Shown here: in pieces, positions 1 through 64,000 of the stretch
How the letters are laid out: each line of letters opens with the position of its first letter
How positions within the stretch are numbered: position 1 is the first letter of the stretch
IMG/VR virus record: IMGVR_UViG_3300035698_012408
DNA length: 64,000 bases
From: a virus
Reading direction: 5' to 3' (one strand)
Made by a program: the position numbers and the translations under genes
Notes under the pieces: model-generated
The model's database searches: none
Seen by the model: the letters and a program-made list of their open reading frames with translations, nothing else
Told to the model about the DNA's origin: nothing

Positions 1-653
1 TTGGAGCAAGCACGAATGACACGCCCGACCAGCTGCTCCGGCATCTGATTCGGTGCTCCTTCAATCCGATGCTTGAACGTCCCGCAGATCCTCGGAATGT
101 GCCAAGTGTCGGCGAACTCCGGGAACGCATCAGCGTCCAGCTCCTGCGGACGAAGTACCCACGTGTCGTCAGGTAGCCGCCCGTCAGGGTTGGCCCGCTT
201 ATCCTTGTAATGCAATGCTCGCGCACTCGGGACACGGATAGCGTCGTGATTGAACACGAAGCTCTTCGGGTCCTTCACGAAGTAGAGCAGGTGAGCGTGA
301 GACCGCGTGAACTTCTTCTTGCAGTTGACGCCGAAGGTGTAGTACCAGATGATCCAGCTTCGCATGTGAAAGCCGTGATGTCGGCAAGCTATCTTCATCT
401 CTGCCGCCCACTCGTCACCGATGGCCATCCAGAAAGAACCGTCGACGGTCAGACAATCGTAAAGCGCGCTGAGCCAGTCGTCCGACCAGTGGGAATAATC
501 CTGCGGTGACATCGCGTCATCGTACTCGCCCTGATAATCAAAGCCGATATTATACGGCGGATCACAGAAAGCCAGATGCACGCTATGTGCGGGCATGTCC
601 CGCATGTACTTCACACAATCGCCCGTGTAAACCTTGTTACCAAAAGTCGCCAT
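1..653 (-). CDS. DNA methyltransferase, DPPY type (probably N6-adenine, beta-class motif order); C-terminal end lies beyond the window edge
   Basis: Absent from the ORF track because it is open at the window edge. My own translation from the ATG at 653 reads MATFGNKVYTGDCVKYMRDMPAHSVHLAFCDPPYNIGFDYQGEY...IEGAPNQMPEQLVGRVIRACS. DPPY (motif IV) sits near the N-terminus, followed later by a (N/T)Q(K/M)P..L..R.I..S-like motif. The frame stays open to position 1. TAATG overlap with the upstream stop. Confidence 0.8.
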   Translation of the reverse strand, partial: MATFGNKVYTGDCVKYMRDMPAHSVHLAFCDPPYNIGFDYQGEYDDAMSPQDYSHWSDDWLSALYDCLTVDGSFWMAIGDEWAAEMKIACRHHGFHMRSWIIWYYTFGVNCKKKFTRSHAHLLYFVKDPKSFVFNHDAIRVPSARALHYKDKRANPDGRLPDDTWVLRPQELDADAFPEFADTWHIPRICGTFKHRIEGAPNQMPEQLVGRVIRACS

Positions 654-1318
654 TACTGCATCCCTTCCGAATAGTTTTGAACGCACATGGCACACAGGAA
701 CATCGAGTCGGCGATATTATCGTCACCCGTGTCGTCCTCCAGCCGCAAAGTAGTCCCGAACTGCTCATTGCAGGCTTCGAGCATCTCCCCTTTGTTCGCG
801 TTACCGCGACCCGTTGCGTATTTCTTGAGTGTACCAATTGGTACCGACTGACACGGGATACCCCGCTCTTCAGCCCACACTACAAGCGTAGCCTGCAACG
901 AATGGACGACCTGCGCCCCGGACACTGCCCGAGCCACCATCGCCGTCAGGTTTGTTTTCTTCATGCCGGGGGCTGACCCCTGCGGCGTGTACTTGACCTC
1001 TTCATAGCAGATCACGTCTGGCTCGGTCACCTCCAGGAAGTGCTTCAACCGGATAAGCCGGATCGACTGCGTATCCCAGTTCCCGATGCTCAGATTCCAC
1101 TGCCCGCCCACCAGCACACCAGACGTCACCGGTTGCCCTGGCATGACATCACAAAACGTGACGCCGCAGTTGCTCGCCAGATCCAGCCCGAGAAAACGCT
1201 TATGTCTCGGCGGTATGATCGGCAGTCGCTTCGCATAGACCCTTGGGTCCTTGATCAGCGCCAGCTTCCCCTTGGGCAGCTCCCCCACTTCCGCTTTGAC
1301 TGCTTTCTTTTTTGCCAT
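653..1318 (-). CDS. RuvC-like Holliday-junction resolvase
   Basis: RuvC-fold acidic residues appear in the expected order: FLGLDLASNCG, ICYEEVKY, DDNIADSMFLC. Basic ~40-aa N-terminal extension (MAKKKAVK...). The start is uncertain because of a 119-nt overlap with the upstream small ORF. Confidence 0.7.
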   Translation of the reverse strand: MAKKKAVKAEVGELPKGKLALIKDPRVYAKRLPIIPPRHKRFLGLDLASNCGVTFCDVMPGQPVTSGVLVGGQWNLSIGNWDTQSIRLIRLKHFLEVTEPDVICYEEVKYTPQGSAPGMKKTNLTAMVARAVSGAQVVHSLQATLVVWAEERGIPCQSVPIGTLKKYATGRGNANKGEMLEACNEQFGTTLRLEDDTGDDNIADSMFLCAMCVQNYSEGMQ

Positions 1319-1508
1319 CAGCTGTCACTTCCCTCCAATAATCCGCACACTCTTCACATGAATGATCGCGGGGGCACGGGTCGCCCTGGTAATTGTAATA
1401 ACAATGCGAACTGCAAAATGTGTCAGACGGGTAGCTACTCCCTTTATCAAACAACTGGTCGCAGTTCGCGCAGTGAAAACTATTGTCTCCCCCGCGTGTG
1501 TCCAGCAT
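1200..1508 (-). CDS. small Cys-rich zinc-finger protein (TRASH/zf-FCS-like C-x2-C...FCSxxC)
   Basis: ATG at 1508. Pattern HCANCDQLF...DTFCSSHCYY...CEEC. The last 119 nt overlap the RuvC-like ORF out of frame and translate as a low-complexity G/A/E tail, so one of the two boundaries is probably wrong. Confidence 0.4.
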   Translation of the reverse strand: MLDTRGGDNSFHCANCDQLFDKGSSYPSDTFCSSHCYYNYQGDPCPRDHSCEECADYWREVTADGKKESSQSGSGGAAQGEAGADQGPKGLCEATADHTAET

Positions 1509-2274
1509 CGGTCGCTGAAAGACTGTTACCACGCGTAGCCTCCGTAAGTTCCTGGAACGTCTGCAAGAGGTGATGAATAAGCACGCAGTCGAAACAGGCC
1601 GTGTGCATCAAGCGCATATCTAAATTGTAGCGTTCGGCAAGGCGGTACTTAGGAGCGCAGTGGCGTTCCATGTTCCACTTCACCCCGCGACATTGCGCGT
1701 TGTTGACTCGCCGCATCCACTCGTCCAGCGTGTCTTCTGGATACGGTGGTCTGCCAGCCTGTATGGCCTTCTCAAGCAATCCGGTATCGAATATCGAGTT
1801 AAGCCGCCACGGCAACAGATAACCCTGAAGGAACCGCTTCGTATGCCCGTCCAGCATCCGTCGATCAAATCGCCAAAAACCATGACCGACCAATAGGCCG
1901 CCCTTGATAATGTGATCATAGATCATCGTAATATACTGATGCAGACCTTCCACCGGTGGCATCCCTTCTTTGCAGAGCCTGCCCCACGGATAGTAAAACG
2001 GTCGACCTTCCTTGTTGTAAATATCCGCAAGCCGGATAAGCTGCGACTTTATATACCCGTGATCGGCATGTGGGTATTGAGACCAGTCAAGCAGCAGGCT
2101 ACCCTGCTGCTTGACTTTACTGTTCTCAACCAACGCCCATCCGAGATCCACCACGAAATCCTTGTTGTGAGAGAACCCACAGGTCTCCGTGTCAAGCACC
2201 AAGTAGTCTGTCGGGAAATCAAAATGCTCCCCGAAGATTGCAAGGGTCTCATGCTCTTCTGGTGTAAATAACAT
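1480..2274 (-). CDS. DEDDh 3'-5' exonuclease (DnaQ/epsilon-like)
   Basis: ExoI LVLDTETCG, ExoII LLVGHGFWRFDRRML, ExoIII HTACFDCVLIHHLL (H-x4-D). Confidence 0.8.
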   Translation of the reverse strand: MLFTPEEHETLAIFGEHFDFPTDYLVLDTETCGFSHNKDFVVDLGWALVENSKVKQQGSLLLDWSQYPHADHGYIKSQLIRLADIYNKEGRPFYYPWGRLCKEGMPPVEGLHQYITMIYDHIIKGGLLVGHGFWRFDRRMLDGHTKRFLQGYLLPWRLNSIFDTGLLEKAIQAGRPPYPEDTLDEWMRRVNNAQCRGVKWNMERHCAPKYRLAERYNLDMRLMHTACFDCVLIHHLLQTFQELTEATRGNSLSATDAGHTRGRQ

Positions 2275-2277
2275 TGG

Positions 2278-3030
2278 TTACGCCAATTTACTGTTGAAGA
2301 TGATCTTCCACGCGGTCACGGCCGCATCCCGCACACGGCGGAAAAACCCATGATGCGTGAAAGATTGAATTAACGTATAAAGGGGCAACATGATCTCGAT
2401 CCTGTCGTGCATCCCACGTAGATCCGTAGACGCCTCCTGCTGCAATTGCCGAAGCTGCTCATGCGCTTGAACCAAGGCCCGGTCGGCCTCCTCGTGCATC
2501 GCAGCAGCCCAGTCGGCATTCAGCTGCGCAGGGGGCGTGTCCTCTTCCTCTTCCGCCGGATGCCCGGATAGTTGCTTGGCCAGTCTGCGACCAGCTGCCA
2601 CCATCTCAGCCATGTCGGGGGCTGCCGGTGACATGTGCCCATACATCGTGACGTCACGAAGGGCGACAAAGAAGCCACCCATCACCACCTCGCCAAGACG
2701 CTCGAAGATCATGATGCGGACAGGATGTGGTAAATCCAGGAACCCAGACTTCGCAAATGCGTCCTCTGGGCAGTCAACCTCGCGATCACGGACAAACAGG
2801 CGATTGGCCTCGAACAGCGCAGTGACGCCCTTTGCGAGGTCCTCGTCAGTAACACCTTCCGCGGTCAGCCAGTCCTTGAAATAATCAGACCAGTTGACCA
2901 TGTCCAAACCGTGAAACACCTCACGAAGCATCGGTAAGTAGATATAAGCTATATCGCGCTGGGGCGCGTAGGGCATACCTCCTGGATCGCTTTTAGGGCG
3001 ATACTGATGAATGGTTCTATGGGTCGTCAT
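2278..3030 (-). CDS. hypothetical protein
   Basis: ORF track 2278..3141 trimmed to the ATG at 3030 (MTTHRTIHQY...), 1 nt after the upstream stop. No motif recognised. Confidence 0.6.
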   Translation of the reverse strand: MTTHRTIHQYRPKSDPGGMPYAPQRDIAYIYLPMLREVFHGLDMVNWSDYFKDWLTAEGVTDEDLAKGVTALFEANRLFVRDREVDCPEDAFAKSGFLDLPHPVRIMIFERLGEVVMGGFFVALRDVTMYGHMSPAAPDMAEMVAAGRRLAKQLSGHPAEEEEDTPPAQLNADWAAAMHEEADRALVQAHEQLRQLQQEASTDLRGMHDRIEIMLPLYTLIQSFTHHGFFRRVRDAAVTAWKIIFNSKLA

Positions 3031-3031
3031 A

Positions 3032-4381
3032 TTATTCCTCCGGGAAACCCAACATCTTGAAAGCGACAGCCTGAATGCCTGGAATCGGCCGCAGACTGTC
3101 AACATCGATCGGGATAGCCAAATCCGCCACGAAGAACTCACGATCTCGCAGCATAAATCTTAACGCTGCCTGCCGATCCACCGTTCTGGAATTTAGCACA
3201 TTGTTCGCGTCTGTTGCGTGCATGCCGGTATAGACAAATTCGTCACTGGCGATGTCGTGCTGGATCGCCAATATATGCCGCGTGGCATACAGCGAATCCA
3301 TCGAACAGTAACGAGCGATCATAGGCATACGTGCAGCCACGAAATCATCCATCGTGACCAACGGCTTGTCCGTGGACCCGAAGGCCCCAACGTCACGATG
3401 CGTCACATGATCGAAGTTATCCACGATCGGGCAATCCGCGATGGCGTACTTCTGATACACCACCTGCACGATCTTGGCACCAACTTTAACGACCACCGGC
3501 TTATGACTGTGATTGACCAGTCGGACAAACCACTCGCCGCGATAGTCGTCATCGATCACGCCAGCCAAGCGATGAACCTGCTTGATCGCACCCAGGCCGC
3601 CGCGGTCCCACAACAAGCCAACATACCCCTCGGGGATAGCCTGCTTGATGCCGGTGCGAAACAAGAACGAGTCACCGGGCTTAATGGTGATCATCCCGTT
3701 CGCCCCTAGCAAGTCCCACCCTGCCAGCGTCTCGTCGTCCCAGTCGCCATCATACAGGTTGGTGCAACCGCCCACGCAGCAGATGTCGTGACCTGCCGCT
3801 CCATCGCTTCCACGCACGGGTACCTGACCGTTCGGGTGCGTCAGCACCGTCGGTACGGTAATGTTGTAAGCTGCACTCATGCTTCCTGGTTGCTGCTCCA
3901 TCGGAGTCACGGCCAGTATCTGCCGCTCCTCGTCAGTCGCATCGTCATAGGCCGCAAGTGCCGCGTCCCACCGTTCCAATACGGCAGGCGGCTGCGTGGC
4001 CCGGTTAGCTTCAGTGACATAGATCCCTGTCTCCAGGTACGCCCACACGATATTCTCGTCCACACCAACACGCAGCATCGCTTGCGCTGTCTGCTGCCGG
4101 CCTGCTGGTGCTGCCGCCGCTTCGGTTGCCGCAGTGACCTCCGAGATCGTGGCACCTGCTACGTAAGGACGCTCCCTCGGACGCAGGTTTGCCGGGCGGT
4201 GGTGCGTCCTGGGCTTGGTCTTGCTCAGACAGCACTTCTTGAACTTCACGCCGCTACCACATGGACATGGGTCATTACGTCCAACACGGCTGTGTCTGCG
4301 AGCCTGTGATCCGATAACCTGCCCTGGCGGCAGTCGGGGGCCGGGGTTACCGGCCATTGCCGCCATCGTCGCCATTCTCAT
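3032..4381 (-). CDS. dut: SEC-C metal-binding motif / dUTPase fusion protein with C-terminal extension
   Basis: N-terminal RNDPCPCGSGVKFKKCC (SEC-C motif). Central dUTPase motifs GAAGHDI, GVIDDDYRGEW, KIVQVVY, RDVGAFGSTDK. About 80 aa of extra C-terminal sequence. Start taken at the ATGA overlap (4381); the longest ORF reaches 4420. Confidence 0.8.
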   Translation of the reverse strand: MRMATMAAMAGNPGPRLPPGQVIGSQARRHSRVGRNDPCPCGSGVKFKKCCLSKTKPRTHHRPANLRPRERPYVAGATISEVTAATEAAAAPAGRQQTAQAMLRVGVDENIVWAYLETGIYVTEANRATQPPAVLERWDAALAAYDDATDEERQILAVTPMEQQPGSMSAAYNITVPTVLTHPNGQVPVRGSDGAAGHDICCVGGCTNLYDGDWDDETLAGWDLLGANGMITIKPGDSFLFRTGIKQAIPEGYVGLLWDRGGLGAIKQVHRLAGVIDDDYRGEWFVRLVNHSHKPVVVKVGAKIVQVVYQKYAIADCPIVDNFDHVTHRDVGAFGSTDKPLVTMDDFVAARMPMIARYCSMDSLYATRHILAIQHDIASDEFVYTGMHATDANNVLNSRTVDRQAALRFMLRDREFFVADLAIPIDVDSLRPIPGIQAVAFKMLGFPEE

Positions 4382-5073
4382 GACGTCGCGGCTGGTTCCT
4401 GGAGGGTTACGGGGGTCCATGATATTTTCTTCTCCAAAAGGGTTTCAGCGAAATGGTGAAGTGAGCCGTACAACTGCGTATCAGACTCCAGCCCTGTGTC
4501 TTCGGGACTAATGGCCGCGAGCTGCATGCCCAACGACCGCCCGAACTCCAAGTTGTCAACCGTGTCAACGTGCCAGCTGTCTTTCATCTGCACGTTATAG
4601 ACCGGTTGGATCTCTTTGTACCACAAGCCCAGCTTCGGTTTCCGGCACTCGCAGCCAGCCTCCGGCTTGTGGAAGCAGACAGCTGACCATCCGGGGAAAG
4701 TCAACGGCCCAGCGACATCTGACCTACCATTATAAAAGTGATGCCAGAAATAACTCTCTCGCACCTTGGCCATCAATTCGTAATAGGCATCCTTCGTGAA
4801 CAAGCCACGACCGACGCCTGACTGGTTCGTGGCAATCACCACGACGTAACCTGCCCGTTGCAGCTCGTAAAGAGCCTCGGGCACACCGGGAAGCCATTCC
4901 CATTTATCGAATGACCCAACCTCGCCTCTGTCAGCGGTGTTGATCACTCCGTCGCGAGCCATCACGATAAGGCGTACGTAGGTATCAGGATCAAGTAGCT
5001 GGTTCCGCGTGCGGATCGAGCTGAATGACCCTTTCCCTCCCGTGGCCTGTTTTCTTCGCTTCTTGTTTCGCAT
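4378..5073 (-). CDS. HAD-IIIA phosphatase, GmhB/HisB-N-like (heptose bisphosphate phosphatase family), nucleophile Asp replaced by Ala
   Basis: VVIATNQSGVGRGLF (motif II region) and the Zn loop C-F-H-x5-C-E-C-RKP match GmhB. Motif I reads VMARDGVIN instead of FLDRDG(T/V)IN; I verified the GCT Ala codon in the DNA. 83-nt overlap with the upstream ORF. Confidence 0.7.
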   Translation of the reverse strand: MRNKKRRKQATGGKGSFSSIRTRNQLLDPDTYVRLIVMARDGVINTADRGEVGSFDKWEWLPGVPEALYELQRAGYVVVIATNQSGVGRGLFTKDAYYELMAKVRESYFWHHFYNGRSDVAGPLTFPGWSAVCFHKPEAGCECRKPKLGLWYKEIQPVYNVQMKDSWHVDTVDNLEFGRSLGMQLAAISPEDTGLESDTQLYGSLHHFAETLLEKKISWTPVTLQEPAATS

Positions 5074-5575
5074 AACGCTCCATCAATGTGTTTGCAATCT
5101 GAGATAGATCAAATTTCGTAAGAACCGGTGGTTCTAGTTGTTCGCTCGTATGCTTCGGGTACGCATTATATATCACAGAGCTGGCGTCCACGCCTAGCGT
5201 GTCACACGTCGTGCGGCCGCCATGCTTTTCGTCTGGTGGCTCGTACCCTTCAGGCATCTCCACCCATTCGCCGCCGTCAATCAGCTCTTCTAGGCCCTGT
5301 AATTCATCATGACTTAACGACTCACCATCTTCGTAACAATCATCCCACGACGCATAGTAACGTGGCGCGTAGTGAAAGTAAGTCACGCGATGGAATGAGG
5401 CTTCTTCAATAACCGCAAATGCTTCGGTAAGGCCAATCAGCTTCAGGAGCCACAACGTGTATTCTAACGTCATCGGTATGACAGTGTACGTGAAACCATC
5501 CAAATCACCTGACCCGCTCGTGTAGCCCACAATGTGCATCACTGGCTGGTCAGTTTTCTTCTTGTCCTCCGTCAT
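4991..5575 (-). CDS. hypothetical protein
   Basis: 194-aa ORF with an ATG start, acidic. No motif recognised. Confidence 0.6.
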   Translation of the reverse strand: MTEDKKKTDQPVMHIVGYTSGSGDLDGFTYTVIPMTLEYTLWLLKLIGLTEAFAVIEEASFHRVTYFHYAPRYYASWDDCYEDGESLSHDELQGLEELIDGGEWVEMPEGYEPPDEKHGGRTTCDTLGVDASSVIYNAYPKHTSEQLEPPVLTKFDLSQIANTLMERYAKQEAKKTGHGRERVIQLDPHAEPAT

Positions 5576-6160
5576 TTAATCACCTTCGTCGCATTCCTCC
5601 CTGTTGACGTACTCCACTCGAAACGTGCCCAGTTCGTTCGGTTCGTCGACCATCGACGCCCGCAACATGTCTGCGACCATATCACTGAGCCCGCGGCGTC
5701 TGGCGTTCGCCTCCATCTCTGGAGCCGATGACATTTCGACCGACCACCATATCGCCACGTCGTGGATGCCCCAGAACGAGAGCGGTACACGGGTGAAGCC
5801 TCCGATAAAGCGGAAGCCCATCTCCGTGATAGCCCACATCCCAGAACGATTTAACGGATTATTCGGATTCTCAGAAAACTGCCGAATGAATCCATAGTGC
5901 CTCAGCACGTTAAGCATCTTGTTGTAAGCCTGCCCGTCAGGTGCGAAGTCGCGGCAATGCACCTCGACCCCGACACCAGCAGCGGCCAGTCGTCGCAAGA
6001 TGGCAAAATGCCCGCTGACCAGCTTGTATCGCTTGACGCGATTATGAGCATGGCACACCGGACATACGCAGCCATCGCCACCCACCCGCTCACTCTCCAC
6101 AAAAGCGCAGAGCGTCGGGTAAGTGGTTTCATCAGTCGGAATCATGCGGGATGCTGGCAT
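5576..6160 (-). CDS. hypothetical protein with CxxC zinc knuckle
   Basis: Trimmed to the ATG at 6160 (MPASRMIPTDE...), just after the thyX stop at 6162. Contains CVCPVCHAH. Confidence 0.6.
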   Translation of the reverse strand: MPASRMIPTDETTYPTLCAFVESERVGGDGCVCPVCHAHNRVKRYKLVSGHFAILRRLAAAGVGVEVHCRDFAPDGQAYNKMLNVLRHYGFIRQFSENPNNPLNRSGMWAITEMGFRFIGGFTRVPLSFWGIHDVAIWWSVEMSSAPEMEANARRRGLSDMVADMLRASMVDEPNELGTFRVEYVNREECDEGD

Positions 6161-6161
6161 G

Positions 6162-7103
6162 TTACACTTTCTGGTACTTAGGAACCCAGAAGCCGTTCTC
6201 GTCTTCCTCGAAGTCACCGAAGATCATTGGCTCTTTCTCGGCCATGATCTTGATAACGCGAGAGAAGACGTGCAGGATCTCTTCCTCGGCCGACTCTGAA
6301 GTTCGCATGGCGATGACGTGACGTAACGCACGGAGGTTGCCGGTCCAGACGCCGCCAGTGGCGACACCCATCGGGACGATACGCCGCATCATGGACGTGA
6401 TCTGCTTCTTCCCGTGGAACTTCGAGTCCGGGGCAAGCTCTGCGGCCCAGAGGTCCATCAACAACGTATAATTTGCTTCAGTCTGCGCAAACGCTCGACT
6501 AAAGATCTCCCGTGAAAGCTGTTTTCGCTGGTCAAGTGTCAGCGACTCGACAGCGGGCGGCGAGTGAAATACAGAATCGGCCTCCGCATCCGCCTCACTC
6601 ATACCTTTACGTGCCAGCCCGAACTGTGAGGAAACACAGGTCACCTCTTCGCTAGTGTAGACGTCCTCGCCCTTCAGCGAGTCCGGCACCCAGTACGGGA
6701 TGTCGTCGAAGCGGATGTACCGCATGGAACCCTCGGAGATCGCCCAGCCGGCCCGGTGGCGGTTCATCTCGCCCGTGAAGACACGGGAGACGTTCTCGAA
6801 GCTGAACGTGTAGACGGCATGCTCCAGGACCGACCCGTGACCGCTGGCCAGGATGTTGTCCAGGTACGCAAGGTAATCCTTACGCACACGCGTAATGTTG
6901 GGGTTCAGTTTGGAATTCACCTCGAAAGCCTTGTAGCATCGCTTGGCCGCTAAGGCGATCAGCAATGCAGGGTTGGTCACTGCCCCGTCTTCGGGCATGT
7001 TGTGATCTTCGACTCCGATGAAGTCAAGCCACTTCTTCACTTCGTCCTTGTCTACTTCGCTTCTGGCGATGTTGAATACGCCAATTTCTACTGGTCCCGG
7101 CAT
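6162..7103 (-). CDS. thyX: flavin-dependent thymidylate synthase ThyX
   Basis: ThyX signature RHRAGWAISEGSMRY (RHR-x7-S-x-RY). ATG at 7103 preceded by AGAGGAAACA. Confidence 0.9.
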   Translation of the reverse strand: MPGPVEIGVFNIARSEVDKDEVKKWLDFIGVEDHNMPEDGAVTNPALLIALAAKRCYKAFEVNSKLNPNITRVRKDYLAYLDNILASGHGSVLEHAVYTFSFENVSRVFTGEMNRHRAGWAISEGSMRYIRFDDIPYWVPDSLKGEDVYTSEEVTCVSSQFGLARKGMSEADAEADSVFHSPPAVESLTLDQRKQLSREIFSRAFAQTEANYTLLMDLWAAELAPDSKFHGKKQITSMMRRIVPMGVATGGVWTGNLRALRHVIAMRTSESAEEEILHVFSRVIKIMAEKEPMIFGDFEEDENGFWVPKYQKV

Positions 7104-7114
7104 TGTTTCCTCTG

Positions 7115-7717
7115 CTATCTCCGATTCCTCTGGCGGCAGTACCGCTCTTGCCAGCAGGCCCGCGCATCGGACCACCGGCGGAATCGACGTTTGAGTTTAT
7201 CCATTTCCTTAACATCATCACCCGAGTAACCGCCCCAGATGTCGAACCACGCGTATGAGAAATGACTACCCTTGGGTATCTCCCACTCGTGTATGTCTGA
7301 CTGGATGATCTCCAATCTCGGGTCAATCAGGTGCGGGCTGACGAGCTTAATCACGTCGGGTGAGATCTCCACGACCGTAACACGCTCAACAGCCTTTTCC
7401 ATCAGCACCCCGCGAGCCACGACCCCAAGGCCTAGACCCGCGATAAGCACATGCCCACCTTCTTTACTGCAATGCCGTATCGGGGCACTGTTCGTCTCGA
7501 TCTCTTCAGCCGTGTCAGACATGATGATCTCTTTGCCGTACATCAGCCGCGTGTAGTTGCCGGCCGGTACGAAACCAAAGCCCTTCATGGCAGCCCGTAG
7601 CTTCGTCCTATCCGACTCCTCCTCCGATACCGAAAACTTCTCGATCGTCCAATCGCCCGACTTCCCCTCAGGGATATGCGGGACTTGATACTTCAACCAC
7701 CAAGGGTCGCTGCTCAA
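7115..7717 (-). CDS. class I SAM-dependent methyltransferase (spermidine-synthase-like fold)
   Basis: Motif I VLIAGLGLGVVARG, acidic motif II VTVVEISPDV, IIQSDI, WFDIW. TTG start coupled to the upstream stop (TTGA). Confidence 0.6.
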   Translation of the reverse strand: MSSDPWWLKYQVPHIPEGKSGDWTIEKFSVSEEESDRTKLRAAMKGFGFVPAGNYTRLMYGKEIIMSDTAEEIETNSAPIRHCSKEGGHVLIAGLGLGVVARGVLMEKAVERVTVVEISPDVIKLVSPHLIDPRLEIIQSDIHEWEIPKGSHFSYAWFDIWGGYSGDDVKEMDKLKRRFRRWSDARACWQERYCRQRNRR

Positions 7718-8571
7718 GTTTCTCTCCTTAATCGCTGTCGCTGCGCACAGGCTATGCAGGCCGTCGTTGGCTCTTCCGGGTCAAACAAGACCTCGGACTC
7801 TCCGCAGACGAGGCATGGCCCCTTCTCGTAAGTATGCTGGTGTGTTGCCGCACGGCAGGCCGCAACGCCGACAGCGCACTTGTGGCATTCATGCAACCAC
7901 CCATGCGGGCAATACTCGCCAACGCGTAGTCGCAAACGTAACACGTGCTTGCGATTCCACGCAATCATTGAAGTCGAGCATTTCACCTCATGAAACTCAG
8001 GAGATCCGTGGCTCTTAGCCGCCTCAATGCGACCATAGAACCGCAAGCCTAGTAATTGCATCGCGTGGCTGAAGGGGAACTTCCCATACGATCTGGAAAA
8101 TCCCACCTGTCTCGCCACGAACCTTATCACGTTAGGCCGCCAGAACACCCGTACCTTCAAAGGGCAAGATGACCCAGCCAACACGCGTATCGTGAACTCA
8201 GTTCCCGTCTTATGGTATTTGTTCTTCGTGAACACGCCACGAAGTACCTCAAGCGGCACCCACTCGTCACGCTGTTGTGACGCCCAAGGGAGCACCGAAT
8301 GACCAGCACGCAATCTCGCTATGTTACCCGATAGCCGCCAAGCCAATCTGTAGGCCTCGACATCGCTTAACGGATAACCCGCGAGGTACCGTACCGATTC
8401 GTACACTGCGTCATATCCAGCACCACTCGGCAAGCGCCGCTGAAGTGCTCGTGCTAACGCATCTACACGTGGTCCCTCCAGCGTCTCGCCGACAAACTGA
8501 TCAAGCACGGTGCTCATTAAAACCTCGCGACGCCTGAACACGTCTGACAGGTTATACCGTGTATTTGCCAT
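7714..8571 (-). CDS. hypothetical protein, Cys/His-rich C-terminus
   Basis: 285 aa. C-terminal CPHGWLHECHKC...CLVCGES...CIACA. Confidence 0.6.
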   Translation of the reverse strand: MANTRYNLSDVFRRREVLMSTVLDQFVGETLEGPRVDALARALQRRLPSGAGYDAVYESVRYLAGYPLSDVEAYRLAWRLSGNIARLRAGHSVLPWASQQRDEWVPLEVLRGVFTKNKYHKTGTEFTIRVLAGSSCPLKVRVFWRPNVIRFVARQVGFSRSYGKFPFSHAMQLLGLRFYGRIEAAKSHGSPEFHEVKCSTSMIAWNRKHVLRLRLRVGEYCPHGWLHECHKCAVGVAACRAATHQHTYEKGPCLVCGESEVLFDPEEPTTACIACAQRQRLRRET

Positions 8572-8717
8572 CAGCGTGTCTTCAACCCCAGGGGTCCAGC
8601 GTGCAGTGAGACGGCGTTATCCTTCTTGGGTTTTACCACCGCCGTTTTCTTCTTTGCAGCCTTCTTCTTGGCCGTCTTCTTGACCGCCTTCTTCTTTGCT
8701 GCCTTCTTTTTGGCCAT
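8571..8717 (-). CDS. 48-aa lysine/alanine-rich (AKKK-repeat) basic peptide
   Basis: Not in the ORF track (under 60 aa). My translation: MAKKKAAKKKAVKKTAKKKAAKKKTAVVKPKKDNAVSLHAGPLGLKTR*. GGAGGAGG lies 6-8 nt upstream of the ATG. Its TGA overlaps the next ATG (TGATG). It overlaps the 3' part of ORF 8617..8820 in another frame. Confidence 0.4.
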   Translation of the reverse strand: MAKKKAAKKKAVKKTAKKKAAKKKTAVVKPKKDNAVSLHAGPLGLKTR

Positions 8718-8820
8718 CAACAGCCTCCTCCGCAATACGAAATTCACCAGCGCCGCACGCCGAGCAGTAGCCTAAGACATTCCGCTCGACGTCGCACCGG
8801 TTACAAAGATAAATACTCAT
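8617..8820 (-). CDS. small zinc-ribbon protein (CxxC-x12-CxxC) with E/G/K low-complexity tail
   Basis: MSIYLCNRCDVERNVLGYCSACG, then a tail that is the out-of-frame image of the AKKK-repeat ORF. Confidence 0.5.
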   Translation of the reverse strand: MSIYLCNRCDVERNVLGYCSACGAGEFRIAEEAVDGQKEGSKEEGGQEDGQEEGCKEENGGGKTQEG

Positions 8821-8834
8821 TACGTCCCTGCCAT

Positions 8835-9248
8835 TTACGGAATCGGTGTGGTGGTCACAGGCTGCGACGGCGGCGGACTCACGGGCGGCTGCGGCGCAGC
8901 AGGAGGCACGGCCGGCAACCCGTCCACTGCTGCCAGCGCCTGATTACAGTGCTCTGCCGCGATGCCTGCGGTTGCGTGAATCTCGTGCCACGTACACGCG
9001 ATCTGCTGTCCGAGAAAGTTCACACCCTGTGATACCCGCTCCAGCAATTGTGCTTCCTCGAACATCGGAACCGGGATAGTCGTGCCGTCCTCGAACAGCA
9101 TCTGAAATCCGATGCCGCTGACATCCACGTCCTGCCCAGACGTCAACTGCTCGTGCAGCGCGCGGGCGTGTTCGTACGCTGTGGACTGCTTCGCCGCAGT
9201 CTCCAACAGTGCCACGATCTTGAATCGACAATCATTCAATTGGCTCAT
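8835..9248 (-). CDS. hypothetical protein, Pro-rich C-terminus
   Basis: Trimmed to the ATG at 9248 (MSQLNDCRF...) with AAGGAG 9 nt upstream. Confidence 0.6.
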   Translation of the reverse strand: MSQLNDCRFKIVALLETAAKQSTAYEHARALHEQLTSGQDVDVSGIGFQMLFEDGTTIPVPMFEEAQLLERVSQGVNFLGQQIACTWHEIHATAGIAAEHCNQALAAVDGLPAVPPAAPQPPVSPPPSQPVTTTPIP

Positions 9249-9265
9249 TTGTCTGATACTCCTTG

Positions 9266-9682
9266 TTATTGTTTCCGTAATAAAACAGCGAAACCGACGT
9301 AATACTGCCACAGCCGTTCTTGCTGCGCTTCGTCAAATACATCATTGACGGGATAACCTGTTGCAATGTGCAACCGCTCAACGCGGCGATCCAAGCTACC
9401 GAAACACCCGCACGCCAGCTGGAGCATAAAGCCCAGGGCTAGGTCAGGTTGACACGGCAACAGATACGGGACCAGCGGCACAAACACCCGCGAGTCCCGT
9501 TTGGATATTCGCCAGTCAGGCGGCTCCGTAAATGAAATAGCCCCGTGCGGCACGTACCAATCCTCCCCCGCCTTCCGTTCGACGGTGTCGTACGGTACGA
9601 ACGCTAGACCGGGGCTCGTCTTACGCGAGTGGTGAAATAGTTCGCTCGCAGCTAGATCTACTCTGTTATAGGTAAGTTCCAT
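9266..9682 (-). CDS. hypothetical protein
   Basis: Trimmed from the TTG at 9700 to the ATG at 9682, 4 nt after the upstream stop. Confidence 0.55.
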   Translation of the reverse strand: MELTYNRVDLAASELFHHSRKTSPGLAFVPYDTVERKAGEDWYVPHGAISFTEPPDWRISKRDSRVFVPLVPYLLPCQPDLALGFMLQLACGCFGSLDRRVERLHIATGYPVNDVFDEAQQERLWQYYVGFAVLLRKQ

Positions 9683-9686
9683 CAGC

Positions 9687-10493
9687 TCACAATTCAACAA
9701 TGCGTCGCGGCGGCATTACCGGCGGCGACTGGATAATAGCTGGCGTGCCAGTAGCTTCATGCAACGTGGCCGCTACGCCCGGATCAAAATCAGCGCCGCA
9801 CGGGGGCTGATCAAATCCACGGCGCGTGGCTGCCCCTTCTCGCCCTAGTGTGTCCGCGTTGACCCGCACACCTGTCTTGAAATTGCAGACCCTCGCGTCC
9901 TGCTGTCGCATCATCTCACCAAGCATGGTATCTCCACCTCGGTGATCCAGTGCCTTCCACGGATAACTCCAGCGATACAACCACTCGGTGCGGATGGTCC
10001 ACCAGCCGCCTGTGATAAACTTGATACGACCAAGGTTGACCGGCTGGCCGTTATACCACGGCTGGGCTTGCACCCACTCACGCTGCTGCCCCTGCCAGTC
10101 GATCGTGTAGACCGAGCCGAGCATGTCCGCGTTGACCATAGACTGCTCCACAAGGTGCAGCCAATAGTCCTTACCCGGTGCGCTGAGCTCATAACCGGTC
10201 AGGTACGAGTCATCATCAAACCACATGAAATACGGCGTCTCGACCGGCTTGATACCGTGGACCATCTGCCGCATCATCGGATACTTATGGATGTTCTCGC
10301 TGGATTCCCAGATGCAGTCATCCGGCACCCACGATTTCACCCAATCGGCTACGTCATCAGATACCTGATTGAGCCCTACCCGAAGATTCAAATGATCCTT
10401 GTCGACCGTGCTAGCAATCGACGTCAGGCACCGCTCCGCAAGTCTGGGGTTATCACCGTAAAGCAGCACCCCGATAGTGAATTTGTCCTGCAT
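9687..10493 (-). CDS. glycosyltransferase, GT-A fold (family 2-like)
   Basis: N-terminal FTIGVLLYGDNPRLAERCLTSI, typical of GT2. DxD-type FMWFDDDSY. ATG at 10493 with AGGAG upstream. Confidence 0.65.
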   Translation of the reverse strand: MQDKFTIGVLLYGDNPRLAERCLTSIASTVDKDHLNLRVGLNQVSDDVADWVKSWVPDDCIWESSENIHKYPMMRQMVHGIKPVETPYFMWFDDDSYLTGYELSAPGKDYWLHLVEQSMVNADMLGSVYTIDWQGQQREWVQAQPWYNGQPVNLGRIKFITGGWWTIRTEWLYRWSYPWKALDHRGGDTMLGEMMRQQDARVCNFKTGVRVNADTLGREGAATRRGFDQPPCGADFDPGVAATLHEATGTPAIIQSPPVMPPRRIVEL

Positions 10494-10504
10494 AGAAGGC
10501 ACTC

Positions 10505-10996
10505 CTATTCTTCTTCGATCTGGTACACCTCAAGTACACGAACAGGCTCAGCAAGCTGATCAAATACCAGCTCCAACGCTGGATTGCTTACTTGCCCACC
10601 CAGAATCTGCCGCACGTGCATCAAGAAGGCGTCACGAGCACGCGGCGTCTTGAACACCATGCGAACAGACGGCAGCGCTGTGGGCTGCCCAACTATCTCC
10701 GCAGGTACCGTAGTCATGTTCCACTCGCCCTTCTGCAAGTACAGAACATGCGACAACACGCCGCCAGCAGAGTAACACAGAAATTCCGTGTTCTCCGTAA
10801 CCACTGGGCTGCGCCCGAAAAAATGCGGGATACCCGCCGGTACGGCCGCCATTGCTTGCACTTCCTCCAACGGTATGCGATGCAACGGGGCCCAGTGGTC
10901 TTTACTGCGGTCGTTCTGGTCATCACCCACCTTAGCCTCTAAAACGGCTACGGTGGGTTCAATGACAACGGGGTAATCTACTAATGTAAATACCAA
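10505..10996 (-). CDS. hypothetical protein
   Basis: TTG start with AGGAAAC 6 nt upstream. No motif recognised. Confidence 0.55.
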   Translation of the reverse strand: MVFTLVDYPVVIEPTVAVLEAKVGDDQNDRSKDHWAPLHRIPLEEVQAMAAVPAGIPHFFGRSPVVTENTEFLCYSAGGVLSHVLYLQKGEWNMTTVPAEIVGQPTALPSVRMVFKTPRARDAFLMHVRQILGGQVSNPALELVFDQLAEPVRVLEVYQIEEE

Positions 10997-11021
10997 TTGA
11001 CTGTTTCCTAAAATAAGCTAC

Positions 11022-11972
11022 TTATGTAGAAACCGCAGCTGCCTTGCCGCGACGTTTCTTCGAGCTTGGTTTTTTACTATCCAGGTCGATCTGACGTGGC
11101 TCTTTACTGCCCTTCTCCGCCTGGGTTTCTTCTGCGGCCTGCCGCTGTTGCAGCACGGCATTACCGTGCTCAATCACGCGATCAAGCATATCGCCGTTTG
11201 CTGTTGTAGCTTCGCCGATCAGGAACATCAGCGTGCGGACCTCGGCAAGGTCGTCTATCAGGTCCTGATCCAGATCATCCGGTGGAGTGTTCAGCACATT
11301 CGTGAAGATATTGTTGGTATCTTCCTCTTCGCCGTCACCATTCCAGATCGAATCATTCTTACGATTCCACTGCTGGCTCAGCGTGAGCATCTGCCGCACC
11401 TGCGCTGCCAGCGTCTTCGGAATCGCGTGCTTCCGGCCGTGTCCAACCGCTCGCTCCTCCCGCTTCTTGATCGCGTCATGCAACGCACCGGGGTCCCACA
11501 TTTTATCGGTGGCCTCCCGTGCGTATTTCTCCCGCTCCTCCTGCGATGCCAGCGTGAGAAGATAGGACACATGCCCCCAGTGAAGCTGATAACCTGTGGC
11601 ATCATTCTTCATGCTGATCAGTATCTCCAACGCCTCCTCGTCGTACATCTTGGCGAAGGCTGCGGACTTCCGTAACGTGCGGGCCTGCGTAGATAACGCT
11701 TGTTCGATCAACCGCAGTCCCGGCAGTCCGTTGTGTCCGAGATACTTTGTCGCGTCGCCATCGATCTCTTTACAGATCTTCCCAATCTTGTAGTAGTAAC
11801 GCAGATTCTCCGCACGTAGATCGTTGACCTGCTTCTCGATCTGATTGAACTTCCGCTTCAACGGTTGATTCATCTGCTCGATTGCGGATTCACGTTGCTC
11901 GATCATCTTCGATGGCGTCACATCCATCGCTTTTTTGCGTTTCTGCTTCGCGTTCGGTGATTGCCGTCCCAT
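11022..11972 (-). CDS. hypothetical protein (basic termini, coiled-coil-like N-terminus)
   Basis: 316 aa with an ATG start. Confidence 0.6.
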   Translation of the reverse strand: MGRQSPNAKQKRKKAMDVTPSKMIEQRESAIEQMNQPLKRKFNQIEKQVNDLRAENLRYYYKIGKICKEIDGDATKYLGHNGLPGLRLIEQALSTQARTLRKSAAFAKMYDEEALEILISMKNDATGYQLHWGHVSYLLTLASQEEREKYAREATDKMWDPGALHDAIKKREERAVGHGRKHAIPKTLAAQVRQMLTLSQQWNRKNDSIWNGDGEEEDTNNIFTNVLNTPPDDLDQDLIDDLAEVRTLMFLIGEATTANGDMLDRVIEHGNAVLQQRQAAEETQAEKGSKEPRQIDLDSKKPSSKKRRGKAAAVST

Positions 11973-11986
11973 ATCTAAAATTCTCC

Positions 11987-13156
11987 TTAAATGAGGAAAC
12001 GACCTATCAACATGTCAAACGCTGCCTGCTCAATCTTCTCGCGACGGGATAAATCCACCCCGCGAGCTAGCCGCAACGTCGGCACAAATAGATCTAGTAA
12101 CGTACGACTGGCCAACAGTCGTCCCGGATGTTGTAATGGACTACGCAAGCCACTATCGTTTCCGATAGCCAGCCCCTCCTCGACAATCTCTTTTGCCAAG
12201 TTATGCGGTATGCCCACGTGACTTACTGAATGAATCAGTTTACTAACGGCAGCCTTCCTGACCGAATTCCTCATCCCTGTTGTAAATCCAAGACTCGTGG
12301 TATCGAGCTTCTTTACGCCGCTAAGGATGTCCGCCTCCGGTATATCGTTGTCCGCTACCGTGGTGAACATCTTCCCAAGACGACTAAGAAAATCTTTACC
12401 AGTGTGTGTAACCCTGCCGCCAAAACGCTTATATGGTCCAAGGCATATACCCTTGGGTGTGAATATCGACAACGTCCCGCGAACTGACGTTCCTGTGGCT
12501 TCGCCGTTCGTAAAATAATACCCGTAGGACATTGGCCACCGCTCGCCACCGACACTAGGGTTGAACATCGGCGCGCGGTTACGAAACCACACGGCAAAAC
12601 GCCGCCCCAATAACTGAGCAGCGTACATTTCAACATCCGGCCGATAAGACTGCAACGTACCAACCGCATCATTGTACAACGTCATGTTTTCCAGATACTG
12701 ATGCTTCTGCCCCACGAGCCCTTCTATCGTATTCTCTTCCTCATTACGGATCATACGATGATAACGGAACAACGGGAAACGTAAATCAACCAACTTATTC
12801 CATAAGTCGATCGCAAGACGCCCATCCACCAGATCCTGCCGCTCGTCGGGGAGCGGCAAGGACCCAGAGATTTCAGGCAAAAGTTTACTTAATCCAGGTG
12901 CGATAATCTGTGCCGTCTGCGCGAAAGCAGAAGAAGTGAACCGGTACCTACCACCCACCTTGCCGTCATCATCCAGCTGAAACTCACGCTCCGTGTGTAC
13001 CGGATGCACAGTGGTGGCTAGGTCAAGATCGCGCAGCGTGTCTATCAACAGCTCACGATCGCCACGACCAAATGTCGTAGCAGCGTGCCGCACAAATAAT
13101 GACCTGCTGCAACCAGCTCTTACTGTTAGTGGGGTTGACACAACTCTACTGCCCAA
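11987..13156 (-). CDS. hypothetical protein
   Basis: 389 aa. TTG start with GGAG upstream. 31-nt overlap with the upstream gene, so the start is uncertain. Confidence 0.6.
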   Translation of the reverse strand: MGSRVVSTPLTVRAGCSRSLFVRHAATTFGRGDRELLIDTLRDLDLATTVHPVHTEREFQLDDDGKVGGRYRFTSSAFAQTAQIIAPGLSKLLPEISGSLPLPDERQDLVDGRLAIDLWNKLVDLRFPLFRYHRMIRNEEENTIEGLVGQKHQYLENMTLYNDAVGTLQSYRPDVEMYAAQLLGRRFAVWFRNRAPMFNPSVGGERWPMSYGYYFTNGEATGTSVRGTLSIFTPKGICLGPYKRFGGRVTHTGKDFLSRLGKMFTTVADNDIPEADILSGVKKLDTTSLGFTTGMRNSVRKAAVSKLIHSVSHVGIPHNLAKEIVEEGLAIGNDSGLRSPLQHPGRLLASRTLLDLFVPTLRLARGVDLSRREKIEQAAFDMLIGRFLI

Positions 13157-13734
13157 TCTGCTCCAACCGTGTCCATGTAACTGCGTAACGACTCGATCAC
13201 GTAGACAACCTGCGGGCTGCCGTACGGACGGATCAGCCGCGTCTCCGCATGCTGCCGCCGTTCTGGATCAACCACCATCATTCCCTGAATAGGCTGATTA
13301 TGTAATACCATCGAAGCGCTTTGATCCGCTCCGGGGGCATTGAACACAAGGGCACAGCGATCGGCGTGGATGTCCCAATCCTCGGCCGCTGCCACCTTCT
13401 TATACTCGCGAAACCACGGGAGCTTCGCAAAACCTGCACCAAACAATGCAGTCCATCCAATCTTCGAGCCCGACGTGAACGCGAGCTTCGATGAAGCCAT
13501 CTGTGCAGGGAACGCTGGCACGTTCGCACGCAGCCACGCAAAATCCAATGCGTTGCTGCCAGACATGTGCTCAGCCTGCTTCTTTTCCACACCCACGCGA
13601 ATTTCCACGCCAGCATATCGCAAAAGCTGCTTGACAATTCGCTCCTCAAAACGGGCTTGTCTAGTAGCCTCGGTCGCCTCTTGGACCAATGGGTTATCAC
13701 GCATATTATTAAAAAGATTGTCGACGCCACTCAT
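13126..13734 (-). CDS. hypothetical protein
   Basis: 202 aa with an ATG start. Lies directly downstream of the RecA homologue. Confidence 0.6.
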   Translation of the reverse strand: MSGVDNLFNNMRDNPLVQEATEATRQARFEERIVKQLLRYAGVEIRVGVEKKQAEHMSGSNALDFAWLRANVPAFPAQMASSKLAFTSGSKIGWTALFGAGFAKLPWFREYKKVAAAEDWDIHADRCALVFNAPGADQSASMVLHNQPIQGMMVVDPERRQHAETRLIRPYGSPQVVYVIESLRSYMDTVGADWAVELCQPH

Positions 13735-13748
13735 GTACAGCGTACTCC

Positions 13749-15167
13749 TTATTCGTCAACATCGAGACCGTCAGCTTGTCCAGCAGCAACCGCCCGCTCT
13801 TCGCTGGTCGGTCCCACTTCTTCCTCACTGGCCTCAGGCGACGTTTCATCGCGCTCCATTGCAATTTCTGGTAACACTTCCACGTCCTTATACAGATCCG
13901 CCGCAGCAACTGCTGCCTCTTCCTTCGCGGTCTCCATTAGGTCCCGATAATCTACACCGGGTTGGAATGGTCGACGACACGTGATGCCGAGCACCTGATA
14001 CATCTGTGAAAGCAGGTCAGGCCGCTTCTCGATCGCCGCCCCGAGTATTCGATACGGCTGCGGATCACTTTCCGGGATACCGAGCGTCCGTGACCAACCC
14101 AGCCGCCGGCTTCTGGACACGTTGACATCACAAATATCCATAAGACGCTTGTAAATCGTCTTCTTACCCTTAGCGTTCTCGAAACTGATCAAGAGGTCCA
14201 CAGTGGACGTATCCCAATCCCACGCCGTCTGCTGCTTGATAGTACCAGTTCCATCATCGGCGTACCACCACAACATTTCAGCCGTAATTGATTTACGACT
14301 CGGCCCGAGGCTATTCTTCTTACAGATAAGCCTGAGACGCAACCCGCCGTACTCCAGCAGGTCAATGTCGCACTGGGCTGCTCGTCGCATCTCGATCTCG
14401 AACGACTCCATGAACTTCACAGCTTTACCACCAGGGATACTCGCCGTTGGTAGTCCTCGCTGATCAGTGCCGGGCTTCAAGTGGTTCGTCCCGACCACCG
14501 AGAAAGGATACCGCTTGATCCGATCAGGCATCGTCCGCATGTAGCGAGCGATCAAATTCGCAGCCAATGCGTACCCCCGACTAGCGTGCCCTGACGCCTG
14601 CACGGCTTCAATCTCCGCTAACGGCGCGGTAGCCATCAACGAATCGATACCGAAAATGACCGGAATCGTACGACCCGGCCCAGCTGGGTCATCCTGTTGC
14701 TTGATTGCCATATCGACAAACGAAGTGAGCACATCTTGCCATTGTTCGAGATAATGGGTCGGAGCTACGATCAACCGTGACAACCACGAGGGGTTCCACT
14801 GAAGGATAGACTGACGAAGTTCAGGACTGTCCTTGTTCTCGTTCTCTGCCAAGACGGCCCCGCCGCCGTATACGGCATGCCAACGGAACATCTCATAAAG
14901 CAACGCAGACTTGGCTGAACCCTCTTCACCAGTGATTTGAGTAATCCGCGAAAGCGGAAAAGTAGTCGATTGAAATAGGTAACGCAGGCAGAGTGCCGGT
15001 AATGGCAGTCCCACCAACATTGCCTCGGCTTCGCTACCGATGCTGATGTCCAGCCCTAAGTCATGCTGGGCCTTATCTTGCATCGCAGAGAATAAACCGT
15101 CGAGATTCGCATCTCGCTGTTCGCCGGTCCACATTTGCTGTGTCCGGCTGCTACGTCGCTTAGCCAT
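13749..15167 (-). CDS. RecA-family recombinase (UvsX/RecA-like) with ~170-aa C-terminal extension
   Basis: Colinear with RecA: FPLSRITQITGEEGSAKSALL (Walker A region), VLAENENKDSPEL, VIFGIDSLMATAPLAEIE (Walker B / L1), IPGGKAVKFMESFEIEMRR. Trimmed to the ATG at 15167. Confidence 0.85.
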   Translation of the reverse strand: MAKRRSSRTQQMWTGEQRDANLDGLFSAMQDKAQHDLGLDISIGSEAEAMLVGLPLPALCLRYLFQSTTFPLSRITQITGEEGSAKSALLYEMFRWHAVYGGGAVLAENENKDSPELRQSILQWNPSWLSRLIVAPTHYLEQWQDVLTSFVDMAIKQQDDPAGPGRTIPVIFGIDSLMATAPLAEIEAVQASGHASRGYALAANLIARYMRTMPDRIKRYPFSVVGTNHLKPGTDQRGLPTASIPGGKAVKFMESFEIEMRRAAQCDIDLLEYGGLRLRLICKKNSLGPSRKSITAEMLWWYADDGTGTIKQQTAWDWDTSTVDLLISFENAKGKKTIYKRLMDICDVNVSRSRRLGWSRTLGIPESDPQPYRILGAAIEKRPDLLSQMYQVLGITCRRPFQPGVDYRDLMETAKEEAAVAAADLYKDVEVLPEIAMERDETSPEASEEEVGPTSEERAVAAGQADGLDVDE

Positions 15168-15274
15168 GTAACTTCTTTCCGCCAAGAAGGTGATGCGTCA
15201 AAACGCAAGGTAAAACGAGCCCGACCACAAGGGCCGGGCTCGTCATTCATTCTAAACCAATAACCGCCCGACGT

Positions 15275-16993
15275 CTACTGCTGGGGTGGCGGCGGCGTCA
15301 CGCCAGCGGCGGACTGTGCCGACTGAAGCGCCAACTGCGCCCTGGTCATCTGCTGACCAGTGACAGGAGCTCCGGGTGGTTGAGCGAACCCACCTGCTGG
15401 CGGGGTCGGCACTTGCGGAGCCTGCTGGGCCGGTGGGGCCTGCTGGGGCACCTGTTGCATCGGCGGAGCCTGCTGAGGCACCTGTTGCATCGGCGGAGCC
15501 TGCTGAGGCACCTGCTGGGGCACCTGTTGCATCGGCGGAGCCTGCTGCGGCACCTGTTGCATCGGCGGCTGCGCCGGAGGAGCCTGCGGCGCGAGCTGCG
15601 CCTGAGCTGCACCAGCTGCCGGGTTCTGCGATGCCATCCAACTACCCGCAGCCGGAGGAGGTCCACCGGTCGGGCCTTCAGCCGGAGCAGCAGGCGGTGC
15701 TGCTTGCGGCAACGGCTGCGGCGGTGGGGCTTGCTGCGTCACAGGCATCGTTGCCCCGGCCGGCGCCGGGAAACCACCCTGGAAAGCATCAGCTGTGGGC
15801 GCTTGGGCCGGCGGCTGCTGCTGTTGCGGCGGCGGACCGACCGGCATTCCGGCACCCTGCTGCCCTTCAGCAGCCGGAGCGCCTCCAACTCCCCAACCAG
15901 CATCAGGCGGAGCCACAACCGTCTGAGCGACGGCACGGTTCCGAATACTGTCGGGAATCCACTCGGGACGATCCCGGAACGCATACATCACGGCATCAGC
16001 CGGGAACTTGTCCGCGATCAGGTGAGCCTGCTCTTCGACGGTCGGGAACCACAGGACCTCGTCCCACGGCTTGACCTTCTGAGCGATCACTTCCTCGTAC
16101 TCTTGCAGCCTCGCCGGCATGCCGTTGAACGTCGGGTCCAGGTAGCACCCGTAACCGATCGGCTCTTGCTGACCTGCGCCGCCACCACCCTGGTTGCCGA
16201 AACTGCCGCCCTGCGCCTGCTGGTTCCACCCAGCCGCACTGGCTTGATTCCGTTGTCGCGGGTCACCATCGGCCAGCTTATAGAACGTGACGAAACGACC
16301 GTTGTCAAGAGCGAGCGGGTCGCCATTGACCATCTGATGCTCCCAATCGCCCTCGGGAGCGTTGGAGCCTTCGACCACCTTATCGAGCTCGCCAATGAAC
16401 GCATTGCCGGCCGAAGACGACAACTCCATCATGACCAGCCGGTCCTCGGGACCAAAACCCTTCGGTGGGGCGTAGATCTGCGCCTTGTGCTGCATGATCG
16501 CACACTGCACCAAGTAGATCTCGGAAGGTCGCGGAAGCTGAGCACCACGGCCGCGGCCGCCACGGAGCAAGCCGGCCCAGCCACGCTGGTCCTGCTTATT
16601 CTGCACTGCTCGGTCGATCGCGTTGAAGAGCACCCACGGCGGGAGCATCTGCGGATCTTCCATCGTCGGGTCGCTCGGGTCAGCCATGATGAACGTCACG
16701 CCGGGGTCGCCGAAATTACGGACAGCCGGGTACATTCGCATGAAATCGCCGAAATCGCGAGGATCGGACGAAAAGCGGTACGGGTCCCACGTCTGCCCGG
16801 ACGCGGGGTCCAGACTCAACTGTGGGAAGATTCGGATCGTGGTAACACCGTCACCGTATGTCGGATTCCAATGATCCGCCATATTGTTCTTGATGACGTG
16901 CTTACCTTGTCGCTGACCTGTCGTGGTGTTGCCGTGGTCAGCGAAACTGTAGCGGCGATTGCCGCGTTGCCTGAGAGACGGGTCTCGTGCCAT
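15275..16993 (-). CDS. possible gp32-like ssDNA-binding protein with long P/Q-rich repetitive C-terminal region
   Basis: ATG at 16993 with GAGGAG upstream. N-terminal GDGVTTIRIFPQ resembles the T4 gp32 GQAVIRFLPS strand. Position between the RecA-like gene and the polymerase. The C-terminal 250 aa are P/Q/A low complexity. The product call is tentative. Confidence 0.6.
   Translation of the reverse strand: MARDPSLRQRGNRRYSFADHGNTTTGQRQGKHVIKNNMADHWNPTYGDGVTTIRIFPQLSLDPASGQTWDPYRFSSDPRDFGDFMRMYPAVRNFGDPGVTFIMADPSDPTMEDPQMLPPWVLFNAIDRAVQNKQDQRGWAGLLRGGRGRGAQLPRPSEIYLVQCAIMQHKAQIYAPPKGFGPEDRLVMMELSSSAGNAFIGELDKVVEGSNAPEGDWEHQMVNGDPLALDNGRFVTFYKLADGDPRQRNQASAAGWNQQAQGGSFGNQGGGGAGQQEPIGYGCYLDPTFNGMPARLQEYEEVIAQKVKPWDEVLWFPTVEEQAHLIADKFPADAVMYAFRDRPEWIPDSIRNRAVAQTVVAPPDAGWGVGGAPAAEGQQGAGMPVGPPPQQQQPPAQAPTADAFQGGFPAPAGATMPVTQQAPPPQPLPQAAPPAAPAEGPTGGPPPAAGSWMASQNPAAGAAQAQLAPQAPPAQPPMQQVPQQAPPMQQVPQQVPQQAPPMQQVPQQAPPMQQVPQQAPPAQQAPQVPTPPAGGFAQPPGAPVTGQQMTRAQLALQSAQSAAGVTPPPPQQ
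15449..15568 (-). repeat. 30-bp in-frame tandem repeat (about 3.6 copies plus one 12-nt insertion) encoding APPMQQVPQQ
   Basis: The unit cacctgttgcatcggcggagcctgctgagg is repeated head-to-tail at 15449, 15479 and 15521, with a partial copy at 15551. Confidence 0.85.
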
Positions 16994-17102
16994 TATCAAA
17001 ACTCCTCTACTAGAACATTTGCGGGCCTGCGGGGGGCTTCCCCATGACGGCCCAGTGGGTAGCATCTACGAGGTCCTTCCTCTTGCGATGCTTGATTCGT
17101 AT

Positions 17103-17132
17103 ATTCTACCATCCCGCCCTGGATGGCACCAA
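17103..17132 (-). promoter_or_regulatory. candidate sigma70-type promoter with a hairpin/operator in the spacer
   Basis: Minus strand reads TTGGTG-(CCATCCAGGGCGGGATGG)-TAGAAT with an 18-nt spacer. The spacer is a perfect 6-bp inverted repeat (CCATCC/GGATGG). Confidence 0.25.
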
Positions 17133-17160
17133 CCCTATCGTTGGATTTTGTAAGATTCAG

Positions 17161-17427
17161 CTAAATTGCGTGATCGTGCTGCAAACACTCCAGCGCGGTA
17201 TCAAAATTCAACCCCGGGCGATCGTCCATCATCGCTGTGGCACTCTCCGCAATAGGTGCGGTGTCCAAAAATCGCACAGCCGCACCCGTAAGACGTTTTG
17301 CTGCTTCCCCGCGAGATATGTCATACAATTCCGCAAACTTAACAATCTGCACGCCGAGCAACGGCCCTGGACGAAACTGAATGGTCTCCAGCGGTGAAAT
17401 TTCACTCGCTTTCTTCCTTTTTGGCAT
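17161..17427 (-). CDS. hypothetical small protein
   Basis: 88 aa, starting MPKRKKASE... Confidence 0.55.
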   Translation of the reverse strand: MPKRKKASEISPLETIQFRPGPLLGVQIVKFAELYDISRGEAAKRLTGAAVRFLDTAPIAESATAMMDDRPGLNFDTALECLQHDHAI

Positions 17428-17447
17428 ATTATCTGCCTTTCAATCTA

Positions 17448-20400
17448 TTATGCTGAAATTGCGGCGTAAACTTCTTCCGGCATGCCTTCACGTTCGGCCT
17501 GCGCAGACGAGATACCTTCTCCCCAGTTAATCTGGATGTCCTGGTCGATCCCAAAGAAATAAGGTTCCTTCACCGGCATCGGCGTGTTGTCTAGGTATCT
17601 TGGCCATATCGGCACACGATTAACCATAGTTTCACGAATAACGCTAGGTCGAGTGATTTCACCCGTCGCATTCGTCTTGTCGATGGCGAACGGGATAACC
17701 TGCTCGAACGGAACCTCGAACAACAGGGCATCATGAATCTGGAGCAGCATGCGGAAGGGTACCTCAGGGCTCGCGATACGGAACTGCTGCACATTGTAGA
17801 TTGCCTGCCACACCGCGTCAGCCACGGTGTTCTGAATCGGGAAGTTCTGAGCCTGTCGCTGCTGCTCAGCAATTACGCTACGCTCCTTGCTTGTGATGAA
17901 ACGACGAAACCTCCCAAACGCGCCGACCATCCACTGTTCGTTCTGAGACCTGTGCCGGCACGCTTCCAGAAACGCACCAACGCTAGGATACTGCTCGAAG
18001 TAGAACGCGATCATCTGCTCACACTCAGCCACCGATACGTCAACACCTTCTTCACGGCATTGTCGTGCGATAGCCTCGGCACTCCGACCATACGGGATAC
18101 CAAAATTCACGTTCTTAGCTGCAACACGTAATGGCGAATGCCCACTCTCCTTCAACCCGCGTTTCGTCGCCGGGCAGTCGAGTTGGAATGTTCGGACAGC
18201 CGTATTGCTGTGAATATCATGATGATCAGGATGATTCTCCGGCAACGTGTTACGCCGGACATGTTCAATCATGTTCCGATCGTTCGCGAGCCATGCGATG
18301 GCCGCAAGCTCCGCACCAGTGTAATCCGCTTCGATCAATACGTGACCGGGTGATGCCCGGAATATCGTACGTACCGGCGCCTTATATAAAGGCTGCGGGA
18401 AGATCCGGCGATAATCGCCGTGAGCTTCCATCTCTCCAGTCTCCTTGTTCTTACGGCGATAGCCGAGAATTCGGGAGTAGTCGCCTTCTCGCCTCTTGGA
18501 GATGTTCTGCAACGGGGGTCTGGCACTTGAGCCTCGGCCCGTCTCTTTGTTCTGCGAGATATGCGTGTGAACACGACCATCCGTCATTACGCATGCTGCA
18601 AGACCTTTACCGTAAACACGGTTTCCGTCGTCATCTTGCACGTAGGCCGTAGCATCCTCAGTCATCAAGGGCGGGCGCAATGACATCTTGAGAACTTGAG
18701 TGATAAACTTCAAATCCCGCAGCTGCATCGCCAACGGGTGGTGGTGGCCAAGTATGCCCAGCACCTCTTTATCCGTCGACGGACTATACTGGTGTGTTTC
18801 GCCTCTTGCTACCAGATCATGCCACAAGCGTGGCCGCTTCCCTGTCGATTTAATTGGGGTCAGCCCAAGGGATAGCGCGTCAGGTGGTCGAATCGCAATA
18901 CACTGCCCTGTCGCCTTGTCGCGTTTGAATGCGTACTCGTCCCCAAACAGGAACGCCACACATTGCTTCGGGCTTTCGGGATTGAAAGTCGGCCAATTGA
19001 TCTGCTGCCGAAAATCTTCGAGCAACCGCACACGGCCGTCCATAAATATCGACGTTAGTTCGTCGACACGTTCACGGTCAAGCATGATGCCCGTCATTTC
19101 CATTTCCAGCACGCCAAGACTAGCCAAGTGATTGCGCCAATACGGCTCCCAACTACTGTTGTCGTACCAATCACTGTCCAGCAAGCCCCCATCGTCGAGA
19201 TGGGCCATAGCTATACGCCGCGTGACGTCTGCGTCATACTGCGCATAATTCTCACCCCATTCGGGATCGCGCGACCCTGGGTGCAGCACCCATTCGGGCA
19301 GGAATCCGAAACCTTCAAGGTCCTCCTTCTTTAGACTGTGCTGTTTACAATACCCTTCGATCGCCTTCTTCAAGCCGGCATCATAGACCGGCGCTTGTGT
19401 CAGTCGCACCGTCATATCAGTCAGTCGGTAGCTCGCCGTCTCATTGACCGCGTGGTACATCAGCCCGGTATCGAACCCGCCCTGCGCCCGACACAGCTCC
19501 ACCGCTGGAGCCGCTTCATAGGACTTACGGACGTCGATACCCTCGTGTATCAGCCACGGAAGGTCAGCACGAAAGAAGTGACCGCCTACCCTCGGGCGAT
19601 ACTCGGTCGCTGGATCTGGTTGCAGCAAACGGTTAAGTTCGCTGACGGCGTGACCGATCGATGGTTTGAACGCGTCAGAGCCGCCCTGGTGCCGCAGCAC
19701 GACGCAGATGCCCTCCCCGTGGGAAGAACTAAACTGCACCGTCCGCAGGTACGCACCGGGCTCTCCTGGGTTCTCTCCATGCCATTCCGCATCTACCGCT
19801 ATTATCCGCCGTTTAGGGTCAGGATCAGCGATAATCTCATCCACGATGTTCTGCAACTCGCGGTACTTAGAAACCACTCGGTGGTCAATAAATGTCTCGC
19901 GTCCACCGATTTCCGCACCGTTCACCAGACTGAGAAACAGCGCAACCTGGGCTAGGAGCTCGGGATAGAGCTCCGTACGCCTGTGAACGGCTGCCGGATG
20001 CGTGGCCGCCATCACCTTGCACGTGTGATACTGCGGGTCCTCCCCACGCTCAAACGTCGGGAAAGTGTATTCCTCCACACGCCCTACCATAGCATTTACG
20101 CCATAGTTCGTGCCGAGAAGCCACTTAGACGCGTCCGAGCCGAGACACAGGATGTAGTCAGGGCGTACCAGCCGTAACTCCTGCTGCAATAGGATTTCGC
20201 AATCCTTCTTGTGTGCAATCGGCAGGCCGTCAGCCTGCACGTCCAGCGTCATGAACTTGACCAAATTGGTGCAATACCAGTCGAAGCTCTCTGTCTGCGG
20301 GACGCCCAGCTCTGTTAGGACATCAAAGAAGATCTGTGCCGCGGGCGACACAAGGTTCTGCTGGTGCTCTACCTCGTCACGTAGCGGATTCTTTCCGATA

Positions 20401-20789
20401 ATCATGACCTTCGCTGGTCGCGGCCCGCCATTCATGTTCTGGGTCTGATCACCGATAAGGTGCCCCGGGACGAAGCTGGCGTGGGTAGGTACGCCGCGAA
20501 CATTGACCGGCATCATAAACTGTTCGTCATACAATGCCCGTCTGTAAAGGTAGTGCAGATTAGGCCCGTGCGATTCTACGGTTTTGACACTGCCGAGCTT
20601 TCCGTACTCCGGCATCGGGTCACCCATCGCACAAGCCATCCGCACGAAATCCTCTCCCGGCAAAGGCATGCCTGGAGCGTCAAGCGGATAGAACGGAAAC
20701 TGCTCGTCCACGTCAGGTGGCAGTACCGCGTTCGGATCACGGAGAATCTGAAACAGATCACCCGCGTGTGTGTTTAACCCGTTGTCCAT
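17448..20789 (-). CDS. polA: family-A DNA polymerase with 3'-5' exonuclease domain and N-terminal UDG-family-4-like domain
   Basis: Pol motif A DYTGAELAAIAWL, motif B RVAAKNVNFGIPYGRS, motif C LLQIHDALLFEV. Exo I IAVDAEWHGE. N-terminal KVMIIGKNPLRDE...YCTNLVKF...ATHPAAV is colinear with UDG family 4. Confidence 0.9.
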   Translation of the reverse strand: MDNGLNTHAGDLFQILRDPNAVLPPDVDEQFPFYPLDAPGMPLPGEDFVRMACAMGDPMPEYGKLGSVKTVESHGPNLHYLYRRALYDEQFMMPVNVRGVPTHASFVPGHLIGDQTQNMNGGPRPAKVMIIGKNPLRDEVEHQQNLVSPAAQIFFDVLTELGVPQTESFDWYCTNLVKFMTLDVQADGLPIAHKKDCEILLQQELRLVRPDYILCLGSDASKWLLGTNYGVNAMVGRVEEYTFPTFERGEDPQYHTCKVMAATHPAAVHRRTELYPELLAQVALFLSLVNGAEIGGRETFIDHRVVSKYRELQNIVDEIIADPDPKRRIIAVDAEWHGENPGEPGAYLRTVQFSSSHGEGICVVLRHQGGSDAFKPSIGHAVSELNRLLQPDPATEYRPRVGGHFFRADLPWLIHEGIDVRKSYEAAPAVELCRAQGGFDTGLMYHAVNETASYRLTDMTVRLTQAPVYDAGLKKAIEGYCKQHSLKKEDLEGFGFLPEWVLHPGSRDPEWGENYAQYDADVTRRIAMAHLDDGGLLDSDWYDNSSWEPYWRNHLASLGVLEMEMTGIMLDRERVDELTSIFMDGRVRLLEDFRQQINWPTFNPESPKQCVAFLFGDEYAFKRDKATGQCIAIRPPDALSLGLTPIKSTGKRPRLWHDLVARGETHQYSPSTDKEVLGILGHHHPLAMQLRDLKFITQVLKMSLRPPLMTEDATAYVQDDDGNRVYGKGLAACVMTDGRVHTHISQNKETGRGSSARPPLQNISKRREGDYSRILGYRRKNKETGEMEAHGDYRRIFPQPLYKAPVRTIFRASPGHVLIEADYTGAELAAIAWLANDRNMIEHVRRNTLPENHPDHHDIHSNTAVRTFQLDCPATKRGLKESGHSPLRVAAKNVNFGIPYGRSAEAIARQCREEGVDVSVAECEQMIAFYFEQYPSVGAFLEACRHRSQNEQWMVGAFGRFRRFITSKERSVIAEQQRQAQNFPIQNTVADAVWQAIYNVQQFRIASPEVPFRMLLQIHDALLFEVPFEQVIPFAIDKTNATGEITRPSVIRETMVNRVPIWPRYLDNTPMPVKEPYFFGIDQDIQINWGEGISSAQAEREGMPEEVYAAISA

Positions 20790-20790
20790 A

Positions 20791-21846
20791 TTAACCGTCC
20801 CAGGGATTTTCTGTCATTATGGAATCTTCCGCATCGCAAGCATCCATAGCTTCACGGATGTTAGTGAGTACGTTCGTCTCGGTGTCGAAGTCGTCCAAGT
20901 AGTCAAGGACGTCCTGACGCCGCAGGTCGAATCGAGTCTGGGCATCCGGCCCGAGGTACTCTTCGATAGCCGTCGTGCATAACGCGCGAGCTAATGGCGG
21001 CTGCGTAACGAGAACATTCGCCTCACACTTGCGGGCACCAAAATCGCGGATGTACGTCTGCACGTACTCCGTCTCGTGGTGTCGGTGCGCTGGGCTGGAC
21101 AAGTCCTGCCCACCACCGGTGATCAGATTATCGATCCACGTAAACCCGTGCTCCTGAATGAACTCGTGATTCAAGCCGAAGCGTCGAATTGTCAAATTCG
21201 TAGGATCGTAACCGTCAGTACCATCCGCCCACTGCACGCCTTGGAGGTCGCGCAGGTTCTTACGGAGGAAGTTACTGATCTGTAGGCCGGCAGGGTCATG
21301 ATCACCGCAGTACAGCAAGACGCATTGCATCCCGCGGGCTTCGGCTTCCTTGAACCTGCGAGAATACTCCGCCCGCTGTAGCATACTCGACCAACCCTTA
21401 GAGTTAGCGATCGGGATATGGTACGTCTCGCACACGGGTGAGAACAACGTCACGAGGTCAATCTTCTCCACGACCATCTGAACGTAGACTTCCTCAGTCT
21501 TCCACCAGTCGACCGCGTACAGATCACCGGAGCGTCGAGCATGGTCAAGCCACACCTTCAGATCTGCAACAGGTGTACCAGTAGCTGGCGTCTCCACGCC
21601 AGAGAATTCACGGGACGCTTCCTCGGCCACGAAATCGATAGCCAGCATCCCGGAGCGGCGGCAACGATTGACCCACGTCTCGACCTTGTCGAACTGGTCC
21701 TTGTTGATCGCGCCGCTTTGCTCAAGTAGATAACACCAACCTCGGGAAGATACCCGGAAGCCGATCTGCTCAGACATCTCAGTGAGCAGCCCAGAAAAGT
21801 CCTGCAACCGCTGCTGCGTCATCGTCTGCGTAAAATCAAACGCCAT
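20791..21846 (-). CDS. Toprim-domain protein of the Topo VI-A/Spo11/JetD type
   Basis: MVVEKIDLVTLF...IANSKGWSS...LLYCGDHDPAGLQI matches the Top6A/Spo11 Toprim pattern (VEK ... kGqP ... D-x-DP-x-G-x-x-I). The N-terminal region SSRGWCYLLE could be a winged helix. Confidence 0.55.
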   Translation of the reverse strand: MAFDFTQTMTQQRLQDFSGLLTEMSEQIGFRVSSRGWCYLLEQSGAINKDQFDKVETWVNRCRRSGMLAIDFVAEEASREFSGVETPATGTPVADLKVWLDHARRSGDLYAVDWWKTEEVYVQMVVEKIDLVTLFSPVCETYHIPIANSKGWSSMLQRAEYSRRFKEAEARGMQCVLLYCGDHDPAGLQISNFLRKNLRDLQGVQWADGTDGYDPTNLTIRRFGLNHEFIQEHGFTWIDNLITGGGQDLSSPAHRHHETEYVQTYIRDFGARKCEANVLVTQPPLARALCTTAIEEYLGPDAQTRFDLRRQDVLDYLDDFDTETNVLTNIREAMDACDAEDSIMTENPWDG

Positions 21847-21868
21847 CGTAATCTCCTGCTCCCCACAG

Positions 21869-22963
21869 TTAGCAAAGTGGAAGGGTTATTCCACAATCCC
21901 TCGCCCGACCGTGGATGATGTTAAGTAACGTCGTGCCGTCATAGTCGCCAGGATCGTAACCCGGCGGCAATTCCACTGGCACGATCGGATTGGTTCCCAT
22001 GTTGGCCAAGTCGTTCAACGCCGCTCTACTCTCTTCAACTGCCTCGGGATCGAGCAACAGCACAATTGGCTTGTGCTCCCACGTCGCCACCAGCATGTTG
22101 ATCTGATACTGTGTAATATGCTTTCCGAGCAACGCTATGGCCGTATCACCGACAGAGTGAACGTCAGTAGCGCCTTCGGTCACGACCACGTAAGGCTTAT
22201 CCTTGGCGTTGTCGTAATTATAAAGCATGAACCGCTTACGCATGCCCGGCAGTCCGTAATACTTTGGAGTCACGTGCCAGTTGGCTTCGCCGATGTATCG
22301 ACCCTGCCATCCGACCAGTTTACCGTGCATGAAGACCGGGAATATGATGCGATCCTGCGCCGTGGCCCAGCGTGAGTTAGACACCACCCGGCAATAGCAC
22401 ACCCGATAATGATCCAACACCGCCAGCGAATTCCGCCGGTCGTTGACCATGTACTGGTAAGCCTTGTGCGACGGGGGTAATGACGTAACCGGTGGGCAGT
22501 CGCCCGGCATCTCTACGATGTCCAGCGTCGGATCAACTGACACGCCCTCTCGGACGGCCATATCCGTTGCTTGGTCACGATGATGCTTGTTACGAAAACC
22601 CAGTATAGAATCACAAAACGTCTTCCACTTCACTTGATCAGACAAACAATCTTCGTTGTAGCAGCAGACGAGGAATCGCATGGAACGGCCGTTAGCGTCA
22701 GGCTGGCCAAACATGTGATTCACCCACAGCCGCTGGCGGGTATCGTTGCAAAATGGGCAGTTCACGCGATAATACTCGCCTGAGTGAACGACGAAAGTGT
22801 GATACTGTCCTCGCGAAGGATCAAACTGCGAAGAGCACACCATCGCCTCACCCTGATTTGCAACTACGATACCTCCTGGCATGTACTTATTCAACAGCCC
22901 ATAAAGGGTTGGACAAAGCGCTTGGCTTTGAGAACTCGCGGCAAATACCGGGTCAGTGCTCAT
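21869..22963 (-). CDS. DNA primase (Zn-finger + Toprim, DnaG/T7 gp4-primase-like)
   Basis: CPFCNDTRQR...CCYNEDC zinc finger. Toprim YVVVTEGATDVHSV ... IVLLLDPEAV. ATGA overlap with the helicase stop. Confidence 0.8.
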   Translation of the reverse strand: MSTDPVFAASSQSQALCPTLYGLLNKYMPGGIVVANQGEAMVCSSQFDPSRGQYHTFVVHSGEYYRVNCPFCNDTRQRLWVNHMFGQPDANGRSMRFLVCCYNEDCLSDQVKWKTFCDSILGFRNKHHRDQATDMAVREGVSVDPTLDIVEMPGDCPPVTSLPPSHKAYQYMVNDRRNSLAVLDHYRVCYCRVVSNSRWATAQDRIIFPVFMHGKLVGWQGRYIGEANWHVTPKYYGLPGMRKRFMLYNYDNAKDKPYVVVTEGATDVHSVGDTAIALLGKHITQYQINMLVATWEHKPIVLLLDPEAVEESRAALNDLANMGTNPIVPVELPPGYDPGDYDGTTLLNIIHGRARDCGITLPLC

Positions 22964-24633
22964 GTGTCATACCTTGATCCTGCTGCCGGGTGTGCTAAAC
23001 CTGCCGGCCCTGCTTGCGACTGCCTATTTTCCACGACACCGACACCGCCGACCTCGCGAACTTCGTCAGCAGTAAGGAAACGACCTCCGGTCTCGTCGAC
23101 CGAGTATCTAGCCGTAACATCGTTCATCGTCGCAAACTGGTCGTCGATACGTAGCGTAACCGGTGGTAGCGCCTCATTCGCACGAAATCGCACCTTTGAG
23201 GGATTCAACCGCCGGCAACCCGTGAGCGGGTCGGGTGTGCCAAGACATAGGCACACGGCTAGATTATTTGCAAAGTCCTTGGACTCGCCAGCATCCGTGT
23301 GGTGCATCAGTTTATGCGGGCGAACCTTACCGGCGTCGCCGCGTAGCTGATGCAGTAACCAAGCAGTGCATTTGAATCGTTCCGCGATCTTCTGTCTCGA
23401 ATCGTCGGCAAATCGCTTCAACGCCCACCTGTAGTTAGACTCGTTCATGCCGTTGGCCTGCATGAAACGCTCACAAAGAATACCCGCGTAGTCAATGTAG
23501 ACAGACCTGATAGGCTGCTTCCGCTGTTCGCTCACGCGAGCAACTACAGATACCAGTTCGTCGACACCGCCGCTGCCGCAATTGGGGAAATCCTCTGAAC
23601 CAGATAGATCGACGATCTCCATGCTTCCGCCAAGCCACTCTCGACCCATCTCGTAACGATCACGTTCCGATAGGATCAATTCCTGGCCAGATTGCATCAC
23701 GCGTTCATACTCCGCGATGTTATCTTGCGTGGTCAACTGACTCCAGTCACTCATGCACTCCAGCTTGGTGCGGGGGATTTGTAAAGCGGCTGACCAGATG
23801 CGCGGCCGGACCTTGCGAGCTGACTCTTCTGCGGTCACGAATATCACGACGCCTCGCTCACGACCGCTGGCCTCTGCGTCATTCCATTCCTGCTTGGCAG
23901 ACATCACTGCCATGCCAATACCAAGCGTCGTCTTACCGCCGCCGGTCGGGCCTAGCAGCCCATTAGCGTCACCAACGCGGTCACCGCCCAGCAGATTGTC
24001 CAAGAAACTGACACCCGTGAGTCTAAACTCGTGGGGTACAAGCAGTTCCGTGCCAATCTCTGGCATTACCGGCAACACTGGGAGTTCGTTAATTGAGCTG
24101 GCACGATCAACTTGTACGTTCATCTGTGTCAGGAACTCACCAATATCGCTAGGGATACCAGCGGGCTGATTCACCACGCGCCGAAGTGGCGCTACAATCG
24201 TTCGTTCGTAAACAAAGCGTTGGAGCACCTGCCGACCGAGAGAGATGTTTCCATCATTCATCTCAGCAGATGGTTCCGCCACGCTGTCCAACATCCCGCC
24301 ATCGCCAAAAATAGCTCTCTGCTGCTCTGGGCCGAGCACCAAGTTCGGGTTACCACGCATTTGTTCGTGATACGAGAACTTCAAATTCTCCGGCGTAACC
24401 TGCCCGTGATGCAAAATCACGTCACATATAGCCAGATAAAGAATGCGAAGAGGCTCTTCATTAGGAAGAAAATGATGCGATCCGATTAAACGAGACGCAT
24501 CATCAAAAAGTTGGCGATCCGCGGCCAAGCATATCATCAACCACTCTACCGCTTGCGGTTCGAGTGGAAGCTGTGTTGGCTGCGGGCGTTGAGCTGTAAG
24601 CGCAGGGTCAAGGGATTCTCCTTGGAGCGACAT
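22960..24633 (-). CDS. dnaB: DnaB-like replicative DNA helicase
   Basis: Walker A LLGPTGGGKTTLG, Walker B SVYIDYAGIL, HQLRGDAGK (H3/H4 region). Confidence 0.85.
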   Translation of the reverse strand: MSLQGESLDPALTAQRPQPTQLPLEPQAVEWLMICLAADRQLFDDASRLIGSHHFLPNEEPLRILYLAICDVILHHGQVTPENLKFSYHEQMRGNPNLVLGPEQQRAIFGDGGMLDSVAEPSAEMNDGNISLGRQVLQRFVYERTIVAPLRRVVNQPAGIPSDIGEFLTQMNVQVDRASSINELPVLPVMPEIGTELLVPHEFRLTGVSFLDNLLGGDRVGDANGLLGPTGGGKTTLGIGMAVMSAKQEWNDAEASGRERGVVIFVTAEESARKVRPRIWSAALQIPRTKLECMSDWSQLTTQDNIAEYERVMQSGQELILSERDRYEMGREWLGGSMEIVDLSGSEDFPNCGSGGVDELVSVVARVSEQRKQPIRSVYIDYAGILCERFMQANGMNESNYRWALKRFADDSRQKIAERFKCTAWLLHQLRGDAGKVRPHKLMHHTDAGESKDFANNLAVCLCLGTPDPLTGCRRLNPSKVRFRANEALPPVTLRIDDQFATMNDVTARYSVDETGGRFLTADEVREVGGVGVVENRQSQAGPAGLAHPAAGSRYDT

Positions 24634-24662
24634 AGCGCAAGTCCTTTCCGTACATCACCTGA

Positions 24663-25391
24663 TCATGCACATCCCAATAGTGACCGTAATTTTCTAGCCT
24701 CGGTATGAAGAGTCGCCGGCACGACGTCTCCCCATTCCGCATCGTAGAGATCACACTGGAACACATACTGTAACAAAGCTGCGTCATGAAAGGAAGCCGA
24801 ATCTTCGACAAGTCCTTCCCGCAGCGACACTATGTAACGGTACAACGCGGATGCCGAAACACCGCGATCCCGTAACGCGTACTGATAAGCTGCCTGTCGT
24901 GACAGCTTCAACACTACTATCATAGGCTGGACACCATTGCGTATTGCATTCATGTCCGAGCACAATTGACGTCGCACAGCCGCTACGGCGTGCAATTTAT
25001 ATTCTTCCCACCGCTCTACCGCTGCATTGCTCATCAGATAGTTTGGTGCAGGCGCTTTCGCCCCTGGTATTCTATTACCGTGAAACTGTGCGCGAATGAA
25101 TTCCATAGGATCGGCCTTCATCGCCAGCAAAAACTGAGCCACCTTAGCCCACACTGACCGATGCTTCACGCCAAACTTATCTTCCCCGCCGTCCCAGGAC
25201 GCCATGTGCTTCTTCCCGTAACTATAGTTACCCGTGGCGTCTCGATGACACAACACATAGACTACCCGCACACGTTTTGCCATTCTTTCAAGCAACGCAT
25301 CTTCCGGCGGAGGAGGTAAATCCTCAACACATTCTACCGCTGGCGGGATCGGGGTATCCGGCCAGAGGTTAATTTCACGATGTTCACGCAT
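24663..25391 (-). CDS. hypothetical protein
   Basis: 242 aa with an ATG start. 8-nt overlap with the upstream stop. Confidence 0.6.
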   Translation of the reverse strand: MREHREINLWPDTPIPPAVECVEDLPPPPEDALLERMAKRVRVVYVLCHRDATGNYSYGKKHMASWDGGEDKFGVKHRSVWAKVAQFLLAMKADPMEFIRAQFHGNRIPGAKAPAPNYLMSNAAVERWEEYKLHAVAAVRRQLCSDMNAIRNGVQPMIVVLKLSRQAAYQYALRDRGVSASALYRYIVSLREGLVEDSASFHDAALLQYVFQCDLYDAEWGDVVPATLHTEARKLRSLLGCA

Positions 25392-26889
25392 TGCTTATTT
25401 GCCTCTTCCCGGATAAGCCCTCCTGGGTCCAGCCGAGGTTCTTGTAATGCCGTTTACGCGTATCCGATTTGCGTTTCAACGCAGTATCAAACGCGTCATA
25501 ACAATCCATCAGCAGTCCGCACTCCTTACCCTCGCAAATACGGCTGACGCGTCCAGGTGCCTGCGTATCAAGAATCTCCGATTCCCTGGCATCTACACGA
25601 TACAACACCTCAAGCTGCGCGAAGTCCACACCCGTGGCCCATACGTCCGTGGCTATGACCTTCTTCAGCGTTCCGGCCTCAAACCCTTGCCGCAGGTGCT
25701 CTCGCCTATCTGCATCAGTGGGAATGAAGGTATTTGGTAGCATACCGTTTTTCCGGTAGCGAGCCAAGTCCTCTGGGTCAATACTACCATAACAAAGGTC
25801 GAATTCTGGCAACATATTCCACAGATGAATCGCATGATCCACTGTAGCACAAAGGATTAACACCTGTGTATTCGGATCTCCAAAATTTTCCCGAACATCG
25901 TTGGCGACTGTCTGATTCCTGAATTCGTTTCTCCACACACCCCACCGCATGCGGGGTACGCCACTTTTCCCGCTCGCGGGATTATGCTGCCCGCGAATCG
26001 GCAACCACCGCACGTGGATCGGGACAACCAGCCCCAACGCCACCGCTTCATCGTACGGAAGATGGAATATCTCGCGACCGAACAGCATCTCAAGCTGCGC
26101 GTGCGCTCCATCCATCCGGCCTTCAGGCGTAGCGGTAAATGCGAAATTCCTGGAGAATCTGTAAGCCCTGCCGAGTTCGTTCGCGGCTGCCCCTGTCATC
26201 AGCATGTGGGCCTCGTCTGCCAGCAAAATGTCGCAGTCGCCATCGGACCGGTGCAAGCTGCCGGCGGTAAAGACCGTAACACGGTCACCAATGAACGACT
26301 TGCCACCACCAACCTGTCCAACATTCGGAATAGTTCGAGACAACTGCCGCACGATACGTGCAGCCACGTCTTTTGGCCTTACCACGATATGTATCTTGGC
26401 TCGCGGGTACGCGTGGGCAATCGCCGCAAACATGTACGTTTTACCGAAACCGGTAGCGGCATTGATCAGCCCCAGTTCATTCTGCGCTATCAACTGAAGA
26501 CACTCTTCTTGCCGTGCCCGAAATTCAATATGCCTGCCAGCTGCTACCATGTCGAGTTCGTAACAGTCAGGTCGCGCCCGTGCCGGGCTCAGATCTAGGT
26601 ATTGCAGTACGTAACCGTGCTGCTGGAGCCGATGGGTTATCGAGGTGAGAAAACCGAAACCCGTCGTCAGCCGCCCTTCCTCGATCCCATACATATTGCG
26701 AGTCTCAATATCGATCGACCGAGCCTGTCCGTCCGGTCCATATCGTTGATGTCCCTGCAATATTGTCTTGTGATCGTAAGTAAGTAACGGCCGAAGCAAC
26801 TCTACAACTCGCATATCCAGCGGGCTGTGTCCGTCCGGGCTGATGTCAATCAGCGAGCCAGACCGTCGTACGAGTAAAGTTTGTGACAT
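25384..26889 (-). CDS. SF2 DEAD/DEAH-box helicase (ResIII/UvsW-like)
   Basis: Motif I NAATGFGKTYM, motif II ILLADEAHML, motif III FTATP. C-terminal helicase lobe VIATDVWATGVDF. Confidence 0.8.
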   Translation of the reverse strand: MSQTLLVRRSGSLIDISPDGHSPLDMRVVELLRPLLTYDHKTILQGHQRYGPDGQARSIDIETRNMYGIEEGRLTTGFGFLTSITHRLQQHGYVLQYLDLSPARARPDCYELDMVAAGRHIEFRARQEECLQLIAQNELGLINAATGFGKTYMFAAIAHAYPRAKIHIVVRPKDVAARIVRQLSRTIPNVGQVGGGKSFIGDRVTVFTAGSLHRSDGDCDILLADEAHMLMTGAAANELGRAYRFSRNFAFTATPEGRMDGAHAQLEMLFGREIFHLPYDEAVALGLVVPIHVRWLPIRGQHNPASGKSGVPRMRWGVWRNEFRNQTVANDVRENFGDPNTQVLILCATVDHAIHLWNMLPEFDLCYGSIDPEDLARYRKNGMLPNTFIPTDADRREHLRQGFEAGTLKKVIATDVWATGVDFAQLEVLYRVDARESEILDTQAPGRVSRICEGKECGLLMDCYDAFDTALKRKSDTRKRHYKNLGWTQEGLSGKRQISNA

Positions 26890-26904
26890 ATCATCCCTTC
26901 GTAA

Positions 26905-27414
26905 TTACCAAGCCCGACCCTTTGGTTTAAGGCTTCTAACCGCTGGTCTAACCGACACCACCTCGAACGTCCCGTAGGTCTCCCGATCGTCCTGGAACGG
27001 TGAGATACCCTTGTAGGTACCAACCACCGAGAGCAGTTCAATGAAAGCATCCACGGACAATCCGTAAGGCAGCACGGCATTGACCCCTATCGTGTCGCCA
27101 GGACGAAATGCCTCGTGTAAGGCATATCGCTCACGGCCATTTTTGTCGTCGTTGGCTGCGACGACCACGCGACGCCACTTCCCAGTGCGTCCATCAATAA
27201 TTGGGTCCCATGCGATCTCCTGCACCAGTTGCTGATACCGATTGACCACCTTAGCGGCATAACGTAACCGCCGTCGCCACCACGACACCAAGAACATAAC
27301 ACGCCCGTTGTTGTCCCGCGGCATCCTGTAGATCACATTATTCCGTACTGTCTGCTGTCTAGCAAAACCCAAGCATTCGCGATTGAAACGAAGTCGGGCA
27401 GTAACCTCCTGCAT
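26905..27414 (-). CDS. hypothetical protein
   Basis: 169 aa with an ATG start. Confidence 0.6.
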   Translation of the reverse strand: MQEVTARLRFNRECLGFARQQTVRNNVIYRMPRDNNGRVMFLVSWWRRRLRYAAKVVNRYQQLVQEIAWDPIIDGRTGKWRRVVVAANDDKNGRERYALHEAFRPGDTIGVNAVLPYGLSVDAFIELLSVVGTYKGISPFQDDRETYGTFEVVSVRPAVRSLKPKGRAW

Positions 27415-27454
27415 GGTATCCCTTCCGCACTGAACGGTTAAAAGCTACACGTGG

Positions 27455-28372
27455 TCAAGCGACTGCCCGGGCCTGTGCGTGCTTCTTGTACGCCGGAATC
27501 TCTGACCCCTTCAATAGGTTCTCCGGTAAAAACATGTCCCACTTCGCAGACGTGGCAGCCACAATTTGCTGCAACCACGTCCTGCCAAGGTAGGATATAA
27601 AAGCATGCGACGCCCGTAGGTCCCCCTGCCAGCCTCCGCCGGCATGCTGCCAGCGTCGCCACAGAAAATTACTTGGTCGCTCCATATCGCTGTCTGACGG
27701 ACGCCCTGCGCCCTGCCAGCAGCTACGAACTGTGTTACATAGCGTGTCCCGGTCAGTTACGACCGTGCCACGTGACACCCGTTGCATCGTCGACGGCGTC
27801 AGGCCTAAGGCCATTCGCAGTTTAGACAACCGCTCCGGGTGTTGCTGATCAACGTACCAGCGAGGGTCAAGGATGTAGGCGAGTAAACAAGCCACACGAT
27901 CACGATCGATTGTCGGAATAAATGACAAATCATGCCACGCTGGGTGTATTGCCAGCACCTCCCGCACGTGATCATCTACTTTCCCTGTCTTATGTAGGAT
28001 AGCGGCCATTGAGTAGGATGGATAGTCCACCGCGGTAACGCGGTGCCACCCACCCAAACTTGGTGGCAGTAAACACTGTCTCATGCGATAAAGCGCTACC
28101 TCCGGTTGATCCCGCTCCTGCTCCGTCTCACACACCAGTGGGCTGGCCACTTCAAGTATGCCATCTTTCCTCAATGCGCAATAACGCGGATACAGTGCCG
28201 CAATCAACGGAGCATTATTTCGAGTACCCAGCATGCGAATGCGGATACCCTGCCTTGCGTCCAGTCGGCCTACAAAATCCCTCTCTGCTGCCCGCGGCGT
28301 GTCCATGCCGTCGGCATACCACACAGCCCCATGAGGATCTGTGTGAAGTTTCAAAGTCGTAATTTCTGTCAT
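27455..28372 (-). CDS. hypothetical protein
   Basis: ATG at 28372. An alternative GTG at 28381 overlaps the sbcC stop (GTGA). Confidence 0.6.
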   Translation of the reverse strand: MTEITTLKLHTDPHGAVWYADGMDTPRAAERDFVGRLDARQGIRIRMLGTRNNAPLIAALYPRYCALRKDGILEVASPLVCETEQERDQPEVALYRMRQCLLPPSLGGWHRVTAVDYPSYSMAAILHKTGKVDDHVREVLAIHPAWHDLSFIPTIDRDRVACLLAYILDPRWYVDQQHPERLSKLRMALGLTPSTMQRVSRGTVVTDRDTLCNTVRSCWQGAGRPSDSDMERPSNFLWRRWQHAGGGWQGDLRASHAFISYLGRTWLQQIVAATSAKWDMFLPENLLKGSEIPAYKKHAQARAVA

Positions 28373-28377
28373 CGTAC

Positions 28378-30510
28378 TCACAGTTGAATCACCGAATCAA
28401 ATAAGGGTGCTAGGTCCCGTTCATGCGTGACAATAATGCACTGTAGGCCGCGGGTGGCTGAGAATGTTCTCAACTGCCCTAATACTGGCTCGAACCCACG
28501 GATGTGGTGTTCGTCGAGGTACGCTGTCGGCTCATCAAGGTAAAGCGCACCTACATTATCCGCGAACATCCGGTTCAACGCCATACGGAAAGACAACGCC
28601 AATACGACTTTTTGTCCTTCCGACAGCCTTTCAGCCGGTTGTACCGTACCGCTCTCGAATGATGCCGTGAACGAGAGTCCCTCGTCCGCAGCCACCCGAT
28701 ATGGCGTACCAAACATCTCCAAATACTCATTCATGCCCACCTGGAGACGTTGCAGATTACGTTGTGCCACAAATCGCGGAGCCCCGTCTTTGCCGACGAT
28801 CTCCCGCATGCTCGCAGCATGATCAACCCAGCCCCTGAGCATTTCGGCCTCTTCAGCTACCTCCGTAGCCCTGGCCAATTCACCCTGGATACGGGTAATC
28901 GTGGCCTCTGCGGCCCCAATACTGGTTTCCGCGTCCTGCCGAGTGCGAACCGTTCGCTCCCACCCTGCCTTGTTCTCGATCGCCTGCGCGACCTGCTCCG
29001 TCGTGTACGGTACCAACTTCACCAGCTGGTCATTGTACCCTGTGAGCTGCTGCTCCATCTGCTGGTACCGTCCCTGCAATCTTGCAAGTTCCCGATCATG
29101 CTCCCCGAGACTTGCCTCGGCGGCCTTAACGCTATCCAGCATAGCCGAATGTTGCGAGATGGTGGATTCCAGGACTTTCTCGTCCAATTCCTCCACCGGC
29201 TCGTCCGGGAGTGACCTGAGCGTCTCCATCGCCTGGGTCTTTCTCGCCTCGATCTGCTGGATCGCGTTATTATATACGCCCACAGCGTCATTATACATAA
29301 AACTATGGCTAAGTCGATTCGACAACGTGTCCGAATTCGCCCTGAGCGTCGGAAGTCGCCTGATCGCTTCTTCCCGTTGTCCCTGCAACGCGGCAGCGGC
29401 CGTACCGCAAGTGGGGCATTTAGCCGCGTCAGCGTCAAGCGCGTCGACAAATATGGTCAACGCACTTATCTCACCACTGAGGTTCTCCTTTTGACGCTGA
29501 GCTGCCTCCACCCCTTCGGCGTCCAGATAGTCTGCCCGGGGCGTCGGCACATCCACGGCTGCTGCCGCATCTGCTGCTTCTTCGATAATCGCAGTCTGGG
29601 CTTGTCTCGCCTTCTGGTTGCGTCTCGCCGCACCCATCCTGCTCAGCGTAAGTGACGCTGCGTGAGAGTCTGCTGCTCCACTGTCACGAATAGTCCGAAC
29701 AGTTACAAGAGACGCCGCCGTACCTTCCCGTGACCGCCGCTGATAATCAATATCGGCGGCGGTACCGGCCATCGTCGTCGCCAAGGTATCCCGCTGGGTT
29801 TCGATCTGTACGCGACGATTATGCGTCGTAATGACATCGTTGTTCGCGTCAATCTGTCCCAGGCAGTGCTGAAGCTCGGGCCAGTCAACAAGCGATGCCT
29901 GCGCTGCCGCCAACTTCAGCGTTTGTCCTTCCAGCTCCTGCGTGAGTTCGTCAATATCGACACCCACGGACGGGATCTGCACGTCCTTCAGCTGCGTACC
30001 GATCGCCGAATGTACGACGCCGGCCTTCTCCGTGTGGAAGAGCTTCTGGAATTGTGCAGCCCGTTGGGCCGGCTTCTTGTCGAGGAACCCAAAAATATCA
30101 CTCTGGGCCACAACCACGATGTCGTTGATGATGTCGGTAGACACGCCGAGGATCTGCTCGATCATCGCCGTAACTTCCTTGTCACCTTCGATCGTCACAC
30201 CATTCTGAATTTGTAACGTCGCCACCGGGCGAGACGGTCGCAGGTTTCGCTGCACTGTAGCGCGCACGCCGGCATGGCTGAACACGAGCTTCACATAGGA
30301 GCTCTGTGACGGCTCCGCTCGATCGTAAATATTCGCAGACTTGTTGCCTGCGTTTGGATTGTCTCCGGTAAGCGCGAAACGTATTGCCCCAAGACAATTA
30401 CTCTTCCCGCTGCCATTCTGTCCGAGTATTGCCGTGAGGCCGTCCCGTAATGGCAAATCCCGCCACGCGTGCTGGCAGAAATTCAGCATCGTTAGATGTT
30501 CACACTTCAT
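28378..30510 (-). CDS. sbcC: Rad50/SbcC-like ATPase (T4 gp46-like)
   Basis: Walker A LGQNGSGKSNCL, zinc hook AAKCPTCGT within the coiled coil, signature LSEGQKVVLALS, Walker B/D-loop ALYLDEPTAYLD. Confidence 0.85.
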   Translation of the reverse strand: MKCEHLTMLNFCQHAWRDLPLRDGLTAILGQNGSGKSNCLGAIRFALTGDNPNAGNKSANIYDRAEPSQSSYVKLVFSHAGVRATVQRNLRPSRPVATLQIQNGVTIEGDKEVTAMIEQILGVSTDIINDIVVVAQSDIFGFLDKKPAQRAAQFQKLFHTEKAGVVHSAIGTQLKDVQIPSVGVDIDELTQELEGQTLKLAAAQASLVDWPELQHCLGQIDANNDVITTHNRRVQIETQRDTLATTMAGTAADIDYQRRSREGTAASLVTVRTIRDSGAADSHAASLTLSRMGAARRNQKARQAQTAIIEEAADAAAAVDVPTPRADYLDAEGVEAAQRQKENLSGEISALTIFVDALDADAAKCPTCGTAAAALQGQREEAIRRLPTLRANSDTLSNRLSHSFMYNDAVGVYNNAIQQIEARKTQAMETLRSLPDEPVEELDEKVLESTISQHSAMLDSVKAAEASLGEHDRELARLQGRYQQMEQQLTGYNDQLVKLVPYTTEQVAQAIENKAGWERTVRTRQDAETSIGAAEATITRIQGELARATEVAEEAEMLRGWVDHAASMREIVGKDGAPRFVAQRNLQRLQVGMNEYLEMFGTPYRVAADEGLSFTASFESGTVQPAERLSEGQKVVLALSFRMALNRMFADNVGALYLDEPTAYLDEHHIRGFEPVLGQLRTFSATRGLQCIIVTHERDLAPLFDSVIQL

Positions 30511-31462
30511 TCTTACCTTCCCTCAATTCGACAACTCGGTGTTCTCGGGTCTTCGCCTCCACGATCGGAGGATTGTAATTCGTCAATGCCCATTGATTAT
30601 AATGCCGCTTAATTGCCTGAAGCGGATCAATCCGAAACCTATGGTAATCCGGCACAGCGACAGCTACGAGCTGCGGCAACGGATACTTCCAATCCACGCG
30701 ACACTGCGTGACCGGATTCTCAACAGCCGCCCCGCAGAAGTGACAAGCACGAAGCCCAACACCGCCGCCACAATAGGCACAGTTTATAGCCAGTGTTGCC
30801 TGCGCCCCACCCAGCCACTCTGCCATGCCTGCGAGATTACTAGACAACCCGATAATCGCTCGCTCCATCGTCTCAACAAATGGGTGATTAGTGTCTGGGC
30901 GTTCTGGGTCATAATCGTCAGATATTAGCTTCTGATCCAGGCCCGCCATGACAGAGCATATCTTACGAAAACCACCAACGGTAGTACGGTGATCCGGCTC
31001 CACGATTCGGAACTCCACAGTCTGCCGCGAGCTGTCCCACGCCAGTCGACTGCCCCACTCCACTTCCGCGTAATTTGCAACACGTTCACGATAATCAAAT
31101 AACGGCTCCCGGTCGGAACCGACACGTATGTGCTCCCGCGCTGGGCCGTCATCACCGATCCCGGCTACATACGACTCTTTCCGCCGGTTGGCGTAATGAT
31201 AGAACAACCTGCGAAGATTGCCGGGGCCGCCGGATCGAAGCCGGAAAACATGCTCTGCACCCCGTACAGCGATAGGCGGCGAGATGAACGGAATACCACC
31301 CACGGTATCCTCCGCCGACTGTTTCCATAATTCCTGCACCTCACTACCCGCAAGATGCGGACACAGACACGACAGATCAAGCGGTCCTCGAAGCGTCGAG
31401 GCACCTTTATCTATTGCGTCCCGCAATTTTGTTGCGTAAGTCTGAAAGTTAGGTGGCATCAT
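30500..31462 (-). CDS. hypothetical protein
   Basis: 320 aa. ATGA overlap with the upstream stop. Cys cluster CAYCGGG...CHFCG. Confidence 0.6.
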   Translation of the reverse strand: MMPPNFQTYATKLRDAIDKGASTLRGPLDLSCLCPHLAGSEVQELWKQSAEDTVGGIPFISPPIAVRGAEHVFRLRSGGPGNLRRLFYHYANRRKESYVAGIGDDGPAREHIRVGSDREPLFDYRERVANYAEVEWGSRLAWDSSRQTVEFRIVEPDHRTTVGGFRKICSVMAGLDQKLISDDYDPERPDTNHPFVETMERAIIGLSSNLAGMAEWLGGAQATLAINCAYCGGGVGLRACHFCGAAVENPVTQCRVDWKYPLPQLVAVAVPDYHRFRIDPLQAIKRHYNQWALTNYNPPIVEAKTREHRVVELREGKNEV

Positions 31463-32100
31463 TGCAGCCCCGTGGGGTTGTGATCGCTAAGATGTAACGT
31501 GATCCAATCGTACACTACCTGTGTGACCTCAAACTCTACCCGCTGATCCACAGCAGACGGTCGCACGGTGAAGGCCTTCTTGCCGTTTGTCAGTTCTACC
31601 ATCAACGCATTCGCTGCCAGTAGATCACTTAACATGAACGACACTGTCAGCTCTTCTGGTTCCTTTGCCGCGGATGCGGTAACTTCCCATTTACCGTACA
31701 TCCCAAGCCATCCGTCATCCAGCGTGCGGTCAAGCACCCGTTTGTAATCATCAGGTAACGCGTCCAATGGTCTCGAACGCGTGTTCGCCACTACGTACAA
31801 CTGGTCAGCATTGTCGTTAATGCTGGCCGCCGCTACCTCCAGCGGAATATCCGCGTAAATACCGGCAAATGCCCCATTGGTCCACGTCGTGACAATCCGT
31901 GGCCCATCCCGGTACATCAAAATCTGATCGTCGCACGTATGCGTGTCATACGACGCGAGGTTTCGTAACGTGAACAGCTGCGGATCAACGACTTGATGCG
32001 GACCCATCGCCCGCCCGTCGCCAGCCTGAAGGTAGACGACTTCGTTGACCCCTACCTTATCCCAACTAACCGGCCGAAACCCCGCTGGGATCTTCTCCAT
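31459..32100 (-). CDS. hypothetical protein
   Basis: Trimmed to the ATG at 32100 (MEKIPAGF...). It still overlaps the sbcD 3' end by 35 nt, so the start is uncertain. Confidence 0.55.
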   Translation of the reverse strand: MEKIPAGFRPVSWDKVGVNEVVYLQAGDGRAMGPHQVVDPQLFTLRNLASYDTHTCDDQILMYRDGPRIVTTWTNGAFAGIYADIPLEVAAASINDNADQLYVVANTRSRPLDALPDDYKRVLDRTLDDGWLGMYGKWEVTASAAKEPEELTVSFMLSDLLAANALMVELTNGKKAFTVRPSAVDQRVEFEVTQVVYDWITLHLSDHNPTGLQ

Positions 32101-33214
32101 GTTGTGGCCGCGCATAATTCGCCTTATATTCCTCAAACATATTTGTGATCTCAGCAAGCGGATCAGGTGCTGCAAGCAGCCGCTGCACGCCGTGATAGAC
32201 CGGAGAATCCGTAGGAACAAGCTCACCCACTGCCGTGAGCAGGTTATCGAACGCCCCTTCGGGCGTATTCACCATGTCCACCTCCACCGTCTCCTCGTTA
32301 CCGAGATTTCGTGGTTGGTGGAACAGATGGAACTTGTCCCCGAGTGCCGCTATCAAGCGAGTGTAAGCCTCCGGGATCATGTCATAGTAAGTTGCGCGTA
32401 GCATAGGCTTCGCTATGTGCGGTGGCAGATCGTGCCGCTGATCCACGGGCAGCGCCAACTTCCTAAGACACTCCGCGAACGCTTCCTCCGTCGTGACCGT
32501 GAATTCGGTGTACCCACGAGTAGCCAGCTGGACCCGCTTCGCAATGAACTGATCCTTGGCCTCATCAACCTCCAGAATGTAGAAATACTTGTGAGGCGGC
32601 TCATCGATAGCCTGCATGCTCGTGGAGCCCGGCGAATACAGCGTGACAGGGTCTCCATTGGCTGCTACGCCCGCGTACTGCTTGGTGACATGGAAGTCGC
32701 CAGAGAACACCGTGAGCTCACGGGGTAGCTGCGAGAGGCTTCCATCAGTGTGCCCAATAGGCTGCACCTCCGACCAAGACTGATGCGATAGCAAAATCTC
32801 CGCGTCAGGAGGTATCACCGCCAGCTTTTCGCCCAATTTGTCAGATGGGCAGTAATCCAGCCCGTAGAATTCGACCCCGTTGACCTCGAACATCTGCTCG
32901 TTCACGTGACACGGCCACGGATGAGCTGAACACCACGGCGGATCAGCCTTGTCATGATTACCTTGAATAAAGTACACAGAGAGCCTCGCGTGCTCCATGC
33001 GGTTCATTTCCGTCGTAAAAGCAGTCACAGACGCAGAATCAGGACGATCCTGGTCGTACATATCGCCGAGAAGTATCAACGGCAACGACTGATGCACGCA
33101 CGCGTCAACGAGCTGCGTCAGACTGTAAAAAGCATCCCCGGCGAGTTCCGGGTGCTTCGCCCACGTGTGGAGCCGGAGATGATTATCCCCAGAAATCAAG
33201 GCAATTTTGATCAT
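32066..33214 (-). CDS. sbcD: Mre11/SbcD-like nuclease (T4 gp47-like)
   Basis: Calcineurin-like phosphoesterase motifs MIKIALISGDNHL, LILLGDMYD, FIQGNHD, SHQ. Trimmed to the canonical MIKIAL start at 33214. No SD precedes it. Confidence 0.85.
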   Translation of the reverse strand: MIKIALISGDNHLRLHTWAKHPELAGDAFYSLTQLVDACVHQSLPLILLGDMYDQDRPDSASVTAFTTEMNRMEHARLSVYFIQGNHDKADPPWCSAHPWPCHVNEQMFEVNGVEFYGLDYCPSDKLGEKLAVIPPDAEILLSHQSWSEVQPIGHTDGSLSQLPRELTVFSGDFHVTKQYAGVAANGDPVTLYSPGSTSMQAIDEPPHKYFYILEVDEAKDQFIAKRVQLATRGYTEFTVTTEEAFAECLRKLALPVDQRHDLPPHIAKPMLRATYYDMIPEAYTRLIAALGDKFHLFHQPRNLGNEETVEVDMVNTPEGAFDNLLTAVGELVPTDSPVYHGVQRLLAAPDPLAEITNMFEEYKANYARPQHGEDPSGVSAG

Positions 33215-33215
33215 T

Positions 33216-33232
33216 TTGGTTTCTAAGTACCG
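33216..33232 (-). promoter_or_regulatory. 17-nt conserved motif CGGTACTTAGAAACCAA (minus-strand reading), copy 1
   Basis: Identical 17-mer at 49072..49088. Both copies lie immediately upstream of the first gene of a minus-strand gene block. Confidence 0.4.
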
Positions 33233-33249
33233 CTTGGGTGTTAAATTTG

Positions 33250-33573
33250 TTATGGTATAAACCCTGCATCCTTGAGCGCCTGTACGAGCGACGGGGAGAG
33301 AATCGTAACCGGGACGGCCCCAGTACAATGCGAGAGCCCGCAACACGGGCAACGCATTTCTGGACTGTTTCGGAGCATGTCATTGCGAACTGCTATGCCG
33401 TGGATCGTGTCCTCGAATAGCCTGTCGGATTCTACCAACTTATCCGCCAGACCTGCACGTTCAACCGTGCTACTTACGCCAAGTGACGACGTTAAGTGGT
33501 TGACCGTGTGTAACATAGGGCAATCCAACTGGAAAGCCTTGTGATACAGATCATGAAATAGTTCGGATGCCAT
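33250..33573 (-). CDS. hypothetical small protein (CPCCGLSHC)
   Basis: ORF track 33250..33768 trimmed to the ATG at 33573 (MASELFHDLYHK...). The longer version would overlap csrA. Divergent from csrA with only 31 nt between the two starts. Confidence 0.35.
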   Translation of the reverse strand: MASELFHDLYHKAFQLDCPMLHTVNHLTSSLGVSSTVERAGLADKLVESDRLFEDTIHGIAVRNDMLRNSPEMRCPCCGLSHCTGAVPVTILSPSLVQALKDAGFIP

Positions 33574-33604
33574 TTTATTGCAACCATAGGAAGGAGCCAG
33601 AAGA

Positions 33605-33820
33605 ATGTTAGTGCTATCTCGCAAACGCGGAGAAAGAATCTTAATTGGTGACAACATAACAGTCACCGTGGTTGACCTCCGAGACGACAAAGTGCGTCTC
33701 GGCGTCGAAGCCCCGCGAGAGGTACCGGTTAATCGACCGGAAGTTCTCCAAAAAAAGAACGCGGCCAAAGCTGCCGCCGCGGCTACCCAGACACCGCAGG
33801 ACCAGTCACAGTCGGACTGA
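33605..33820 (+). CDS. csrA: carbon storage regulator CsrA/RsmA homologue
   Basis: MLVLSRKRGERILIGDNITVTVVDLRDDKVRLGVEAPREVPVNRPEV is colinear with the CsrA consensus (MLILTRR.GE...IGD.I.V.VL...G..VR.G..AP..V.V.R.E). AGGAGC lies 7 nt upstream of the ATG. Confidence 0.9.
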   Translation: MLVLSRKRGERILIGDNITVTVVDLRDDKVRLGVEAPREVPVNRPEVLQKKNAAKAAAAATQTPQDQSQSD

Positions 33821-34628
33821 ATGGTGTCACCGTCCTCGCGGGCTCGCCACGCTGGCGTTTGAACAGCTCGCGAATGTCACTCTCGCTATTACCTAGCACC
33901 TCTCGAACAGACGAGAACACGAGGAATCGCTGTGCGAGTATTGTAGGTGACGGCAACGGAACGCCGGTATTGATGTAAAACGGCGGAAGCGTTTTGTCCG
34001 TGGCTCCCCAGCTGACCATGTAGAAGCCAAGCATGGTGCAGAGCCACGACAGATACTCACCAAAGCCCCCTGGCCACTCGTTACACCGTGTTGGTGTCAG
34101 CAGCTTACGTTGGTATAACACGCCGACAAACTGCGGACTCAACGCCATGAACGCGTCGGCCAGTGCGGGCGGTGGGGTCTCGACATTCTGATGCGGGATC
34201 TCCCATTCATAGAACAGGTTGGTTGCGGCATGAAAGGCCTTGGCGTGACCACTGGTAGTGTCTTGCACTCCCAGCAACCCTACACCCTCCTTGCTAGTCT
34301 GATCTAGCAGATACGCATCGAATGGTTGACCCATCACGAGACACGAATCATCCAAGAAGATGACCTGCTTGTACGAGATACCCTTATCGATCGCCCACTT
34401 GAGCCCGTGCATGCGATGGAACCCGGAACAGGCATCCTTGTCGACGGAGGTATGAATCACTTCATGAGCGCCCTCGGCCGAAAGAGTTTTGATGGTGTTC
34501 GTCTCGTCGACGGCCACCGTGAATGTCGAACCACCGGGGCACGACCATTGAATCGAAGAGATCAGATCATTCAGGACGTACTCGCCCCGGGCAGAACTGA
34601 TCACGAATAACGTGTCAACATCGTACAT
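33783..34628 (-). CDS. putative glycosyltransferase-like protein (GT-A-like, DxD candidate FLDDSC)
   Basis: ATG at 34628 with GGGAGCAG upstream (alternatives 34640 and 34649). N-terminal beta-strand LFVISSARGE and VIFLDDSCLV resemble a nucleotide-sugar binding fold. The 3' end overlaps csrA convergently by 38 nt. The product call is tentative. Confidence 0.5.
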   Translation of the reverse strand: MYDVDTLFVISSARGEYVLNDLISSIQWSCPGGSTFTVAVDETNTIKTLSAEGAHEVIHTSVDKDACSGFHRMHGLKWAIDKGISYKQVIFLDDSCLVMGQPFDAYLLDQTSKEGVGLLGVQDTTSGHAKAFHAATNLFYEWEIPHQNVETPPPALADAFMALSPQFVGVLYQRKLLTPTRCNEWPGGFGEYLSWLCTMLGFYMVSWGATDKTLPPFYINTGVPLPSPTILAQRFLVFSSVREVLGNSESDIRELFKRQRGEPARTVTPFSPTVTGPAVSG

Positions 34629-34649
34629 AACTGCTCCCATTAAAAGCAA

Positions 34650-34679
34650 ACAGTCCAGCGATGTGACTCGCTGGACTGT
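34650..34679 (-). terminator. intrinsic-terminator-like hairpin downstream of hldE
   Basis: Perfect 12-bp stem ACAGTCCAGCGA/TCGCTGGACTGT with a 6-nt loop, followed on the minus-strand RNA by UUGCUUUUAAU. Confidence 0.5.
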
Positions 34680-34745
34680 TGCCGATCAGGTAATGTGCGC
34701 TCGTAAAAACGTGCCGGGCTGAGCGCGAGAACTTCCATCATTCAC

Positions 34746-34766
34746 TGCATAATAGGCAATTATGCA
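34746..34766. promoter_or_regulatory. perfect 8-bp inverted repeat TGCATAAT-N5-ATTATGCA
   Basis: Seen directly, 8 nt beyond the hldE stop codon. Function unknown (operator or hairpin). Confidence 0.3.
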
Positions 34767-34773
34767 ATGGTTG

Positions 34774-36231
34774 TCAACTCTTCTTCGTAGAGTTCTTTGC
34801 ATTATCGTCCCCGAGCCGTGACGAGCTTAAATTGAAAATAATAGGGGTCAACGACAGTTTTCCGCCGTGTGACGCCACATAATCTGCACCTGGGATAGGT
34901 TCTGCGGCCGCGTCTTGCCCCTTCACCAGAACATCTGGCTTCAACTGACGCACAAGCGATTCGACATCCCCATCGAACAAAAATACGGTGTCCACAACAT
35001 CCAACAACGCCAGATGTGACAGTCGATAGCTCTCGCCAACGAGCGGTCTATTGTCGCCTTTGAGCTCCCGCAAACTGGTGTCATCATTACACGCCACCAC
35101 AAGACAGTCGCCTTGCCGTACTGCTGCGCGGAGCAGTTCGATATGTCCAGCATGCAACCCGTCGAAGCAACCATTGGCTAATACGATTGACTGTCGTCGC
35201 CGACGCCGTCGCCGTACAAAGGCCAAGGCGTCATCACGATCCATACATTTGGCAGCCCATCCGGTAGCCTCGTATCGAAATTCGTCGACGGCGTCACGAT
35301 GAGCCGGCACGACACCGCGATGACGCACCACCATGCCCGCAGCGTACATAGCAAACTGCACGCAAGTATCAAACGACTTGCCTTCCAAGTACCCGACGGC
35401 CATCGCCGCCATCACAGTATCACCAGCGCCGCACACATCATAAATCTGTTGCGGACTGGACTGAAAACTGTGGATCTGGTTATCCCAGGGATTGAAATAC
35501 ATGCAACCGTCCGACCCCTGCGTCATGAGCACGGAGCCAAAGTTACCAGCTCGCCTCAACTCCTGCAAGATGGACTCAGGCTCCCCAGCGAACACACCAG
35601 GATGCACGACGTTGTAGCGATCCACCATATCACGCGCTTCGTTGCTGTTGGGCTTCAGCAAATCCACGTTCTCGTATTGTTCAACGCAGTCCGGGCGGCA
35701 GTCTACGAAAATCGGTATGGCGAGTTCCTGACATCGCTGCCGAAGCGCACTCCACACCGCGTCCGTCATCACGCCTTTCGCGTAATCTGCCACACATACC
35801 AATCGTACGGCCGTGCCCTCTGCGAGCCCGTAATTGAGCCCCGCTATCACGGCTTTGTCATTGCTCAATGGCAGCGTCTCATCATCCGCACGACACAGAT
35901 ACTGACCACCGGCCATGATCCGCGTCTTCACGCTCGTGCGTGTACCGTCCGGCCCTTGCGGCAAACACGACACTACACCAGCTTCGTTGAGGAGTTCCCC
36001 AACCCTTCGCCCGGCAGCGTCGTCGCCTACCACGCCAAGCAGCTTCGCATGTCCGCCGAGCGTAACTATGTTGTGGGCGACGTTACCCGCACCACCTACC
36101 GATTCCGTGAAGTCGTCTTGGGCTACGACAGGAGCCGCTGCCTCGGGCGATACACGGGTCATTTCCCCGCATACCGCCCTATCCAGCATCACGTCACCGA
36201 TCACCAATACCGTAGGTTTCGGATCACTCAT
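34774..36231 (-). CDS. hldE: bifunctional D-beta-D-heptose 7-phosphate kinase / D-beta-D-heptose 1-phosphate adenylyltransferase (HldE/RfaE)
   Basis: Domain I VLVIGDVMLDR...RVSPEAAAPVV...ESVGGAGNVAHNI...VCGAGDTV. Domain II IVLANGCFDGLHAGHIELL...VACNDDTSLRELKGDNRP. Colinear with E. coli HldE. ATG at 36231, 8-nt overlap with the upstream stop. Confidence 0.9.
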   Translation of the reverse strand: MSDPKPTVLVIGDVMLDRAVCGEMTRVSPEAAAPVVAQDDFTESVGGAGNVAHNIVTLGGHAKLLGVVGDDAAGRRVGELLNEAGVVSCLPQGPDGTRTSVKTRIMAGGQYLCRADDETLPLSNDKAVIAGLNYGLAEGTAVRLVCVADYAKGVMTDAVWSALRQRCQELAIPIFVDCRPDCVEQYENVDLLKPNSNEARDMVDRYNVVHPGVFAGEPESILQELRRAGNFGSVLMTQGSDGCMYFNPWDNQIHSFQSSPQQIYDVCGAGDTVMAAMAVGYLEGKSFDTCVQFAMYAAGMVVRHRGVVPAHRDAVDEFRYEATGWAAKCMDRDDALAFVRRRRRRRQSIVLANGCFDGLHAGHIELLRAAVRQGDCLVVACNDDTSLRELKGDNRPLVGESYRLSHLALLDVVDTVFLFDGDVESLVRQLKPDVLVKGQDAAAEPIPGADYVASHGGKLSLTPIIFNLSSSRLGDDNAKNSTKKS

Positions 36232-37570
36232 TTGCCTTGACTTCCACGTTGATGACACCGTCAGGTGTCGTGAAATTGTAGGTACCGATAATATTCTCGC
36301 GGGGCGGAAGCTCCGCTACCGGATGCTCCATGTCCTCGCCACGAATGACGAACGGATCAACGTAAGGACCCTGCTCGCCATTCACCACGTCGATACGTGC
36401 CATCAGCCCTTCCGCGACGGGCACGGAGAACGGATAGATTGCATCGCCAATCGCGACATTACCCATCGGTTGCCCTTTCACGGCAAGTGCCGACATGACC
36501 GACTGGTACTCGGCTTTACGGATCGTGATCGATCCAACACCGATCTCCGCCAACGCTGCACCTTCCGGCGTCTCGGGCGGTGTCGGCAACGAGTCGTCGA
36601 TCACCTCGAACTTCTGGATACCGAGCCCCTGCATCTGCTCGCCGGTGTCGGTTGTGAAGTCCACATAACTCTTGCCAGCCGCATCAGGCGCGGTGATGGC
36701 GTCCACGACGCCGCGAAACTGCCGCTCGTTTGGGCCGTCATACCGCACACGTTGCCCGGCTGCGGACGGTCGAACCGCGTTCGCCGCTTTCTTCTTCCCT
36801 CCGCCGCCGCCAGTCTTGCCCGTCCGTGGCGCTCTGGGCGCCGGCTCCTCCTTGAACGCACCAGCAAGGAATTGCTCCTTCATGGCGTCATTCACGAGGA
36901 ACTCCTGCAACGTCATGGGCACGGGCGTATTCTGACTCTCCGCCTCGCGGATGATGTCAATATACAACGCCGTGTACTCGACCACCTCCTTGGCCGACCA
37001 CTGGTGACAGCTTTGCTCCTCTGCCGCCTTCTTCGTGCGGGGCAGCAGTGCCTTGAGCGCGTCGTTCGGGTGCTTGAGGTTCTCGCCGTCGAAGTCCGCG
37101 ATCGTCGCGTACAACGTCAAGAACGTCTCGAACGGCAGCGTGGGCGTCAGCTGACGCATCCACAGGTAGTCGACGACGAGCTTGATACGCTCACCGTCAC
37201 CCTTGTACCGCTCACAGCCGCCCTGTTTCGGGAATTCCCGGAGACATTGCAGGATCGACGGCTTCTCGTCCGCGATGGCCGCGTGTTGCTCCGCCACGGT
37301 CGTCTGCTCCGCCAGCCCGGCCTGCTGCACCTGAACCGGTGGAACGGACGTAGGCTGCGGCGGCACGACAGCCGCCACGGGGCCTGTAGGCGCCGGGGTC
37401 GGCGGCGGGGCCGTCGGCATCGGTGGAACCTGCGTCGGCCCGGAACCGGCCACTGGCGACCGCGCCGGCGGCTGTGCCGGCGGTTGGGCCGGCGGCTGCG
37501 CTGGGGGCTGCTGCCCTGGTGCCGTCTGAGTCTGCGGGGGTACGCCCCAATTCGCTTGATGCTGCGTCAT
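36224..37570 (-). CDS. hypothetical protein, Pro/Gln-rich N-terminus (PPAQ repeats)
   Basis: 448 aa. AAGGAG lies upstream of the ATG. Translationally coupled to hldE. Confidence 0.65.
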   Translation of the reverse strand: MTQHQANWGVPPQTQTAPGQQPPAQPPAQPPAQPPARSPVAGSGPTQVPPMPTAPPPTPAPTGPVAAVVPPQPTSVPPVQVQQAGLAEQTTVAEQHAAIADEKPSILQCLREFPKQGGCERYKGDGERIKLVVDYLWMRQLTPTLPFETFLTLYATIADFDGENLKHPNDALKALLPRTKKAAEEQSCHQWSAKEVVEYTALYIDIIREAESQNTPVPMTLQEFLVNDAMKEQFLAGAFKEEPAPRAPRTGKTGGGGGKKKAANAVRPSAAGQRVRYDGPNERQFRGVVDAITAPDAAGKSYVDFTTDTGEQMQGLGIQKFEVIDDSLPTPPETPEGAALAEIGVGSITIRKAEYQSVMSALAVKGQPMGNVAIGDAIYPFSVPVAEGLMARIDVVNGEQGPYVDPFVIRGEDMEHPVAELPPRENIIGTYNFTTPDGVINVEVKANE

Positions 37571-37661
37571 TCTAAATTTCTCCTTCAGTTGTCATCGTCG
37601 GAAACGATGGCCTTCCAAAATAAAGTAAGGTACAGTAAGTTTCTGAGTCCTATCAATTTTT

Positions 37662-38618
37662 CTATATCGGCTGCTCGTTCGTCTGCTTGCGACGACGTAA
37701 CGCCCCGAAGTCCGCCTGTAATCGCATACGGTAGGTGCGTCTCGCGTCCAACCACTGTAGCGTGCGATCAACGTCGCCACGCAGCAACAGAACTGGATAC
37801 CGGCAAACACGCGCTACCGCCCCAAATATTGCCGCCCGCGTGGGGCACTCATGCCGGGTCACCTTGCCGTGTATAATGTCTTCGGGTGTCGGGTAATCTG
37901 CCAGCACCTTGTATAACCGACGATGACATACCCGCCAGCCCCGCGGCACTGGTTCTACAGTCGTCAACGAAAACGCGCCATGATGCTCCACCCTGCGAAA
38001 TATTGCTGCTTTCCGCCGTGATACCAAATCCTTCATATAGACGCCGATCCACTTTGCTTCACTCCATTGAGGCGAGAATGTTTCTGGAACCGTCGAAACG
38101 TACGTCGTGTGCTTCTGCTCAATCAGATGAAACGGGAAAACAGTATCGTCTATCTCATCTAACTGAATTGCCCGCAAATTGCGACCATCGCAGTGCGCGA
38201 CCACCGCATCCACCTGAGCCTGTAAACCTCTCCGTGTGTTATGAAATAGTGAATCCACACCCAGCCATACCTTACGCGCAGACCGGGCCCAGCAAAACGG
38301 ACACAAGTCATTAAGTCGACAAGACCGTGTGAGTGGTTTGACCGCTACAAACGTAGGCATGCAATTTCTGCAATATCCGACAGCGTGCGGGTTCGCCGTG
38401 CCATGCGGTGTCCAACCTAACGCCGCCAACGCCCCCAACCGTGCCCGCCACACAGCCACGAGCTGTTGAGTCTTCTTCCGAATCGACGCCTGCGCTCTCA
38501 CCTGCGTCGACCCCTTGGCGGGGCCCACCAACGGATAAAGCACCGTGGCCCGCTGAATCGCATCAACGAGTCGCATCGGTACAAATCCGTTAATGGAGAA
38601 TCTCGTATCACTTATCAT
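37662..38618 (-). CDS. hypothetical protein with CRLNDLCPFCWARSARK motif
   Basis: 318 aa. The Cys motif resembles the C..R.CP.C.WRR..K element of Rep_1-type rolling-circle initiators, but I cannot see a convincing HUH/Tyr motif. Confidence 0.6.
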   Translation of the reverse strand: MISDTRFSINGFVPMRLVDAIQRATVLYPLVGPAKGSTQVRAQASIRKKTQQLVAVWRARLGALAALGWTPHGTANPHAVGYCRNCMPTFVAVKPLTRSCRLNDLCPFCWARSARKVWLGVDSLFHNTRRGLQAQVDAVVAHCDGRNLRAIQLDEIDDTVFPFHLIEQKHTTYVSTVPETFSPQWSEAKWIGVYMKDLVSRRKAAIFRRVEHHGAFSLTTVEPVPRGWRVCHRRLYKVLADYPTPEDIIHGKVTRHECPTRAAIFGAVARVCRYPVLLLRGDVDRTLQWLDARRTYRMRLQADFGALRRRKQTNEQPI

Positions 38619-38627
38619 CAGAATGTC

Positions 38628-38909
38628 CTAACCTTCTGCGGCCACCTGGAGTTCGCGGATACGCTCGGCGACGGCATGGAGCTGCTGCTCCGCAGAGCAG
38701 CAACGACCCGCAAGCTCATTCATGCCACAGTCATCGTCCTTGTCGCACAGTTCGCGGCACAGGAACAGAAACAACGTATCACCAATACCGCCCGACTCTG
38801 CGTCCGCCGCTTCGATGTCTGCAAGCGTTGTACCACCACCCACACTGATCGGAATCAGGTCCGCCCCAGGGTAGGCGTCGTAAAGCTGTTTAATTGTCAA
38901 CATGCTCAT
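38628..38909 (-). CDS. hypothetical small protein
   Basis: 93 aa, ATGA coupling. Confidence 0.55.
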   Translation of the reverse strand: MSMLTIKQLYDAYPGADLIPISVGGGTTLADIEAADAESGGIGDTLFLFLCRELCDKDDDCGMNELAGRCCSAEQQLHAVAERIRELQVAAEG

Positions 38910-39280
38910 TCGCCGCGAAGCGGCCCTCCTTTATGTTCAATTGCCACGCCAAACCACGCTACCAGCGTAGAGCGCATCTGCTCTATTGTCTCGTAATCAA
39001 AACGATGCGAACTGTAACAAACACCGTCCCCGTGAAACCGAAGACGCATATAATACAAGCCACGATCGATGTCCTTGGTAATGTCCAGCATCTCAAAACG
39101 CCGTAACTTAGCCGTCGACATACCGAGATCAAACAACGGCATGTAGATCACGTCAAGACAATCAAAGATATTCGGCGGCTTCCAGGGATGCGGTGATGGT
39201 TCTGCTATCTCCACCGCCGACATATCCTCCCGGTCCACGGCAATAACGCGTTCACGTTGCGAGTTGGTACCTAATGCCAT
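38906..39280 (-). CDS. hypothetical protein, paralogue of 39280..39675
   Basis: Shares RERVI.VD...P.P..W....IF...L..F...YY..LR with the adjacent gene. TAATG coupling. Confidence 0.6.
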   Translation of the reverse strand: MALGTNSQRERVIAVDREDMSAVEIAEPSPHPWKPPNIFDCLDVIYMPLFDLGMSTAKLRRFEMLDITKDIDRGLYYMRLRFHGDGVCYSSHRFDYETIEQMRSTLVAWFGVAIEHKGGPLRGE

Positions 39281-39675
39281 TACACACTCCTTGCATAAAG
39301 ACCCCCGCGGGCATCCAGGATTCCGTTAAGTAGTATCACGAGACCGGCTTTGATTTCCTCGGCTTCTTCACGTGTTTCCACGTCATGATCCGATGACCAC
39401 GTCATGCAGCCTTCGCCACTCCGCTCGTCCCAGCAACGAAGCTGGACATAGTACGTATTCGCGTGGACACAGTGCTGGAAAACCGAAAATGTATCGAACA
39501 GTTTAAGCCGTTCGATCGAAAACCCGTGAGCGAACCCGGGCAGCTCAAAAATATGCGTATTCGCCCAATTTCTTGTTGGTGGTTCAGGATTATCCTCAAC
39601 CGCTGGGGCGTCCACGTCAATCACCCGCTCCCGTTTATCGGTCTGCCGGGTCGTTTCCCGTTTCTTCTTTGCCAT
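39280..39675 (-). CDS. hypothetical protein, paralogue of 38906..39280
   Basis: Starts MAKKKRETTRQTDKRERVIDVD... See the paralogue entry. Confidence 0.6.
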   Translation of the reverse strand: MAKKKRETTRQTDKRERVIDVDAPAVEDNPEPPTRNWANTHIFELPGFAHGFSIERLKLFDTFSVFQHCVHANTYYVQLRCWDERSGEGCMTWSSDHDVETREEAEEIKAGLVILLNGILDARGGLYARSV

Positions 39676-40129
39676 CGTCGCTATCCTGCCGATTCGTTTC
39701 GGCTGCTTTGGTCAGCGGAATAATATGCGTGGGGTCATCGCTATTGATGTCCGCCCACACGATAAGCCGGATCTCGCCATCCCAGACCTCCAGCATAACA
39801 GGTCGACCCTGCCCTGGGTACGCTTGCGGTTCGCCGAGACCTTCGACACCCAGGTAAATGCTTCCACTCACCTGCTCGATGATCACATCACGATGCGACG
39901 CCCGCTCCGCCTTGGGGCAGCTGCACACAGTCTTGATCGCCATCGTAACAGCTTCAGTAGCCTGCTCGCAAGCCTCCATCCCCTCCGGGACCCGTGTGTC
40001 GCTACGGGCCTCGGTGAGGATCTCTCCGATGTCCACGGCGCTGAACTGTTTGAACGCCGTATAATCGTTGGATCTCCCAGGCCGCTTAGCCAGCAGCTCC
40101 AGTAATTTCTTCCCAGTTGACACTGTCAT
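39635..40129 (-). CDS. hypothetical protein
   Basis: 164 aa with an ATG start. Confidence 0.55.
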   Translation of the reverse strand: MTVSTGKKLLELLAKRPGRSNDYTAFKQFSAVDIGEILTEARSDTRVPEGMEACEQATEAVTMAIKTVCSCPKAERASHRDVIIEQVSGSIYLGVEGLGEPQAYPGQGRPVMLEVWDGEIRLIVWADINSDDPTHIIPLTKAAETNRQDSDDGKEETGNDPADR

Positions 40130-40593
40130 GCCTCCTGTTTATCAAGGTTAATCGACCGTAAGGGCCCCCGCTCGACTTCGGCACTTTCCATGTTGGTCAG
40201 TGCCTCCGTCAGTTCGTGTAACTCTTTCCGAAGCTCGTACTCGGACGGTGGGTCTTCCGCCAGGATGTCACGAAACGCTAGACGCTTCGCGTCATCGATA
40301 TTGGCCCTGCCGAGTATAACCCGGCAGGCAAGTATGCGCCAGTTCAACTGCTGACGCTGCGCGATGTCAACGTGTCGCTCCATCACTTCATACTCATCCT
40401 CCATGACCTCGATCTGTGTCAGGCCACCCTTAACAAGGTGCAGCCCTGCACTGTAATGAGCTGACTGCTGCAACACCTGCTCGCGTACGGCAGGTGGTGC
40501 AGACGTCGCCAGTCTCGCTGTCGCTTCCATCTCATAATCAAAGAGTTCAACAGCCTTTTTCAGGCCCGCTTTGATAATCGACGTGTGCTCCAC
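40126..40593 (-). CDS. hypothetical protein
   Basis: GTG at 40593 coupled to the upstream stop (TAGTG). The longest ORF starts at the GTG at 40632. Confidence 0.5.
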   Translation of the reverse strand: MEHTSIIKAGLKKAVELFDYEMEATARLATSAPPAVREQVLQQSAHYSAGLHLVKGGLTQIEVMEDEYEVMERHVDIAQRQQLNWRILACRVILGRANIDDAKRLAFRDILAEDPPSEYELRKELHELTEALTNMESAEVERGPLRSINLDKQEA

Positions 40594-41303
40594 TAGAGCT
40601 GAAGCTCTTGGATAGCCTTCAGCGTGTTCCACGGCATCAGCTTCTCGGGCTTGGTCTTACCGTTAGCCGGAATGAACGCAACACCGGCGCCCGCCACCCG
40701 GAGCGTGCCAATCATGCGACCGTCCTGTGTGAGCTTGAGCTCCGCACCGCCTTCGGGCAGTTCGATGCCGAGATGCACCTTAGGCAGCGCATCATTGTCC
40801 CGCAGAAGCCTGCGAACAGACGCCTTGAGCGATCGCGGATTTTCCGGCCTTACCGCAGGTACCGAGAACTTCTTCTCTTTCTGATCCCGCAGCACCTTCT
40901 GCACGTAGGTCACCGTGCATTGTGCCTCCAGCGAAAGCTGCGTCGGCGTCTTGTCAGGGTAACGCTCGGTGGTCCACAGGATCAGACGCTTCTTGCCGCC
41001 GTTTCGTCCATTCACGGGCGGGGACACGGGCGGGGTGGTGATCGTCGTCTTCCGCACCAACGGCTTGCGAGGTCTCAACGCACGCAGTATCTTGTTGACG
41101 TACGAGCGGTCGCAGCCAACCTTGAACGCGATGTCGTCCTGATCGAGGTCTGGAAACTTCGTCGCCAGTCGCTCGATCGCTTCACGCTTGCAGCCGCGGG
41201 GCTTGCCCGACAAGCTGACCTTCTTCGCCACTTTGCGTTTCGGCACCTTCTTTTTCTTCCTCGGAAGTGCGGTCTTACTACTTCTCGTCTTTACTCTTGC
41301 CAT
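40593..41303 (-). CDS. putative DNA-binding protein with two HTH-like internal repeats and basic N-terminus
   Basis: Internal repeat: KREAIERLATKFPDLDQDDIAFKVGCDRSYVNKILR and KRLILWTTERYPDKTPTQLSLEAQCTVTYVQKVLR. Confidence 0.55.
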   Translation of the reverse strand: MARVKTRSSKTALPRKKKKVPKRKVAKKVSLSGKPRGCKREAIERLATKFPDLDQDDIAFKVGCDRSYVNKILRALRPRKPLVRKTTITTPPVSPPVNGRNGGKKRLILWTTERYPDKTPTQLSLEAQCTVTYVQKVLRDQKEKKFSVPAVRPENPRSLKASVRRLLRDNDALPKVHLGIELPEGGAELKLTQDGRMIGTLRVAGAGVAFIPANGKTKPEKLMPWNTLKAIQELQL

Positions 41304-41340
41304 GTCAAAATCCTCACATAAACTTGTTTTGATTCTACGC

Positions 41341-41862
41341 TTAGGTAAGCCGCTCGAACATCTCGGTGAACGCCTTACGGCGGACAGCGGTAGCCGCAGT
41401 CACGCGACCTTGCTCTTGTAAGCCGGCCCAGAAGACGCGATAAGTAACCGCGTCTCTGTCGGGGTGTTCGCCCATTTGAGCTATGACGGCGTAACGACTA
41501 CGCCGGTCAGCCTCTTCAGCGTCAAGGTGTGTATCATGGTAAGCACAACCAAACGGTGAAACCGGGTGGATCGTGCAATGCGCGTCAGCGTCAAGAAAGA
41601 CACAACTGCCGTCTTCTCGCTGAGCTGGTACAAGCGTAGGTACAGAAAACTGCACAATACCCTGGGGCGTGCGTTCCGCCACAATGGCACCCGACGACGC
41701 AAGGAAATGACTGACGAGCCACTCCCACGGGTCTGCCGGTTTAACGTATTCAAGTATGCGTTCGACGTCACCCGGGATCAAACACCCCGGCATCGTCTTG
41801 CATCCAACAGTGCAATGTTTACAATCGCACGTTGTTCGAGCGAATGGTGGGAGTTCGCTCAT
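41341..41862 (-). CDS. YkgJ-family Zn/Fe-chelating domain protein (CxxCxxCC type)
   Basis: CDCKHCTVGC ... GSCVFLDADAHCTIHPVSPFGC. Confidence 0.6.
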   Translation of the reverse strand: MSELPPFARTTCDCKHCTVGCKTMPGCLIPGDVERILEYVKPADPWEWLVSHFLASSGAIVAERTPQGIVQFSVPTLVPAQREDGSCVFLDADAHCTIHPVSPFGCAYHDTHLDAEEADRRSRYAVIAQMGEHPDRDAVTYRVFWAGLQEQGRVTAATAVRRKAFTEMFERLT

Positions 41863-42386
41863 CTCTCTTCCTTTTTAACCACGACGTTGACCTTGAAGTC
41901 TTCGCCCTTCATAACCTGGATTGACTTCTTCACTGCCGCCGCCATTGCTGGCAAAGGCACTACGACGGTGTCGCCGGACTTCACGAGCTTCGTGATCTCG
42001 GCCGTGCGACCTGCCCACCCCGTCAGCGGAATGACATATTGCCTCGCCGTCCCGTCCTCGGTATCCGCCCCTAGTGACATATCACCACCAATAGCCTCCG
42101 CCGTCAGCGAGTATAACTTCACACGGCGTTTGGCTTCTGCGTGCCACACGCGCGGCGGGTCAAAGTACATAACCGCGTCACTAATCGTGCTGAGAAATCC
42201 AACTTCGTCACCGTCGTGGTTGAAGAAATGGATGATCTCCGTAAACTCTACTGGGATGATTTCCCTGGTCCACCAGTCTCGCTGGCAGCCGTTGTCGCGA
42301 AACACCATGTGCCCGGCGGTGGCAGCCCCTTGGCTTATCAGCGCACGAATATGGGCAATCGGAAACGCCTTGAGAACATCAAGCAT
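41859..42386 (-). CDS. hypothetical protein
   Basis: Trimmed to the ATG at 42386 with GGGAGG 7 nt upstream. The longest ORF starts at the GTG at 42440. Confidence 0.55.
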   Translation of the reverse strand: MLDVLKAFPIAHIRALISQGAATAGHMVFRDNGCQRDWWTREIIPVEFTEIIHFFNHDGDEVGFLSTISDAVMYFDPPRVWHAEAKRRVKLYSLTAEAIGGDMSLGADTEDGTARQYVIPLTGWAGRTAEITKLVKSGDTVVVPLPAMAAAVKKSIQVMKGEDFKVNVVVKKEER

Positions 42387-42446
42387 GGAGTTGCCTCCCT
42401 GACTACACAGCAAGCCGGAGTTATCCGGCTTGCTGCTCACTGCTAT

Positions 42447-44426
42447 TTACTTAACGGGACACGTCCCGCCGGAGCACTCCCCGGCAGATACATCGTAGAT
42501 CCCGTGAAGCTCACTCCAATCAACGGAGCCGAGCTTGGACTGATACGACCGGAATTCATCCTCGTTCACAACGTCCTGCGGCAGATACTTGAATCCAAGA
42601 TCGGCAGCACTCTTCGTCGCGTCAATGCGTGTCATCCAGCTAACACCCACGAAGTCTTCCCAATACTTGTAAAGCCAATCCACAATGTCGTCGAGCTCTG
42701 AGATGTCCCAGCTGACTGTGATACTGGTATTATGATCGGTCCACAACGTGTTCCAACGACGGTACTTATTAAGCTGCTGTACTGCCGTCTCCTGGTTGAC
42801 CCACTTATCCTCAAACTTGCTGAACCGCACACCCTGCCACTCCACGGGGAAGCAGATAAGAGTGCTATCATCCTCGGTCGGATGAGGAATCACGGTGTAA
42901 CCGGAAGCGGCGAGGATTTTAATAATCGGATCGAGGTTATTGAACGAGACCCAGTTGAAGATGAACTTGCCCGGAGGCGTGTGAATACCTTCGGTAACAT
43001 CGATACACTTCGAGCCGGTACCCTCCGGCTTGAGCGTGGTCACCAGCTTCGGCCGAGGCAACCCGAGTTCGTCGGCCATCGAATACGTGCCGGCGATCGC
43101 GGTATTCCGCATCGTCTTGATCTGGTAGTCGGTCAGCCACGGTGCCTGAGCCAATCCGGTGAGTGACACGCCGCAAAGCCGCAAGGCTTCGTTCGTTTGA
43201 TGCCACTCGGACGACAGGACGTTGTCTTCTAATTCGACACACGTCTGCCGGTAATTGGCCCGAGACATGATATGCAGTGCCCGCAGGAGTCCCGCGAAAT
43301 TATCACGGAACTTAGGAACCGCTGTGGTGACAAGATTGCAGAACCCATTCGGCGGCAATAGTATCTCGCCACAGGGGTTCACGCCATCAAACCACGGAGC
43401 CCGCCGCCTCGCGGCAGCGCCATTGACGAAACCGGGCTCGCTACCGCCACACTCCCAGATCATCTCCATGATGTCCCGGATTTGTCGCTTCGTAGGTTTG
43501 CTCCAGAACGTCAGCGAGTTATTGCTCTGCTGCCGATGCTCCTGATCATATAGGAACCAGTCCTTCTTCGCTCTCGCGAACTGCTCCCATCGCGGGTGAC
43601 CCCAGTCCATCAGTGAAATCTGGGCAGACCGCCTGCTGGATAGCACTGTGCCAAGATGGTTGACAATGTCCAACAGATCGATCTCGTCGAGAAGGTCACC
43701 AGCCTTGGAGTTCATGATCTTGATGATCGCCCGGAATGCCACTTCAAGGGGTTTGGACCCGTTACAAATCCAGCCGTAACCCTTGAGACGCTTGCCGGGG
43801 CCACGAACATCGCTGAAGTCCAGCGTGAGCTGCCGAATGGCGTGACGCGGCGGATTGACGAGCTTACCGAGGGCTTTTGCCCACGCTTCAGCACTGTCGC
43901 CGATACGTATCGTCCAATACCAGCCATCCTCCTGATGCTCACATTCCTCTTCGTTCGCGGGATTACCGTGATAGTCAGCTGGCCGTTCGGACGAGATGAT
44001 CTTCACATCCGTGATCGGACGCAGGAAACCATGCAACGTGCCGGCGACTGGCCGAAAACCTACACCGCAACCGTTCAACAACAACCAGAAGGTGTCGACG
44101 AACTGATACACCGTCTGAGCACGTGTGTAAGCGCAGTTAAACTGCGAGCAGGCTCGGTCTTTTCCGTACGGGGTGCCTCCGAGCCAGAGAGTCCGGCCAG
44201 CCACAAGGGCTTGGCGGGATGTTACGAGCTGCTGAAGTTCCTTCAACTCGTCGAGATTAGGAGTGCAGCCGTTGGTGTTCGCTGACTCCCATAAATGGAG
44301 ATGATGATCGTAGGTAGCCCGTTTCGCGGTAACTTCCCACGTCTCCAGTTGGTTGCCCTCTTCATCCAAGGGCCTATTGTATGTTCTGCGTGTGATCGCT
44401 TCAGCGCGTGCAGATGGATCTGCCAT
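42447..44426 (-). CDS. nrdJ: ribonucleotide reductase, class II (adenosylcobalamin-dependent, NrdJ-like)
   Basis: Active-site NPCGEILLP, FNCAY...LLNGCGVGF, and a C-terminal redox tail CSGGTCPVK. Single 659-aa chain with no beta-subunit gene nearby. Confidence 0.8.
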   Translation of the reverse strand: MADPSARAEAITRRTYNRPLDEEGNQLETWEVTAKRATYDHHLHLWESANTNGCTPNLDELKELQQLVTSRQALVAGRTLWLGGTPYGKDRACSQFNCAYTRAQTVYQFVDTFWLLLNGCGVGFRPVAGTLHGFLRPITDVKIISSERPADYHGNPANEEECEHQEDGWYWTIRIGDSAEAWAKALGKLVNPPRHAIRQLTLDFSDVRGPGKRLKGYGWICNGSKPLEVAFRAIIKIMNSKAGDLLDEIDLLDIVNHLGTVLSSRRSAQISLMDWGHPRWEQFARAKKDWFLYDQEHRQQSNNSLTFWSKPTKRQIRDIMEMIWECGGSEPGFVNGAAARRRAPWFDGVNPCGEILLPPNGFCNLVTTAVPKFRDNFAGLLRALHIMSRANYRQTCVELEDNVLSSEWHQTNEALRLCGVSLTGLAQAPWLTDYQIKTMRNTAIAGTYSMADELGLPRPKLVTTLKPEGTGSKCIDVTEGIHTPPGKFIFNWVSFNNLDPIIKILAASGYTVIPHPTEDDSTLICFPVEWQGVRFSKFEDKWVNQETAVQQLNKYRRWNTLWTDHNTSITVSWDISELDDIVDWLYKYWEDFVGVSWMTRIDATKSAADLGFKYLPQDVVNEDEFRSYQSKLGSVDWSELHGIYDVSAGECSGGTCPVK

Positions 44427-44549
44427 TACCTGACCTCCACGGTACGAAACGCGGCCGGCGCGAACCGGTCGCTAGTATGATGATAAAGTTCCTATAAGTT
44501 GGGCACGTGCTTCGATTATAACAGCCACACGATCGGGAGAGAAGCCCGA

Positions 44550-44780
44550 CTAGCCAGAAGCCTTGCCGCCGCACGCCATCAGGAACTCATAAAGTCGCTT
44601 CCGCCCACGAATTGGGTCTGAAAGTAGATCTGCCGAATCTTCGTAAAATATCTGCTTGCCGTCTTGGCTCTCCACGGACAGCCAATCGCCAGCAGGCAAA
44701 GCATCAGGATCATCCCCGTCACTCCACCCACTAACAATGACGTTACCGTTTTCCAGCCGCAGCTCAAAAGGGGATGTCAT
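44550..44780 (-). CDS. hypothetical small protein
   Basis: 76 aa. AGGAGA upstream. Confidence 0.55.
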   Translation of the reverse strand: MTSPFELRLENGNVIVSGWSDGDDPDALPAGDWLSVESQDGKQIFYEDSADLLSDPIRGRKRLYEFLMACGGKASG

Positions 44781-45303
44781 TTTCTCCTATTCCTTCCTCG
44801 GGTACGTCAACCTGCACGCTCCGTTTCTGCCGCGTCTCAAAGGACACTTCAGGGTTTTGCCGCCGCTCCCACATGTCAGTAACCCTGACAAACTCCGCGC
44901 GCATGCCGTCAAGTATGTCACGAGCCGGCTCCAAATCCAGCCCTTGGTAATTAGTACCGGGAATTGTTGACAGAATATCCATATCCGCGGCAGACTCGAT
45001 CGCGTGCTCCAGCGTTTCGATCTTCGTACGCAGCACCGCGAGCGTCACCCACGGAAGCCCGAGAGCTGGCCCAGATACCAACTGTACCGAGGCGAGATCG
45101 TGCTCGAAGACGATGGCATCCCAGGATTCTTCCCCGAATAGCTTACACGCCTCCCAATCCTCGATCTCGCAAAGCTCCATACAGTTGGCCACAAGAGCCT
45201 CGAACGGCGAAATAGCCTCGTATAGCCGACCTGTCAACGAATCAACGCCGCGCTCGATATACTGCGAGGCTATCGCGAATTTGCGTAATTGCTTGGTAGT
45301 CAT
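44764..45303 (-). CDS. hypothetical protein
   Basis: Trimmed to the ATGA-coupled ATG at 45303. Confidence 0.55.
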   Translation of the reverse strand: MTTKQLRKFAIASQYIERGVDSLTGRLYEAISPFEALVANCMELCEIEDWEACKLFGEESWDAIVFEHDLASVQLVSGPALGLPWVTLAVLRTKIETLEHAIESAADMDILSTIPGTNYQGLDLEPARDILDGMRAEFVRVTDMWERRQNPEVSFETRQKRSVQVDVPEEGIGENDIPF

Positions 45304-45731
45304 AGGTATTTCGCTTTCAACTCCTGGTCTAGGAAGTACGAACACCGTTGACGCGTCTTGACGGTCTGCCCAACATAATACTTCTTGAGCATCTTCTTGA
45401 GCTTCGTATCTTTGGATAGATCAACCAACTGCCACGTAAGCCGGGAAGCATCCCAGATACCGAGCGTAGACATCCACCCGGAATTGCCGTGAGCAGCCAT
45501 CACCCAGTGCGTCCCGTCCTGGTTATGCCAGTAAGCGTCAAGGAAGAAGAAATCAGCAGATGCCGCGTCCCGCAGCTTAAAACCGCAGCCCGGGTCGGCC
45601 TCGCAGATCTTCACGACCTCCACCAGAGACATATCATCCCGAGCAAACAACTCCTGCGACGTGACCGGTTTAGGGATCAGTGTCGGTTGAAACTTCTTCG
45701 GCCGAGGCCGCTTCGATTTACTTTTCGCCAT
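45300..45731 (-). CDS. hypothetical protein (basic N-terminus)
   Basis: 143 aa, starting MAKSKSKRPRPKKF... Confidence 0.55.
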   Translation of the reverse strand: MAKSKSKRPRPKKFQPTLIPKPVTSQELFARDDMSLVEVVKICEADPGCGFKLRDAASADFFFLDAYWHNQDGTHWVMAAHGNSGWMSTLGIWDASRLTWQLVDLSKDTKLKKMLKKYYVGQTVKTRQRCSYFLDQELKAKYL

Positions 45732-46488
45732 CGTCTACCATCTCCTCGCCCGCGATACTCAGCTTGTACTGAGCAGGAGGGAGCACCATTTCCATCGCCG
45801 GCCGAACGTCGGCAAACGACATCTGAAACACGGTAAGCGTCACACCGCCCAGCGGCAGCTGCTCCGTTTCGTCGACCGCACTGATGGTCACTTGGAACGG
45901 ATGGAGGTCTCCCTCGTTGACCCAGTCAAGGACGGGGGAACACGAGGCACTGTCCAACCTGGAATCCCAGTGCTCGTCCAACAGCTTATCATGTGCCGCC
46001 CGGGTATCCACTGCGATCACGGAATCCGTCGCGATCAAGTGACGAGCGCCGCCCGAATCACTGTAATAGACGTGTGCCTTGAATCGACGTGGAAACTGGA
46101 TCATATCGTATGGTACCCATTGCCACGCCATAACGTAAGCCCCAGGCTCGTCACCAGCGCTGACAACAGTAGGATCTTCGATTTCCAACCTGCCGTCCTC
46201 GTGAAACGCCTCCACCGCCGCTGCGATCAACAGCCGCTCACACGGGGTGTGCTTGCAGTCGCGATTACGCAGCATCACGATCGGATCAGTGTCGACCGTG
46301 TCACCAGCGCAGCGGTTTATGAACTCCTCAAAAACCGTGATCGAGATCGCCAACGACGTAATATGCTGTTGCAGCAGCGTCGAAACCTCGAAAGTTTCCA
46401 TGCCCGACCCTTCAGCCAGTCCATCTCTCGCCTCGCACATACCCTCCCGGGCTGTCTTGACGATTTTAATAAATTGCCCAATATTCAT
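45718..46488 (-). CDS. hypothetical protein
   Basis: Trimmed to the ATGA-coupled ATG at 46488. Confidence 0.55.
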   Translation of the reverse strand: MNIGQFIKIVKTAREGMCEARDGLAEGSGMETFEVSTLLQQHITSLAISITVFEEFINRCAGDTVDTDPIVMLRNRDCKHTPCERLLIAAAVEAFHEDGRLEIEDPTVVSAGDEPGAYVMAWQWVPYDMIQFPRRFKAHVYYSDSGGARHLIATDSVIAVDTRAAHDKLLDEHWDSRLDSASCSPVLDWVNEGDLHPFQVTISAVDETEQLPLGGVTLTVFQMSFADVRPAMEMVLPPAQYKLSIAGEEMVDDGEK

Positions 46489-47129
46489 TGAACATACTCC
46501 ATATCCCACTCATCGTGGTCCTGCAACTGATCCTTGAACTTCCAGTAAGCGTACCGTCTCGCCAACTCTCGCTTGACGTACTCAGGTAGTCGGACCTGTG
46601 CAACACGCATGTCACGGACCCGTAGATCCCAGATATGATCGGTCGGACGCCGCATCTTCAGAAAATCGACATCCTTTATGAAAGCATTGTCCGGCGGCAC
46701 CACGTGCGGGCACTCCGGTACTTCGACGTCGTTATCCGACGCCTGTAGATAAGCAGCGGTGGCCCAAGCCTCAGCCGCGTACTGATGGGTGGCACACCAC
46801 CCCGTGATCGTTTCCAGCGGGATGTGCGGTATATCCACAAGCAGCAGCAGATCAGACAGCGTCTCGGGGTCTACCGAATCTTCAGTGTCACACAGCCCAC
46901 CAGCATTGAGTACAATCTGCCGAAGCTGCTCCTCCGCGAAAGCCGCGGAAGCCATAAGTTCCTGGGCGCAGGTGAGCAGAAAACTGTCCTCCTCCTGCCC
47001 GCCGCCGTTGGACGCGATTTCATCCAACGCGCTAGCCACGTAAACCTGCTGAGCATCTCCGCTACCCAGCATCGAATCCAGCAGGTTGTACGTCGGCTGG
47101 CTCAGATTACTCGCGTTTGGTCGTTGCAT
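46485..47129 (-). CDS. hypothetical protein
   Basis: ATG at 47129 with GGAGG 9 nt upstream. Confidence 0.55.
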   Translation of the reverse strand: MQRPNASNLSQPTYNLLDSMLGSGDAQQVYVASALDEIASNGGGQEEDSFLLTCAQELMASAAFAEEQLRQIVLNAGGLCDTEDSVDPETLSDLLLLVDIPHIPLETITGWCATHQYAAEAWATAAYLQASDNDVEVPECPHVVPPDNAFIKDVDFLKMRRPTDHIWDLRVRDMRVAQVRLPEYVKRELARRYAYWKFKDQLQDHDEWDMEYVQ

Positions 47130-47191
47130 CCGCACCGCCTCCGTCTAAATCGACAGTTCGCAAATTGCGACCGTCTGGTTTCCGTTTATAG

Positions 47192-47914
47192 TCAATGGCC
47201 ATCCGGGATTTCGCCCTTTTCGATCGCGACGACCTTCAGACCGTAAGACTTGAGCGTCTCCATCAACAGCTCTGCATAAGCGAGAGCCGCCTCGTCCTGC
47301 GTCACCTCGTCGCGGAGGAACTGGGCGAACAGAATACGGGTCCGTTCGCGGACGTTGGTGATCGTGCTCGCGTCTTCGCCCATGACGCCGTCCGTCAGCG
47401 GTGTTGTCACCAGCTGCTTGACCGGTAACTTGTTCTCCCCCGCTGGTTCACTGGCGGAGATCCAGATCGGCACACCGTCATACGGGCTGACGGGGCCGTC
47501 GATCGCGGGATCATTGGAGAGCGTCTCCAGATAAGCCGTATCGAACCCGACGAGCGGGCCGCCGGCCAACCGGCGAATCTCGACGAGCTCCTCACCGCCG
47601 CCCGCCGCAATCGTGGCGGTGCCGACATAGGAGGTACTGGTAACACACGCGTTGGGCGTACGTGGCTCAGCCGCCGGCGACGTGCCATAGCACCCCACCT
47701 TGCGAACACTGGCCTCCCGTGGGATGCGGAAAAGGTCAAAAGACCCCTGACACGGTTCGTCATCGATCCGCTCCGCCACACGGTTACGACAAACCCGCAG
47801 CTCACCGCTCACAACAGCGACACCGTTGAGAAACACGAACACGTCGTGTATCAGCAGATCACCAAACTGGCAGTCATGATGCTGCCCCGCGGGGAAAATA
47901 ATTTTCTGCATCAT
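47192..47914 (-). CDS. hypothetical protein
   Basis: 240 aa, ATGA coupling. Confidence 0.55.
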   Translation of the reverse strand: MMQKIIFPAGQHHDCQFGDLLIHDVFVFLNGVAVVSGELRVCRNRVAERIDDEPCQGSFDLFRIPREASVRKVGCYGTSPAAEPRTPNACVTSTSYVGTATIAAGGGEELVEIRRLAGGPLVGFDTAYLETLSNDPAIDGPVSPYDGVPIWISASEPAGENKLPVKQLVTTPLTDGVMGEDASTITNVRERTRILFAQFLRDEVTQDEAALAYAELLMETLKSYGLKVVAIEKGEIPDGH

Positions 47915-49062
47915 TCGTCTTCATCTCCATAATTGAGATCAATAGCGCGTAGATTCCGGCCACCATGCTGCGGCGGCGGAACAGGAGGACGCTCAATGGT
48001 ATCACCCCAAAGGGCTAAACCGTGAGCGCCGAGTCGCCGCCGAAAGCCGGCAAGCGTGACCGGGCCAATATCTGGACAACCCAAGAAATCCGAAGCCGTG
48101 AACAGCAAGACGTCACGAACAGAACGAGGCGACTGAGTTTTTCCAAGACCAAGCCGCCGCATGGCATCAGCCACGCGGGCCGGTATCTTGTCACCGTAAA
48201 GGTTCGTCCACGGCTGACTCAAGATCGTTGCATCCTCGATACCGAGGCGGTCTTCGGGATCTTCCCCGAGGAACTCAAGCTGCGCGACCTCCAGGTCACT
48301 ATGGGTCACCCGCTGGTGGAAGGCCACGGCCACATCATGCACCGCGTCAATTACCGTCTCGTGTGAGGCACCGGGTTGCAACAACAGCCTGTCGTAACCA
48401 CCCGAGGCGATTACCTCCGTCACCAGCGCCCGGTAGGTTTGCGAATTGTCAATATACTGATCCCGCCACGCGATGGCGTCCAGCATCGCCTGCACCCACG
48501 ACGCCTTATCCGTGACATAGCGGACGGTCCAACCGTGGTCATTCAACCGTTGGTGGTTATAAGCAAATGCCCGCCGCTTCAGCACACCCTCGGCGACAAT
48601 TCGCACGTTAAGCCAACCGCGTCGCGTGTCGCGAGTTTGATAGATATTGGCATGCGACTGCGCAAGCGAGGCATCCGTAACATCCGCACCGTCCGGGACC
48701 GCCGGGAGATCCGTCACGAGCAACCCAAAGCGGGAAGCAACCGCCAACCGCGACTCTTGCCGCCCGGTCGCACGACCTTCCGTAAGACCCTGAAGCAGCC
48801 CAGCATCGAAGCCCGCGGCGTGCCCCTTATCATGACCCTTCTCGACGATCTCCTCGATCGACTGCTCCGCCTGCCACTTCATCTGTCTGACCTCTTCACC
48901 AGCCACCTCGACCAGAGAATAAGCCTGGCGCGCTGCGTCATCTATCGCTCGCGTCCGCAGCTGTTTGGACTTCTTCCAACCGCTCCGATAACCGGCCAAA
49001 TAACCGATCGGATGGATGACCGCCTCGTGGAGCCATCTCACAAATCTTCCAAGCATATTCAC
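47911..49062 (-). CDS. hypothetical protein with C-terminal RpoA-alpha-CTD-like helix-hairpin-helix
   Basis: IPARVADAMRRLGL...VRDVLLFTASDFLGCPDIGPVTLAGFRRRLGAHGLAL is colinear with alpha-CTD (L.vR..N.L....I..igDL......eLl..pN.G.KSl.EI...L...GL.L). First gene after the 434-bp intergenic hub. GGAGGTG SD. Confidence 0.6.
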   Translation of the reverse strand: MNMLGRFVRWLHEAVIHPIGYLAGYRSGWKKSKQLRTRAIDDAARQAYSLVEVAGEEVRQMKWQAEQSIEEIVEKGHDKGHAAGFDAGLLQGLTEGRATGRQESRLAVASRFGLLVTDLPAVPDGADVTDASLAQSHANIYQTRDTRRGWLNVRIVAEGVLKRRAFAYNHQRLNDHGWTVRYVTDKASWVQAMLDAIAWRDQYIDNSQTYRALVTEVIASGGYDRLLLQPGASHETVIDAVHDVAVAFHQRVTHSDLEVAQLEFLGEDPEDRLGIEDATILSQPWTNLYGDKIPARVADAMRRLGLGKTQSPRSVRDVLLFTASDFLGCPDIGPVTLAGFRRRLGAHGLALWGDTIERPPVPPPQHGGRNLRAIDLNYGDEDE

Positions 49063-49071
49063 CTCCTGTGA

Positions 49072-49088
49072 GTGACTAATTGGTTTCT
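49072..49088 (-). promoter_or_regulatory. 17-nt conserved motif CGGTACTTAGAAACCAA, copy 2
   Basis: Identical to 33216..33232. Lies 9 nt upstream of the 49062 start codon region. Confidence 0.4.
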
Positions 49089-49122
49089 AAGTACCGAAAA
49101 CCCGTAATCCTAGTGGGTATCA

Positions 49123-49142
49123 AATACGCTGCTGTGAAACGT
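49123..49142. promoter_or_regulatory. 20-bp palindromic element GCTGTGA-AACGTC-TCACAGC (TGTGA-N6-TCACA core)
   Basis: Seen directly. The core matches the CRP/FNR-family half-site arrangement. Confidence 0.45.
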
Positions 49143-49162
49143 CTCACAGCGTTACGTGTGTG

Positions 49163-49182
49163 TTTACCTCGCTGTGAGACGT
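49163..49182. promoter_or_regulatory. second copy of the 20-bp element, exact reverse complement of 49123..49142
   Basis: GCTGTGAGACGTTTCACAGC, separated from copy 1 by 20 bp. Confidence 0.45.
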
Positions 49183-49496
49183 TTCACAGCAAAAGCAGGT
49201 CAAAGACATCCTCGCCTGCCAAAATGGCAAAAACCACCCTTAATGGGTACGAAAAACACCGAAAATATGTTAAGCTGGGTAGTTCAGAGACATAACTTTT
49301 CGAGATTCTCGTTGTAACTCCTCGCTGTCAAGGGTGTTATGATTTTAGGCTACAGGTTAAAGGGACATGTTCGTTTAACCTATTAACATATCTAAAGATA
49401 TGTAGTCTCTTACGAGGAGGGCCGCCCTGACGGACGTCCGCCTCGAAGAGTGACGGTACGAGGAGAGGAAAACTGAGCCGCGGCGTGTACCCTCAT

Positions 49497-49766
49497 TTAT
49501 AGTGTAGGCACGCCACCCGAGGCCGGTTCGACCTCGTCTTCGTCGTCATCTTCTTCGATGTCGTCGATGTCGTCAACCGAGATCACGGGCGGGTTGAAAT
49601 ACACGTTGACGTACTGCGCGTCGTCCGAGGGTACCACCGGGACATGCTCTGGCAGCAGCGCTTGGAATTGTGCTACCGCCTCTTCGGGCGAATCGGCGGT
49701 TACTTCGCCGCCGAGACCAACCGGTCCTTTACTGCTGTCGCCAAGACTGAAATGATATTTGGGCAT
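49497..49766 (-). CDS. hypothetical small protein with poly-acidic C-terminus; paralogue of 49794..50036
   Basis: Shares V(T)AD(S/T)PE(E/D)A.A...AL and a near-identical 5' leader (CCCAGTGTGAC.GAAAGGAAA) with the upstream gene. Confidence 0.6.
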   Translation of the reverse strand: MPKYHFSLGDSSKGPVGLGGEVTADSPEEAVAQFQALLPEHVPVVPSDDAQYVNVYFNPPVISVDDIDDIEEDDDEDEVEPASGGVPTL

Positions 49767-49793
49767 TTGGATTTCCTTTCTGTCACACTGGGC

Positions 49794-50036
49794 TTACTCT
49801 TGGCCCTGTGTCTGCGCTGTTGGTTTCATTTTCGTAAGTCCTTTTTCGCTGAACAGCACCGTGACAGCGTCCACGGGGCCTTCCGGCGAGTCAATGCGGA
49901 CCTCGACGACGAATGACGCCCCAAGCGCTCGGATCGCCGCAGCGGCGTCCTCAGGCGTGTCAGCCGTGACACTCACAGCGACGGTCGCGCTGGTTTCCTT
50001 GTGGCTTCCGGTAGCCTCAAATTTGTAATCTGTCAT
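49794..50036 (-). CDS. hypothetical small protein, paralogue of 49497..49766
   Basis: Trimmed to the ATG at 50036 (MTDYKFEATG...). Confidence 0.6.
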   Translation of the reverse strand: MTDYKFEATGSHKETSATVAVSVTADTPEDAAAAIRALGASFVVEVRIDSPEGPVDAVTVLFSEKGLTKMKPTAQTQGQE

Positions 50037-50053
50037 GATTTTCCTTTCGGTCA

Positions 50054-50081
50054 CACTGGGAGTTGACTGGGAGTTGACTGG
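50054..50081 (-). repeat. module A copy 1: 11-bp tandem repeat (ACTGGGAGTTG) x ~2.5
   Basis: actgggagttgactgggagttgactggg. The same 28-mer occurs at 51112. Confidence 0.8.
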
Positions 50082-50099
50082 GGGTTCGTTTTGGTAAGA

Positions 50100-50121
50100 A
50101 AAACTGCGTACGGATTTCCAC
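50100..50121 (-). repeat. module B copy 1 (aaactgcgtacggatttccacc)
   Basis: Identical 22-mer at 50926..50947. Confidence 0.8.
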
Positions 50122-50155
50122 CCGTGCTTTGCCCCGATTGGGGTAAGTGGGCCGG

Positions 50156-50434
50156 CTAGGCCTCCAGGTATTCAAGCGCTTGGCGCCGCGCGTCTGCGAG
50201 CTCCTTCCGCTCTCGCAGCAGGCCGCGAAGCATGTTGACTTCCCGGAAGGCATCACGCAGCGAGTGATTCTCTGGCAGCGCCTCGATCTCCGAGGCGAGC
50301 TTATCCAGCTCGTCCATCCGGTACTTGGTACACATCAGGTGGTTACGCAGGGAGTTCCGATCGCCCCAGCCGTCCCCGGTATCCTGGATGCAACACTTTA
50401 CGCGTGTTCGCATTTCTTCGATTTGTGGCGTCAT
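50156..50434 (-). CDS. hypothetical small protein (coiled-coil-like)
   Basis: 92 aa. AGGAGG SD. Confidence 0.6.
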   Translation of the reverse strand: MTPQIEEMRTRVKCCIQDTGDGWGDRNSLRNHLMCTKYRMDELDKLASEIEALPENHSLRDAFREVNMLRGLLRERKELADARRQALEYLEA

Positions 50435-50464
50435 ATGTCGCCTCCTTTCGTTTTGTGATTATAG

Positions 50465-50587
50465 TGGACCCGACGGGGCTCGAACCCGCACGGCAGTTGC
50501 GCCTCATCCGCTGCTAGGGAAAAATAACCCTGCCCGCGGTAGTGGCTCACCTCGCATTACCGGCTCTGCCAGTTAAGCTACGGGCCC
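50465..50587 (-). tRNA. tRNA-like gene, 123 nt, canonical acceptor/D/T arms but ~73-nt central region (non-canonical or insert-containing tRNA; identity unresolved)
   Basis: Minus strand reads GGGCCCG-TA-GCTT-AACTGGCA-GAGC ... GCGGG-TTCGAGC-CCCGT-CGGGTCC-A. It has a 7-bp acceptor stem (one G.U), a D-loop with GG, and a GTTCGAGC T-loop. No CCA is encoded. The best anticodon-arm candidate is CGGTA/TACCG, with a 16-nt loop starting AUGCGAG (which would give U33, anticodon GCG, A37). Confidence 0.5.
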
Positions 50588-50762
50588 GTTTCGCAAGTGC
50601 TTTGCGTATCTTCGTGACGTTCGCGGCTGTAAACAACCGCCGGCCAAACATCTGGTAAGTGGCCCCAGGAATGACCTTTCGCCGAATTAGGTAATTCAGC
50701 TTCCATCGTGGGATACCAAAAATCTCAGCCACTTCGCGGCTCTGGTAGAGTCGTGCCGTCAT
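50547..50762 (-). CDS. small HTH DNA-binding protein (MerR/excisionase-AlpA-like)
   Basis: LYQSREVAEIFGIPRWKLNYLIRRKVIPG...GRRLF pattern. ATG at 50762 with GGAG upstream. The last ~13 codons overlap the 5' part of the tRNA-like gene. Confidence 0.6.
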   Translation of the reverse strand: MTARLYQSREVAEIFGIPRWKLNYLIRRKVIPGATYQMFGRRLFTAANVTKIRKALAKRARSLTGRAGNAR

Positions 50763-50896
50763 CTTTTTCTCCAAAATAAAGGATTTTGTTGCGGCGGTAA
50801 TTGATGTTTACCGCTCAACCTTTAAGGGAAAAGCAACGAAGCTCGCTCTAACGCGTTGGTGTTTAAGGTGTTACGACGTCCCCGGTTTCTTTCAGA

Positions 50897-50919
50897 CAAA
50901 TCGTCCGGTTTTCCCAGGG
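50897..50919 (-). repeat. module C copy 1 (caaatcgtccggttttcccaggg)
   Basis: Identical 23-mer at 51144..51166. Confidence 0.8.
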
Positions 50920-50925
50920 TAGGCG

Positions 50926-50947
50926 AAACTGCGTACGGATTTCCACC
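50926..50947 (-). repeat. module B copy 2
   Basis: Identical to 50100..50121. Confidence 0.8.
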
Positions 50948-51111
50948 TGAGTGGTCTTTTTGGTACGCTCGTTGAAACATTTGCTCGCCCGCGTAAGATG
51001 TCATAGTGTTATACGAAACATTTCACGAAACTGTAACTGCTTTACCTGTAACAGGTTAGCGGGAAACAGGGCAGCCAACGGGCGTACCAGCCTACCCACG
51101 CTGAGGGGTAG

Positions 51112-51143
51112 ACTGGGAGTTGACTGGGAGTTGACTGGGAGTT
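51112..51143 (-). repeat. module A copy 2: 11-bp tandem repeat x ~2.9
   Basis: actggagttg-type units: actgggagttgactgggagttgactgggagtt. Confidence 0.8.
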
Positions 51144-51166
51144 CAAATCGTCCGGTTTTCCCAGGG
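51144..51166 (-). repeat. module C copy 2
   Basis: Identical to 50897..50919. Starts 6 nt beyond the stop of the 51172..51735 gene. Confidence 0.8.
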
Positions 51167-51171
51167 ATGGT

Positions 51172-51735
51172 TTATCCGCCGCCGTCCAGATCGATCACTC
51201 GCGGCTGCCGTCCAACCTCCCGCACGGGTCGGGATACCACGCCGGCAATTTCCACACGCGGTAGGCCGAGTATGTTTGCGAACTGCTCCGCGTTCTGCTC
51301 GGCGTCCGCACCGGCCTGCCGCATCAGGCGACGCCGCGAGGCCGCCTGTAACGCGTCGGGGCTCTCCGCCCGCGAGGCCGCAAACACCGCCACCCACGAC
51401 GTCGGGGGGTTAGGTAATTCAATGACTTCCATCGTGTCAATATCGAAAGGTTCGCCGGCGTTGCCGAGGAAGGAGCACGTAGGCTCGCCTTCGTCGTCCT
51501 TGTAGTCTTCGAGGTCCTGCTCTGACACCAAGTACCTGTCGAGCTTGTCGGCGTCTACAGCGGCATCTAGGGCCTCCTGGAGCGAACTCCCAAAAACCAC
51601 ACAAACGGGGGAGCCGTGGTCGTGTAACAGCCACGGCCGGACGTTGTGAGGGTTCGACTCGTTGGACGGAATCCAATCGTCGAGCTCCGCAACGTCCTCG
51701 TCACTGAACGTGATCATGCCGTAGGTGAACTCCAT
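51172..51735 (-). CDS. hypothetical acidic protein
   Basis: 187 aa, TGATG coupling. Confidence 0.6.
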   Translation of the reverse strand: MEFTYGMITFSDEDVAELDDWIPSNESNPHNVRPWLLHDHGSPVCVVFGSSLQEALDAAVDADKLDRYLVSEQDLEDYKDDEGEPTCSFLGNAGEPFDIDTMEVIELPNPPTSWVAVFAASRAESPDALQAASRRRLMRQAGADAEQNAEQFANILGLPRVEIAGVVSRPVREVGRQPRVIDLDGGG

Positions 51736-52463
51736 CAGACAGAGAGCTCCTCAGGTGGGGACACGGCGAGCCACCCAAGGACCCGCAGCGCTTCCACCAG
51801 CATCTGGCCGCAGTAGTCATCGCCGTGCTCCGCCTGCAATTTCTCGCGGGCCGTGATGACGTGAGCATGGAATGAGTCCACGGCGTGTGCCGGGATCTGG
51901 AAGGCCCCGACCGCCAAATGTTCGCCGTGCGCGACCGACTGCGCGTCCATGAGTACCACGGACTTGTAGGCGTCGAGATTCTCGATCGTGCCGATCCCGA
52001 TAGCGACATCGGCAGCGAGCGGGTGAGCGAAGCCAGACGCTTCGGCGTCCATCACCGCGTGGGTGATCGCATTACGCACCGCCAGCTTGACCTTTTGCAG
52101 CATGTGCGGCAGCCCGGTCATGTCCACCTGACACGTGACGAGTATCTGCTCTTCGTGCGACTCGTCCGGTCCGAGCAGCGTCGGGTACGTGTGTGGGTAG
52201 ATGGTTTCCTGATCCATATCGTCCCAGCCAAGCTGCTGTGCGACATCATCAAAGCCCTGCTTGGTGTGATCGCACACCAGCTTCGTGAGCATCCTGGCAC
52301 ACTTCCGGCAAAACACGTAGGGGACATCATGGTCCATCGAGTCGATTCTGGGCACGCGACTGTGCCGCAGCAGTTCGATGTTCTCGCCGCACGATACGTA
52401 GGTCGGCGAGAGTTTGGTGGTCCCACAGCTGTCGCAGCATGGGATCTTAGTGAGTGTGGACAT
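51735..52463 (-). CDS. hypothetical protein (N-terminal CCDSCG...CRKC zinc-ribbon-like)
   Basis: 242 aa. Confidence 0.6.
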   Translation of the reverse strand: MSTLTKIPCCDSCGTTKLSPTYVSCGENIELLRHSRVPRIDSMDHDVPYVFCRKCARMLTKLVCDHTKQGFDDVAQQLGWDDMDQETIYPHTYPTLLGPDESHEEQILVTCQVDMTGLPHMLQKVKLAVRNAITHAVMDAEASGFAHPLAADVAIGIGTIENLDAYKSVVLMDAQSVAHGEHLAVGAFQIPAHAVDSFHAHVITAREKLQAEHGDDYCGQMLVEALRVLGWLAVSPPEELSV

Positions 52464-52475
52464 TTACTGCCTCCT

Positions 52476-53357
52476 TCATTCTTCGGATCTTCGGTTGTAA
52501 AAGGCGTCAACCAGTCGGTCGACGTCAGTAGCACCCGCCGGGTGGCAAATGTCTGCTTGGTAGACGAACGCCGATATTTGCGTACCGTTCGCGTCTGTTG
52601 CACACACGAGCTCTTCCTCTGCCGCCGTCTGAGTGTCGCGGTCAACCACGAGAAACGTCGTCAACGGTATCATGTCGTACGGGCAGCGGATGTCCTGGAC
52701 TGACCCGCCGTGAACTGAAACCACGACAAGGGGATTATCCAACATCGCGATGACCCGATCGGCGAGAGTCTCGGTCTGGCAGGTGGCGAGCAGGTCCTCC
52801 GGTTCCCCGGGGATACGTCGCTCGACACGCCATCGGTCGTTCGCCCGGTTGTGCCGCTTCACCAGATTGCCATCTTCCTGTTCGCCCGACACGGCTGGGC
52901 CGCGGACCGGTAGGACGTCAGTAATAGGCCGAGGCATCTCAGTAGGCCCCAGCGGTATCTCGCTGCACGGGTTGTTGGTACGCGGTACGTCAAAGAGCGC
53001 CCCCGGCGATGACACGTATTCCGTAACAGCCCACGTGATCACTGTCGGAACCATTCCGCTGTTGGAATCCGGGACGCTGTTGCCCCGCATCTCTCGCTGT
53101 ATATCGCCGCGGGTGTACCACTCCTGCCCGTGGGTCGTATCACCGCGCTGTAAATAGCCTTGTATGAGTTCGCCGATGCGGTTTTGCCCGACGTAGCAGC
53201 TAAGTCGCTCAGATATGGCAGCCACCGGAACTACTAAACCTTCCGGTTCGCGCGACACCCGTATGTGGTTGCCGGCGTTATCCAACTGCACGATTGTCCG
53301 ATGCCACTGATCGTCGTCGCCGAGCCGATTTGCGTGCAAGATCAAGTGCCATGCCAT
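52476..53357 (-). CDS. hypothetical protein
   Basis: 293 aa, TAATG coupling. Confidence 0.6.
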   Translation of the reverse strand: MAWHLILHANRLGDDDQWHRTIVQLDNAGNHIRVSREPEGLVVPVAAISERLSCYVGQNRIGELIQGYLQRGDTTHGQEWYTRGDIQREMRGNSVPDSNSGMVPTVITWAVTEYVSSPGALFDVPRTNNPCSEIPLGPTEMPRPITDVLPVRGPAVSGEQEDGNLVKRHNRANDRWRVERRIPGEPEDLLATCQTETLADRVIAMLDNPLVVVSVHGGSVQDIRCPYDMIPLTTFLVVDRDTQTAAEEELVCATDANGTQISAFVYQADICHPAGATDVDRLVDAFYNRRSEE

Positions 53358-53620
53358 TATTTAGGTTTCCCCTCCCGGGTTCGACCGAGCTCCTGCAACT
53401 CCCACATCCGTAACGCTTTCCGCATCCGCCAGCTGAGCGGCACGATTACGCATGCGCCGACAATGGACATGATCCGTGTCGGTAGCGGTGTCTCGGGCAG
53501 GCAGATCAATAAAAGCAACAGCCCCGTAACGAGGCCAGTCAGAAAGTACGCGAAATGCCCGAGGCATCGCATCCGACCCACGCGTACAGCTCGCGATTGT
53601 TCTGTTTCTTGCTGTCTCAT
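53357..53620 (-). CDS. small membrane protein (2 predicted TM helices)
   Basis: Hydrophobic stretches FAYFLTGLVTGLLLLLICL and IMSIVGACVIVPL. Confidence 0.55.
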   Translation of the reverse strand: MRQQETEQSRAVRVGRMRCLGHFAYFLTGLVTGLLLLLICLPETPLPTRIMSIVGACVIVPLSWRMRKALRMWELQELGRTREGKPK

Positions 53621-53868
53621 TATTCAGGTGTCCTCTCCAGGCGCCGTACCAACTCCCACCCAGCGGCGGTGTCGGCAGGATTCACCTTTCGTCGCCAGAT
53701 CATAGCGAATGTTGGTTGTAGTGACCCAGACCGCGCGTCGTCGAGGAGCCGCATGGCGTACGCCACCAGCGGCTCCAGGTTCTTGCGGTACTGGTAGCCG
53801 TAGTCCACACCTGCTCGCCGCAGCTGTAGACGGTAGTTGGTCGAGCCCCGAACGGTCTCGTTAGTCAT
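53620..53868 (-). CDS. hypothetical small protein
   Basis: Trimmed to the ATG at 53868 (MTNETVRG...). The longest ORF would overlap the 53861..54073 gene by 143 nt. Confidence 0.5.
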   Translation of the reverse strand: MTNETVRGSTNYRLQLRRAGVDYGYQYRKNLEPLVAYAMRLLDDARSGSLQPTFAMIWRRKVNPADTAAGWELVRRLERTPE

Positions 53869-54073
53869 CCTCGTCGACATAGAAATTCTCCCCACCCTCC
53901 GGGCAGTTCTCGCGAAGCAGTGCGAGGCTTCGCTTGATCGAATTGTCTCCGGTGCCGAAACTCTCTTCGGAATGGCCACATTCTTTACAGGTGACACAAA
54001 CACCGGGAATCATATTACCTGAATCGTTTTCGAGCTCAACGAACTCGACAGTGCATTCAATCTTTTCCCGCAT
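53861..54073 (-). CDS. small zinc-ribbon-like protein
   Basis: 70 aa with C..VCVTCKECGH...C. Confidence 0.55.
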   Translation of the reverse strand: MREKIECTVEFVELENDSGNMIPGVCVTCKECGHSEESFGTGDNSIKRSLALLRENCPEGGENFYVDEDD

Positions 54074-54773
54074 TGGGATCTTCCTTTGCTAGTCTGCGCG
54101 GCCCCTCGTTGTCTGCCAGGAGCGGGGCCATGCTTGGGTGAATCGGCTCATCGCCGGTAACTTGGTAAATCTGTCGTTCATCCGGGACCATTGAGGCCTG
54201 CTCGTAGCCGGCCTTGGTGATGTGCCCGAGGTCGATGTTGAAGGCCACGAGCTGGGCAGGGTGATCGCCTGGGTGCATCGTGTGGTAGTGATCTTCGACC
54301 CGCGGAGAGTCACCGAACTCATCCAGCTCGTCGATGTCGAAGACGTCTTCCTCGGACCCGTCCCAGATGTGTGGCGACATCGCCACCATGCAGGTCGAGA
54401 GACAGTCGTCATCCTTCTCGGCCCAGTACACGGAGATCCCGTTGTGGGTGACGAGCAGGCCCTTGTCTTCGTCGGTTTCTGTGTCGATGATGTCAATGCT
54501 CGTATCAAGCAGCAGGTCTGGTACCGGCGGAGCGGTGTGCGGTCTGGTGCCGGTGCCGAGCAGAATCAACGCCAACAGGTGGCGGCGGCTGCCCTTAGCG
54601 GCTTCCGTCACGACGTGGAGCACCGCCGCATTGTCGCTGTCAAACTTGGCGTCTTTTCTGGTGCGTGTGAGCTGAACTTTCCCGTAAGCATCATTTGCAC
54701 CGAGTACCCAGCCCTCTCCTCGCGACGCGTCGTCATCGTCCGTTGTCCAGTATTTAGAGTAATTAGTTAGCAT
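54057..54773 (-). CDS. hypothetical protein
   Basis: 238 aa. Confidence 0.6.
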   Translation of the reverse strand: MLTNYSKYWTTDDDDASRGEGWVLGANDAYGKVQLTRTRKDAKFDSDNAAVLHVVTEAAKGSRRHLLALILLGTGTRPHTAPPVPDLLLDTSIDIIDTETDEDKGLLVTHNGISVYWAEKDDDCLSTCMVAMSPHIWDGSEEDVFDIDELDEFGDSPRVEDHYHTMHPGDHPAQLVAFNIDLGHITKAGYEQASMVPDERQIYQVTGDEPIHPSMAPLLADNEGPRRLAKEDPNAGKD

Positions 54774-55208
54774 TCAGATTATCTCCCTCAACTCAATACA
54801 GCATTGATGTAGGATGGCCATGTATATCCACCACGTGGTCTGTACGTCGTCCGGCAAAAACACCGGAAGCGGCGGGTACTGCATGCGACACAAGCGATCA
54901 ACTGCCAGTGTCATCACACGTTTCTTTAGATCCGCCCAGTTGCGGATCATTTGCGAACGCAGCATTGAATCCTGCTCGCAGATGTAATCTCGCAACTCGT
55001 CGAACGTGTTGCTAAGAGGTCGCTCCCAGATGAAGAAGGAATCGTGGACGGCCCACGCCCGCGACTCGCCCGCATGTCTTGCGAGTTCAGCGAAGAACGG
55101 CGTGAGCGACTCTCCACGTTTCTCTGCGTCTTCGGCAGCTTCCGCCACGGTAATATCACCGTAGCGGGTTAGCATGTCGTCAATACGACGGTGGATAAAT
55201 TTACCCAC
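54774..55208 (-). CDS. hypothetical protein
   Basis: GTG start coupled to the upstream stop (TAGTG). Alternative ATG at 55175. Confidence 0.55.
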   Translation of the reverse strand: MGKFIHRRIDDMLTRYGDITVAEAAEDAEKRGESLTPFFAELARHAGESRAWAVHDSFFIWERPLSNTFDELRDYICEQDSMLRSQMIRNWADLKKRVMTLAVDRLCRMQYPPLPVFLPDDVQTTWWIYMAILHQCCIELREII

Positions 55209-55615
55209 TATTCTGTACGCGTGAAGGTAAAACAGTCCGCACCCTTGATACGGTTGCCGACGAAGGTTCGACCATTACGCCGGAACGTGATTCGGCGACC
55301 GGCGACCGTGACGTCCTCGCTGACAGTCAGACCGGTCCACGTCCGCACTATCTGCATTTTTCCCATATTCTTCAGGTAGAACATACCCTCTTGGCCGATC
55401 TCGCAGCGGTCGTCCAGCCCGGCGATCAACGCTTCGTCCAACAGTTTGTTGTGGATCTTGGCGTTCTCTTCCGAGACGTCGACTTTGCCGAGATTTGGTT
55501 CGTAAGTACCACGCTCCTTGAACACCATCAGGTGTCCGAGGAGCTGATCATCAGCGGTCGTGATCAGTGAGCCCACATGCTTGAGTTCAGTCGTCATCAG
55601 TTCATTCTCCTTCAT
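55208..55615 (-). CDS. hypothetical protein
   Basis: 135 aa. Confidence 0.55.
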   Translation of the reverse strand: MKENELMTTELKHVGSLITTADDQLLGHLMVFKERGTYEPNLGKVDVSEENAKIHNKLLDEALIAGLDDRCEIGQEGMFYLKNMGKMQIVRTWTGLTVSEDVTVAGRRITFRRNGRTFVGNRIKGADCFTFTRTE

Positions 55616-55633
55616 GGATTGAACGTGTAGAAA

Positions 55634-55855
55634 TTAAGACGGGTCTTCCGTCAGTCTTACTGTGATAACATGATCGTCTTCGACCACAGCAGGCGGCACG
55701 GCCATGTGTGCCATGTAGAGCAGGGAGAGGCCAAGGGCCGCGGCCCACATGGCGAGATGAAATCGACCGGCGTGGATCGCGCAGAACGAGATACCGACAC
55801 CGAGACCGCCAATAGTTCCTAGAATTTCACAAAGTAACATAGAGATTCCTTTCAT
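55634..55855 (-). CDS. small membrane protein (2 TM)
   Basis: MLLCEILGTIGGLGVGISFCAI and LAMWAAALGLSLLYMAHMAV. Confidence 0.55.
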   Translation of the reverse strand: MKGISMLLCEILGTIGGLGVGISFCAIHAGRFHLAMWAAALGLSLLYMAHMAVPPAVVEDDHVITVRLTEDPS

Positions 55856-55877
55856 GCAGTTTCCTTACACCGTCCGA

Positions 55878-56063
55878 CTAATACCGTCCGGCGGTAGCGT
55901 CTTCCCAGTCTAATTCCGGTCGACCTTTTAAGCACCATAACGCGTGCAGTGCGTCGTACCGACCGTGGATGTAATTGATAGCATCCAGGAATTCCGGGTG
56001 GTGGAGCTGTGCCCACTCCACTAACTCAAAAATACTAGGTTCATACGTAGTCTTGTCAGCCAA
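55878..56063 (-). CDS. hypothetical small protein
   Basis: TTG start with AGGAGGTG 5-6 nt upstream. Confidence 0.5.
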   Translation of the reverse strand: MADKTTYEPSIFELVEWAQLHHPEFLDAINYIHGRYDALHALWCLKGRPELDWEDATAGRY

Positions 56064-56077
56064 TTGACACCTCCTAA

Positions 56078-56617
56078 CTAGGGCATTGCGTCGTAGTCCA
56101 CGATATTCTGCGTGGGCGGCGAGACAGCTAAGACCTCAACAAGCATGTACCGTGGCTGGAAAACACCCAGACACGCGGAACACGTGTAATCTGCGAACGC
56201 TGCACCACCCTTCGTGAGCAGCCGCCCGCCCGTGATGTCGTCACAACCGCAATGCGGGCAACGTACACCGCCGCCGCGAATGAAGTCTTCAGCGTGGGTA
56301 GCTGTCAACTCTTTGTAGGCGCCGCGCTCGATCGTGAGCCGATACACGTTCTTGGCGTGTTCGAGCTCGTACTCCTGATCAATGGGGCTCGGCCAGCCGC
56401 ACGAGTGTCGCAGCTCTTCGCCTTTCTTATTCAGCAAGTACAGATCCAGCACCGGGCAGCCGCCGTCGGCGTGTGCTTTGACCGTCAGACGCATCCGTGT
56501 GCCGTCCTTGAAGGACTCGTTAAATTCATGTACAACCTCGCCGGGTCGACGGGGTTCACTTAACCCGTTGTCAAGATCATCGTTGATTCCAGTGACCTGA
56601 CGCCCTTCCAGGTGCAT
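56078..56617 (-). CDS. hypothetical protein with C-terminal CPHCGC...CSAC zinc ribbon
   Basis: Trimmed to the ATG at 56617, 7 nt after the upstream stop. Confidence 0.55.
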   Translation of the reverse strand: MHLEGRQVTGINDDLDNGLSEPRRPGEVVHEFNESFKDGTRMRLTVKAHADGGCPVLDLYLLNKKGEELRHSCGWPSPIDQEYELEHAKNVYRLTIERGAYKELTATHAEDFIRGGGVRCPHCGCDDITGGRLLTKGGAAFADYTCSACLGVFQPRYMLVEVLAVSPPTQNIVDYDAMP

Positions 56618-56624
56618 GGTTTTA

Positions 56625-57854
56625 CTATACAGCATGCTGTTTCTCACTTTCATCATGCGGCTTGTCCACCTCGATAACACGCTGCCGCTCCACCGGGAGG
56701 CCGGCGGCTTTTGCAACGAGTTGCATCGTGGCGTCCATCTTAGCCGCCTTGCCATTGGTTCCGTGAATATCGTCTCGCGTATCGATCATATCCTGGAGGA
56801 ACTTCGGTGTCGGCATGGCGTCATTCTTGCCAGCTTCCTGCACGCGTATGGCTGCATCCAGCAGCTCACGACATGGAAGCATAGGCCGCGACGGAATCAT
56901 ACTGACCGAGGTGCCATACCAGTTAATGCCATGCTCCCGAAGGAGCACGTGGGCCCGCTCCTCATAGAAGCATACCTGACCATTATTGGCCCGGTACGCC
57001 TTGACGAAGTCGCGTTGCCACGGCTCCATGTGCTGCCTTTGCAGCCACTGCTTAGCTCGCCGGAAATCAGCCACCATAGACCAGCGACGTAGGAAACTGT
57101 CGATAAACTCGGCGGTCATCCAGCCTGTTTCCCACTTATGTTTGCCGCCCGGCTTGGGGGCAGGCCGTGGTTGGTACGCATCCTCAACTCTGCGTGTGAA
57201 CAAGCCTCGTAGGATGTCATGAAATGACATATCATTAGCTCGGCCGACGTCGTACGCGTTGAGCCCATTGCTCACGCCCTCGCTGATGTCCGCGAAATGC
57301 TCGAACGCGTGGTCTTGCAGGTTGTAATCCACGTGAGGGTCGGTAGCGAGGTAATCCGCGGCTTCGAGCCCTACGTCCGACATACCGTTCTCACGACGCC
57401 TGCGTCTTTCAGCACCCAGCCGGTCGCAGAAATCATCTGCGAGCCCTTCCAGGTACTCTTCGTCTGTCAGGTACTGACGATCGTCCATCGCATCACCAGC
57501 CGTAACGATCCTATCGCCATGCCAGCTGCCGGCAAACGTCGGCACGATGGTACGACACATAATCATCTCGTCGTCTTCGGTACGCTCATGCCGATGGTTG
57601 TAGGGGCCAGCCCACTCTGCATGTATCATTTCCCACGGTTCCGGGTCGAACTTGGTTTGCTTATCCGACTCGTACACAGTGCGGCAGAGGTCTCCCATGC
57701 CTTCGCCGTTGCCGCAAGCAGTCAGGACGGCGAGGGCGGTCATAATGCCGTCGCTTGAACATCCGAATTCCAGCAACTTACTGCCGTCCCCAAACGGGTG
57801 CGGCGAGATAAATTCCTTCTTGTCGAGGTTCACGATCACGTAATACTGGCCCAT
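56625..57854 (-). CDS. hypothetical protein
   Basis: 409 aa, TAATG coupling. Confidence 0.6.
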   Translation of the reverse strand: MGQYYVIVNLDKKEFISPHPFGDGSKLLEFGCSSDGIMTALAVLTACGNGEGMGDLCRTVYESDKQTKFDPEPWEMIHAEWAGPYNHRHERTEDDEMIMCRTIVPTFAGSWHGDRIVTAGDAMDDRQYLTDEEYLEGLADDFCDRLGAERRRRRENGMSDVGLEAADYLATDPHVDYNLQDHAFEHFADISEGVSNGLNAYDVGRANDMSFHDILRGLFTRRVEDAYQPRPAPKPGGKHKWETGWMTAEFIDSFLRRWSMVADFRRAKQWLQRQHMEPWQRDFVKAYRANNGQVCFYEERAHVLLREHGINWYGTSVSMIPSRPMLPCRELLDAAIRVQEAGKNDAMPTPKFLQDMIDTRDDIHGTNGKAAKMDATMQLVAKAAGLPVERQRVIEVDKPHDESEKQHAV

Positions 57855-58687
57855 TATTCAGTCCAGTTCTGCATTTCTTTTTTGAGATTTCTGTAAACGT
57901 AACGTGCCGTCACGTCTTCGCGTGCTGGTGTGTTAATCACCGAGTATCCGACAGCTTCCAGCGACCAGACCACTTCACTCGCAACCTCGTGACGCGCCTC
58001 ATTCTGCGCGTACACGTAGTCGTCAATGCCGCCGCAGGAGCTTTCATATTCGTTATCATGCTTAATGACGAATTCACAATGCACCCGCCACCACTCCCAG
58101 CCGTTGAGATACCACTGGGTCAGCTGCGCAACGTAGCGGCGTTCCCAGAGTGCTGTCATCTCAGCAGCTACTTGCTTGCTGGCGCCGTTATATCGCATGT
58201 GCTGGAAGAATCCAGCTTTATTATCCTGCGCATGATCGCAGTCCTTGATATGCACACGAAACGTCTCGCCGTCAGAGTGGGCGTAGCCCTGACACTCCTG
58301 AAACTGATCAGACGTCGTGCGACTGTAACCGACGTTACATTTATGGCACCACTCTGTGAACATTTCGCGACTGTGGTCCCAGCCGTCATTCTCCACCCAC
58401 GGAGCGGTCATCCCCTCATCTTGCGACACGAGCGTGGCTTCAAACACGTCGTCGTATTCAATAAAACACGGCATGGAGACCTTACTAGCCTCCTCGACCG
58501 TTACTAGACCGTGCGTACCTGTGTTAGTACACGAAGTTTTCGTCTCAATATGCAGGGTGCTGTCTTCACGCCACCGCGATTCGGTGGTGTGAAAACCGCC
58601 GCCCTCCCGTTCCGTTACTGTCCGAAACTCCTCTTCCGGGGCATCCGGGGTGAGGGGATCTAAGACGATGGAACGCAGTTGCCGCAT
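57854..58687 (-). CDS. hypothetical protein
   Basis: 277 aa, TGATG coupling. Confidence 0.6.
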   Translation of the reverse strand: MRQLRSIVLDPLTPDAPEEEFRTVTEREGGGFHTTESRWREDSTLHIETKTSCTNTGTHGLVTVEEASKVSMPCFIEYDDVFEATLVSQDEGMTAPWVENDGWDHSREMFTEWCHKCNVGYSRTTSDQFQECQGYAHSDGETFRVHIKDCDHAQDNKAGFFQHMRYNGASKQVAAEMTALWERRYVAQLTQWYLNGWEWWRVHCEFVIKHDNEYESSCGGIDDYVYAQNEARHEVASEVVWSLEAVGYSVINTPAREDVTARYVYRNLKKEMQNWTE

Positions 58688-58956
58688 CAGCTTTCGTCCG
58701 CGTTTTCGTCCGCGGCTTCGCCCTCGGCCGACTCCGTACCAAGATCAAAAGTCCGATCCTCTTCGTCGTCATCGGATGAACCTTCATCCGGGGATGGTGG
58801 TGACAGGTCTTCCGCCACGCTGTCCCAGAAATTTTTGATCCGATCGGCAACCGACCCGTCGAGGATCTGTTCCTCTCCGCTGTGATAGCAGATGCGGATA
58901 CTCACGTCGCCCGCGTTCTCCGGTTCCGCGTCAGCGATATACGCTATCGAGAACAT
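58687..58956 (-). CDS. hypothetical small protein with poly-acidic C-terminus
   Basis: Trimmed to the ATG at 58956, 1 nt after the RNase H stop. Tail DEGSSDDDEEDRTFDLGTESAEGEAADENADES. Confidence 0.5.
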   Translation of the reverse strand: MFSIAYIADAEPENAGDVSIRICYHSGEEQILDGSVADRIKNFWDSVAEDLSPPSPDEGSSDDDEEDRTFDLGTESAEGEAADENADES

Positions 58957-58957
58957 G

Positions 58958-59695
58958 TTAATTCGGATGCTGCTGGCCGGTATCGTTATGAATGGCATTG
59001 TTGACATTTTCCGTGTGCTCCTCTGATGGATTGATGTGATAGATGTCGATCGCCTCACCCGTCTCCGGGTCAGCAAATCGAATCTGGGCAACGGCCTCCA
59101 AGGCTCGCTGCGTGATGCCTTCCGGGAAGTCAACGTGCTTCGCGGCCTGCTGGAGCTCCCGCCGGGCCATGCCGGCGATCAGATCCGCAGTCCAGTTAAG
59201 CTGTGACGTCGAGCGGTTGGCCCAATGAAAGTGGCAGTGGTAGCCGAGCCGCCGAAACTCTCGCATGGCGGACCAGTACGCAATGTTAGCCCGTGGCAGC
59301 TCGCCACTAGGCATCATTGCTTTCGTGCCCCAGCGGGCGACGGTCTGGCTGTCCGTGATAATATGGACGTTGATCAGCCCACGAGTACGCAGACGCTCAC
59401 GGCCATATTTTGCGTCAAACCAAGACAGGGCCTGAAGATACGGCATCGACTCCGCGGAGTTGATTGAGCCGAGATTCATCGCGCCCCACACGATCTTGCG
59501 GAAGCGGGTCTGGCTGTCTATGAGCACACCAGACCAGCCGCAAGCAGTGTTCCAGCCTGCGCCGCTGCCATCGCCTACAATGAGCAAATCCCACTTGGGT
59601 GAGCCGATACGCTCAAGAACCGCCTGGAGTAGCTCCACCTCCGGGACTCGGTGTTTGTCCGGCTTCGAGCGACTGGAGTTCCTGCTTTTTGCCAT
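58958..59695 (-). CDS. rnhA: RNase H (type 1, RNase HI-like)
   Basis: DEDD-type residues in order: LLIVGDGSG, SINSAESMPYLQAL, HIITDSQTV, NWTADLIAGMA. Start uncertain: ATG at 59695 (83-nt overlap with the upstream gene) or GTG at 59638. Confidence 0.75.
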   Translation of the reverse strand: MAKSRNSSRSKPDKHRVPEVELLQAVLERIGSPKWDLLIVGDGSGAGWNTACGWSGVLIDSQTRFRKIVWGAMNLGSINSAESMPYLQALSWFDAKYGRERLRTRGLINVHIITDSQTVARWGTKAMMPSGELPRANIAYWSAMREFRRLGYHCHFHWANRSTSQLNWTADLIAGMARRELQQAAKHVDFPEGITQRALEAVAQIRFADPETGEAIDIYHINPSEEHTENVNNAIHNDTGQQHPN

Positions 59696-60053
59696 CGATC
59701 TGCTCCTGGAGATTTGCAATTTCCAACTGCATACCTCCCATGTGTTTGTCAATCTCCCGAATCGTCTCAAACGCATTTTCGAGCTGGATGCGGAGACAAC
59801 CATGCAGCTGCATGCTCATGTGCATGATCTCGGCCGGCTGTCGAAGCGGCCCGTTGCGTCCCATGATCACGCCGAACGGCAGACGATCTTGTGGTATTTC
59901 GTAACTGGGGACGATCGCGACCCCTTCGAGCTCTGGCACCAGTTGCAGCAGATCACCAGCGAATTGCTGTGCTCTCTCCACAACTTCATCAGAGAATGCC
60001 TTGCGTACCGGAATGATAGGCTCCGTCGCGGCGGTAGGTTCATCACTACTCAT
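59613..60053 (-). CDS. hypothetical protein (C-terminal coiled coil)
   Basis: 146 aa, ATGA coupling. Confidence 0.55.
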   Translation of the reverse strand: MSSDEPTAATEPIIPVRKAFSDEVVERAQQFAGDLLQLVPELEGVAIVPSYEIPQDRLPFGVIMGRNGPLRQPAEIMHMSMQLHGCLRIQLENAFETIREIDKHMGGMQLEIANLQEQIDGKKQELQSLEAGQTPSPGGGATPGGS

Positions 60054-60472
60054 CGATCATACCTCGCATCTGGGAATAAAGCGTTAAGAAGCGTACCCGC
60101 CCTACTCGCGGCGAGCGAGTAGACGGGCAGCTTCAAAAGAAAAACAGCCCAGGTCGCAGTTACGAACAGGGCTGGGAAAAAACACAACAACGCCAACAAA
60201 TACGGCGTATGATGGGAAAGGCAGAAGCTGCACGACACCAGCTCTGCTAGGATCGGTGGTACGAGCTTGTCCGCGACACGCATAAGAAACGGAAGTTTCT
60301 CTCCGCCATCGTCGTCGTCGATGGGTGTGTCGTCAACGGGGATACTGGTGGGCGGTTCATCAGCCTTATCTTGAAAGAAGGCTCGCCAGTCGGCGAAGAT
60401 GCTACCGTTTTTCCACACGTCTACCAGCCCGGAGGCGGCCAAGGTCAAAACTAGAAAATCAAGAAGACTCAT
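60050..60472 (-). CDS. membrane protein, DUF1360-like
   Basis: N-terminal TM helix, then AELVSCSFCLSHHTPYLLALLCFFPALFV (C-x2-C followed by TM helices, as in DUF1360). Confidence 0.55.
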   Translation of the reverse strand: MSLLDFLVLTLAASGLVDVWKNGSIFADWRAFFQDKADEPPTSIPVDDTPIDDDDGGEKLPFLMRVADKLVPPILAELVSCSFCLSHHTPYLLALLCFFPALFVTATWAVFLLKLPVYSLAASRAGTLLNALFPDARYDR

Positions 60473-60747
60473 GTTCTCGCTCTTTTTCTCTGTCGAGGGT
60501 TAGCGCGAGAGATTCTACGCGGCTGTGGTTGGGGCTGTGGTCGCGGTTGTCCCGCTTTCACTGCCGCCGCCGCTTCCTCGCTGTCGATGTCTTTTTGATC
60601 TAGTTGGTTGCAAAAATGCGACACAAAGTAAATTGCGACTCCGCACACGATTCCCGGTACTATCAAACCCGTGACGACCATGAAAAGTCCCACGGCGGGT
60701 ATCGTAACACTTGCGTAGCCTGCGAACGTCTCTTCGCCTGTTCGCAT
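60469..60747 (-). CDS. small membrane protein (2 TM) with basic P/Q-rich tail
   Basis: Trimmed to the ATG at 60747 with AAAGGA upstream. VTIPAVGLFMVVTGLIVPGIVCGVAIYFV. Confidence 0.5.
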   Translation of the reverse strand: MRTGEETFAGYASVTIPAVGLFMVVTGLIVPGIVCGVAIYFVSHFCNQLDQKDIDSEEAAAAVKAGQPRPQPQPQPRRISRANPRQRKRART

Positions 60748-60782
60748 GGTAATCCTTTCACCGGCAGCCCTCGGGCTTTCCG

Positions 60783-61028
60783 CTAGGTGATCTCCTCCTC
60801 GCCTATTCCCCAAGGCCAGGGCGAAGTGTGACCCGCGTCCGGCGGGTGATCGTTCTCACGCTGGAGAACGTCTGGGGTAGGGAACGGCGGTGACAGCGGA
60901 ATTGTATGCACCAAATTGTCACATAGGTTCGATCGAGGCGTGGGGAGACGCCGCGTATTTCGCCCAGCTGGCAGCCTGCGCTCTTGATAAAGTTTGGCTG
61001 ATCCACTCAAATTAGGTGTTTCTGGCAT
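60783..61028 (-). CDS. questionable small ORF (Pro-rich)
   Basis: ATG at 61028 with CGGAG upstream and a TTGCGT-N18-TATTAT-like element upstream of that. The composition is not convincingly protein-like. Confidence 0.25.
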   Translation of the reverse strand: MPETPNLSGSAKLYQERRLPAGRNTRRLPTPRSNLCDNLVHTIPLSPPFPTPDVLQRENDHPPDAGHTSPWPWGIGEEEIT

Positions 61029-61105
61029 GGTTCTACTCCGTTTCGCATTTGCAATAAAGCTCGAACTATGCCTATAATAACCGCTAACACCCAGGTAACG
61101 CAAGG

Positions 61106-61345
61106 TTAGGGCGTCGGACTTTGTGGCTTCCGAGCCACGGGACCGCCTTCTACCGCGGGTGCTGAGGACGCAGGGGACCGCAAAGAACCGAGTCCCTTGC
61201 AGATCGCGACACAAAGACACCACAGTGCGGTAAGTAGGCCCACGACTACGCTCCAAGCGTAGGTAGCCAATGTTTCACAGCCGTTTTCAAACCATTGAAA
61301 TCCCGGCTCTTCCGGCGCTTCGCCAGATTTTGTATCATAATCCAT
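61106..61345 (-). CDS. small membrane protein (1 TM)
   Basis: TLATYAWSVVVGLLTALWCLCVAICKGL. Its ATG shares the CATG tetranucleotide with the terL ATG on the other strand. Confidence 0.45.
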   Translation of the reverse strand: MDYDTKSGEAPEEPGFQWFENGCETLATYAWSVVVGLLTALWCLCVAICKGLGSLRSPASSAPAVEGGPVARKPQSPTP

Positions 61346-63275
61346 GTCAATAATAACTCCAAATCCTTTGCAGGATCATCGTCGCTCCGCACTTTCCAAC
61401 AGAGAAGTAAGTTCCATTCTCTCAGATCTGGAAGCCCAGAAAGTATCTGGGAGGACGCAAGGCAACGTCGATCGAATTATCCAGCTACGCAGGCTGGCCG
61501 AGGCGGGGGCAGTTCAAACGCTAGAACCGCTGTTACCCCTCTGTCTTACTCTTCAAGGAAAACCATACGAATTAAGCGATCACTTTCCGTTTTCGCCGGT
61601 TTTCAATGTCTCGATGCCGTCGAACCTATTGCTCAAGACAGGGCGGCAGGTATCTAAGTCGACATCGCTGGCCAGTCACGGTGTGATGTTAGCCAACGCC
61701 ATTCCGTTCTTCCGCACACTTTATATCACGCCGCTCTACGAGCAGATTCGGCGATTCTCCAACAACTACGTGCGACCGTTTATCGATCGTTCTCCGATCA
61801 AGTCGCTGTGGTCTGGGACGAACACTGAGAACTCGGTGTTACAGCGGTCGTTCAAAAACCTATCGTCGATGCTGTTCAGCTTCGCGTTGATGGACGCCGA
61901 TCGGGTGCGTGGTATCTCGGCGGACAAGATTTGCATTGATGAAGTCCAGGACATGGACCCCGATCACATCCCCATTATCCGAGAAGTTATGAGCCACTCG
62001 GATTGGGGCCTTATGCAGACAACTGGAACGCCAAAATCCCTGGATAATCCAATCGAGGGCATCTGGCGTCGTAGTTCGCAAGCGGAATGGTTCATACCGT
62101 GTTACTCGTGTGGGGCTTGGAATATCCCGTCGCTGGAGTTTCATGTTTACGATATGATTGGGCCAGTACATGATGACATATCTGAATCCTGTCCTGGTGT
62201 AATCTGCCACAAATGCAGACGTCCGATCTTCCCGCGACACGGACACTGGGTACACCGGTATCCGCAACGTCGTTGGCAGCTCGCCGGCTTCCACGTCCCG
62301 CAGATCGTTATGCCGTTGCACTATGGCAGGCGGGATAAATGGGCGGAACTTGTTGCGAAGCAGGGCGGCTGGGGAAATACCACAGCCTCCACGTTCGCCA
62401 ACGAAGTATTAGGCGAGTCTATCGATGCTGGTCAAAAACTAATCTCGGAGACAGAGCTGCGAGCGGCTTCAACACTTGAGTGGCGTAACGACCCAGACAG
62501 GCCATGCGACGCCGTGATAAATCGCTTGCAGCATTACGAACAGCGAGTGTTGGCAGTAGACTGGGGCGGCGGTGGCCAAGACGGCGTATCCTTCACCACG
62601 GTAGCGGCGCTAGGTTACACGTCGGCCGGACAGATTCACGTGCTGTGGGGCAAGCGGATGATCGCCTCGCAGGAACACCTTCGGGAGGCCCGAGAGATCC
62701 TGCATTGGCTACAAGTATTCCGCTGTGACCTAATGGCCCATGACTACACTGGCGCTGGTGTCGTCCGCGAGACCGTAATGGTTCAAGCTGGTTTCGACCT
62801 TGAGCGAGTGATGGCCATTCAGTATGTCCGAGCCGCCGCCAACAATCTAATGCGGTTCGTACCGCCGTCCGTGCTGCACAACCGCGCACATTACCGCTTG
62901 GATAAAACGCGATCGATACTTTATATGATGCAAGCAATCAAGTTACGACTGCTGCAATTTTTCCAGTATGATTACAACAACGATGATGACGCTGGGTTGA
63001 TCAATGACTTCCTAGCGCTCGTTGAAGAGAAGACCGAAAGCCGGCTGGCAGGTGACATCTACACCATCACACGCAACCCGATGCTCTCGGACGACTTCGC
63101 CCAATCTGTGAACATCGGGTGCTCTGCCATCTGGCATGCGAACAATAGCTGGCCAAATTTCGCTGAAGCTGCCTCGATAGGCCGTATTAACTCCAGCCAA
63201 ATTATAGCCACGGGTTCGCGAGAGTATGGATGGGACGAAGATCAGACGATGCGAGGCTTCTTCAATCAGCCTTAA
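61344..63275 (+). CDS. terL: terminase large subunit (lambda GpA-like family)
   Basis: Walker A LLLKTGRQVSKST, Walker B KICIDEVQDM, coupling motif TTGTP, Zn-ribbon-like CYSCG...CHKC, and a C-terminal nuclease half. Confidence 0.85.
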   Translation: MSIITPNPLQDHRRSALSNREVSSILSDLEAQKVSGRTQGNVDRIIQLRRLAEAGAVQTLEPLLPLCLTLQGKPYELSDHFPFSPVFNVSMPSNLLLKTGRQVSKSTSLASHGVMLANAIPFFRTLYITPLYEQIRRFSNNYVRPFIDRSPIKSLWSGTNTENSVLQRSFKNLSSMLFSFALMDADRVRGISADKICIDEVQDMDPDHIPIIREVMSHSDWGLMQTTGTPKSLDNPIEGIWRRSSQAEWFIPCYSCGAWNIPSLEFHVYDMIGPVHDDISESCPGVICHKCRRPIFPRHGHWVHRYPQRRWQLAGFHVPQIVMPLHYGRRDKWAELVAKQGGWGNTTASTFANEVLGESIDAGQKLISETELRAASTLEWRNDPDRPCDAVINRLQHYEQRVLAVDWGGGGQDGVSFTTVAALGYTSAGQIHVLWGKRMIASQEHLREAREILHWLQVFRCDLMAHDYTGAGVVRETVMVQAGFDLERVMAIQYVRAAANNLMRFVPPSVLHNRAHYRLDKTRSILYMMQAIKLRLLQFFQYDYNNDDDAGLINDFLALVEEKTESRLAGDIYTITRNPMLSDDFAQSVNIGCSAIWHANNSWPNFAEAASIGRINSSQIIATGSREYGWDEDQTMRGFFNQP

Positions 63276-63535
63276 AAGTCTGTAGGCCGTACCGTTTCAC
63301 ATTCTTCGTCGTCCTCGTCGTCATTCATGGGAATGATGGCCATGTGCAGCCACATGCCATTGTGTAGTTCTGAAGCGTTCGCGACGTTTTGCCATCGCTC
63401 CGGGACACCAAAATCGATGCTACGGAGTTCAACGGTATACTCGTCGGGACCTTCGTCGACGTCGATCGAGATGATCGCATCGTCGGGCAATTCAGCGATT
63501 GCTTTTCTGATTTCTCGAATGGTTATGTTTGGCAT
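63272..63535 (-). CDS. hypothetical small acidic protein
   Basis: 87 aa with tail MNDDEDDEECE. Convergent 4-nt overlap with terL. Confidence 0.55.
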   Translation of the reverse strand: MPNITIREIRKAIAELPDDAIISIDVDEGPDEYTVELRSIDFGVPERWQNVANASELHNGMWLHMAIIPMNDDEDDEECETVRPTDF

Positions 63536-63547
63536 TACATCTCGTCG

Positions 63548-63847
63548 TCATTCATGGCCGAATTCGTCGTCGTCTTCTTCGTCGTAGTCTTCGTCGAAGT
63601 CGTCGTCGAAATCATCCTCGTCCCATTCCTCTTCGTCCTCGTCAACCGCGTCGGTCGATTGCTCGATAGGCAAGATCACTGGGTCGAATTGTGGTACGAT
63701 AGTGTCAGCGCGTGTGGCTGCTTCCATCGCGTGGCCGTCAAGTATACCAAAAGCCTCAGGCAGCTCCTCGGGACAGAGATCGTCTTCGAGGTTAGGATAG
63801 AGGCAAAATGGGACGTCGACCACGGGAATCATCAAGTCGCTTGACAT
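63548..63847 (-). CDS. hypothetical small protein with extreme poly-acidic C-terminus
   Basis: Trimmed from the TTG at 63859 to the ATG at 63847 (MSSDLMIP...). Tail DEDEEEWDEDDFDDDFDEDYDEEDDDEF. Confidence 0.55.
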   Translation of the reverse strand: MSSDLMIPVVDVPFCLYPNLEDDLCPEELPEAFGILDGHAMEAATRADTIVPQFDPVILPIEQSTDAVDEDEEEWDEDDFDDDFDEDYDEEDDDEFGHE

Positions 63848-64000
63848 TTGGATCTCCAATTCGTTAGTTCTTGGTTAAACCACGGCTCGGGTACGAGCCA
63901 TCCTTGTTCATCCTTGTATGGCGACTCACCCACGAGTACGCCTAGTTCTTCCAACGAACGTGTGATTAGTAAGAGATCTGGACGTAGGCCACCCGCCTTA
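63832..64000 (-). CDS. 3' end of an ORF entering from beyond the window
   Basis: My translation of the open frame: ...KAGGLRPDLLLITRSLEELGVLVGESPYKDEQGWLVPEPWFNQELTNWRSKCQAT*. The stop is at 63832 and overlaps the next start by 16 nt. Confidence 0.4.
   Translation of the reverse strand, partial: KAGGLRPDLLLITRSLEELGVLVGESPYKDEQGWLVPEPWFNQELTNWRSKCQAT

Follow-up and report, generated by a model that had tools for sequence, protein, structure and literature searches.

Why would a phage keep a gene for a heptose-activating enzyme among its replication genes, and what could consume the product? The question is raised by a 485-aa reading frame in the viral record IMGVR_UViG_3300035698_012408, of which a stretch of 64,000 nucleotides (the window) was analysed. 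The locus contains the following features.

33605..33820, plus strand: CsrA homologue (Pfam CsrA, 2.5e-23)
33783..34628, minus strand: GT281, 281 aa, a predicted soluble acidic glycosyltransferase of GT-A fold in an unclassified family (predicted structure and fold search)
34649..34680, minus strand: hairpin and U-run resembling an intrinsic terminator, in the spacer from the hldE stop to the GT281 ribosome-binding site (terminator scan)
34749..34777, minus strand: sigma-70-like promoter match (TTGACA, 17 nt, TATTAT; 11/12 positions), at the hldE stop and upstream of the hairpin
34774..36231, minus strand: hldE homologue, 485 aa, with PfkB-type kinase and cytidylyltransferase-like domains
36224..37570, minus strand: p448, a Pro/Gln-rich protein with PPAQ repeats, the upstream neighbour of hldE

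The first-pass annotation had called a full-length bifunctional HldE with intact motifs, and our results support this call. Profile searches recovered both an N-terminal PfkB-type kinase domain (Pfam PfkB, 8.7e-40) and a C-terminal cytidylyltransferase-like domain (CTP_transf_like, 6.4e-12), and the NCBIfam HldE model matched with E = 3.1e-92. The motifs GDVMLDR, SPEAAAPVV, GGAGNVA, GAGDTV and NGCFDGLHAGHIELL are present, and the nearest solved structures are HldA (4e84, 1.3e-39) and HldC (5x9q, 1.1e-19). The two-domain architecture and the motifs GDxMLD, SPEAxxPV, GGAxNVA, GAGDT and HxGH are those of bacterial HldE (RfaE) and the split HldA/HldC. Compared with 75 cellular HldE, the phage protein keeps 81 of the 87 columns that are at least 93% conserved, GAGDT and HxGH included. 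Judging from family membership, the N-terminal domain is predicted to be a heptose-7-phosphate kinase and the C-terminal domain a heptose-1-phosphate adenylyltransferase.

The phage enzyme nevertheless differs from its bacterial relatives. It is 35-39% identical to cellular proteins and stays under all NCBIfam equivalog cut-offs, reaching 59-71% of them (NF008454 HldE, 309.6 bits, cut-off 521; TIGR02198, 235.7 bits, cut-off 345; TIGR02199, 129.4 bits, cut-off 181.5). Near the C-terminus IIFNLSSS stands where (F/L)xxGxSTT is expected, and several HldEs of the same phage clade have a degenerate form of this motif (TVD/TLD), so the nucleotide or sugar specificity could differ. Clade-specific changes also occur at near-invariant cellular positions (S148A, P178C/A, N295M, and loss of the Pro before residue 424). 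These features, and the absence of GmhA from the window, would fit an enzyme that has drifted to a different sugar phosphate or nucleotide and whose product is not ADP-heptose. We consider such a drift very unlikely: heptose-specific enzymes matched best by a wide margin (236 bits with the HldE kinase domain model, at most ~65 with the next-ranked kinase families), the N-terminal signature GDVMLDR...SPEAxxPV of the HldE type is retained, and related phages have an intact GmhB-like partner. Since both HldE domains are intact, the protein is conserved in syntenic phages down to 35-36% identity and its closest solved relatives are heptose-specific, sequence comparison indicates that activated heptose is very probably a product of the phage itself.

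A second protein of the window bears on the pathway.

4378..5073, minus strand: HAD-IIIA protein, GmhB/HisB-N subfamily, with Ala39 in the position of the nucleophile Asp (NCBIfam and alignment)

Removal of the 7-phosphate would be the second step of the pathway, as family membership suggests. The protein had been annotated as a GmhB-family HAD. Its place in the GmhB/HisB-N branch of HAD-IIIA stands (HAD-SF-IIIA, 62.9 bits against a cut-off of 44.6), but it scores below the GmhB cut-off (NF006506, 107.2 bits against 178), and motif I reads MARDG where all 17 aligned relatives have LDRDG. The sequence, Ala39 included, is identical in a second assembly of the phage. The CxH...CxCRKP motif is retained, and the HAD of a relative lies in the same synteny, adjoining SEC-C/DCD-dUTPase. 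The nucleophile is thus lost in this phage only, whose HAD probably no longer works as a phosphatase. The earlier proposal of phage-made activated heptose is upheld for HldE, which is intact, clade-conserved and heptose-enzyme-like, but not for the HAD. Because the GmhB-like protein lacks its nucleophile, the 7-phosphatase step in this phage would probably be supplied by the host too. The isomerase step (GmhA) would lie outside the coding content of the window: neither GmhA (SIS) nor GT9, as already remarked from the sequence, nor HldD was found in the window and ~8 kb flanks of the 215-kb genome. With no HldD epimerase nearby, the heptose made would be expected in its D,D form.

The surroundings of hldE are those of a replication/recombination arm, as first described, with class II-like RNR, Mre11/Rad50-like proteins, helicases, DnaB-like, PolA, RecA-like, ThyX and dUTPase genes. 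The gene order is the same in 3 independent assemblies of the phage and in 10 relatives, and the GC content is even (0.549 at the locus, ~0.55 in the window), so the contig is not a chimera. On phage contigs of 155-230 kb HldE has been retained in synteny, over an identity range that runs from 100% to 35-36%. Four loci (L110, L111, L112, L115) have Mre11/Rad50 and no HldE. HldE, with or without GT281, is thus an accessory cassette between p448 and Mre11 in an uncultured phage clade of ~155-230 kb.

The Pro-rich p448 had been listed as a neighbour in the sugar module. Its stop (36224-36226) and the hldE ATG (36229-36231) do lie in an 8-nt overlap of the two genes (ATGAGTGA), and its PPAQ repeat was confirmed (period 12 nt, 4.2 copies, 37464-37515). 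Structure prediction gave a model (AF2, pLDDT 81.9) in which a disordered Pro/Gln-rich N-terminus (residues 1-100) is followed by a helical domain and beta-rich domains. The model had no fold match at E<1e-3 in the PDB, and its best BFVD match is an unnamed protein (6.9e-8). In L111, p448 lies directly upstream of Mre11 and HldE is absent. Since p448 is also found without HldE, it is probably outside the module. At the other end, the convergent csrA shares 38 nt with the 3' end of GT281. CsrA occupies the same place in L004, L005, L013, L014 and L113, and we treat it only as a neighbour of the module.

The GT-A fold first guessed for GT281 was borne out by structure prediction. By sequence the protein is an orphan, with no Pfam, NCBIfam, PHROG or PADLOC match. 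Its AF2 model (pLDDT 78.7, pTM 0.79) gave 390 Foldseek matches in the PDB at E<=1e-3, and the best 50 of the 390 are all glycosyltransferases, which we take to be of GT-A fold. The top match, XXYLT1 (1.1e-6), is a GT8 enzyme and is followed by B3GalT6, GtrB, GpgS and DPMS. D41 and D94 are invariant and lie at the ends of strands 35-41 and 85-92. The model thus places GT281 among glycosyltransferases of GT-A fold. The family is acidic throughout (pI 4.6-6.0) and has no membrane segment. GT281 occurs in 8 of 11 HldE-carrying relatives and in none of the 4 loci without HldE, counts that are low and phylogenetically non-independent. Since synteny in the clade extends over the whole region, the adjacency of the two genes says little by itself about a link between them. 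We regard GT281 as a candidate consumer of the HldE product. Three HldE-positive relatives lack it (L011/L109, L113, L036), and the HldE product must have another consumer there.

The strong hairpin noted after hldE was also found. The terminator scan gave a 13-bp stem at 34680-34649(-) (~16 bp by RNAfold), and the whole hldE-GT281 spacer folds with -55.2 kcal/mol (z = -4.56). A strong hairpin followed by a U-rich stretch occurs at the same site in L004, L005, L011, L013, L014, L015 and L016, with unrelated stem sequences. The terminator following hldE is conserved, so co-transcription of hldE and GT281 is not required. The promoter match is not significant alone, since the scan found 1 site against 2.7 expected by chance; its TTGACA is also present in L013.

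Another gene of the window had been annotated as a GT2.

9687..10493, minus strand: GT268, a conserved orphan family with an invariant WFDDDS (alignment of relatives)

This assignment was not sustained. GT268 matched no Pfam, NCBIfam or PHROG family (best, WavE, E = 0.042), a profile search of the PDB found nothing, and it has no profile similarity to GT281. Its 11 relatives in IMG/VR (34-60% identity) conserve the synteny. At most it is a putative glycosyltransferase.

The first-pass annotation had held that heptose synthesis is not a standard phage module. Viral heptose genes are in fact already known and common. At least 572 IMG/VR stretches encode HldE relatives, annotations of cyanomyophages and huge phages include HldE-like genes, ADP-heptose has been synthesised by viral heptose enzymes (Tang et al. 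2024, as told in a commentary), and mono- and di-heptosyl-5hmC has been reconstituted from a phage gene cluster (Pyle et al.). The cyanomyophages S-CAM1, S-SSM7 and P-SSM2 and viral metagenome contigs encode a heptose kinase and a nucleotidyltransferase, as here. In S-CAM1, however, these are separate genes, which stand with a phosphoheptose isomerase, an epimerase and a carbamoyltransferase and adjoin tail-fibre genes, whereas here the two are fused, their companion is an orphan GT-A protein, and neither an epimerase nor an isomerase lies close by. An HldD-like epimerase lies within 5 kb in 63 of the best 80 IMG/VR HldE loci. The commentary on Tang et al. states that the phosphatase is absent from viruses; in contrast, GmhB-like genes occur in this clade and in 3 other IMG/VR loci.

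Unlike bacterial HldE, the phage copy lies in a replication arm without GmhA, HldD or GT9 nearby. With the HAD probably inactive and no GmhA nearby, the host would be one in which the heptose pathway is already running. HldE might then raise or maintain the ADP-heptose pool of a Gram-negative host, and LPS would be sustained or altered during a long infection, either by host heptosyltransferases or by GT281 with the core or another surface glycan as its acceptor. Envelope integrity would be kept, or superinfection or adsorption of progeny to debris would be blocked. The relatives with HldE and no GT281 (3/11) agree with a consumer other than GT281, and the top fold match of GT281 belongs to GT8, which also includes LPS core transferases. 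Such transferases are peripheral-membrane enzymes, however, whereas GT281 is an acidic protein that lacks a membrane segment. Typical LPS cores usually contain the L,D-heptose form, and the window and ~8 kb flanks hold neither HldD nor a GT9 heptosyltransferase. Cyanophage records, that of P-SSM2 included, do annotate HldE-type genes, and for 24 genes of P-SSM2 the authors hypothesised LPS biosynthesis that alters the host cell surface. On balance we find a role in the host envelope possible but unlikely.

Another conceivable acceptor is DNA, where GT281 or another phage transferase would put the sugar of ADP-heptose on a hydroxylated pyrimidine. Direct precedent exists in contig 53, whose HAD/kinase, cytidylyltransferase and glycosyltransferase genes lead to mono- and di-heptosyl-5hmC (Pyle et al.). 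RB69 and DLP3 make UDP-arabinose for DNA through an isomerase, a kinase/nucleotidyltransferase and a GmhB-like HAD. All these clusters share with our locus the logic of a phage kinase, a GmhB-like HAD phosphatase and a nucleotidyltransferase feeding a phage glycosyltransferase. DNA transferases of GT-A fold occur commonly among viral metagenomes (Pyle et al.), the cassette lies amid replication and nucleotide-metabolism genes, and a GT32-like gene adjoins a DNA methyltransferase just outside the window. However, the kinases of those clusters are of APH or protein-kinase type and ours is PfkB, and the contig 53 enzyme that transfers heptose is GT-B in fold, unlike the GT-A fold predicted for GT281. 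Each cluster also encodes its own source of 5hmC or 5hoC (C5-MT plus TET, or a ThyA homologue). No counterpart turned up here: the window and flanks and the relatives' loci contain no ThyA-type hydroxymethylase, TET/JBP dioxygenase or C5-cytosine methyltransferase, ThyX being the sole thymidylate synthase and an N6-adenine enzyme the sole DNA methyltransferase. GT281 is acidic throughout its family, and no DNA glycosyltransferase is among the best 50 of its 390 fold matches. DNA hypermodification is distinctly improbable in our view; if it took place, phage DNA would be shielded from restriction and CRISPR nucleases, as with the heptosyl-5hmC cluster (Pyle et al.).

We lean, with a little better than even confidence, towards an accessory nucleotide-sugar cassette in which HldE and host-supplied steps make activated heptose and GT281 transfers it to an acceptor. 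The transfer step is suggested by adjacency and co-occurrence. Because GT281 is soluble and uniformly acidic, we rank a soluble acceptor slightly above DNA or a membrane-bound LPS intermediate, with net charge only a weak guide. Among soluble acceptors a phage protein, such as a virion component, would be the likeliest, and this is the weakest part of the proposal. Mycobacteriophages with glycosylated virions reportedly use host nucleotide-sugars, and their transferase genes are said to lie beside structural genes. Glycosylation of mycobacteriophage virions (Freeman et al. 2023, as described in a paper citing it) involves no heptose, unlike the proposed HldE product here. It does involve a soluble, phage-encoded transferase of GT-A type, and by this likeness GT281 could decorate proteins of the phage itself.

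The 485-aa ORF that the first-pass annotation had called a full-length bifunctional HldE carries both domains and the catalytic motifs of such an enzyme.

34774-36231, minus strand: HldE, 485 aa, PfkB kinase domain and cytidylyltransferase-like domain

As that annotation had expected, profile HMMs assigned the kinase half to PfkB (Pfam, E = 8.7e-40) and the C-terminal half to CTP_transf_like (6.4e-12), a cytidylyltransferase-superfamily domain with an HxGH motif. Among solved structures, the best match of the kinase half was HldA 4e84, the heptose-7-phosphate kinase of Burkholderia (1.3e-39), with GAGD(T) and GDxMLD...SPEAxxPV aligned, and that of the C-terminal half was the adenylyltransferase HldC 5x9q (1.1e-19). 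Ribokinases and other PfkB enzymes scored far lower than HldA and HldC. The best NCBIfam models were the HldE equivalog and two RfaE domain models, and the protein scored under all three curated cut-offs (NF008454, 309.6 vs 521 bits; TIGR02198, 235.7 vs 345 bits; TIGR02199, 129.4 vs 181.5 bits).

Column conservation was assessed in an alignment of 120 homologues, in which 87 columns are at least 93% conserved among the 75 cellular HldE proteins. The window HldE kept 81 of these 87 near-invariant columns, including GAGDT, HxGH and GDVMLD...SPEA. The retained residues include D13, D17, S28, E30 and G268-T272 in the kinase half and N353-D357, H360 and H363 in the C-terminal half; S148A, P178C, N295M and the loss of one Pro are specific to the clade of large phages to which the window belongs. 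A commentary on Tang et al. describes (F/L)xxGxSTT as a C-terminal motif and links an Arg five residues upstream of it to CDP- and UDP-heptose synthesis. This motif reads IIFNLSSS in the window HldE and TVD or TLD in several clade members, and no Arg stands five residues upstream.

Three independent assemblies (Logan, ENA and JGI) contain the identical HldE protein with the same surroundings, and the longest contig carrying exactly this protein is 215,361 bp. The genes around hldE all lie on the minus strand, and the GC content of the HldE region equals the window mean. Other gene products of the window are a gpA-type large terminase, RecA-like, DnaB-like and primase-like proteins, Mre11/Rad50-like proteins, a class II-like RNR, ThyX, a dUTPase/DCD protein and a DNA polymerase.

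17448-20789, minus strand: family A DNA polymerase (PolA), 1113 aa, N-terminal UDG-superfamily domain (Pfam UDG, 1.5e-14) followed by exonuclease and polymerase domains

A chimeric assembly with host LPS genes was excluded because the independent assemblies and the relatives show the same synteny. A 12-kb megablast query matched no GenBank phage, and the TerL and PolA of the nearest isolates are about 22-32% identical, at most about 32%, so the phage is an uncultured one. The 'moraphage' jumbo lineage was rejected as the identity of this clade, since the window phage carries PolA and moraphage was placed with PolB. Single-protein scans found no relatives in IMG/VR with the RNR and no close relative in a genome-contig collection with HldE. 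The tRNA search of the window and the Rfam scan of 33000-38000 returned nothing. The ThyX homologue (6162-7175, minus strand; Thy1, 4.9e-36) spreads 250 residues over 185 Pfam model positions, which leaves about 65 extra residues, and the small protein after it (7115-7717, minus strand) has a weak SAM-methyltransferase match (RrnaAD, 1.5e-4).

We compared the locus with 14 other phage loci sharing the Mre11/Rad50 region, a small set whose members are not phylogenetically independent. HldE occurs in 10 of these relatives (L013, L004, L005, L014, L015/L108, L016, L028/L114, L011/L109, L113 and L036), with identities to the window protein from 62% down to 35%, and is absent in four loci (L110, L111, L112 and L115). 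The last group bears on the protein encoded upstream of hldE.

36224-37570, minus strand: p448, 448 aa, disordered Pro/Gln-rich N-terminus, helical domain and beta-rich domains

The PPAQ repeat noticed in p448 is real, and so is the 8-nt overlap of its stop with the start of hldE (ATGAGTGA). Nothing matched p448 in Pfam, NCBIfam, PHROG, PADLOC or the PDB profile search; Foldseek against the PDB gave no match below E = 1e-3, and the best BFVD match was an unnamed protein. In L111, p448 is followed immediately by Mre11, and HldE is missing between them. We therefore assigned p448 to the conserved backbone, not to the heptose module with which the first-pass annotation had listed it as a neighbour. 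Because it occurs without HldE, p448 was also ruled out as an obligate HldE partner or acceptor, and the fold search gave no support to p448 as a non-homologous substitute for GmhA.

On the other side of hldE lies a protein suspected earlier of being GT-A-like.

33783-34628, minus strand: GT281, 281 aa, GT-A fold by model

No glycosyltransferase family could be assigned to GT281 by profiles: it had no Pfam match even at E<=10, none in NCBIfam, PHROG or PADLOC, and none in the PDB profile search. Its homologues came solely from related metagenomic contigs. The guess about its fold was borne out by structure prediction. From 17 homologues, AlphaFold2 gave a model (pLDDT 78.7, pTM 0.79) that forms a single Rossmann-like alpha/beta/alpha domain and superposes on known GT-A enzymes, with 390 PDB matches at E<=1e-3. 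The 50 top matches listed were all glycosyltransferases (TM 0.32-0.47), among them XXYLT1, B3GalT6, GtrB, GpgS, DPMS and GTB, which we take to be GT-A fold enzymes. Invariant residues are D41, where strand 35-41 ends, and D94, where strand 85-92 ends. In the candidate DxD motif (FLDDSC, after strand 85-92), only the second Asp, D94, is invariant; position 93 varies among D, S, H and A. The family is uniformly acidic (pI 4.6-6.0), and GT281 has no membrane segment.

Of the 11 HldE-carrying phages (the window counted), 8 have GT281, and the four loci that lack HldE all lack GT281, in a sample that is small and non-independent. This co-occurrence is consistent with GT281 relying on what HldE makes. 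Three phages, L109 and L113 among them, carry HldE without GT281, so there the HldE product must have a different consumer.

Between hldE and the GT281 gene, the spacer contains a strong hairpin with a U-run after it, immediately ahead of the ribosome-binding site of GT281. A hairpin with U-rich sequence occupies the same position in seven relatives, with unrelated stem sequences. We read it as a conserved intrinsic terminator ending the p318-p448-hldE unit. A riboswitch or a CsrA site was rejected because the stem sequences of the relatives are not related to one another and all lead into a U-run, as in a plain intrinsic terminator. A sigma-70 promoter match close to the consensus (TTGACA, 17 nt, TATTAT; 34749-34777, minus strand) lies at the hldE stop, upstream of the hairpin, and its TTGACA is shared with L013; a promoter with a terminator directly after it is odd, and the match could be due to chance. 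The only plus-strand gene in this long minus-strand run encodes a homologue of the global RNA-binding regulator CsrA (33605-33820; Pfam, 2.5e-23). It converges on the GT281 gene, overlapping its 3' end by 38 nt, and has counterparts at this position in five relatives (L004, L005, L013, L014 and L113), with a second copy in L005 at 5922-6131.

The first-pass annotation had recognized neither GmhA nor GT9 in the window, and our searches agreed: tblastn and the Pfam hits on record for called genes gave no GmhA, HldD or GT9 in the window and about 8 kb of flanks. It had also named a GmhB-family HAD.

4378-5073, minus strand: GmhB-like HAD, GmhB/HisB-N subfamily, HAD-IIIA

The subfamily was correct: the protein passed the HAD-IIIA model TIGR01662 (62.9 vs cut-off 44.6) and keeps the CxH...CxCRKP zinc and lysine motif, in which C133, H135, C141, C143, R144, K145 and P146 are invariant. 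However, it scored below the GmhB cut-offs (NF006506, 107.2 vs 178; TIGR00213, 61 vs 149.6) and has lost the nucleophile Asp. Its relatives P0170-P0172 also scored below NF006506 (111-127 vs 178), yet they passed TIGR01656. Motif I is MARDG in the window protein and LDRDG in 17/17 aligned relatives, which puts Ala39 at the nucleophile position. The sequence is identical in a second assembly. Relatives with intact motif I stand at the same place, beside the SEC-C/DCD-dUTPase gene (L012 and L018), so the clade has a GmhB-like gene. The window copy is probably not a working phosphatase and could be a pseudo-enzyme or a decaying gene.

Motif IV of the window HAD has a one-residue deletion. Its likely start is the ATG at 5073, which has a GGAG ribosome-binding site and overlaps the upstream gene by 83 nt; the relatives start 4-5 residues before the first strand. 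A single-protein scan of IMG/VR with the HAD found no relatives. The neighbouring gene (3032-4420, minus strand) joins a dUTPase/dCTP-deaminase-like domain to a long N-terminal part that bears a SEC-C zinc motif; L012 encodes these parts by two genes, of 160 aa and 272 aa.

HldE encoded by viruses is already known and is not rare, contrary to the earlier remark that this is not a standard phage module. Cyanomyophages and huge phages carry HldE-type genes, and our alignment-based scan confirmed at least 572 HldE-like stretches on IMG/VR viral contigs. In the best 80 of these loci, an HldD-like epimerase lies within 5 kb in 63, GmhA in none and a GmhB-like HAD in three, all three with an intact DRDG motif. 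The commentary on Tang et al. 2024 states that viral heptose enzymes make ADP-heptose and that the phosphatase is absent from viruses; the three IMG/VR HldE loci with a GmhB-like gene differ from the latter statement. What is particular here is that an undescribed clade of large phages keeps a fused HldE in its replication arm as an accessory cassette, with no epimerase near HldE (window and about 8 kb flanks), with a glycosyltransferase partner that current libraries miss, and with a clade GmhB-like gene whose nucleophile is lost in the window phage alone.

By family membership, HldE would phosphorylate heptose 7-phosphate at C1, a 7-phosphatase, in this phage probably the host enzyme, would act next, and HldE would then adenylylate heptose 1-phosphate. 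GT281 would be the natural candidate for transferring the product to an acceptor, and other candidate transferases are encoded in the same phage. The first of these had been called a GT2.

9687-10493, minus strand: GT268, orphan family with an invariant WFDDDS motif

The GT2 assignment found no backing from profiles or the PDB: the single Pfam hit was WavE at E = 0.042, no PDB sequence or profile matched, and hhalign detected no profile similarity to the GT281 family (probability 0.2). The invariant WFDDDS is at most suggestive of a glycosyltransferase. The family is a syntenic gene, after PolA and RecA-like genes, in 11 IMG/VR contigs of 35-203 kb (L017-L027), and in many loci it stands between DUF1016 or g10505 and g9266; several of its loci gave no ThyX, HAD or dUTPase match. 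The DUF1016_N protein (11022-11972, minus strand; 2.9e-9) lies within the replication arm, with conserved synteny beside the WFDDDS family. On L007, a contig of the same phage that extends past the window start, a GT32-like gene (Gly_transf_sug, 5.3e-11) directly follows a CcrM-like N6-adenine DNA methyltransferase gene (NF008572, 1.7e-44) at 13768-15283, 2-3 kb beyond the window start. We regard its predicted product with confidence as a second transferase. The 383-aa protein at 47911-49062 (minus strand) weakly matches FKRP_N, the fukutin-related protein stem domain (E = 0.005, below cut-off), which may point to a further transferase of sugar or polyol phosphates or be noise.

Three kinds of acceptor were weighed. 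DNA has a strong precedent, since a phage cluster of HAD/kinase, cytidylyltransferase and GT gives mono- and di-heptosyl-5hmC (Pyle et al.), and RB69 and DLP3 apply the same biochemical logic to arabinose. However, in DNA sugar-hypermodification clusters a neighbouring enzyme makes the hydroxylated acceptor base, and neither the window with its flanks nor the loci of the relatives showed such a gene: the Pfam hits there included no ThyA-type hydroxymethylase/hydroxylase and no C5-MT with TET/JBP, but only ThyX and N6_N4 methyltransferases. The acidity of GT281 also argues against DNA.

Transfer to a membrane-bound LPS intermediate has a precedent in cyanophage LPS, and the relatives with HldE and no GT281, the missing GmhA and the probably inactive HAD all suggest that the host runs a heptose pathway itself. 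Against it stand the acidic GT281 without a membrane segment and the lack of a detectable HldD. A soluble protein, for example a virion protein, is the candidate acceptor that fits the properties of GT281 best. The boldest reading, that this whole clade of uncultured phages of ~155-230 kb attaches heptose to proteins of its own, for instance at the virion surface, by means of self-encoded ADP-heptose and the unclassified acidic GT-A transferase, seems unlikely to us; if true, it would mean the first case of protein glycosylation with heptose in a phage. Such a system would differ, in using a GT-A enzyme, from the known protein-heptosylating enzymes of bacteria, the autotransporter heptosyltransferases, which are of another fold class.

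Because virus-encoded heptose activation is already documented and widespread, these results open no new category, and their value lies chiefly in annotation and in the choice of a good model. GT281 adds a glycosyltransferase family absent from current profile libraries. Among the close relatives, some have the full cassette, some only HldE and some neither of the two genes, which makes them a natural comparison set that could reveal the acceptor. If the cassette works as proposed, HldE and the orphan GT-A protein would make up a compact two-gene system and provide a handle on activated heptose in large environmental phages.

Follow-up and report, generated by a model that had tools for sequence, protein, structure and literature searches.

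Is a tRNA-like gene that keeps flawless outer arms but carries 73 nt where a tRNA has about 22 still a tRNA, and, if it is not, what kind of RNA would it encode? The question is raised by a 123-nt element on the minus strand of what we call the window, the whole 64,000-nt stretch of viral DNA that was analysed (IMG/VR record IMGVR_UViG_3300035698_012408). Read on that strand, the element runs GGGCCCG UA GCUU AACUGGCA GAGC (73 nt) GCGGG UUCGAGC CCCGU CGGGUCC A, and its parts and neighbours are listed in Table 1.

Table 1. Positions in the window of the tRNA-like element, its parts and the features around it.
Feature	Position	Strand	Basis or remark
Whole tRNA-like gene, 123 nt	50465..50587	minus	Structural finder; nt 1 = window 50587, nt 123 = 50465
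Acceptor stem, 5' strand GGGCCCG, nt 1-7	50581..50587	minus	Sequence reading; G3 pairs with U70
D arm GCUU-AACUGGCA-GAGC, nt 10-25, 4 bp	50563..50578	minus	A14, G18, G19, A21 present
Central region, nt 26-98, 73 nt in place of anticodon arm and variable loop	50490..50562	minus	Predicted irregular hairpin
GAGGUGA, nt 35-41, Shine-Dalgarno-like heptamer	50547..50553	minus	Unpaired 7-nt bulge in the predicted fold
T arm GCGGG-UUCGAGC-CCCGU, nt 99-115, 5 bp	50473..50489	minus	Sequence reading
Acceptor stem, 3' strand CGGGUCC (nt 116-122), and discriminator A73	50465..50472	minus	Sequence reading
Small HTH ORF (HTH_17 / MerR-like)	50547..50774	minus	Pfam E = 9e-4, below cut-off
Downstream 92-aa ORF	50156..50434	minus	Preceded by TATAAT at 50458-50463 (directly past the element), then AAAGGAGG
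30-nt direct repeat A, two copies	50918-50947 and 50093-50122	minus	Upstream copy adjoins repeat B
23-nt repeat B, two copies	51144-51166 and 50897-50919		Repeat search
11-nt x3 array C, two copies	51112-51144 and 50055-50087		Repeat search

The outer module is that of a tRNA in every respect by which we judged it, namely a 7-bp acceptor stem, U8, a D arm with G18 and G19, and a T arm with the TΨC-loop consensus. The acceptor stem GGGCCCG/CGGGUCC forms seven pairs, G3:U70 among them, and is followed by U8 and A9 and then the D arm. All of the outer base pairs are intact (16/16), and the invariant nucleotides are all there: U8, A14, G18, G19 and A21 on the 5' side, and G53, U54, U55, C56, A58 and C61 in the T arm. 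A 3' CCA is not encoded, the nucleotides right after A73 being CUA. A first, sequence-only reading of the locus had named the acceptor stem, U8-A9, both arms and discriminator A as canonical, and all of them are borne out.

Two observations support the reality of the element. A structural finder was set to accept only stretches of 66-169 nt in which a 7-bp acceptor stem and U8 go with a GG-bearing D arm and a 5-bp T arm whose loop reads TTYRANN. It returned a single match in the window, the 123-nt element itself, compared to none in 40 shuffled windows. Furthermore, the 473 nt spanning the element are 100% identical across four assemblies from different samples (JGI 3300005935, JGI 3300025736, ENA ERZ27315837 and ENA ERZ27315773), so its centre is not a mis-assembly, which disposes of an artefact as the source of the extra sequence. 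The phage assemblies at hand are all clonal and therefore carry no selection or population signal for the element. Flawless outer arms, for their part, could reflect merely recent disruption.

The standard tRNA callers pass over the element. With default settings, ARAGORN calls neither a tRNA nor a tmRNA anywhere in the window, and Rfam at gathering thresholds gives nothing at the element. Even when the limit is relaxed to E <= 10 over 451 nt, the tRNA model RF00005 is not matched, so the covariance check suggested in the sequence-only reading does not turn up an ordinary tRNA; the sole related result at this limit is the T arm, which matches the permuted tmRNA model locally at 11 bits. In a tRNA covariance model built here, which is unable to span long inserts, the T arm alone scores, at 13.1 bits. 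The intron mode of ARAGORN finds the same ends and forces a Lys(ttt) tRNA whose anticodon stem is mismatched and whose variable arm is long, with a 32-nt intron at 32/33; we rejected this model as not credible, given the mismatched stem and the forced intron. The element is real, non-random and tRNA-derived.

The acceptor end points to a particular ancestor. Among the 565 normal-length phage tRNAs listed, G3:U70 occurs in 17, of which 14 have A73 as well, and alanine anticodons are found in 12 of those 14. As the element has both marks, a tRNA-Ala gene is its most likely ancestor, judging by these identity nucleotides. AlaRS recognises its tRNA by G3:U70, and by this rule the element would be a substrate of AlaRS whatever its centre.

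The centre is where the likeness to a tRNA ends. The distance from the D arm to the T arm is 73 nt instead of the usual ~22, as had been counted before. With the outer arms fixed, ViennaRNA (minimum-free-energy and evaluated energies) predicts one long irregular hairpin at -48.6 kcal/mol, closed by CGGUA(26-30)/UGCCG(93-97) and capped by UUAUUUUU; the UGA of its bulged GAGGUGA heptamer is also the stop codon of the HTH ORF. Evaluated in the same way, the two-hairpin folds proposed earlier reach only -33.8 and -33.5 kcal/mol. Compared to shuffled sequences, the z-scores are -0.8 for the centre alone and -1.3 for the whole element, so that both central folds are without statistical support. As to the details of the earlier folds, the sequence of the CGGUA/UACCG stem with its 16-nt loop is indeed there, but the stem uses C26 as one of its pairs, so no nucleotide 26 is left, and it belongs to the poorer folds. 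Nor is it a canonical anticodon arm, with a 16-nt loop and 47 nt still to come before the T stem. The second hairpin, GGCAG/CUGCC around AGGG/CCCU, does not hold up: A57 and G58 are claimed by both helices, which therefore cannot both form fully. None of the central motifs has a second copy elsewhere in the window.

Could the centre be an ordinary anticodon arm with something inserted in it? No single excision yields a 5-bp stem and a 7-nt loop (U33, R37) together with nucleotide 26 and a 4-5-nt variable loop. Two excisions give solutions only at the cost of nucleotide 26, as in CGGUA-AUGCGAG-UACCG, where 9 nt and ~42 nt are removed; this is the tRNA with anticodon GCG put forward in the sequence-only reading. 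A 56-nt excision produces CGGUA-AUGCAAC-UGCCG (anticodon GCA) with a variable loop of 1 nt. As for known introns, the extra sequence amounts to only ~50 nt, where a group I intron takes ~200 nt or more with its P3-P9 catalytic core, and has no Rfam match to group I or any other intron family, in agreement with the earlier remark that it is too short for a group I intron. The BHB 3-4-3 motif of archaeal-type introns, in which a 4-bp helix lies between two 3-nt bulges, is absent from the predicted folds, which themselves are without statistical support.

Insertions as such are common in phage tRNA genes, and to this extent the suggestion of a tRNA carrying insertions was well founded, although the element itself fails the one-excision test. 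A search with the pattern D arm, 62-92 nt, T loop returned at least 120 IMG/VR stretches and 73 metagenome contigs (JGI). Among the matches listed, the structural finder identified phage tRNA-like genes of two sizes, the 565 of normal length and at least 148 distinct ones of 100-160 nt, and between 93 and 108 nt the IMG/VR loci listed leave an empty gap. In the long genes, all three outer arms (acceptor, D and T) are perfect, and the stretch that separates the D arm from the T arm is 39-70 nt longer than usual. Taking as restored any product with U33 and R37 that has all five stem pairs and a variable loop of 4-5 nt, 66 of the 114 listed IMG/VR long genes (58%) give a perfect class I tRNA after one excision of 38-82 nt, compared to 1.7% for shuffled centres; the simple one-excision rule is resisted by ~40% of the other long phage tRNA genes. 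In most cases the insert interrupts the 5' strand of the anticodon stem past nt 28 or nt 29; at times it lies at 31/32 or in the loop.

Two kinds of insert recur. Type A has a 27-nt core made of a 7-bp stem around a GNNN loop, followed by NNA and CAGCAA, in which six of the seven pairs covary. Type B consists of UAAA, P1, a pyrimidine tract, P2, P1' and UUAY, in AT-rich and GC-rich versions. Each long gene that was checked scores 38-59 bits with Rfam RF00005, which skips the insert. Insertions in phage tRNA genes are thus borne out as both real and frequent. The genes with structured inserts of 39-70 nt at nt 28/29 may form a large and essentially undescribed class, whose inserts would belong neither to the group I nor to the BHB introns. 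We know of no mechanism for the removal of short inserts at this site. In the literature on short phage tRNA introns, the only lead found is PMC6784885, where 'enigmatic introns' are mentioned for the tRNAs of Lak megaphages.

Within this class, the element is an outlier. Its length falls in the middle of the range, and the agreement stops there. The type A core model (R2) scores -1.8 bits at 50510-50530, which does not assign the element to type A, and AGGG-UUAUUUUU-CCCU-AG-CAGCGG bears a merely superficial likeness to the type A motif. The type B architecture is missing as well: in this comparison by architecture, GGGUUAU is there and the upstream P1 partner is not, and an excision ending at GGGUUAU leaves 34 nt to the T stem, not 20. 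In global alignment of the centre with those of ~150 other long genes, the best score is 43.5, compared to a mean of 46 for the shuffled-query null. No other rod-type gene, with a rod abutting the D and T stems and no variable loop, occurs among the long genes listed.

Searches with the outer parts lead back to tRNAs. A scan of IMG/VR for long-insert genes sharing the acceptor stem gave 0 matches, an exact 25-mer of the 3' end had no match there, and megablast and blastn against GenBank phages returned nothing or matches to the T arm only. The exact 19-mer of the D arm, which is common to ordinary phage tRNA-Lys, Gln, Thr and Met genes, occurs at 18 IMG/VR loci, namely 15 ordinary tRNAs and three unrelated oddities, none of them like the element. 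The 22-mer from the T loop to A73 occurs in three genome contigs, as one odd Patescibacteria tRNA, with which the element has its acceptor stem and T arm in common, and two fragments. These genome matches support neither a host call nor any att-site logic. The nearest outside match, L192 1199-1323, has the acceptor stem GGGCCUG/CAGGUCC, A73 and a near-identical T arm. Its insert is of type B, and excision leaves a 6-nt anticodon loop. Both this match and the Patescibacteria tRNA leave the centre of the element unexplained. Since no homologue of the centre was found in the collections searched, there is neither covariation nor evidence of selection for it.

The surroundings of the element look like those of a large, uncultivated tailed phage of bacteria, whose longest contig is at least 215 kb. 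The window encodes PolB, a UvsX-like recombinase, an SbcC-like subunit, helicases, a class II RNR, ThyX and TerL, and nearly all of its genes are on the minus strand. No other tRNA was found in the window or in ~16 kb of extra flank, so the element, alone in ~80 kb, is not part of a codon-supply set. The probable start of the HTH ORF is the ATG at 50762, which the ribosome-binding site GGAG precedes by 7 nt, and the ORF ends in the UGA at 50549-50547, its final 41 nt falling within the tRNA-like gene; the overlap with the end of a Xis/MerR-like ORF noted in the sequence-only reading is therefore correct. Downstream of the element, at a distance of 30 nt, come AAAGGAGG, which is a strong ribosome-binding site, and the ATG with which the 92-aa ORF begins. 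Neither the HTH ORF nor the 92-aa ORF has homologues beyond itself, and the 187-aa ORF upstream has two relatives of ~50% identity, neither of them with synteny or a tRNA-like element. On the minus strand, no sigma-70-like promoter or terminator was found between the HTH, tRNA-like and 92-aa genes; the lone minus-strand terminator-like site is inside the HTH ORF, and the lone promoter-like site is on the plus strand.

This three-gene block is flanked on both sides by shuffled copies of the repeats A, B and C, and it has the look of an accessory cassette built by recombination, as in 'moron' loci. A scan of 36 window ORFs with Pfam or PHROGs revealed no RNA ligase, RtcB, kinase-phosphatase pair, splicing endonuclease, integrase, Ro/Rsr or SmpB. 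A weak PNK3P match lies distant from the element. The lack of an integrase among these ORFs also bears on the earlier idea of an integration-site remnant. In its simple attP form, a 3' tRNA fragment beside an integrase, this is not supported, both tRNA halves being present and paired and no integrase domain occurring among the scanned ORFs; the repeat-flanked mosaic is the part of the idea that stands.

Given these results, our tentative preference goes to a non-decoding tRNA-like RNA, a mimic or decoy at which the overlapping HTH mRNA may in addition be processed. A regulatory or decoy RNA and a tRNA mimic were among the explanations offered in the sequence-only reading, and they fit what remains after decoding is excluded: on this reading, there is no codon that the element could decode, and it would therefore act as a mimic. 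The element would keep the 'top half and elbow' of a tRNA (acceptor, D arm, T arm and tertiary contacts) and would have lost the decoding half, with the 73-nt irregular hairpin in place of the anticodon arm and variable loop. We infer its transcription, processing, alanylation and decoy role along the following lines. The RNA would be co-transcribed with the neighbouring minus-strand genes, its 5' end would be recognised by RNase P as that of a tRNA, and its 3' end would be made by RNase Z or exonucleases together with the CCA-adding enzyme. It might then be charged by AlaRS through G3:U70 and A73, the anticodon being ignored, and might act as a decoy or sponge for tRNA-binding proteins such as host tRNA-targeting nucleases or modification or repair enzymes. 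Clipping of the 3' end of the overlapping HTH mRNA at this processing site could be a side effect or a purpose.

The more specific proposal is of a working alanine-accepting, non-decoding jumbo-phage mimic, a divergent offshoot of the insert class, in which the top half is joined to a rod displaying GAGGUGA and decoys defences or factors. The anti-16S-like bulge would then help to distract tRNA-targeting host defences or tRNA- or ribosome-binding factors. In this complete form we regard the proposal as distinctly unlikely.

Foremost among the rivals is a dead gene or recombination scar, in which a phage tRNA gene, perhaps already insert-bearing, was broken by illegitimate recombination during cassette assembly and the relic has not yet decayed. 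The mosaic character of the locus, with its 30-nt, 23-nt and 11-nt x3 repeats shuffled about the HTH / tRNA-like / 92-aa block, is as such a history would have it, and the HTH ORF reads 41 nt into the element as though its own end had been replaced. The lack of homologues for both flanking ORFs and for the centre in the collections searched, a central fold no better than chance, and the failure of default ARAGORN and of the Rfam tRNA model to see the element point in the same direction. Contrary to what a scar would predict, the 16 outer pairs and the invariant tertiary nucleotides are intact, and the two halves are complete, in register and perfectly paired. A single recombination would more often truncate one half, although this counts for little against a scar of recent date. 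We consider a scar doubtful, though a possibility to be taken seriously.

If the element were an interrupted but functional tRNA gene, its transcript would lose one or two intervening sequences and become a decoder again, as presumably happens with the many insert-bearing tRNA genes of uncultivated phages. That class, with at least 148 distinct members, its restorable fraction of 58% in the listed IMG/VR set against 1.7% after shuffling and the precedent of the Lak megaphage introns (PMC6784885), speaks for such a reading, as do the mid-class length of 123 nt and a centre from which faultless stems of 5 bp and loops of 7 nt (U33, A37) can be put together. Every solution, however, is without nucleotide 26 and needs either two excisions, one of just 9 nt, or a 1-nt variable loop, and the resulting anticodons (Arg GCG, Cys GCA) conflict with the G3:U70 and A73 marks. 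The centre fits neither type A nor type B, its likeness to other long-gene centres is not above the null, and the Rfam tRNA model matches other long genes and not the element. The enzymes that such a pathway might call for, an RNA ligase, RtcB or a splicing endonuclease, are missing from the 36 scanned ORFs. Since ~40% of the long genes are likewise unsolvable, the unsolvability of the element is no proof that it is never spliced, and we rate an interrupted tRNA as unlikely.

A purely cis-acting signal is given a slim chance. Here the tRNA-like fold would recruit RNase P or RNase Z to a polycistronic transcript, as in tRNA punctuation; a cut at nt 1 would strip the last 13 codons and the stop from the HTH mRNA and free the 92-aa cistron, making the output of HTH protein dependent on processing. 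The position of the HTH stop codon, 41 nt within the element, suits this arrangement, and so do the strong ribosome-binding site and ATG 30 nt downstream, the lack of minus-strand sigma-70-like promoters or terminators between the genes, and the isolation of the element in ~80 kb. Processing, however, needs neither the 73-nt centre nor the alanine marks, and the HTH overlap could be an accident of insertion. Such a signal is compatible with the mimic and does not exclude it. A miniature tmRNA-like rescue RNA, combining an alanine-accepting domain with an internal short reading frame, is barely credible: G3:U70, A73 and an intact T arm are common to tmRNA, and the centre contains a 10-codon frame initiated by GCC (GCC ACU ACC GCG GGC AGG GUU AUU UUU CCC UAG), but 123 nt makes it very unlikely on size alone, the D arm is full, pseudoknots are absent, the putative tag lacks the usual hydrophobic, alanine-rich end, the ARAGORN and Rfam tmRNA models yield just the 11-bit T-arm match, and chance alone would account for an open frame of this length.

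If the element is made and matured, it would be a phage mimic that is handled as a tRNA, by RNase P, by CCA addition and probably by AlaRS, yet is unable to decode, which is the profile expected of an anti-nuclease decoy or a sponge for tRNA enzymes. The element would also suggest that some interrupted phage tRNA genes have gone past repairable interruption. If it is merely a scar, it is a minor curiosity in a mosaic locus. The class of inserts at nt 28/29 is probably a weightier lead than this single element, as standard annotation overlooks well over 100 distinct phage tRNA genes with short structured inserts inside the anticodon stem.

Several known types of RNA can be set beside the element. 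Like the insert-bearing phage tRNA genes (the Lak introns of PMC6784885 and types A and B), the element is phage-encoded, has perfect acceptor, D and T arms, falls within 100-160 nt with 39-70 extra nt, and is unseen by default bacterial finders. In those genes, one excision, mostly after nt 28/29, restores a tRNA, and the inserts belong to recognisable families with Rfam scores of 38-59 bits, whereas no such excision restores the element, which has no insert family and no Rfam match.

YrlA, the bacterial Y RNA-like family (Rfam RF02553), shares with the element the mimicry of a tRNA elbow joined to a long helix. The topology of YrlA is the opposite: its 5' and 3' ends lie at the distal tip of the long helix, and the part equivalent to the acceptor is closed; the element also has no Rfam match, and no Rsr/Ro gene occurs among the scanned ORFs. 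The 'species 1' and 'species 2' RNAs of phage T4 are stable tRNA-like RNAs of ~120-140 nt that are matured by the host and have no known decoding role. They are encoded within a tRNA cluster, and their likeness to the element is drawn from descriptions of them. Finally, tmRNA is 2-3 times longer than the element (~260-400 nt); its D arm is degenerate, it contains pseudoknots and a tag reading frame, and it needs SmpB. None of these was detected here. The tRNA-like domain of tmRNA nevertheless has G3:U70, A73 and a canonical T arm and is non-decoding, as proposed for the element, and in both the anticodon arm is swapped for a long helix, predicted in the case of the element, that bears other sequence.

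The nearest relative of the window's tRNA-like gene in its outer arms is a GC-rich long phage tRNA gene (L192 1199-1323), which has G3:U70 and A73 and carries an insert of type B, one of the two insert families, types A and B, defined among phage tRNA genes of 100-160 nt. Excision of this insert would leave a 6-nt anticodon loop, AUCCAC. The window element shares its acceptor stem (G3:U70, A73) and its T arm with a cellular tRNA from a Patescibacteria genome. The anticodon arm of the cellular tRNA has a 4-bp stem and an 8-nt loop, and ARAGORN could name no anticodon for it.

Around the window element, local direct repeats of 30 nt, 23 nt and 21 nt and an array of three 11-nt units occur in shuffled order. 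Along the minus strand they run B-C, A-B, then the block made up of the small HTH ORF, the tRNA-like gene and the 92-aa ORF, followed by A-C-D and D, an arrangement that suggests recombination between common intergenic modules. Elsewhere in the window, a perfect 22-nt inverted repeat sits in a gap of ~430 nt between the ORFs at 47911-49062 and 49497-49766. A weak match to PNK3P (polynucleotide kinase 3'-phosphatase) at window 4378-4962 adjoins the phage's dCTP deaminase/dUTPase gene, and a gene for a CsrA-family protein (PF02599) is found in L148, a locus of the same phage that reaches beyond the window.

Features by locus; coordinates are positions within the locus or the window
Feature	Locus	Position	Remark
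Type A inserts, phage tRNA genes	L032	6304-6877	4 genes in a row
Type A insert, phage tRNA gene	L046	11133-11246	(-)
Type B insert, phage tRNA gene	L049	7089-7217	(-)
Type B inserts, phage tRNA genes	L192	814-1323	3 genes in a row
Type B inserts, further loci	L186, L197, L209, L156		
Cellular tRNA	L146	155-232	Patescibacteria MAG JAUPWK010000003.1
Conserved 136-137-nt tRNA-like family	L035	10726-10861	at least 15 further contigs
tRNA-like sequence apparently without T arm	L013	~651	(-)
Shuffled direct repeats	window	50055-50122, 50897-50947, 51112-51166, 49772-49792, 50040-50060	
Perfect 22-nt inverted repeat	window	49130-49191	18-nt spacer
CsrA-family protein gene	L148	9041-9253	~4 kb past window end

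In the 136-137-nt tRNA-like family, whose contigs include L036, L056, L060, L077, L078, L098, L102 and others, the anticodon-like arm is intact, CCGCC-CAUUUAA-GGCGG (or GAGUUAA), but position 33 is A rather than U, and the variable region holds a structured insert of ~62 nt. The sequence in L013 combines an acceptor stem, a D arm and an anticodon arm (ACAGGGG-GUAGCUUAACUGGCAGAGC-GCGUAAAACUAGUCCUUUUAC-CCCUUGU). At L005 268-720, ~400 nt separate the 5' half of a tRNA from the next tRNA-Ser gene; this may be a group I intron-containing tRNA within a phage tRNA cluster.

Type B inserts (49-70 nt) consist of UAAA, P1, a pyrimidine tract (CUUUUCUCC / UUGCC), P2, a further element (GGUUGCGA / GGGCCGA), P1' and UUAY, in both AT-rich and GC-rich versions; most lie after nt 28, as with type A. 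Type A inserts (39-56 nt) also occur in many other tRNA genes across L023-L142, and many isoacceptors carry them. Their core reads 7-bp stem, GNNN loop, 7-bp stem, NNA, CAGCAA, with covariation at 6 of the 7 stem pairs. The only GenBank phage match is MT838485, an unannotated human-gut contig. Type A inserts do not reach the length of a group I intron. Most of them follow nt 28 or 29, within the anticodon stem's 5' strand, a position that differs from the canonical 37/38 site.
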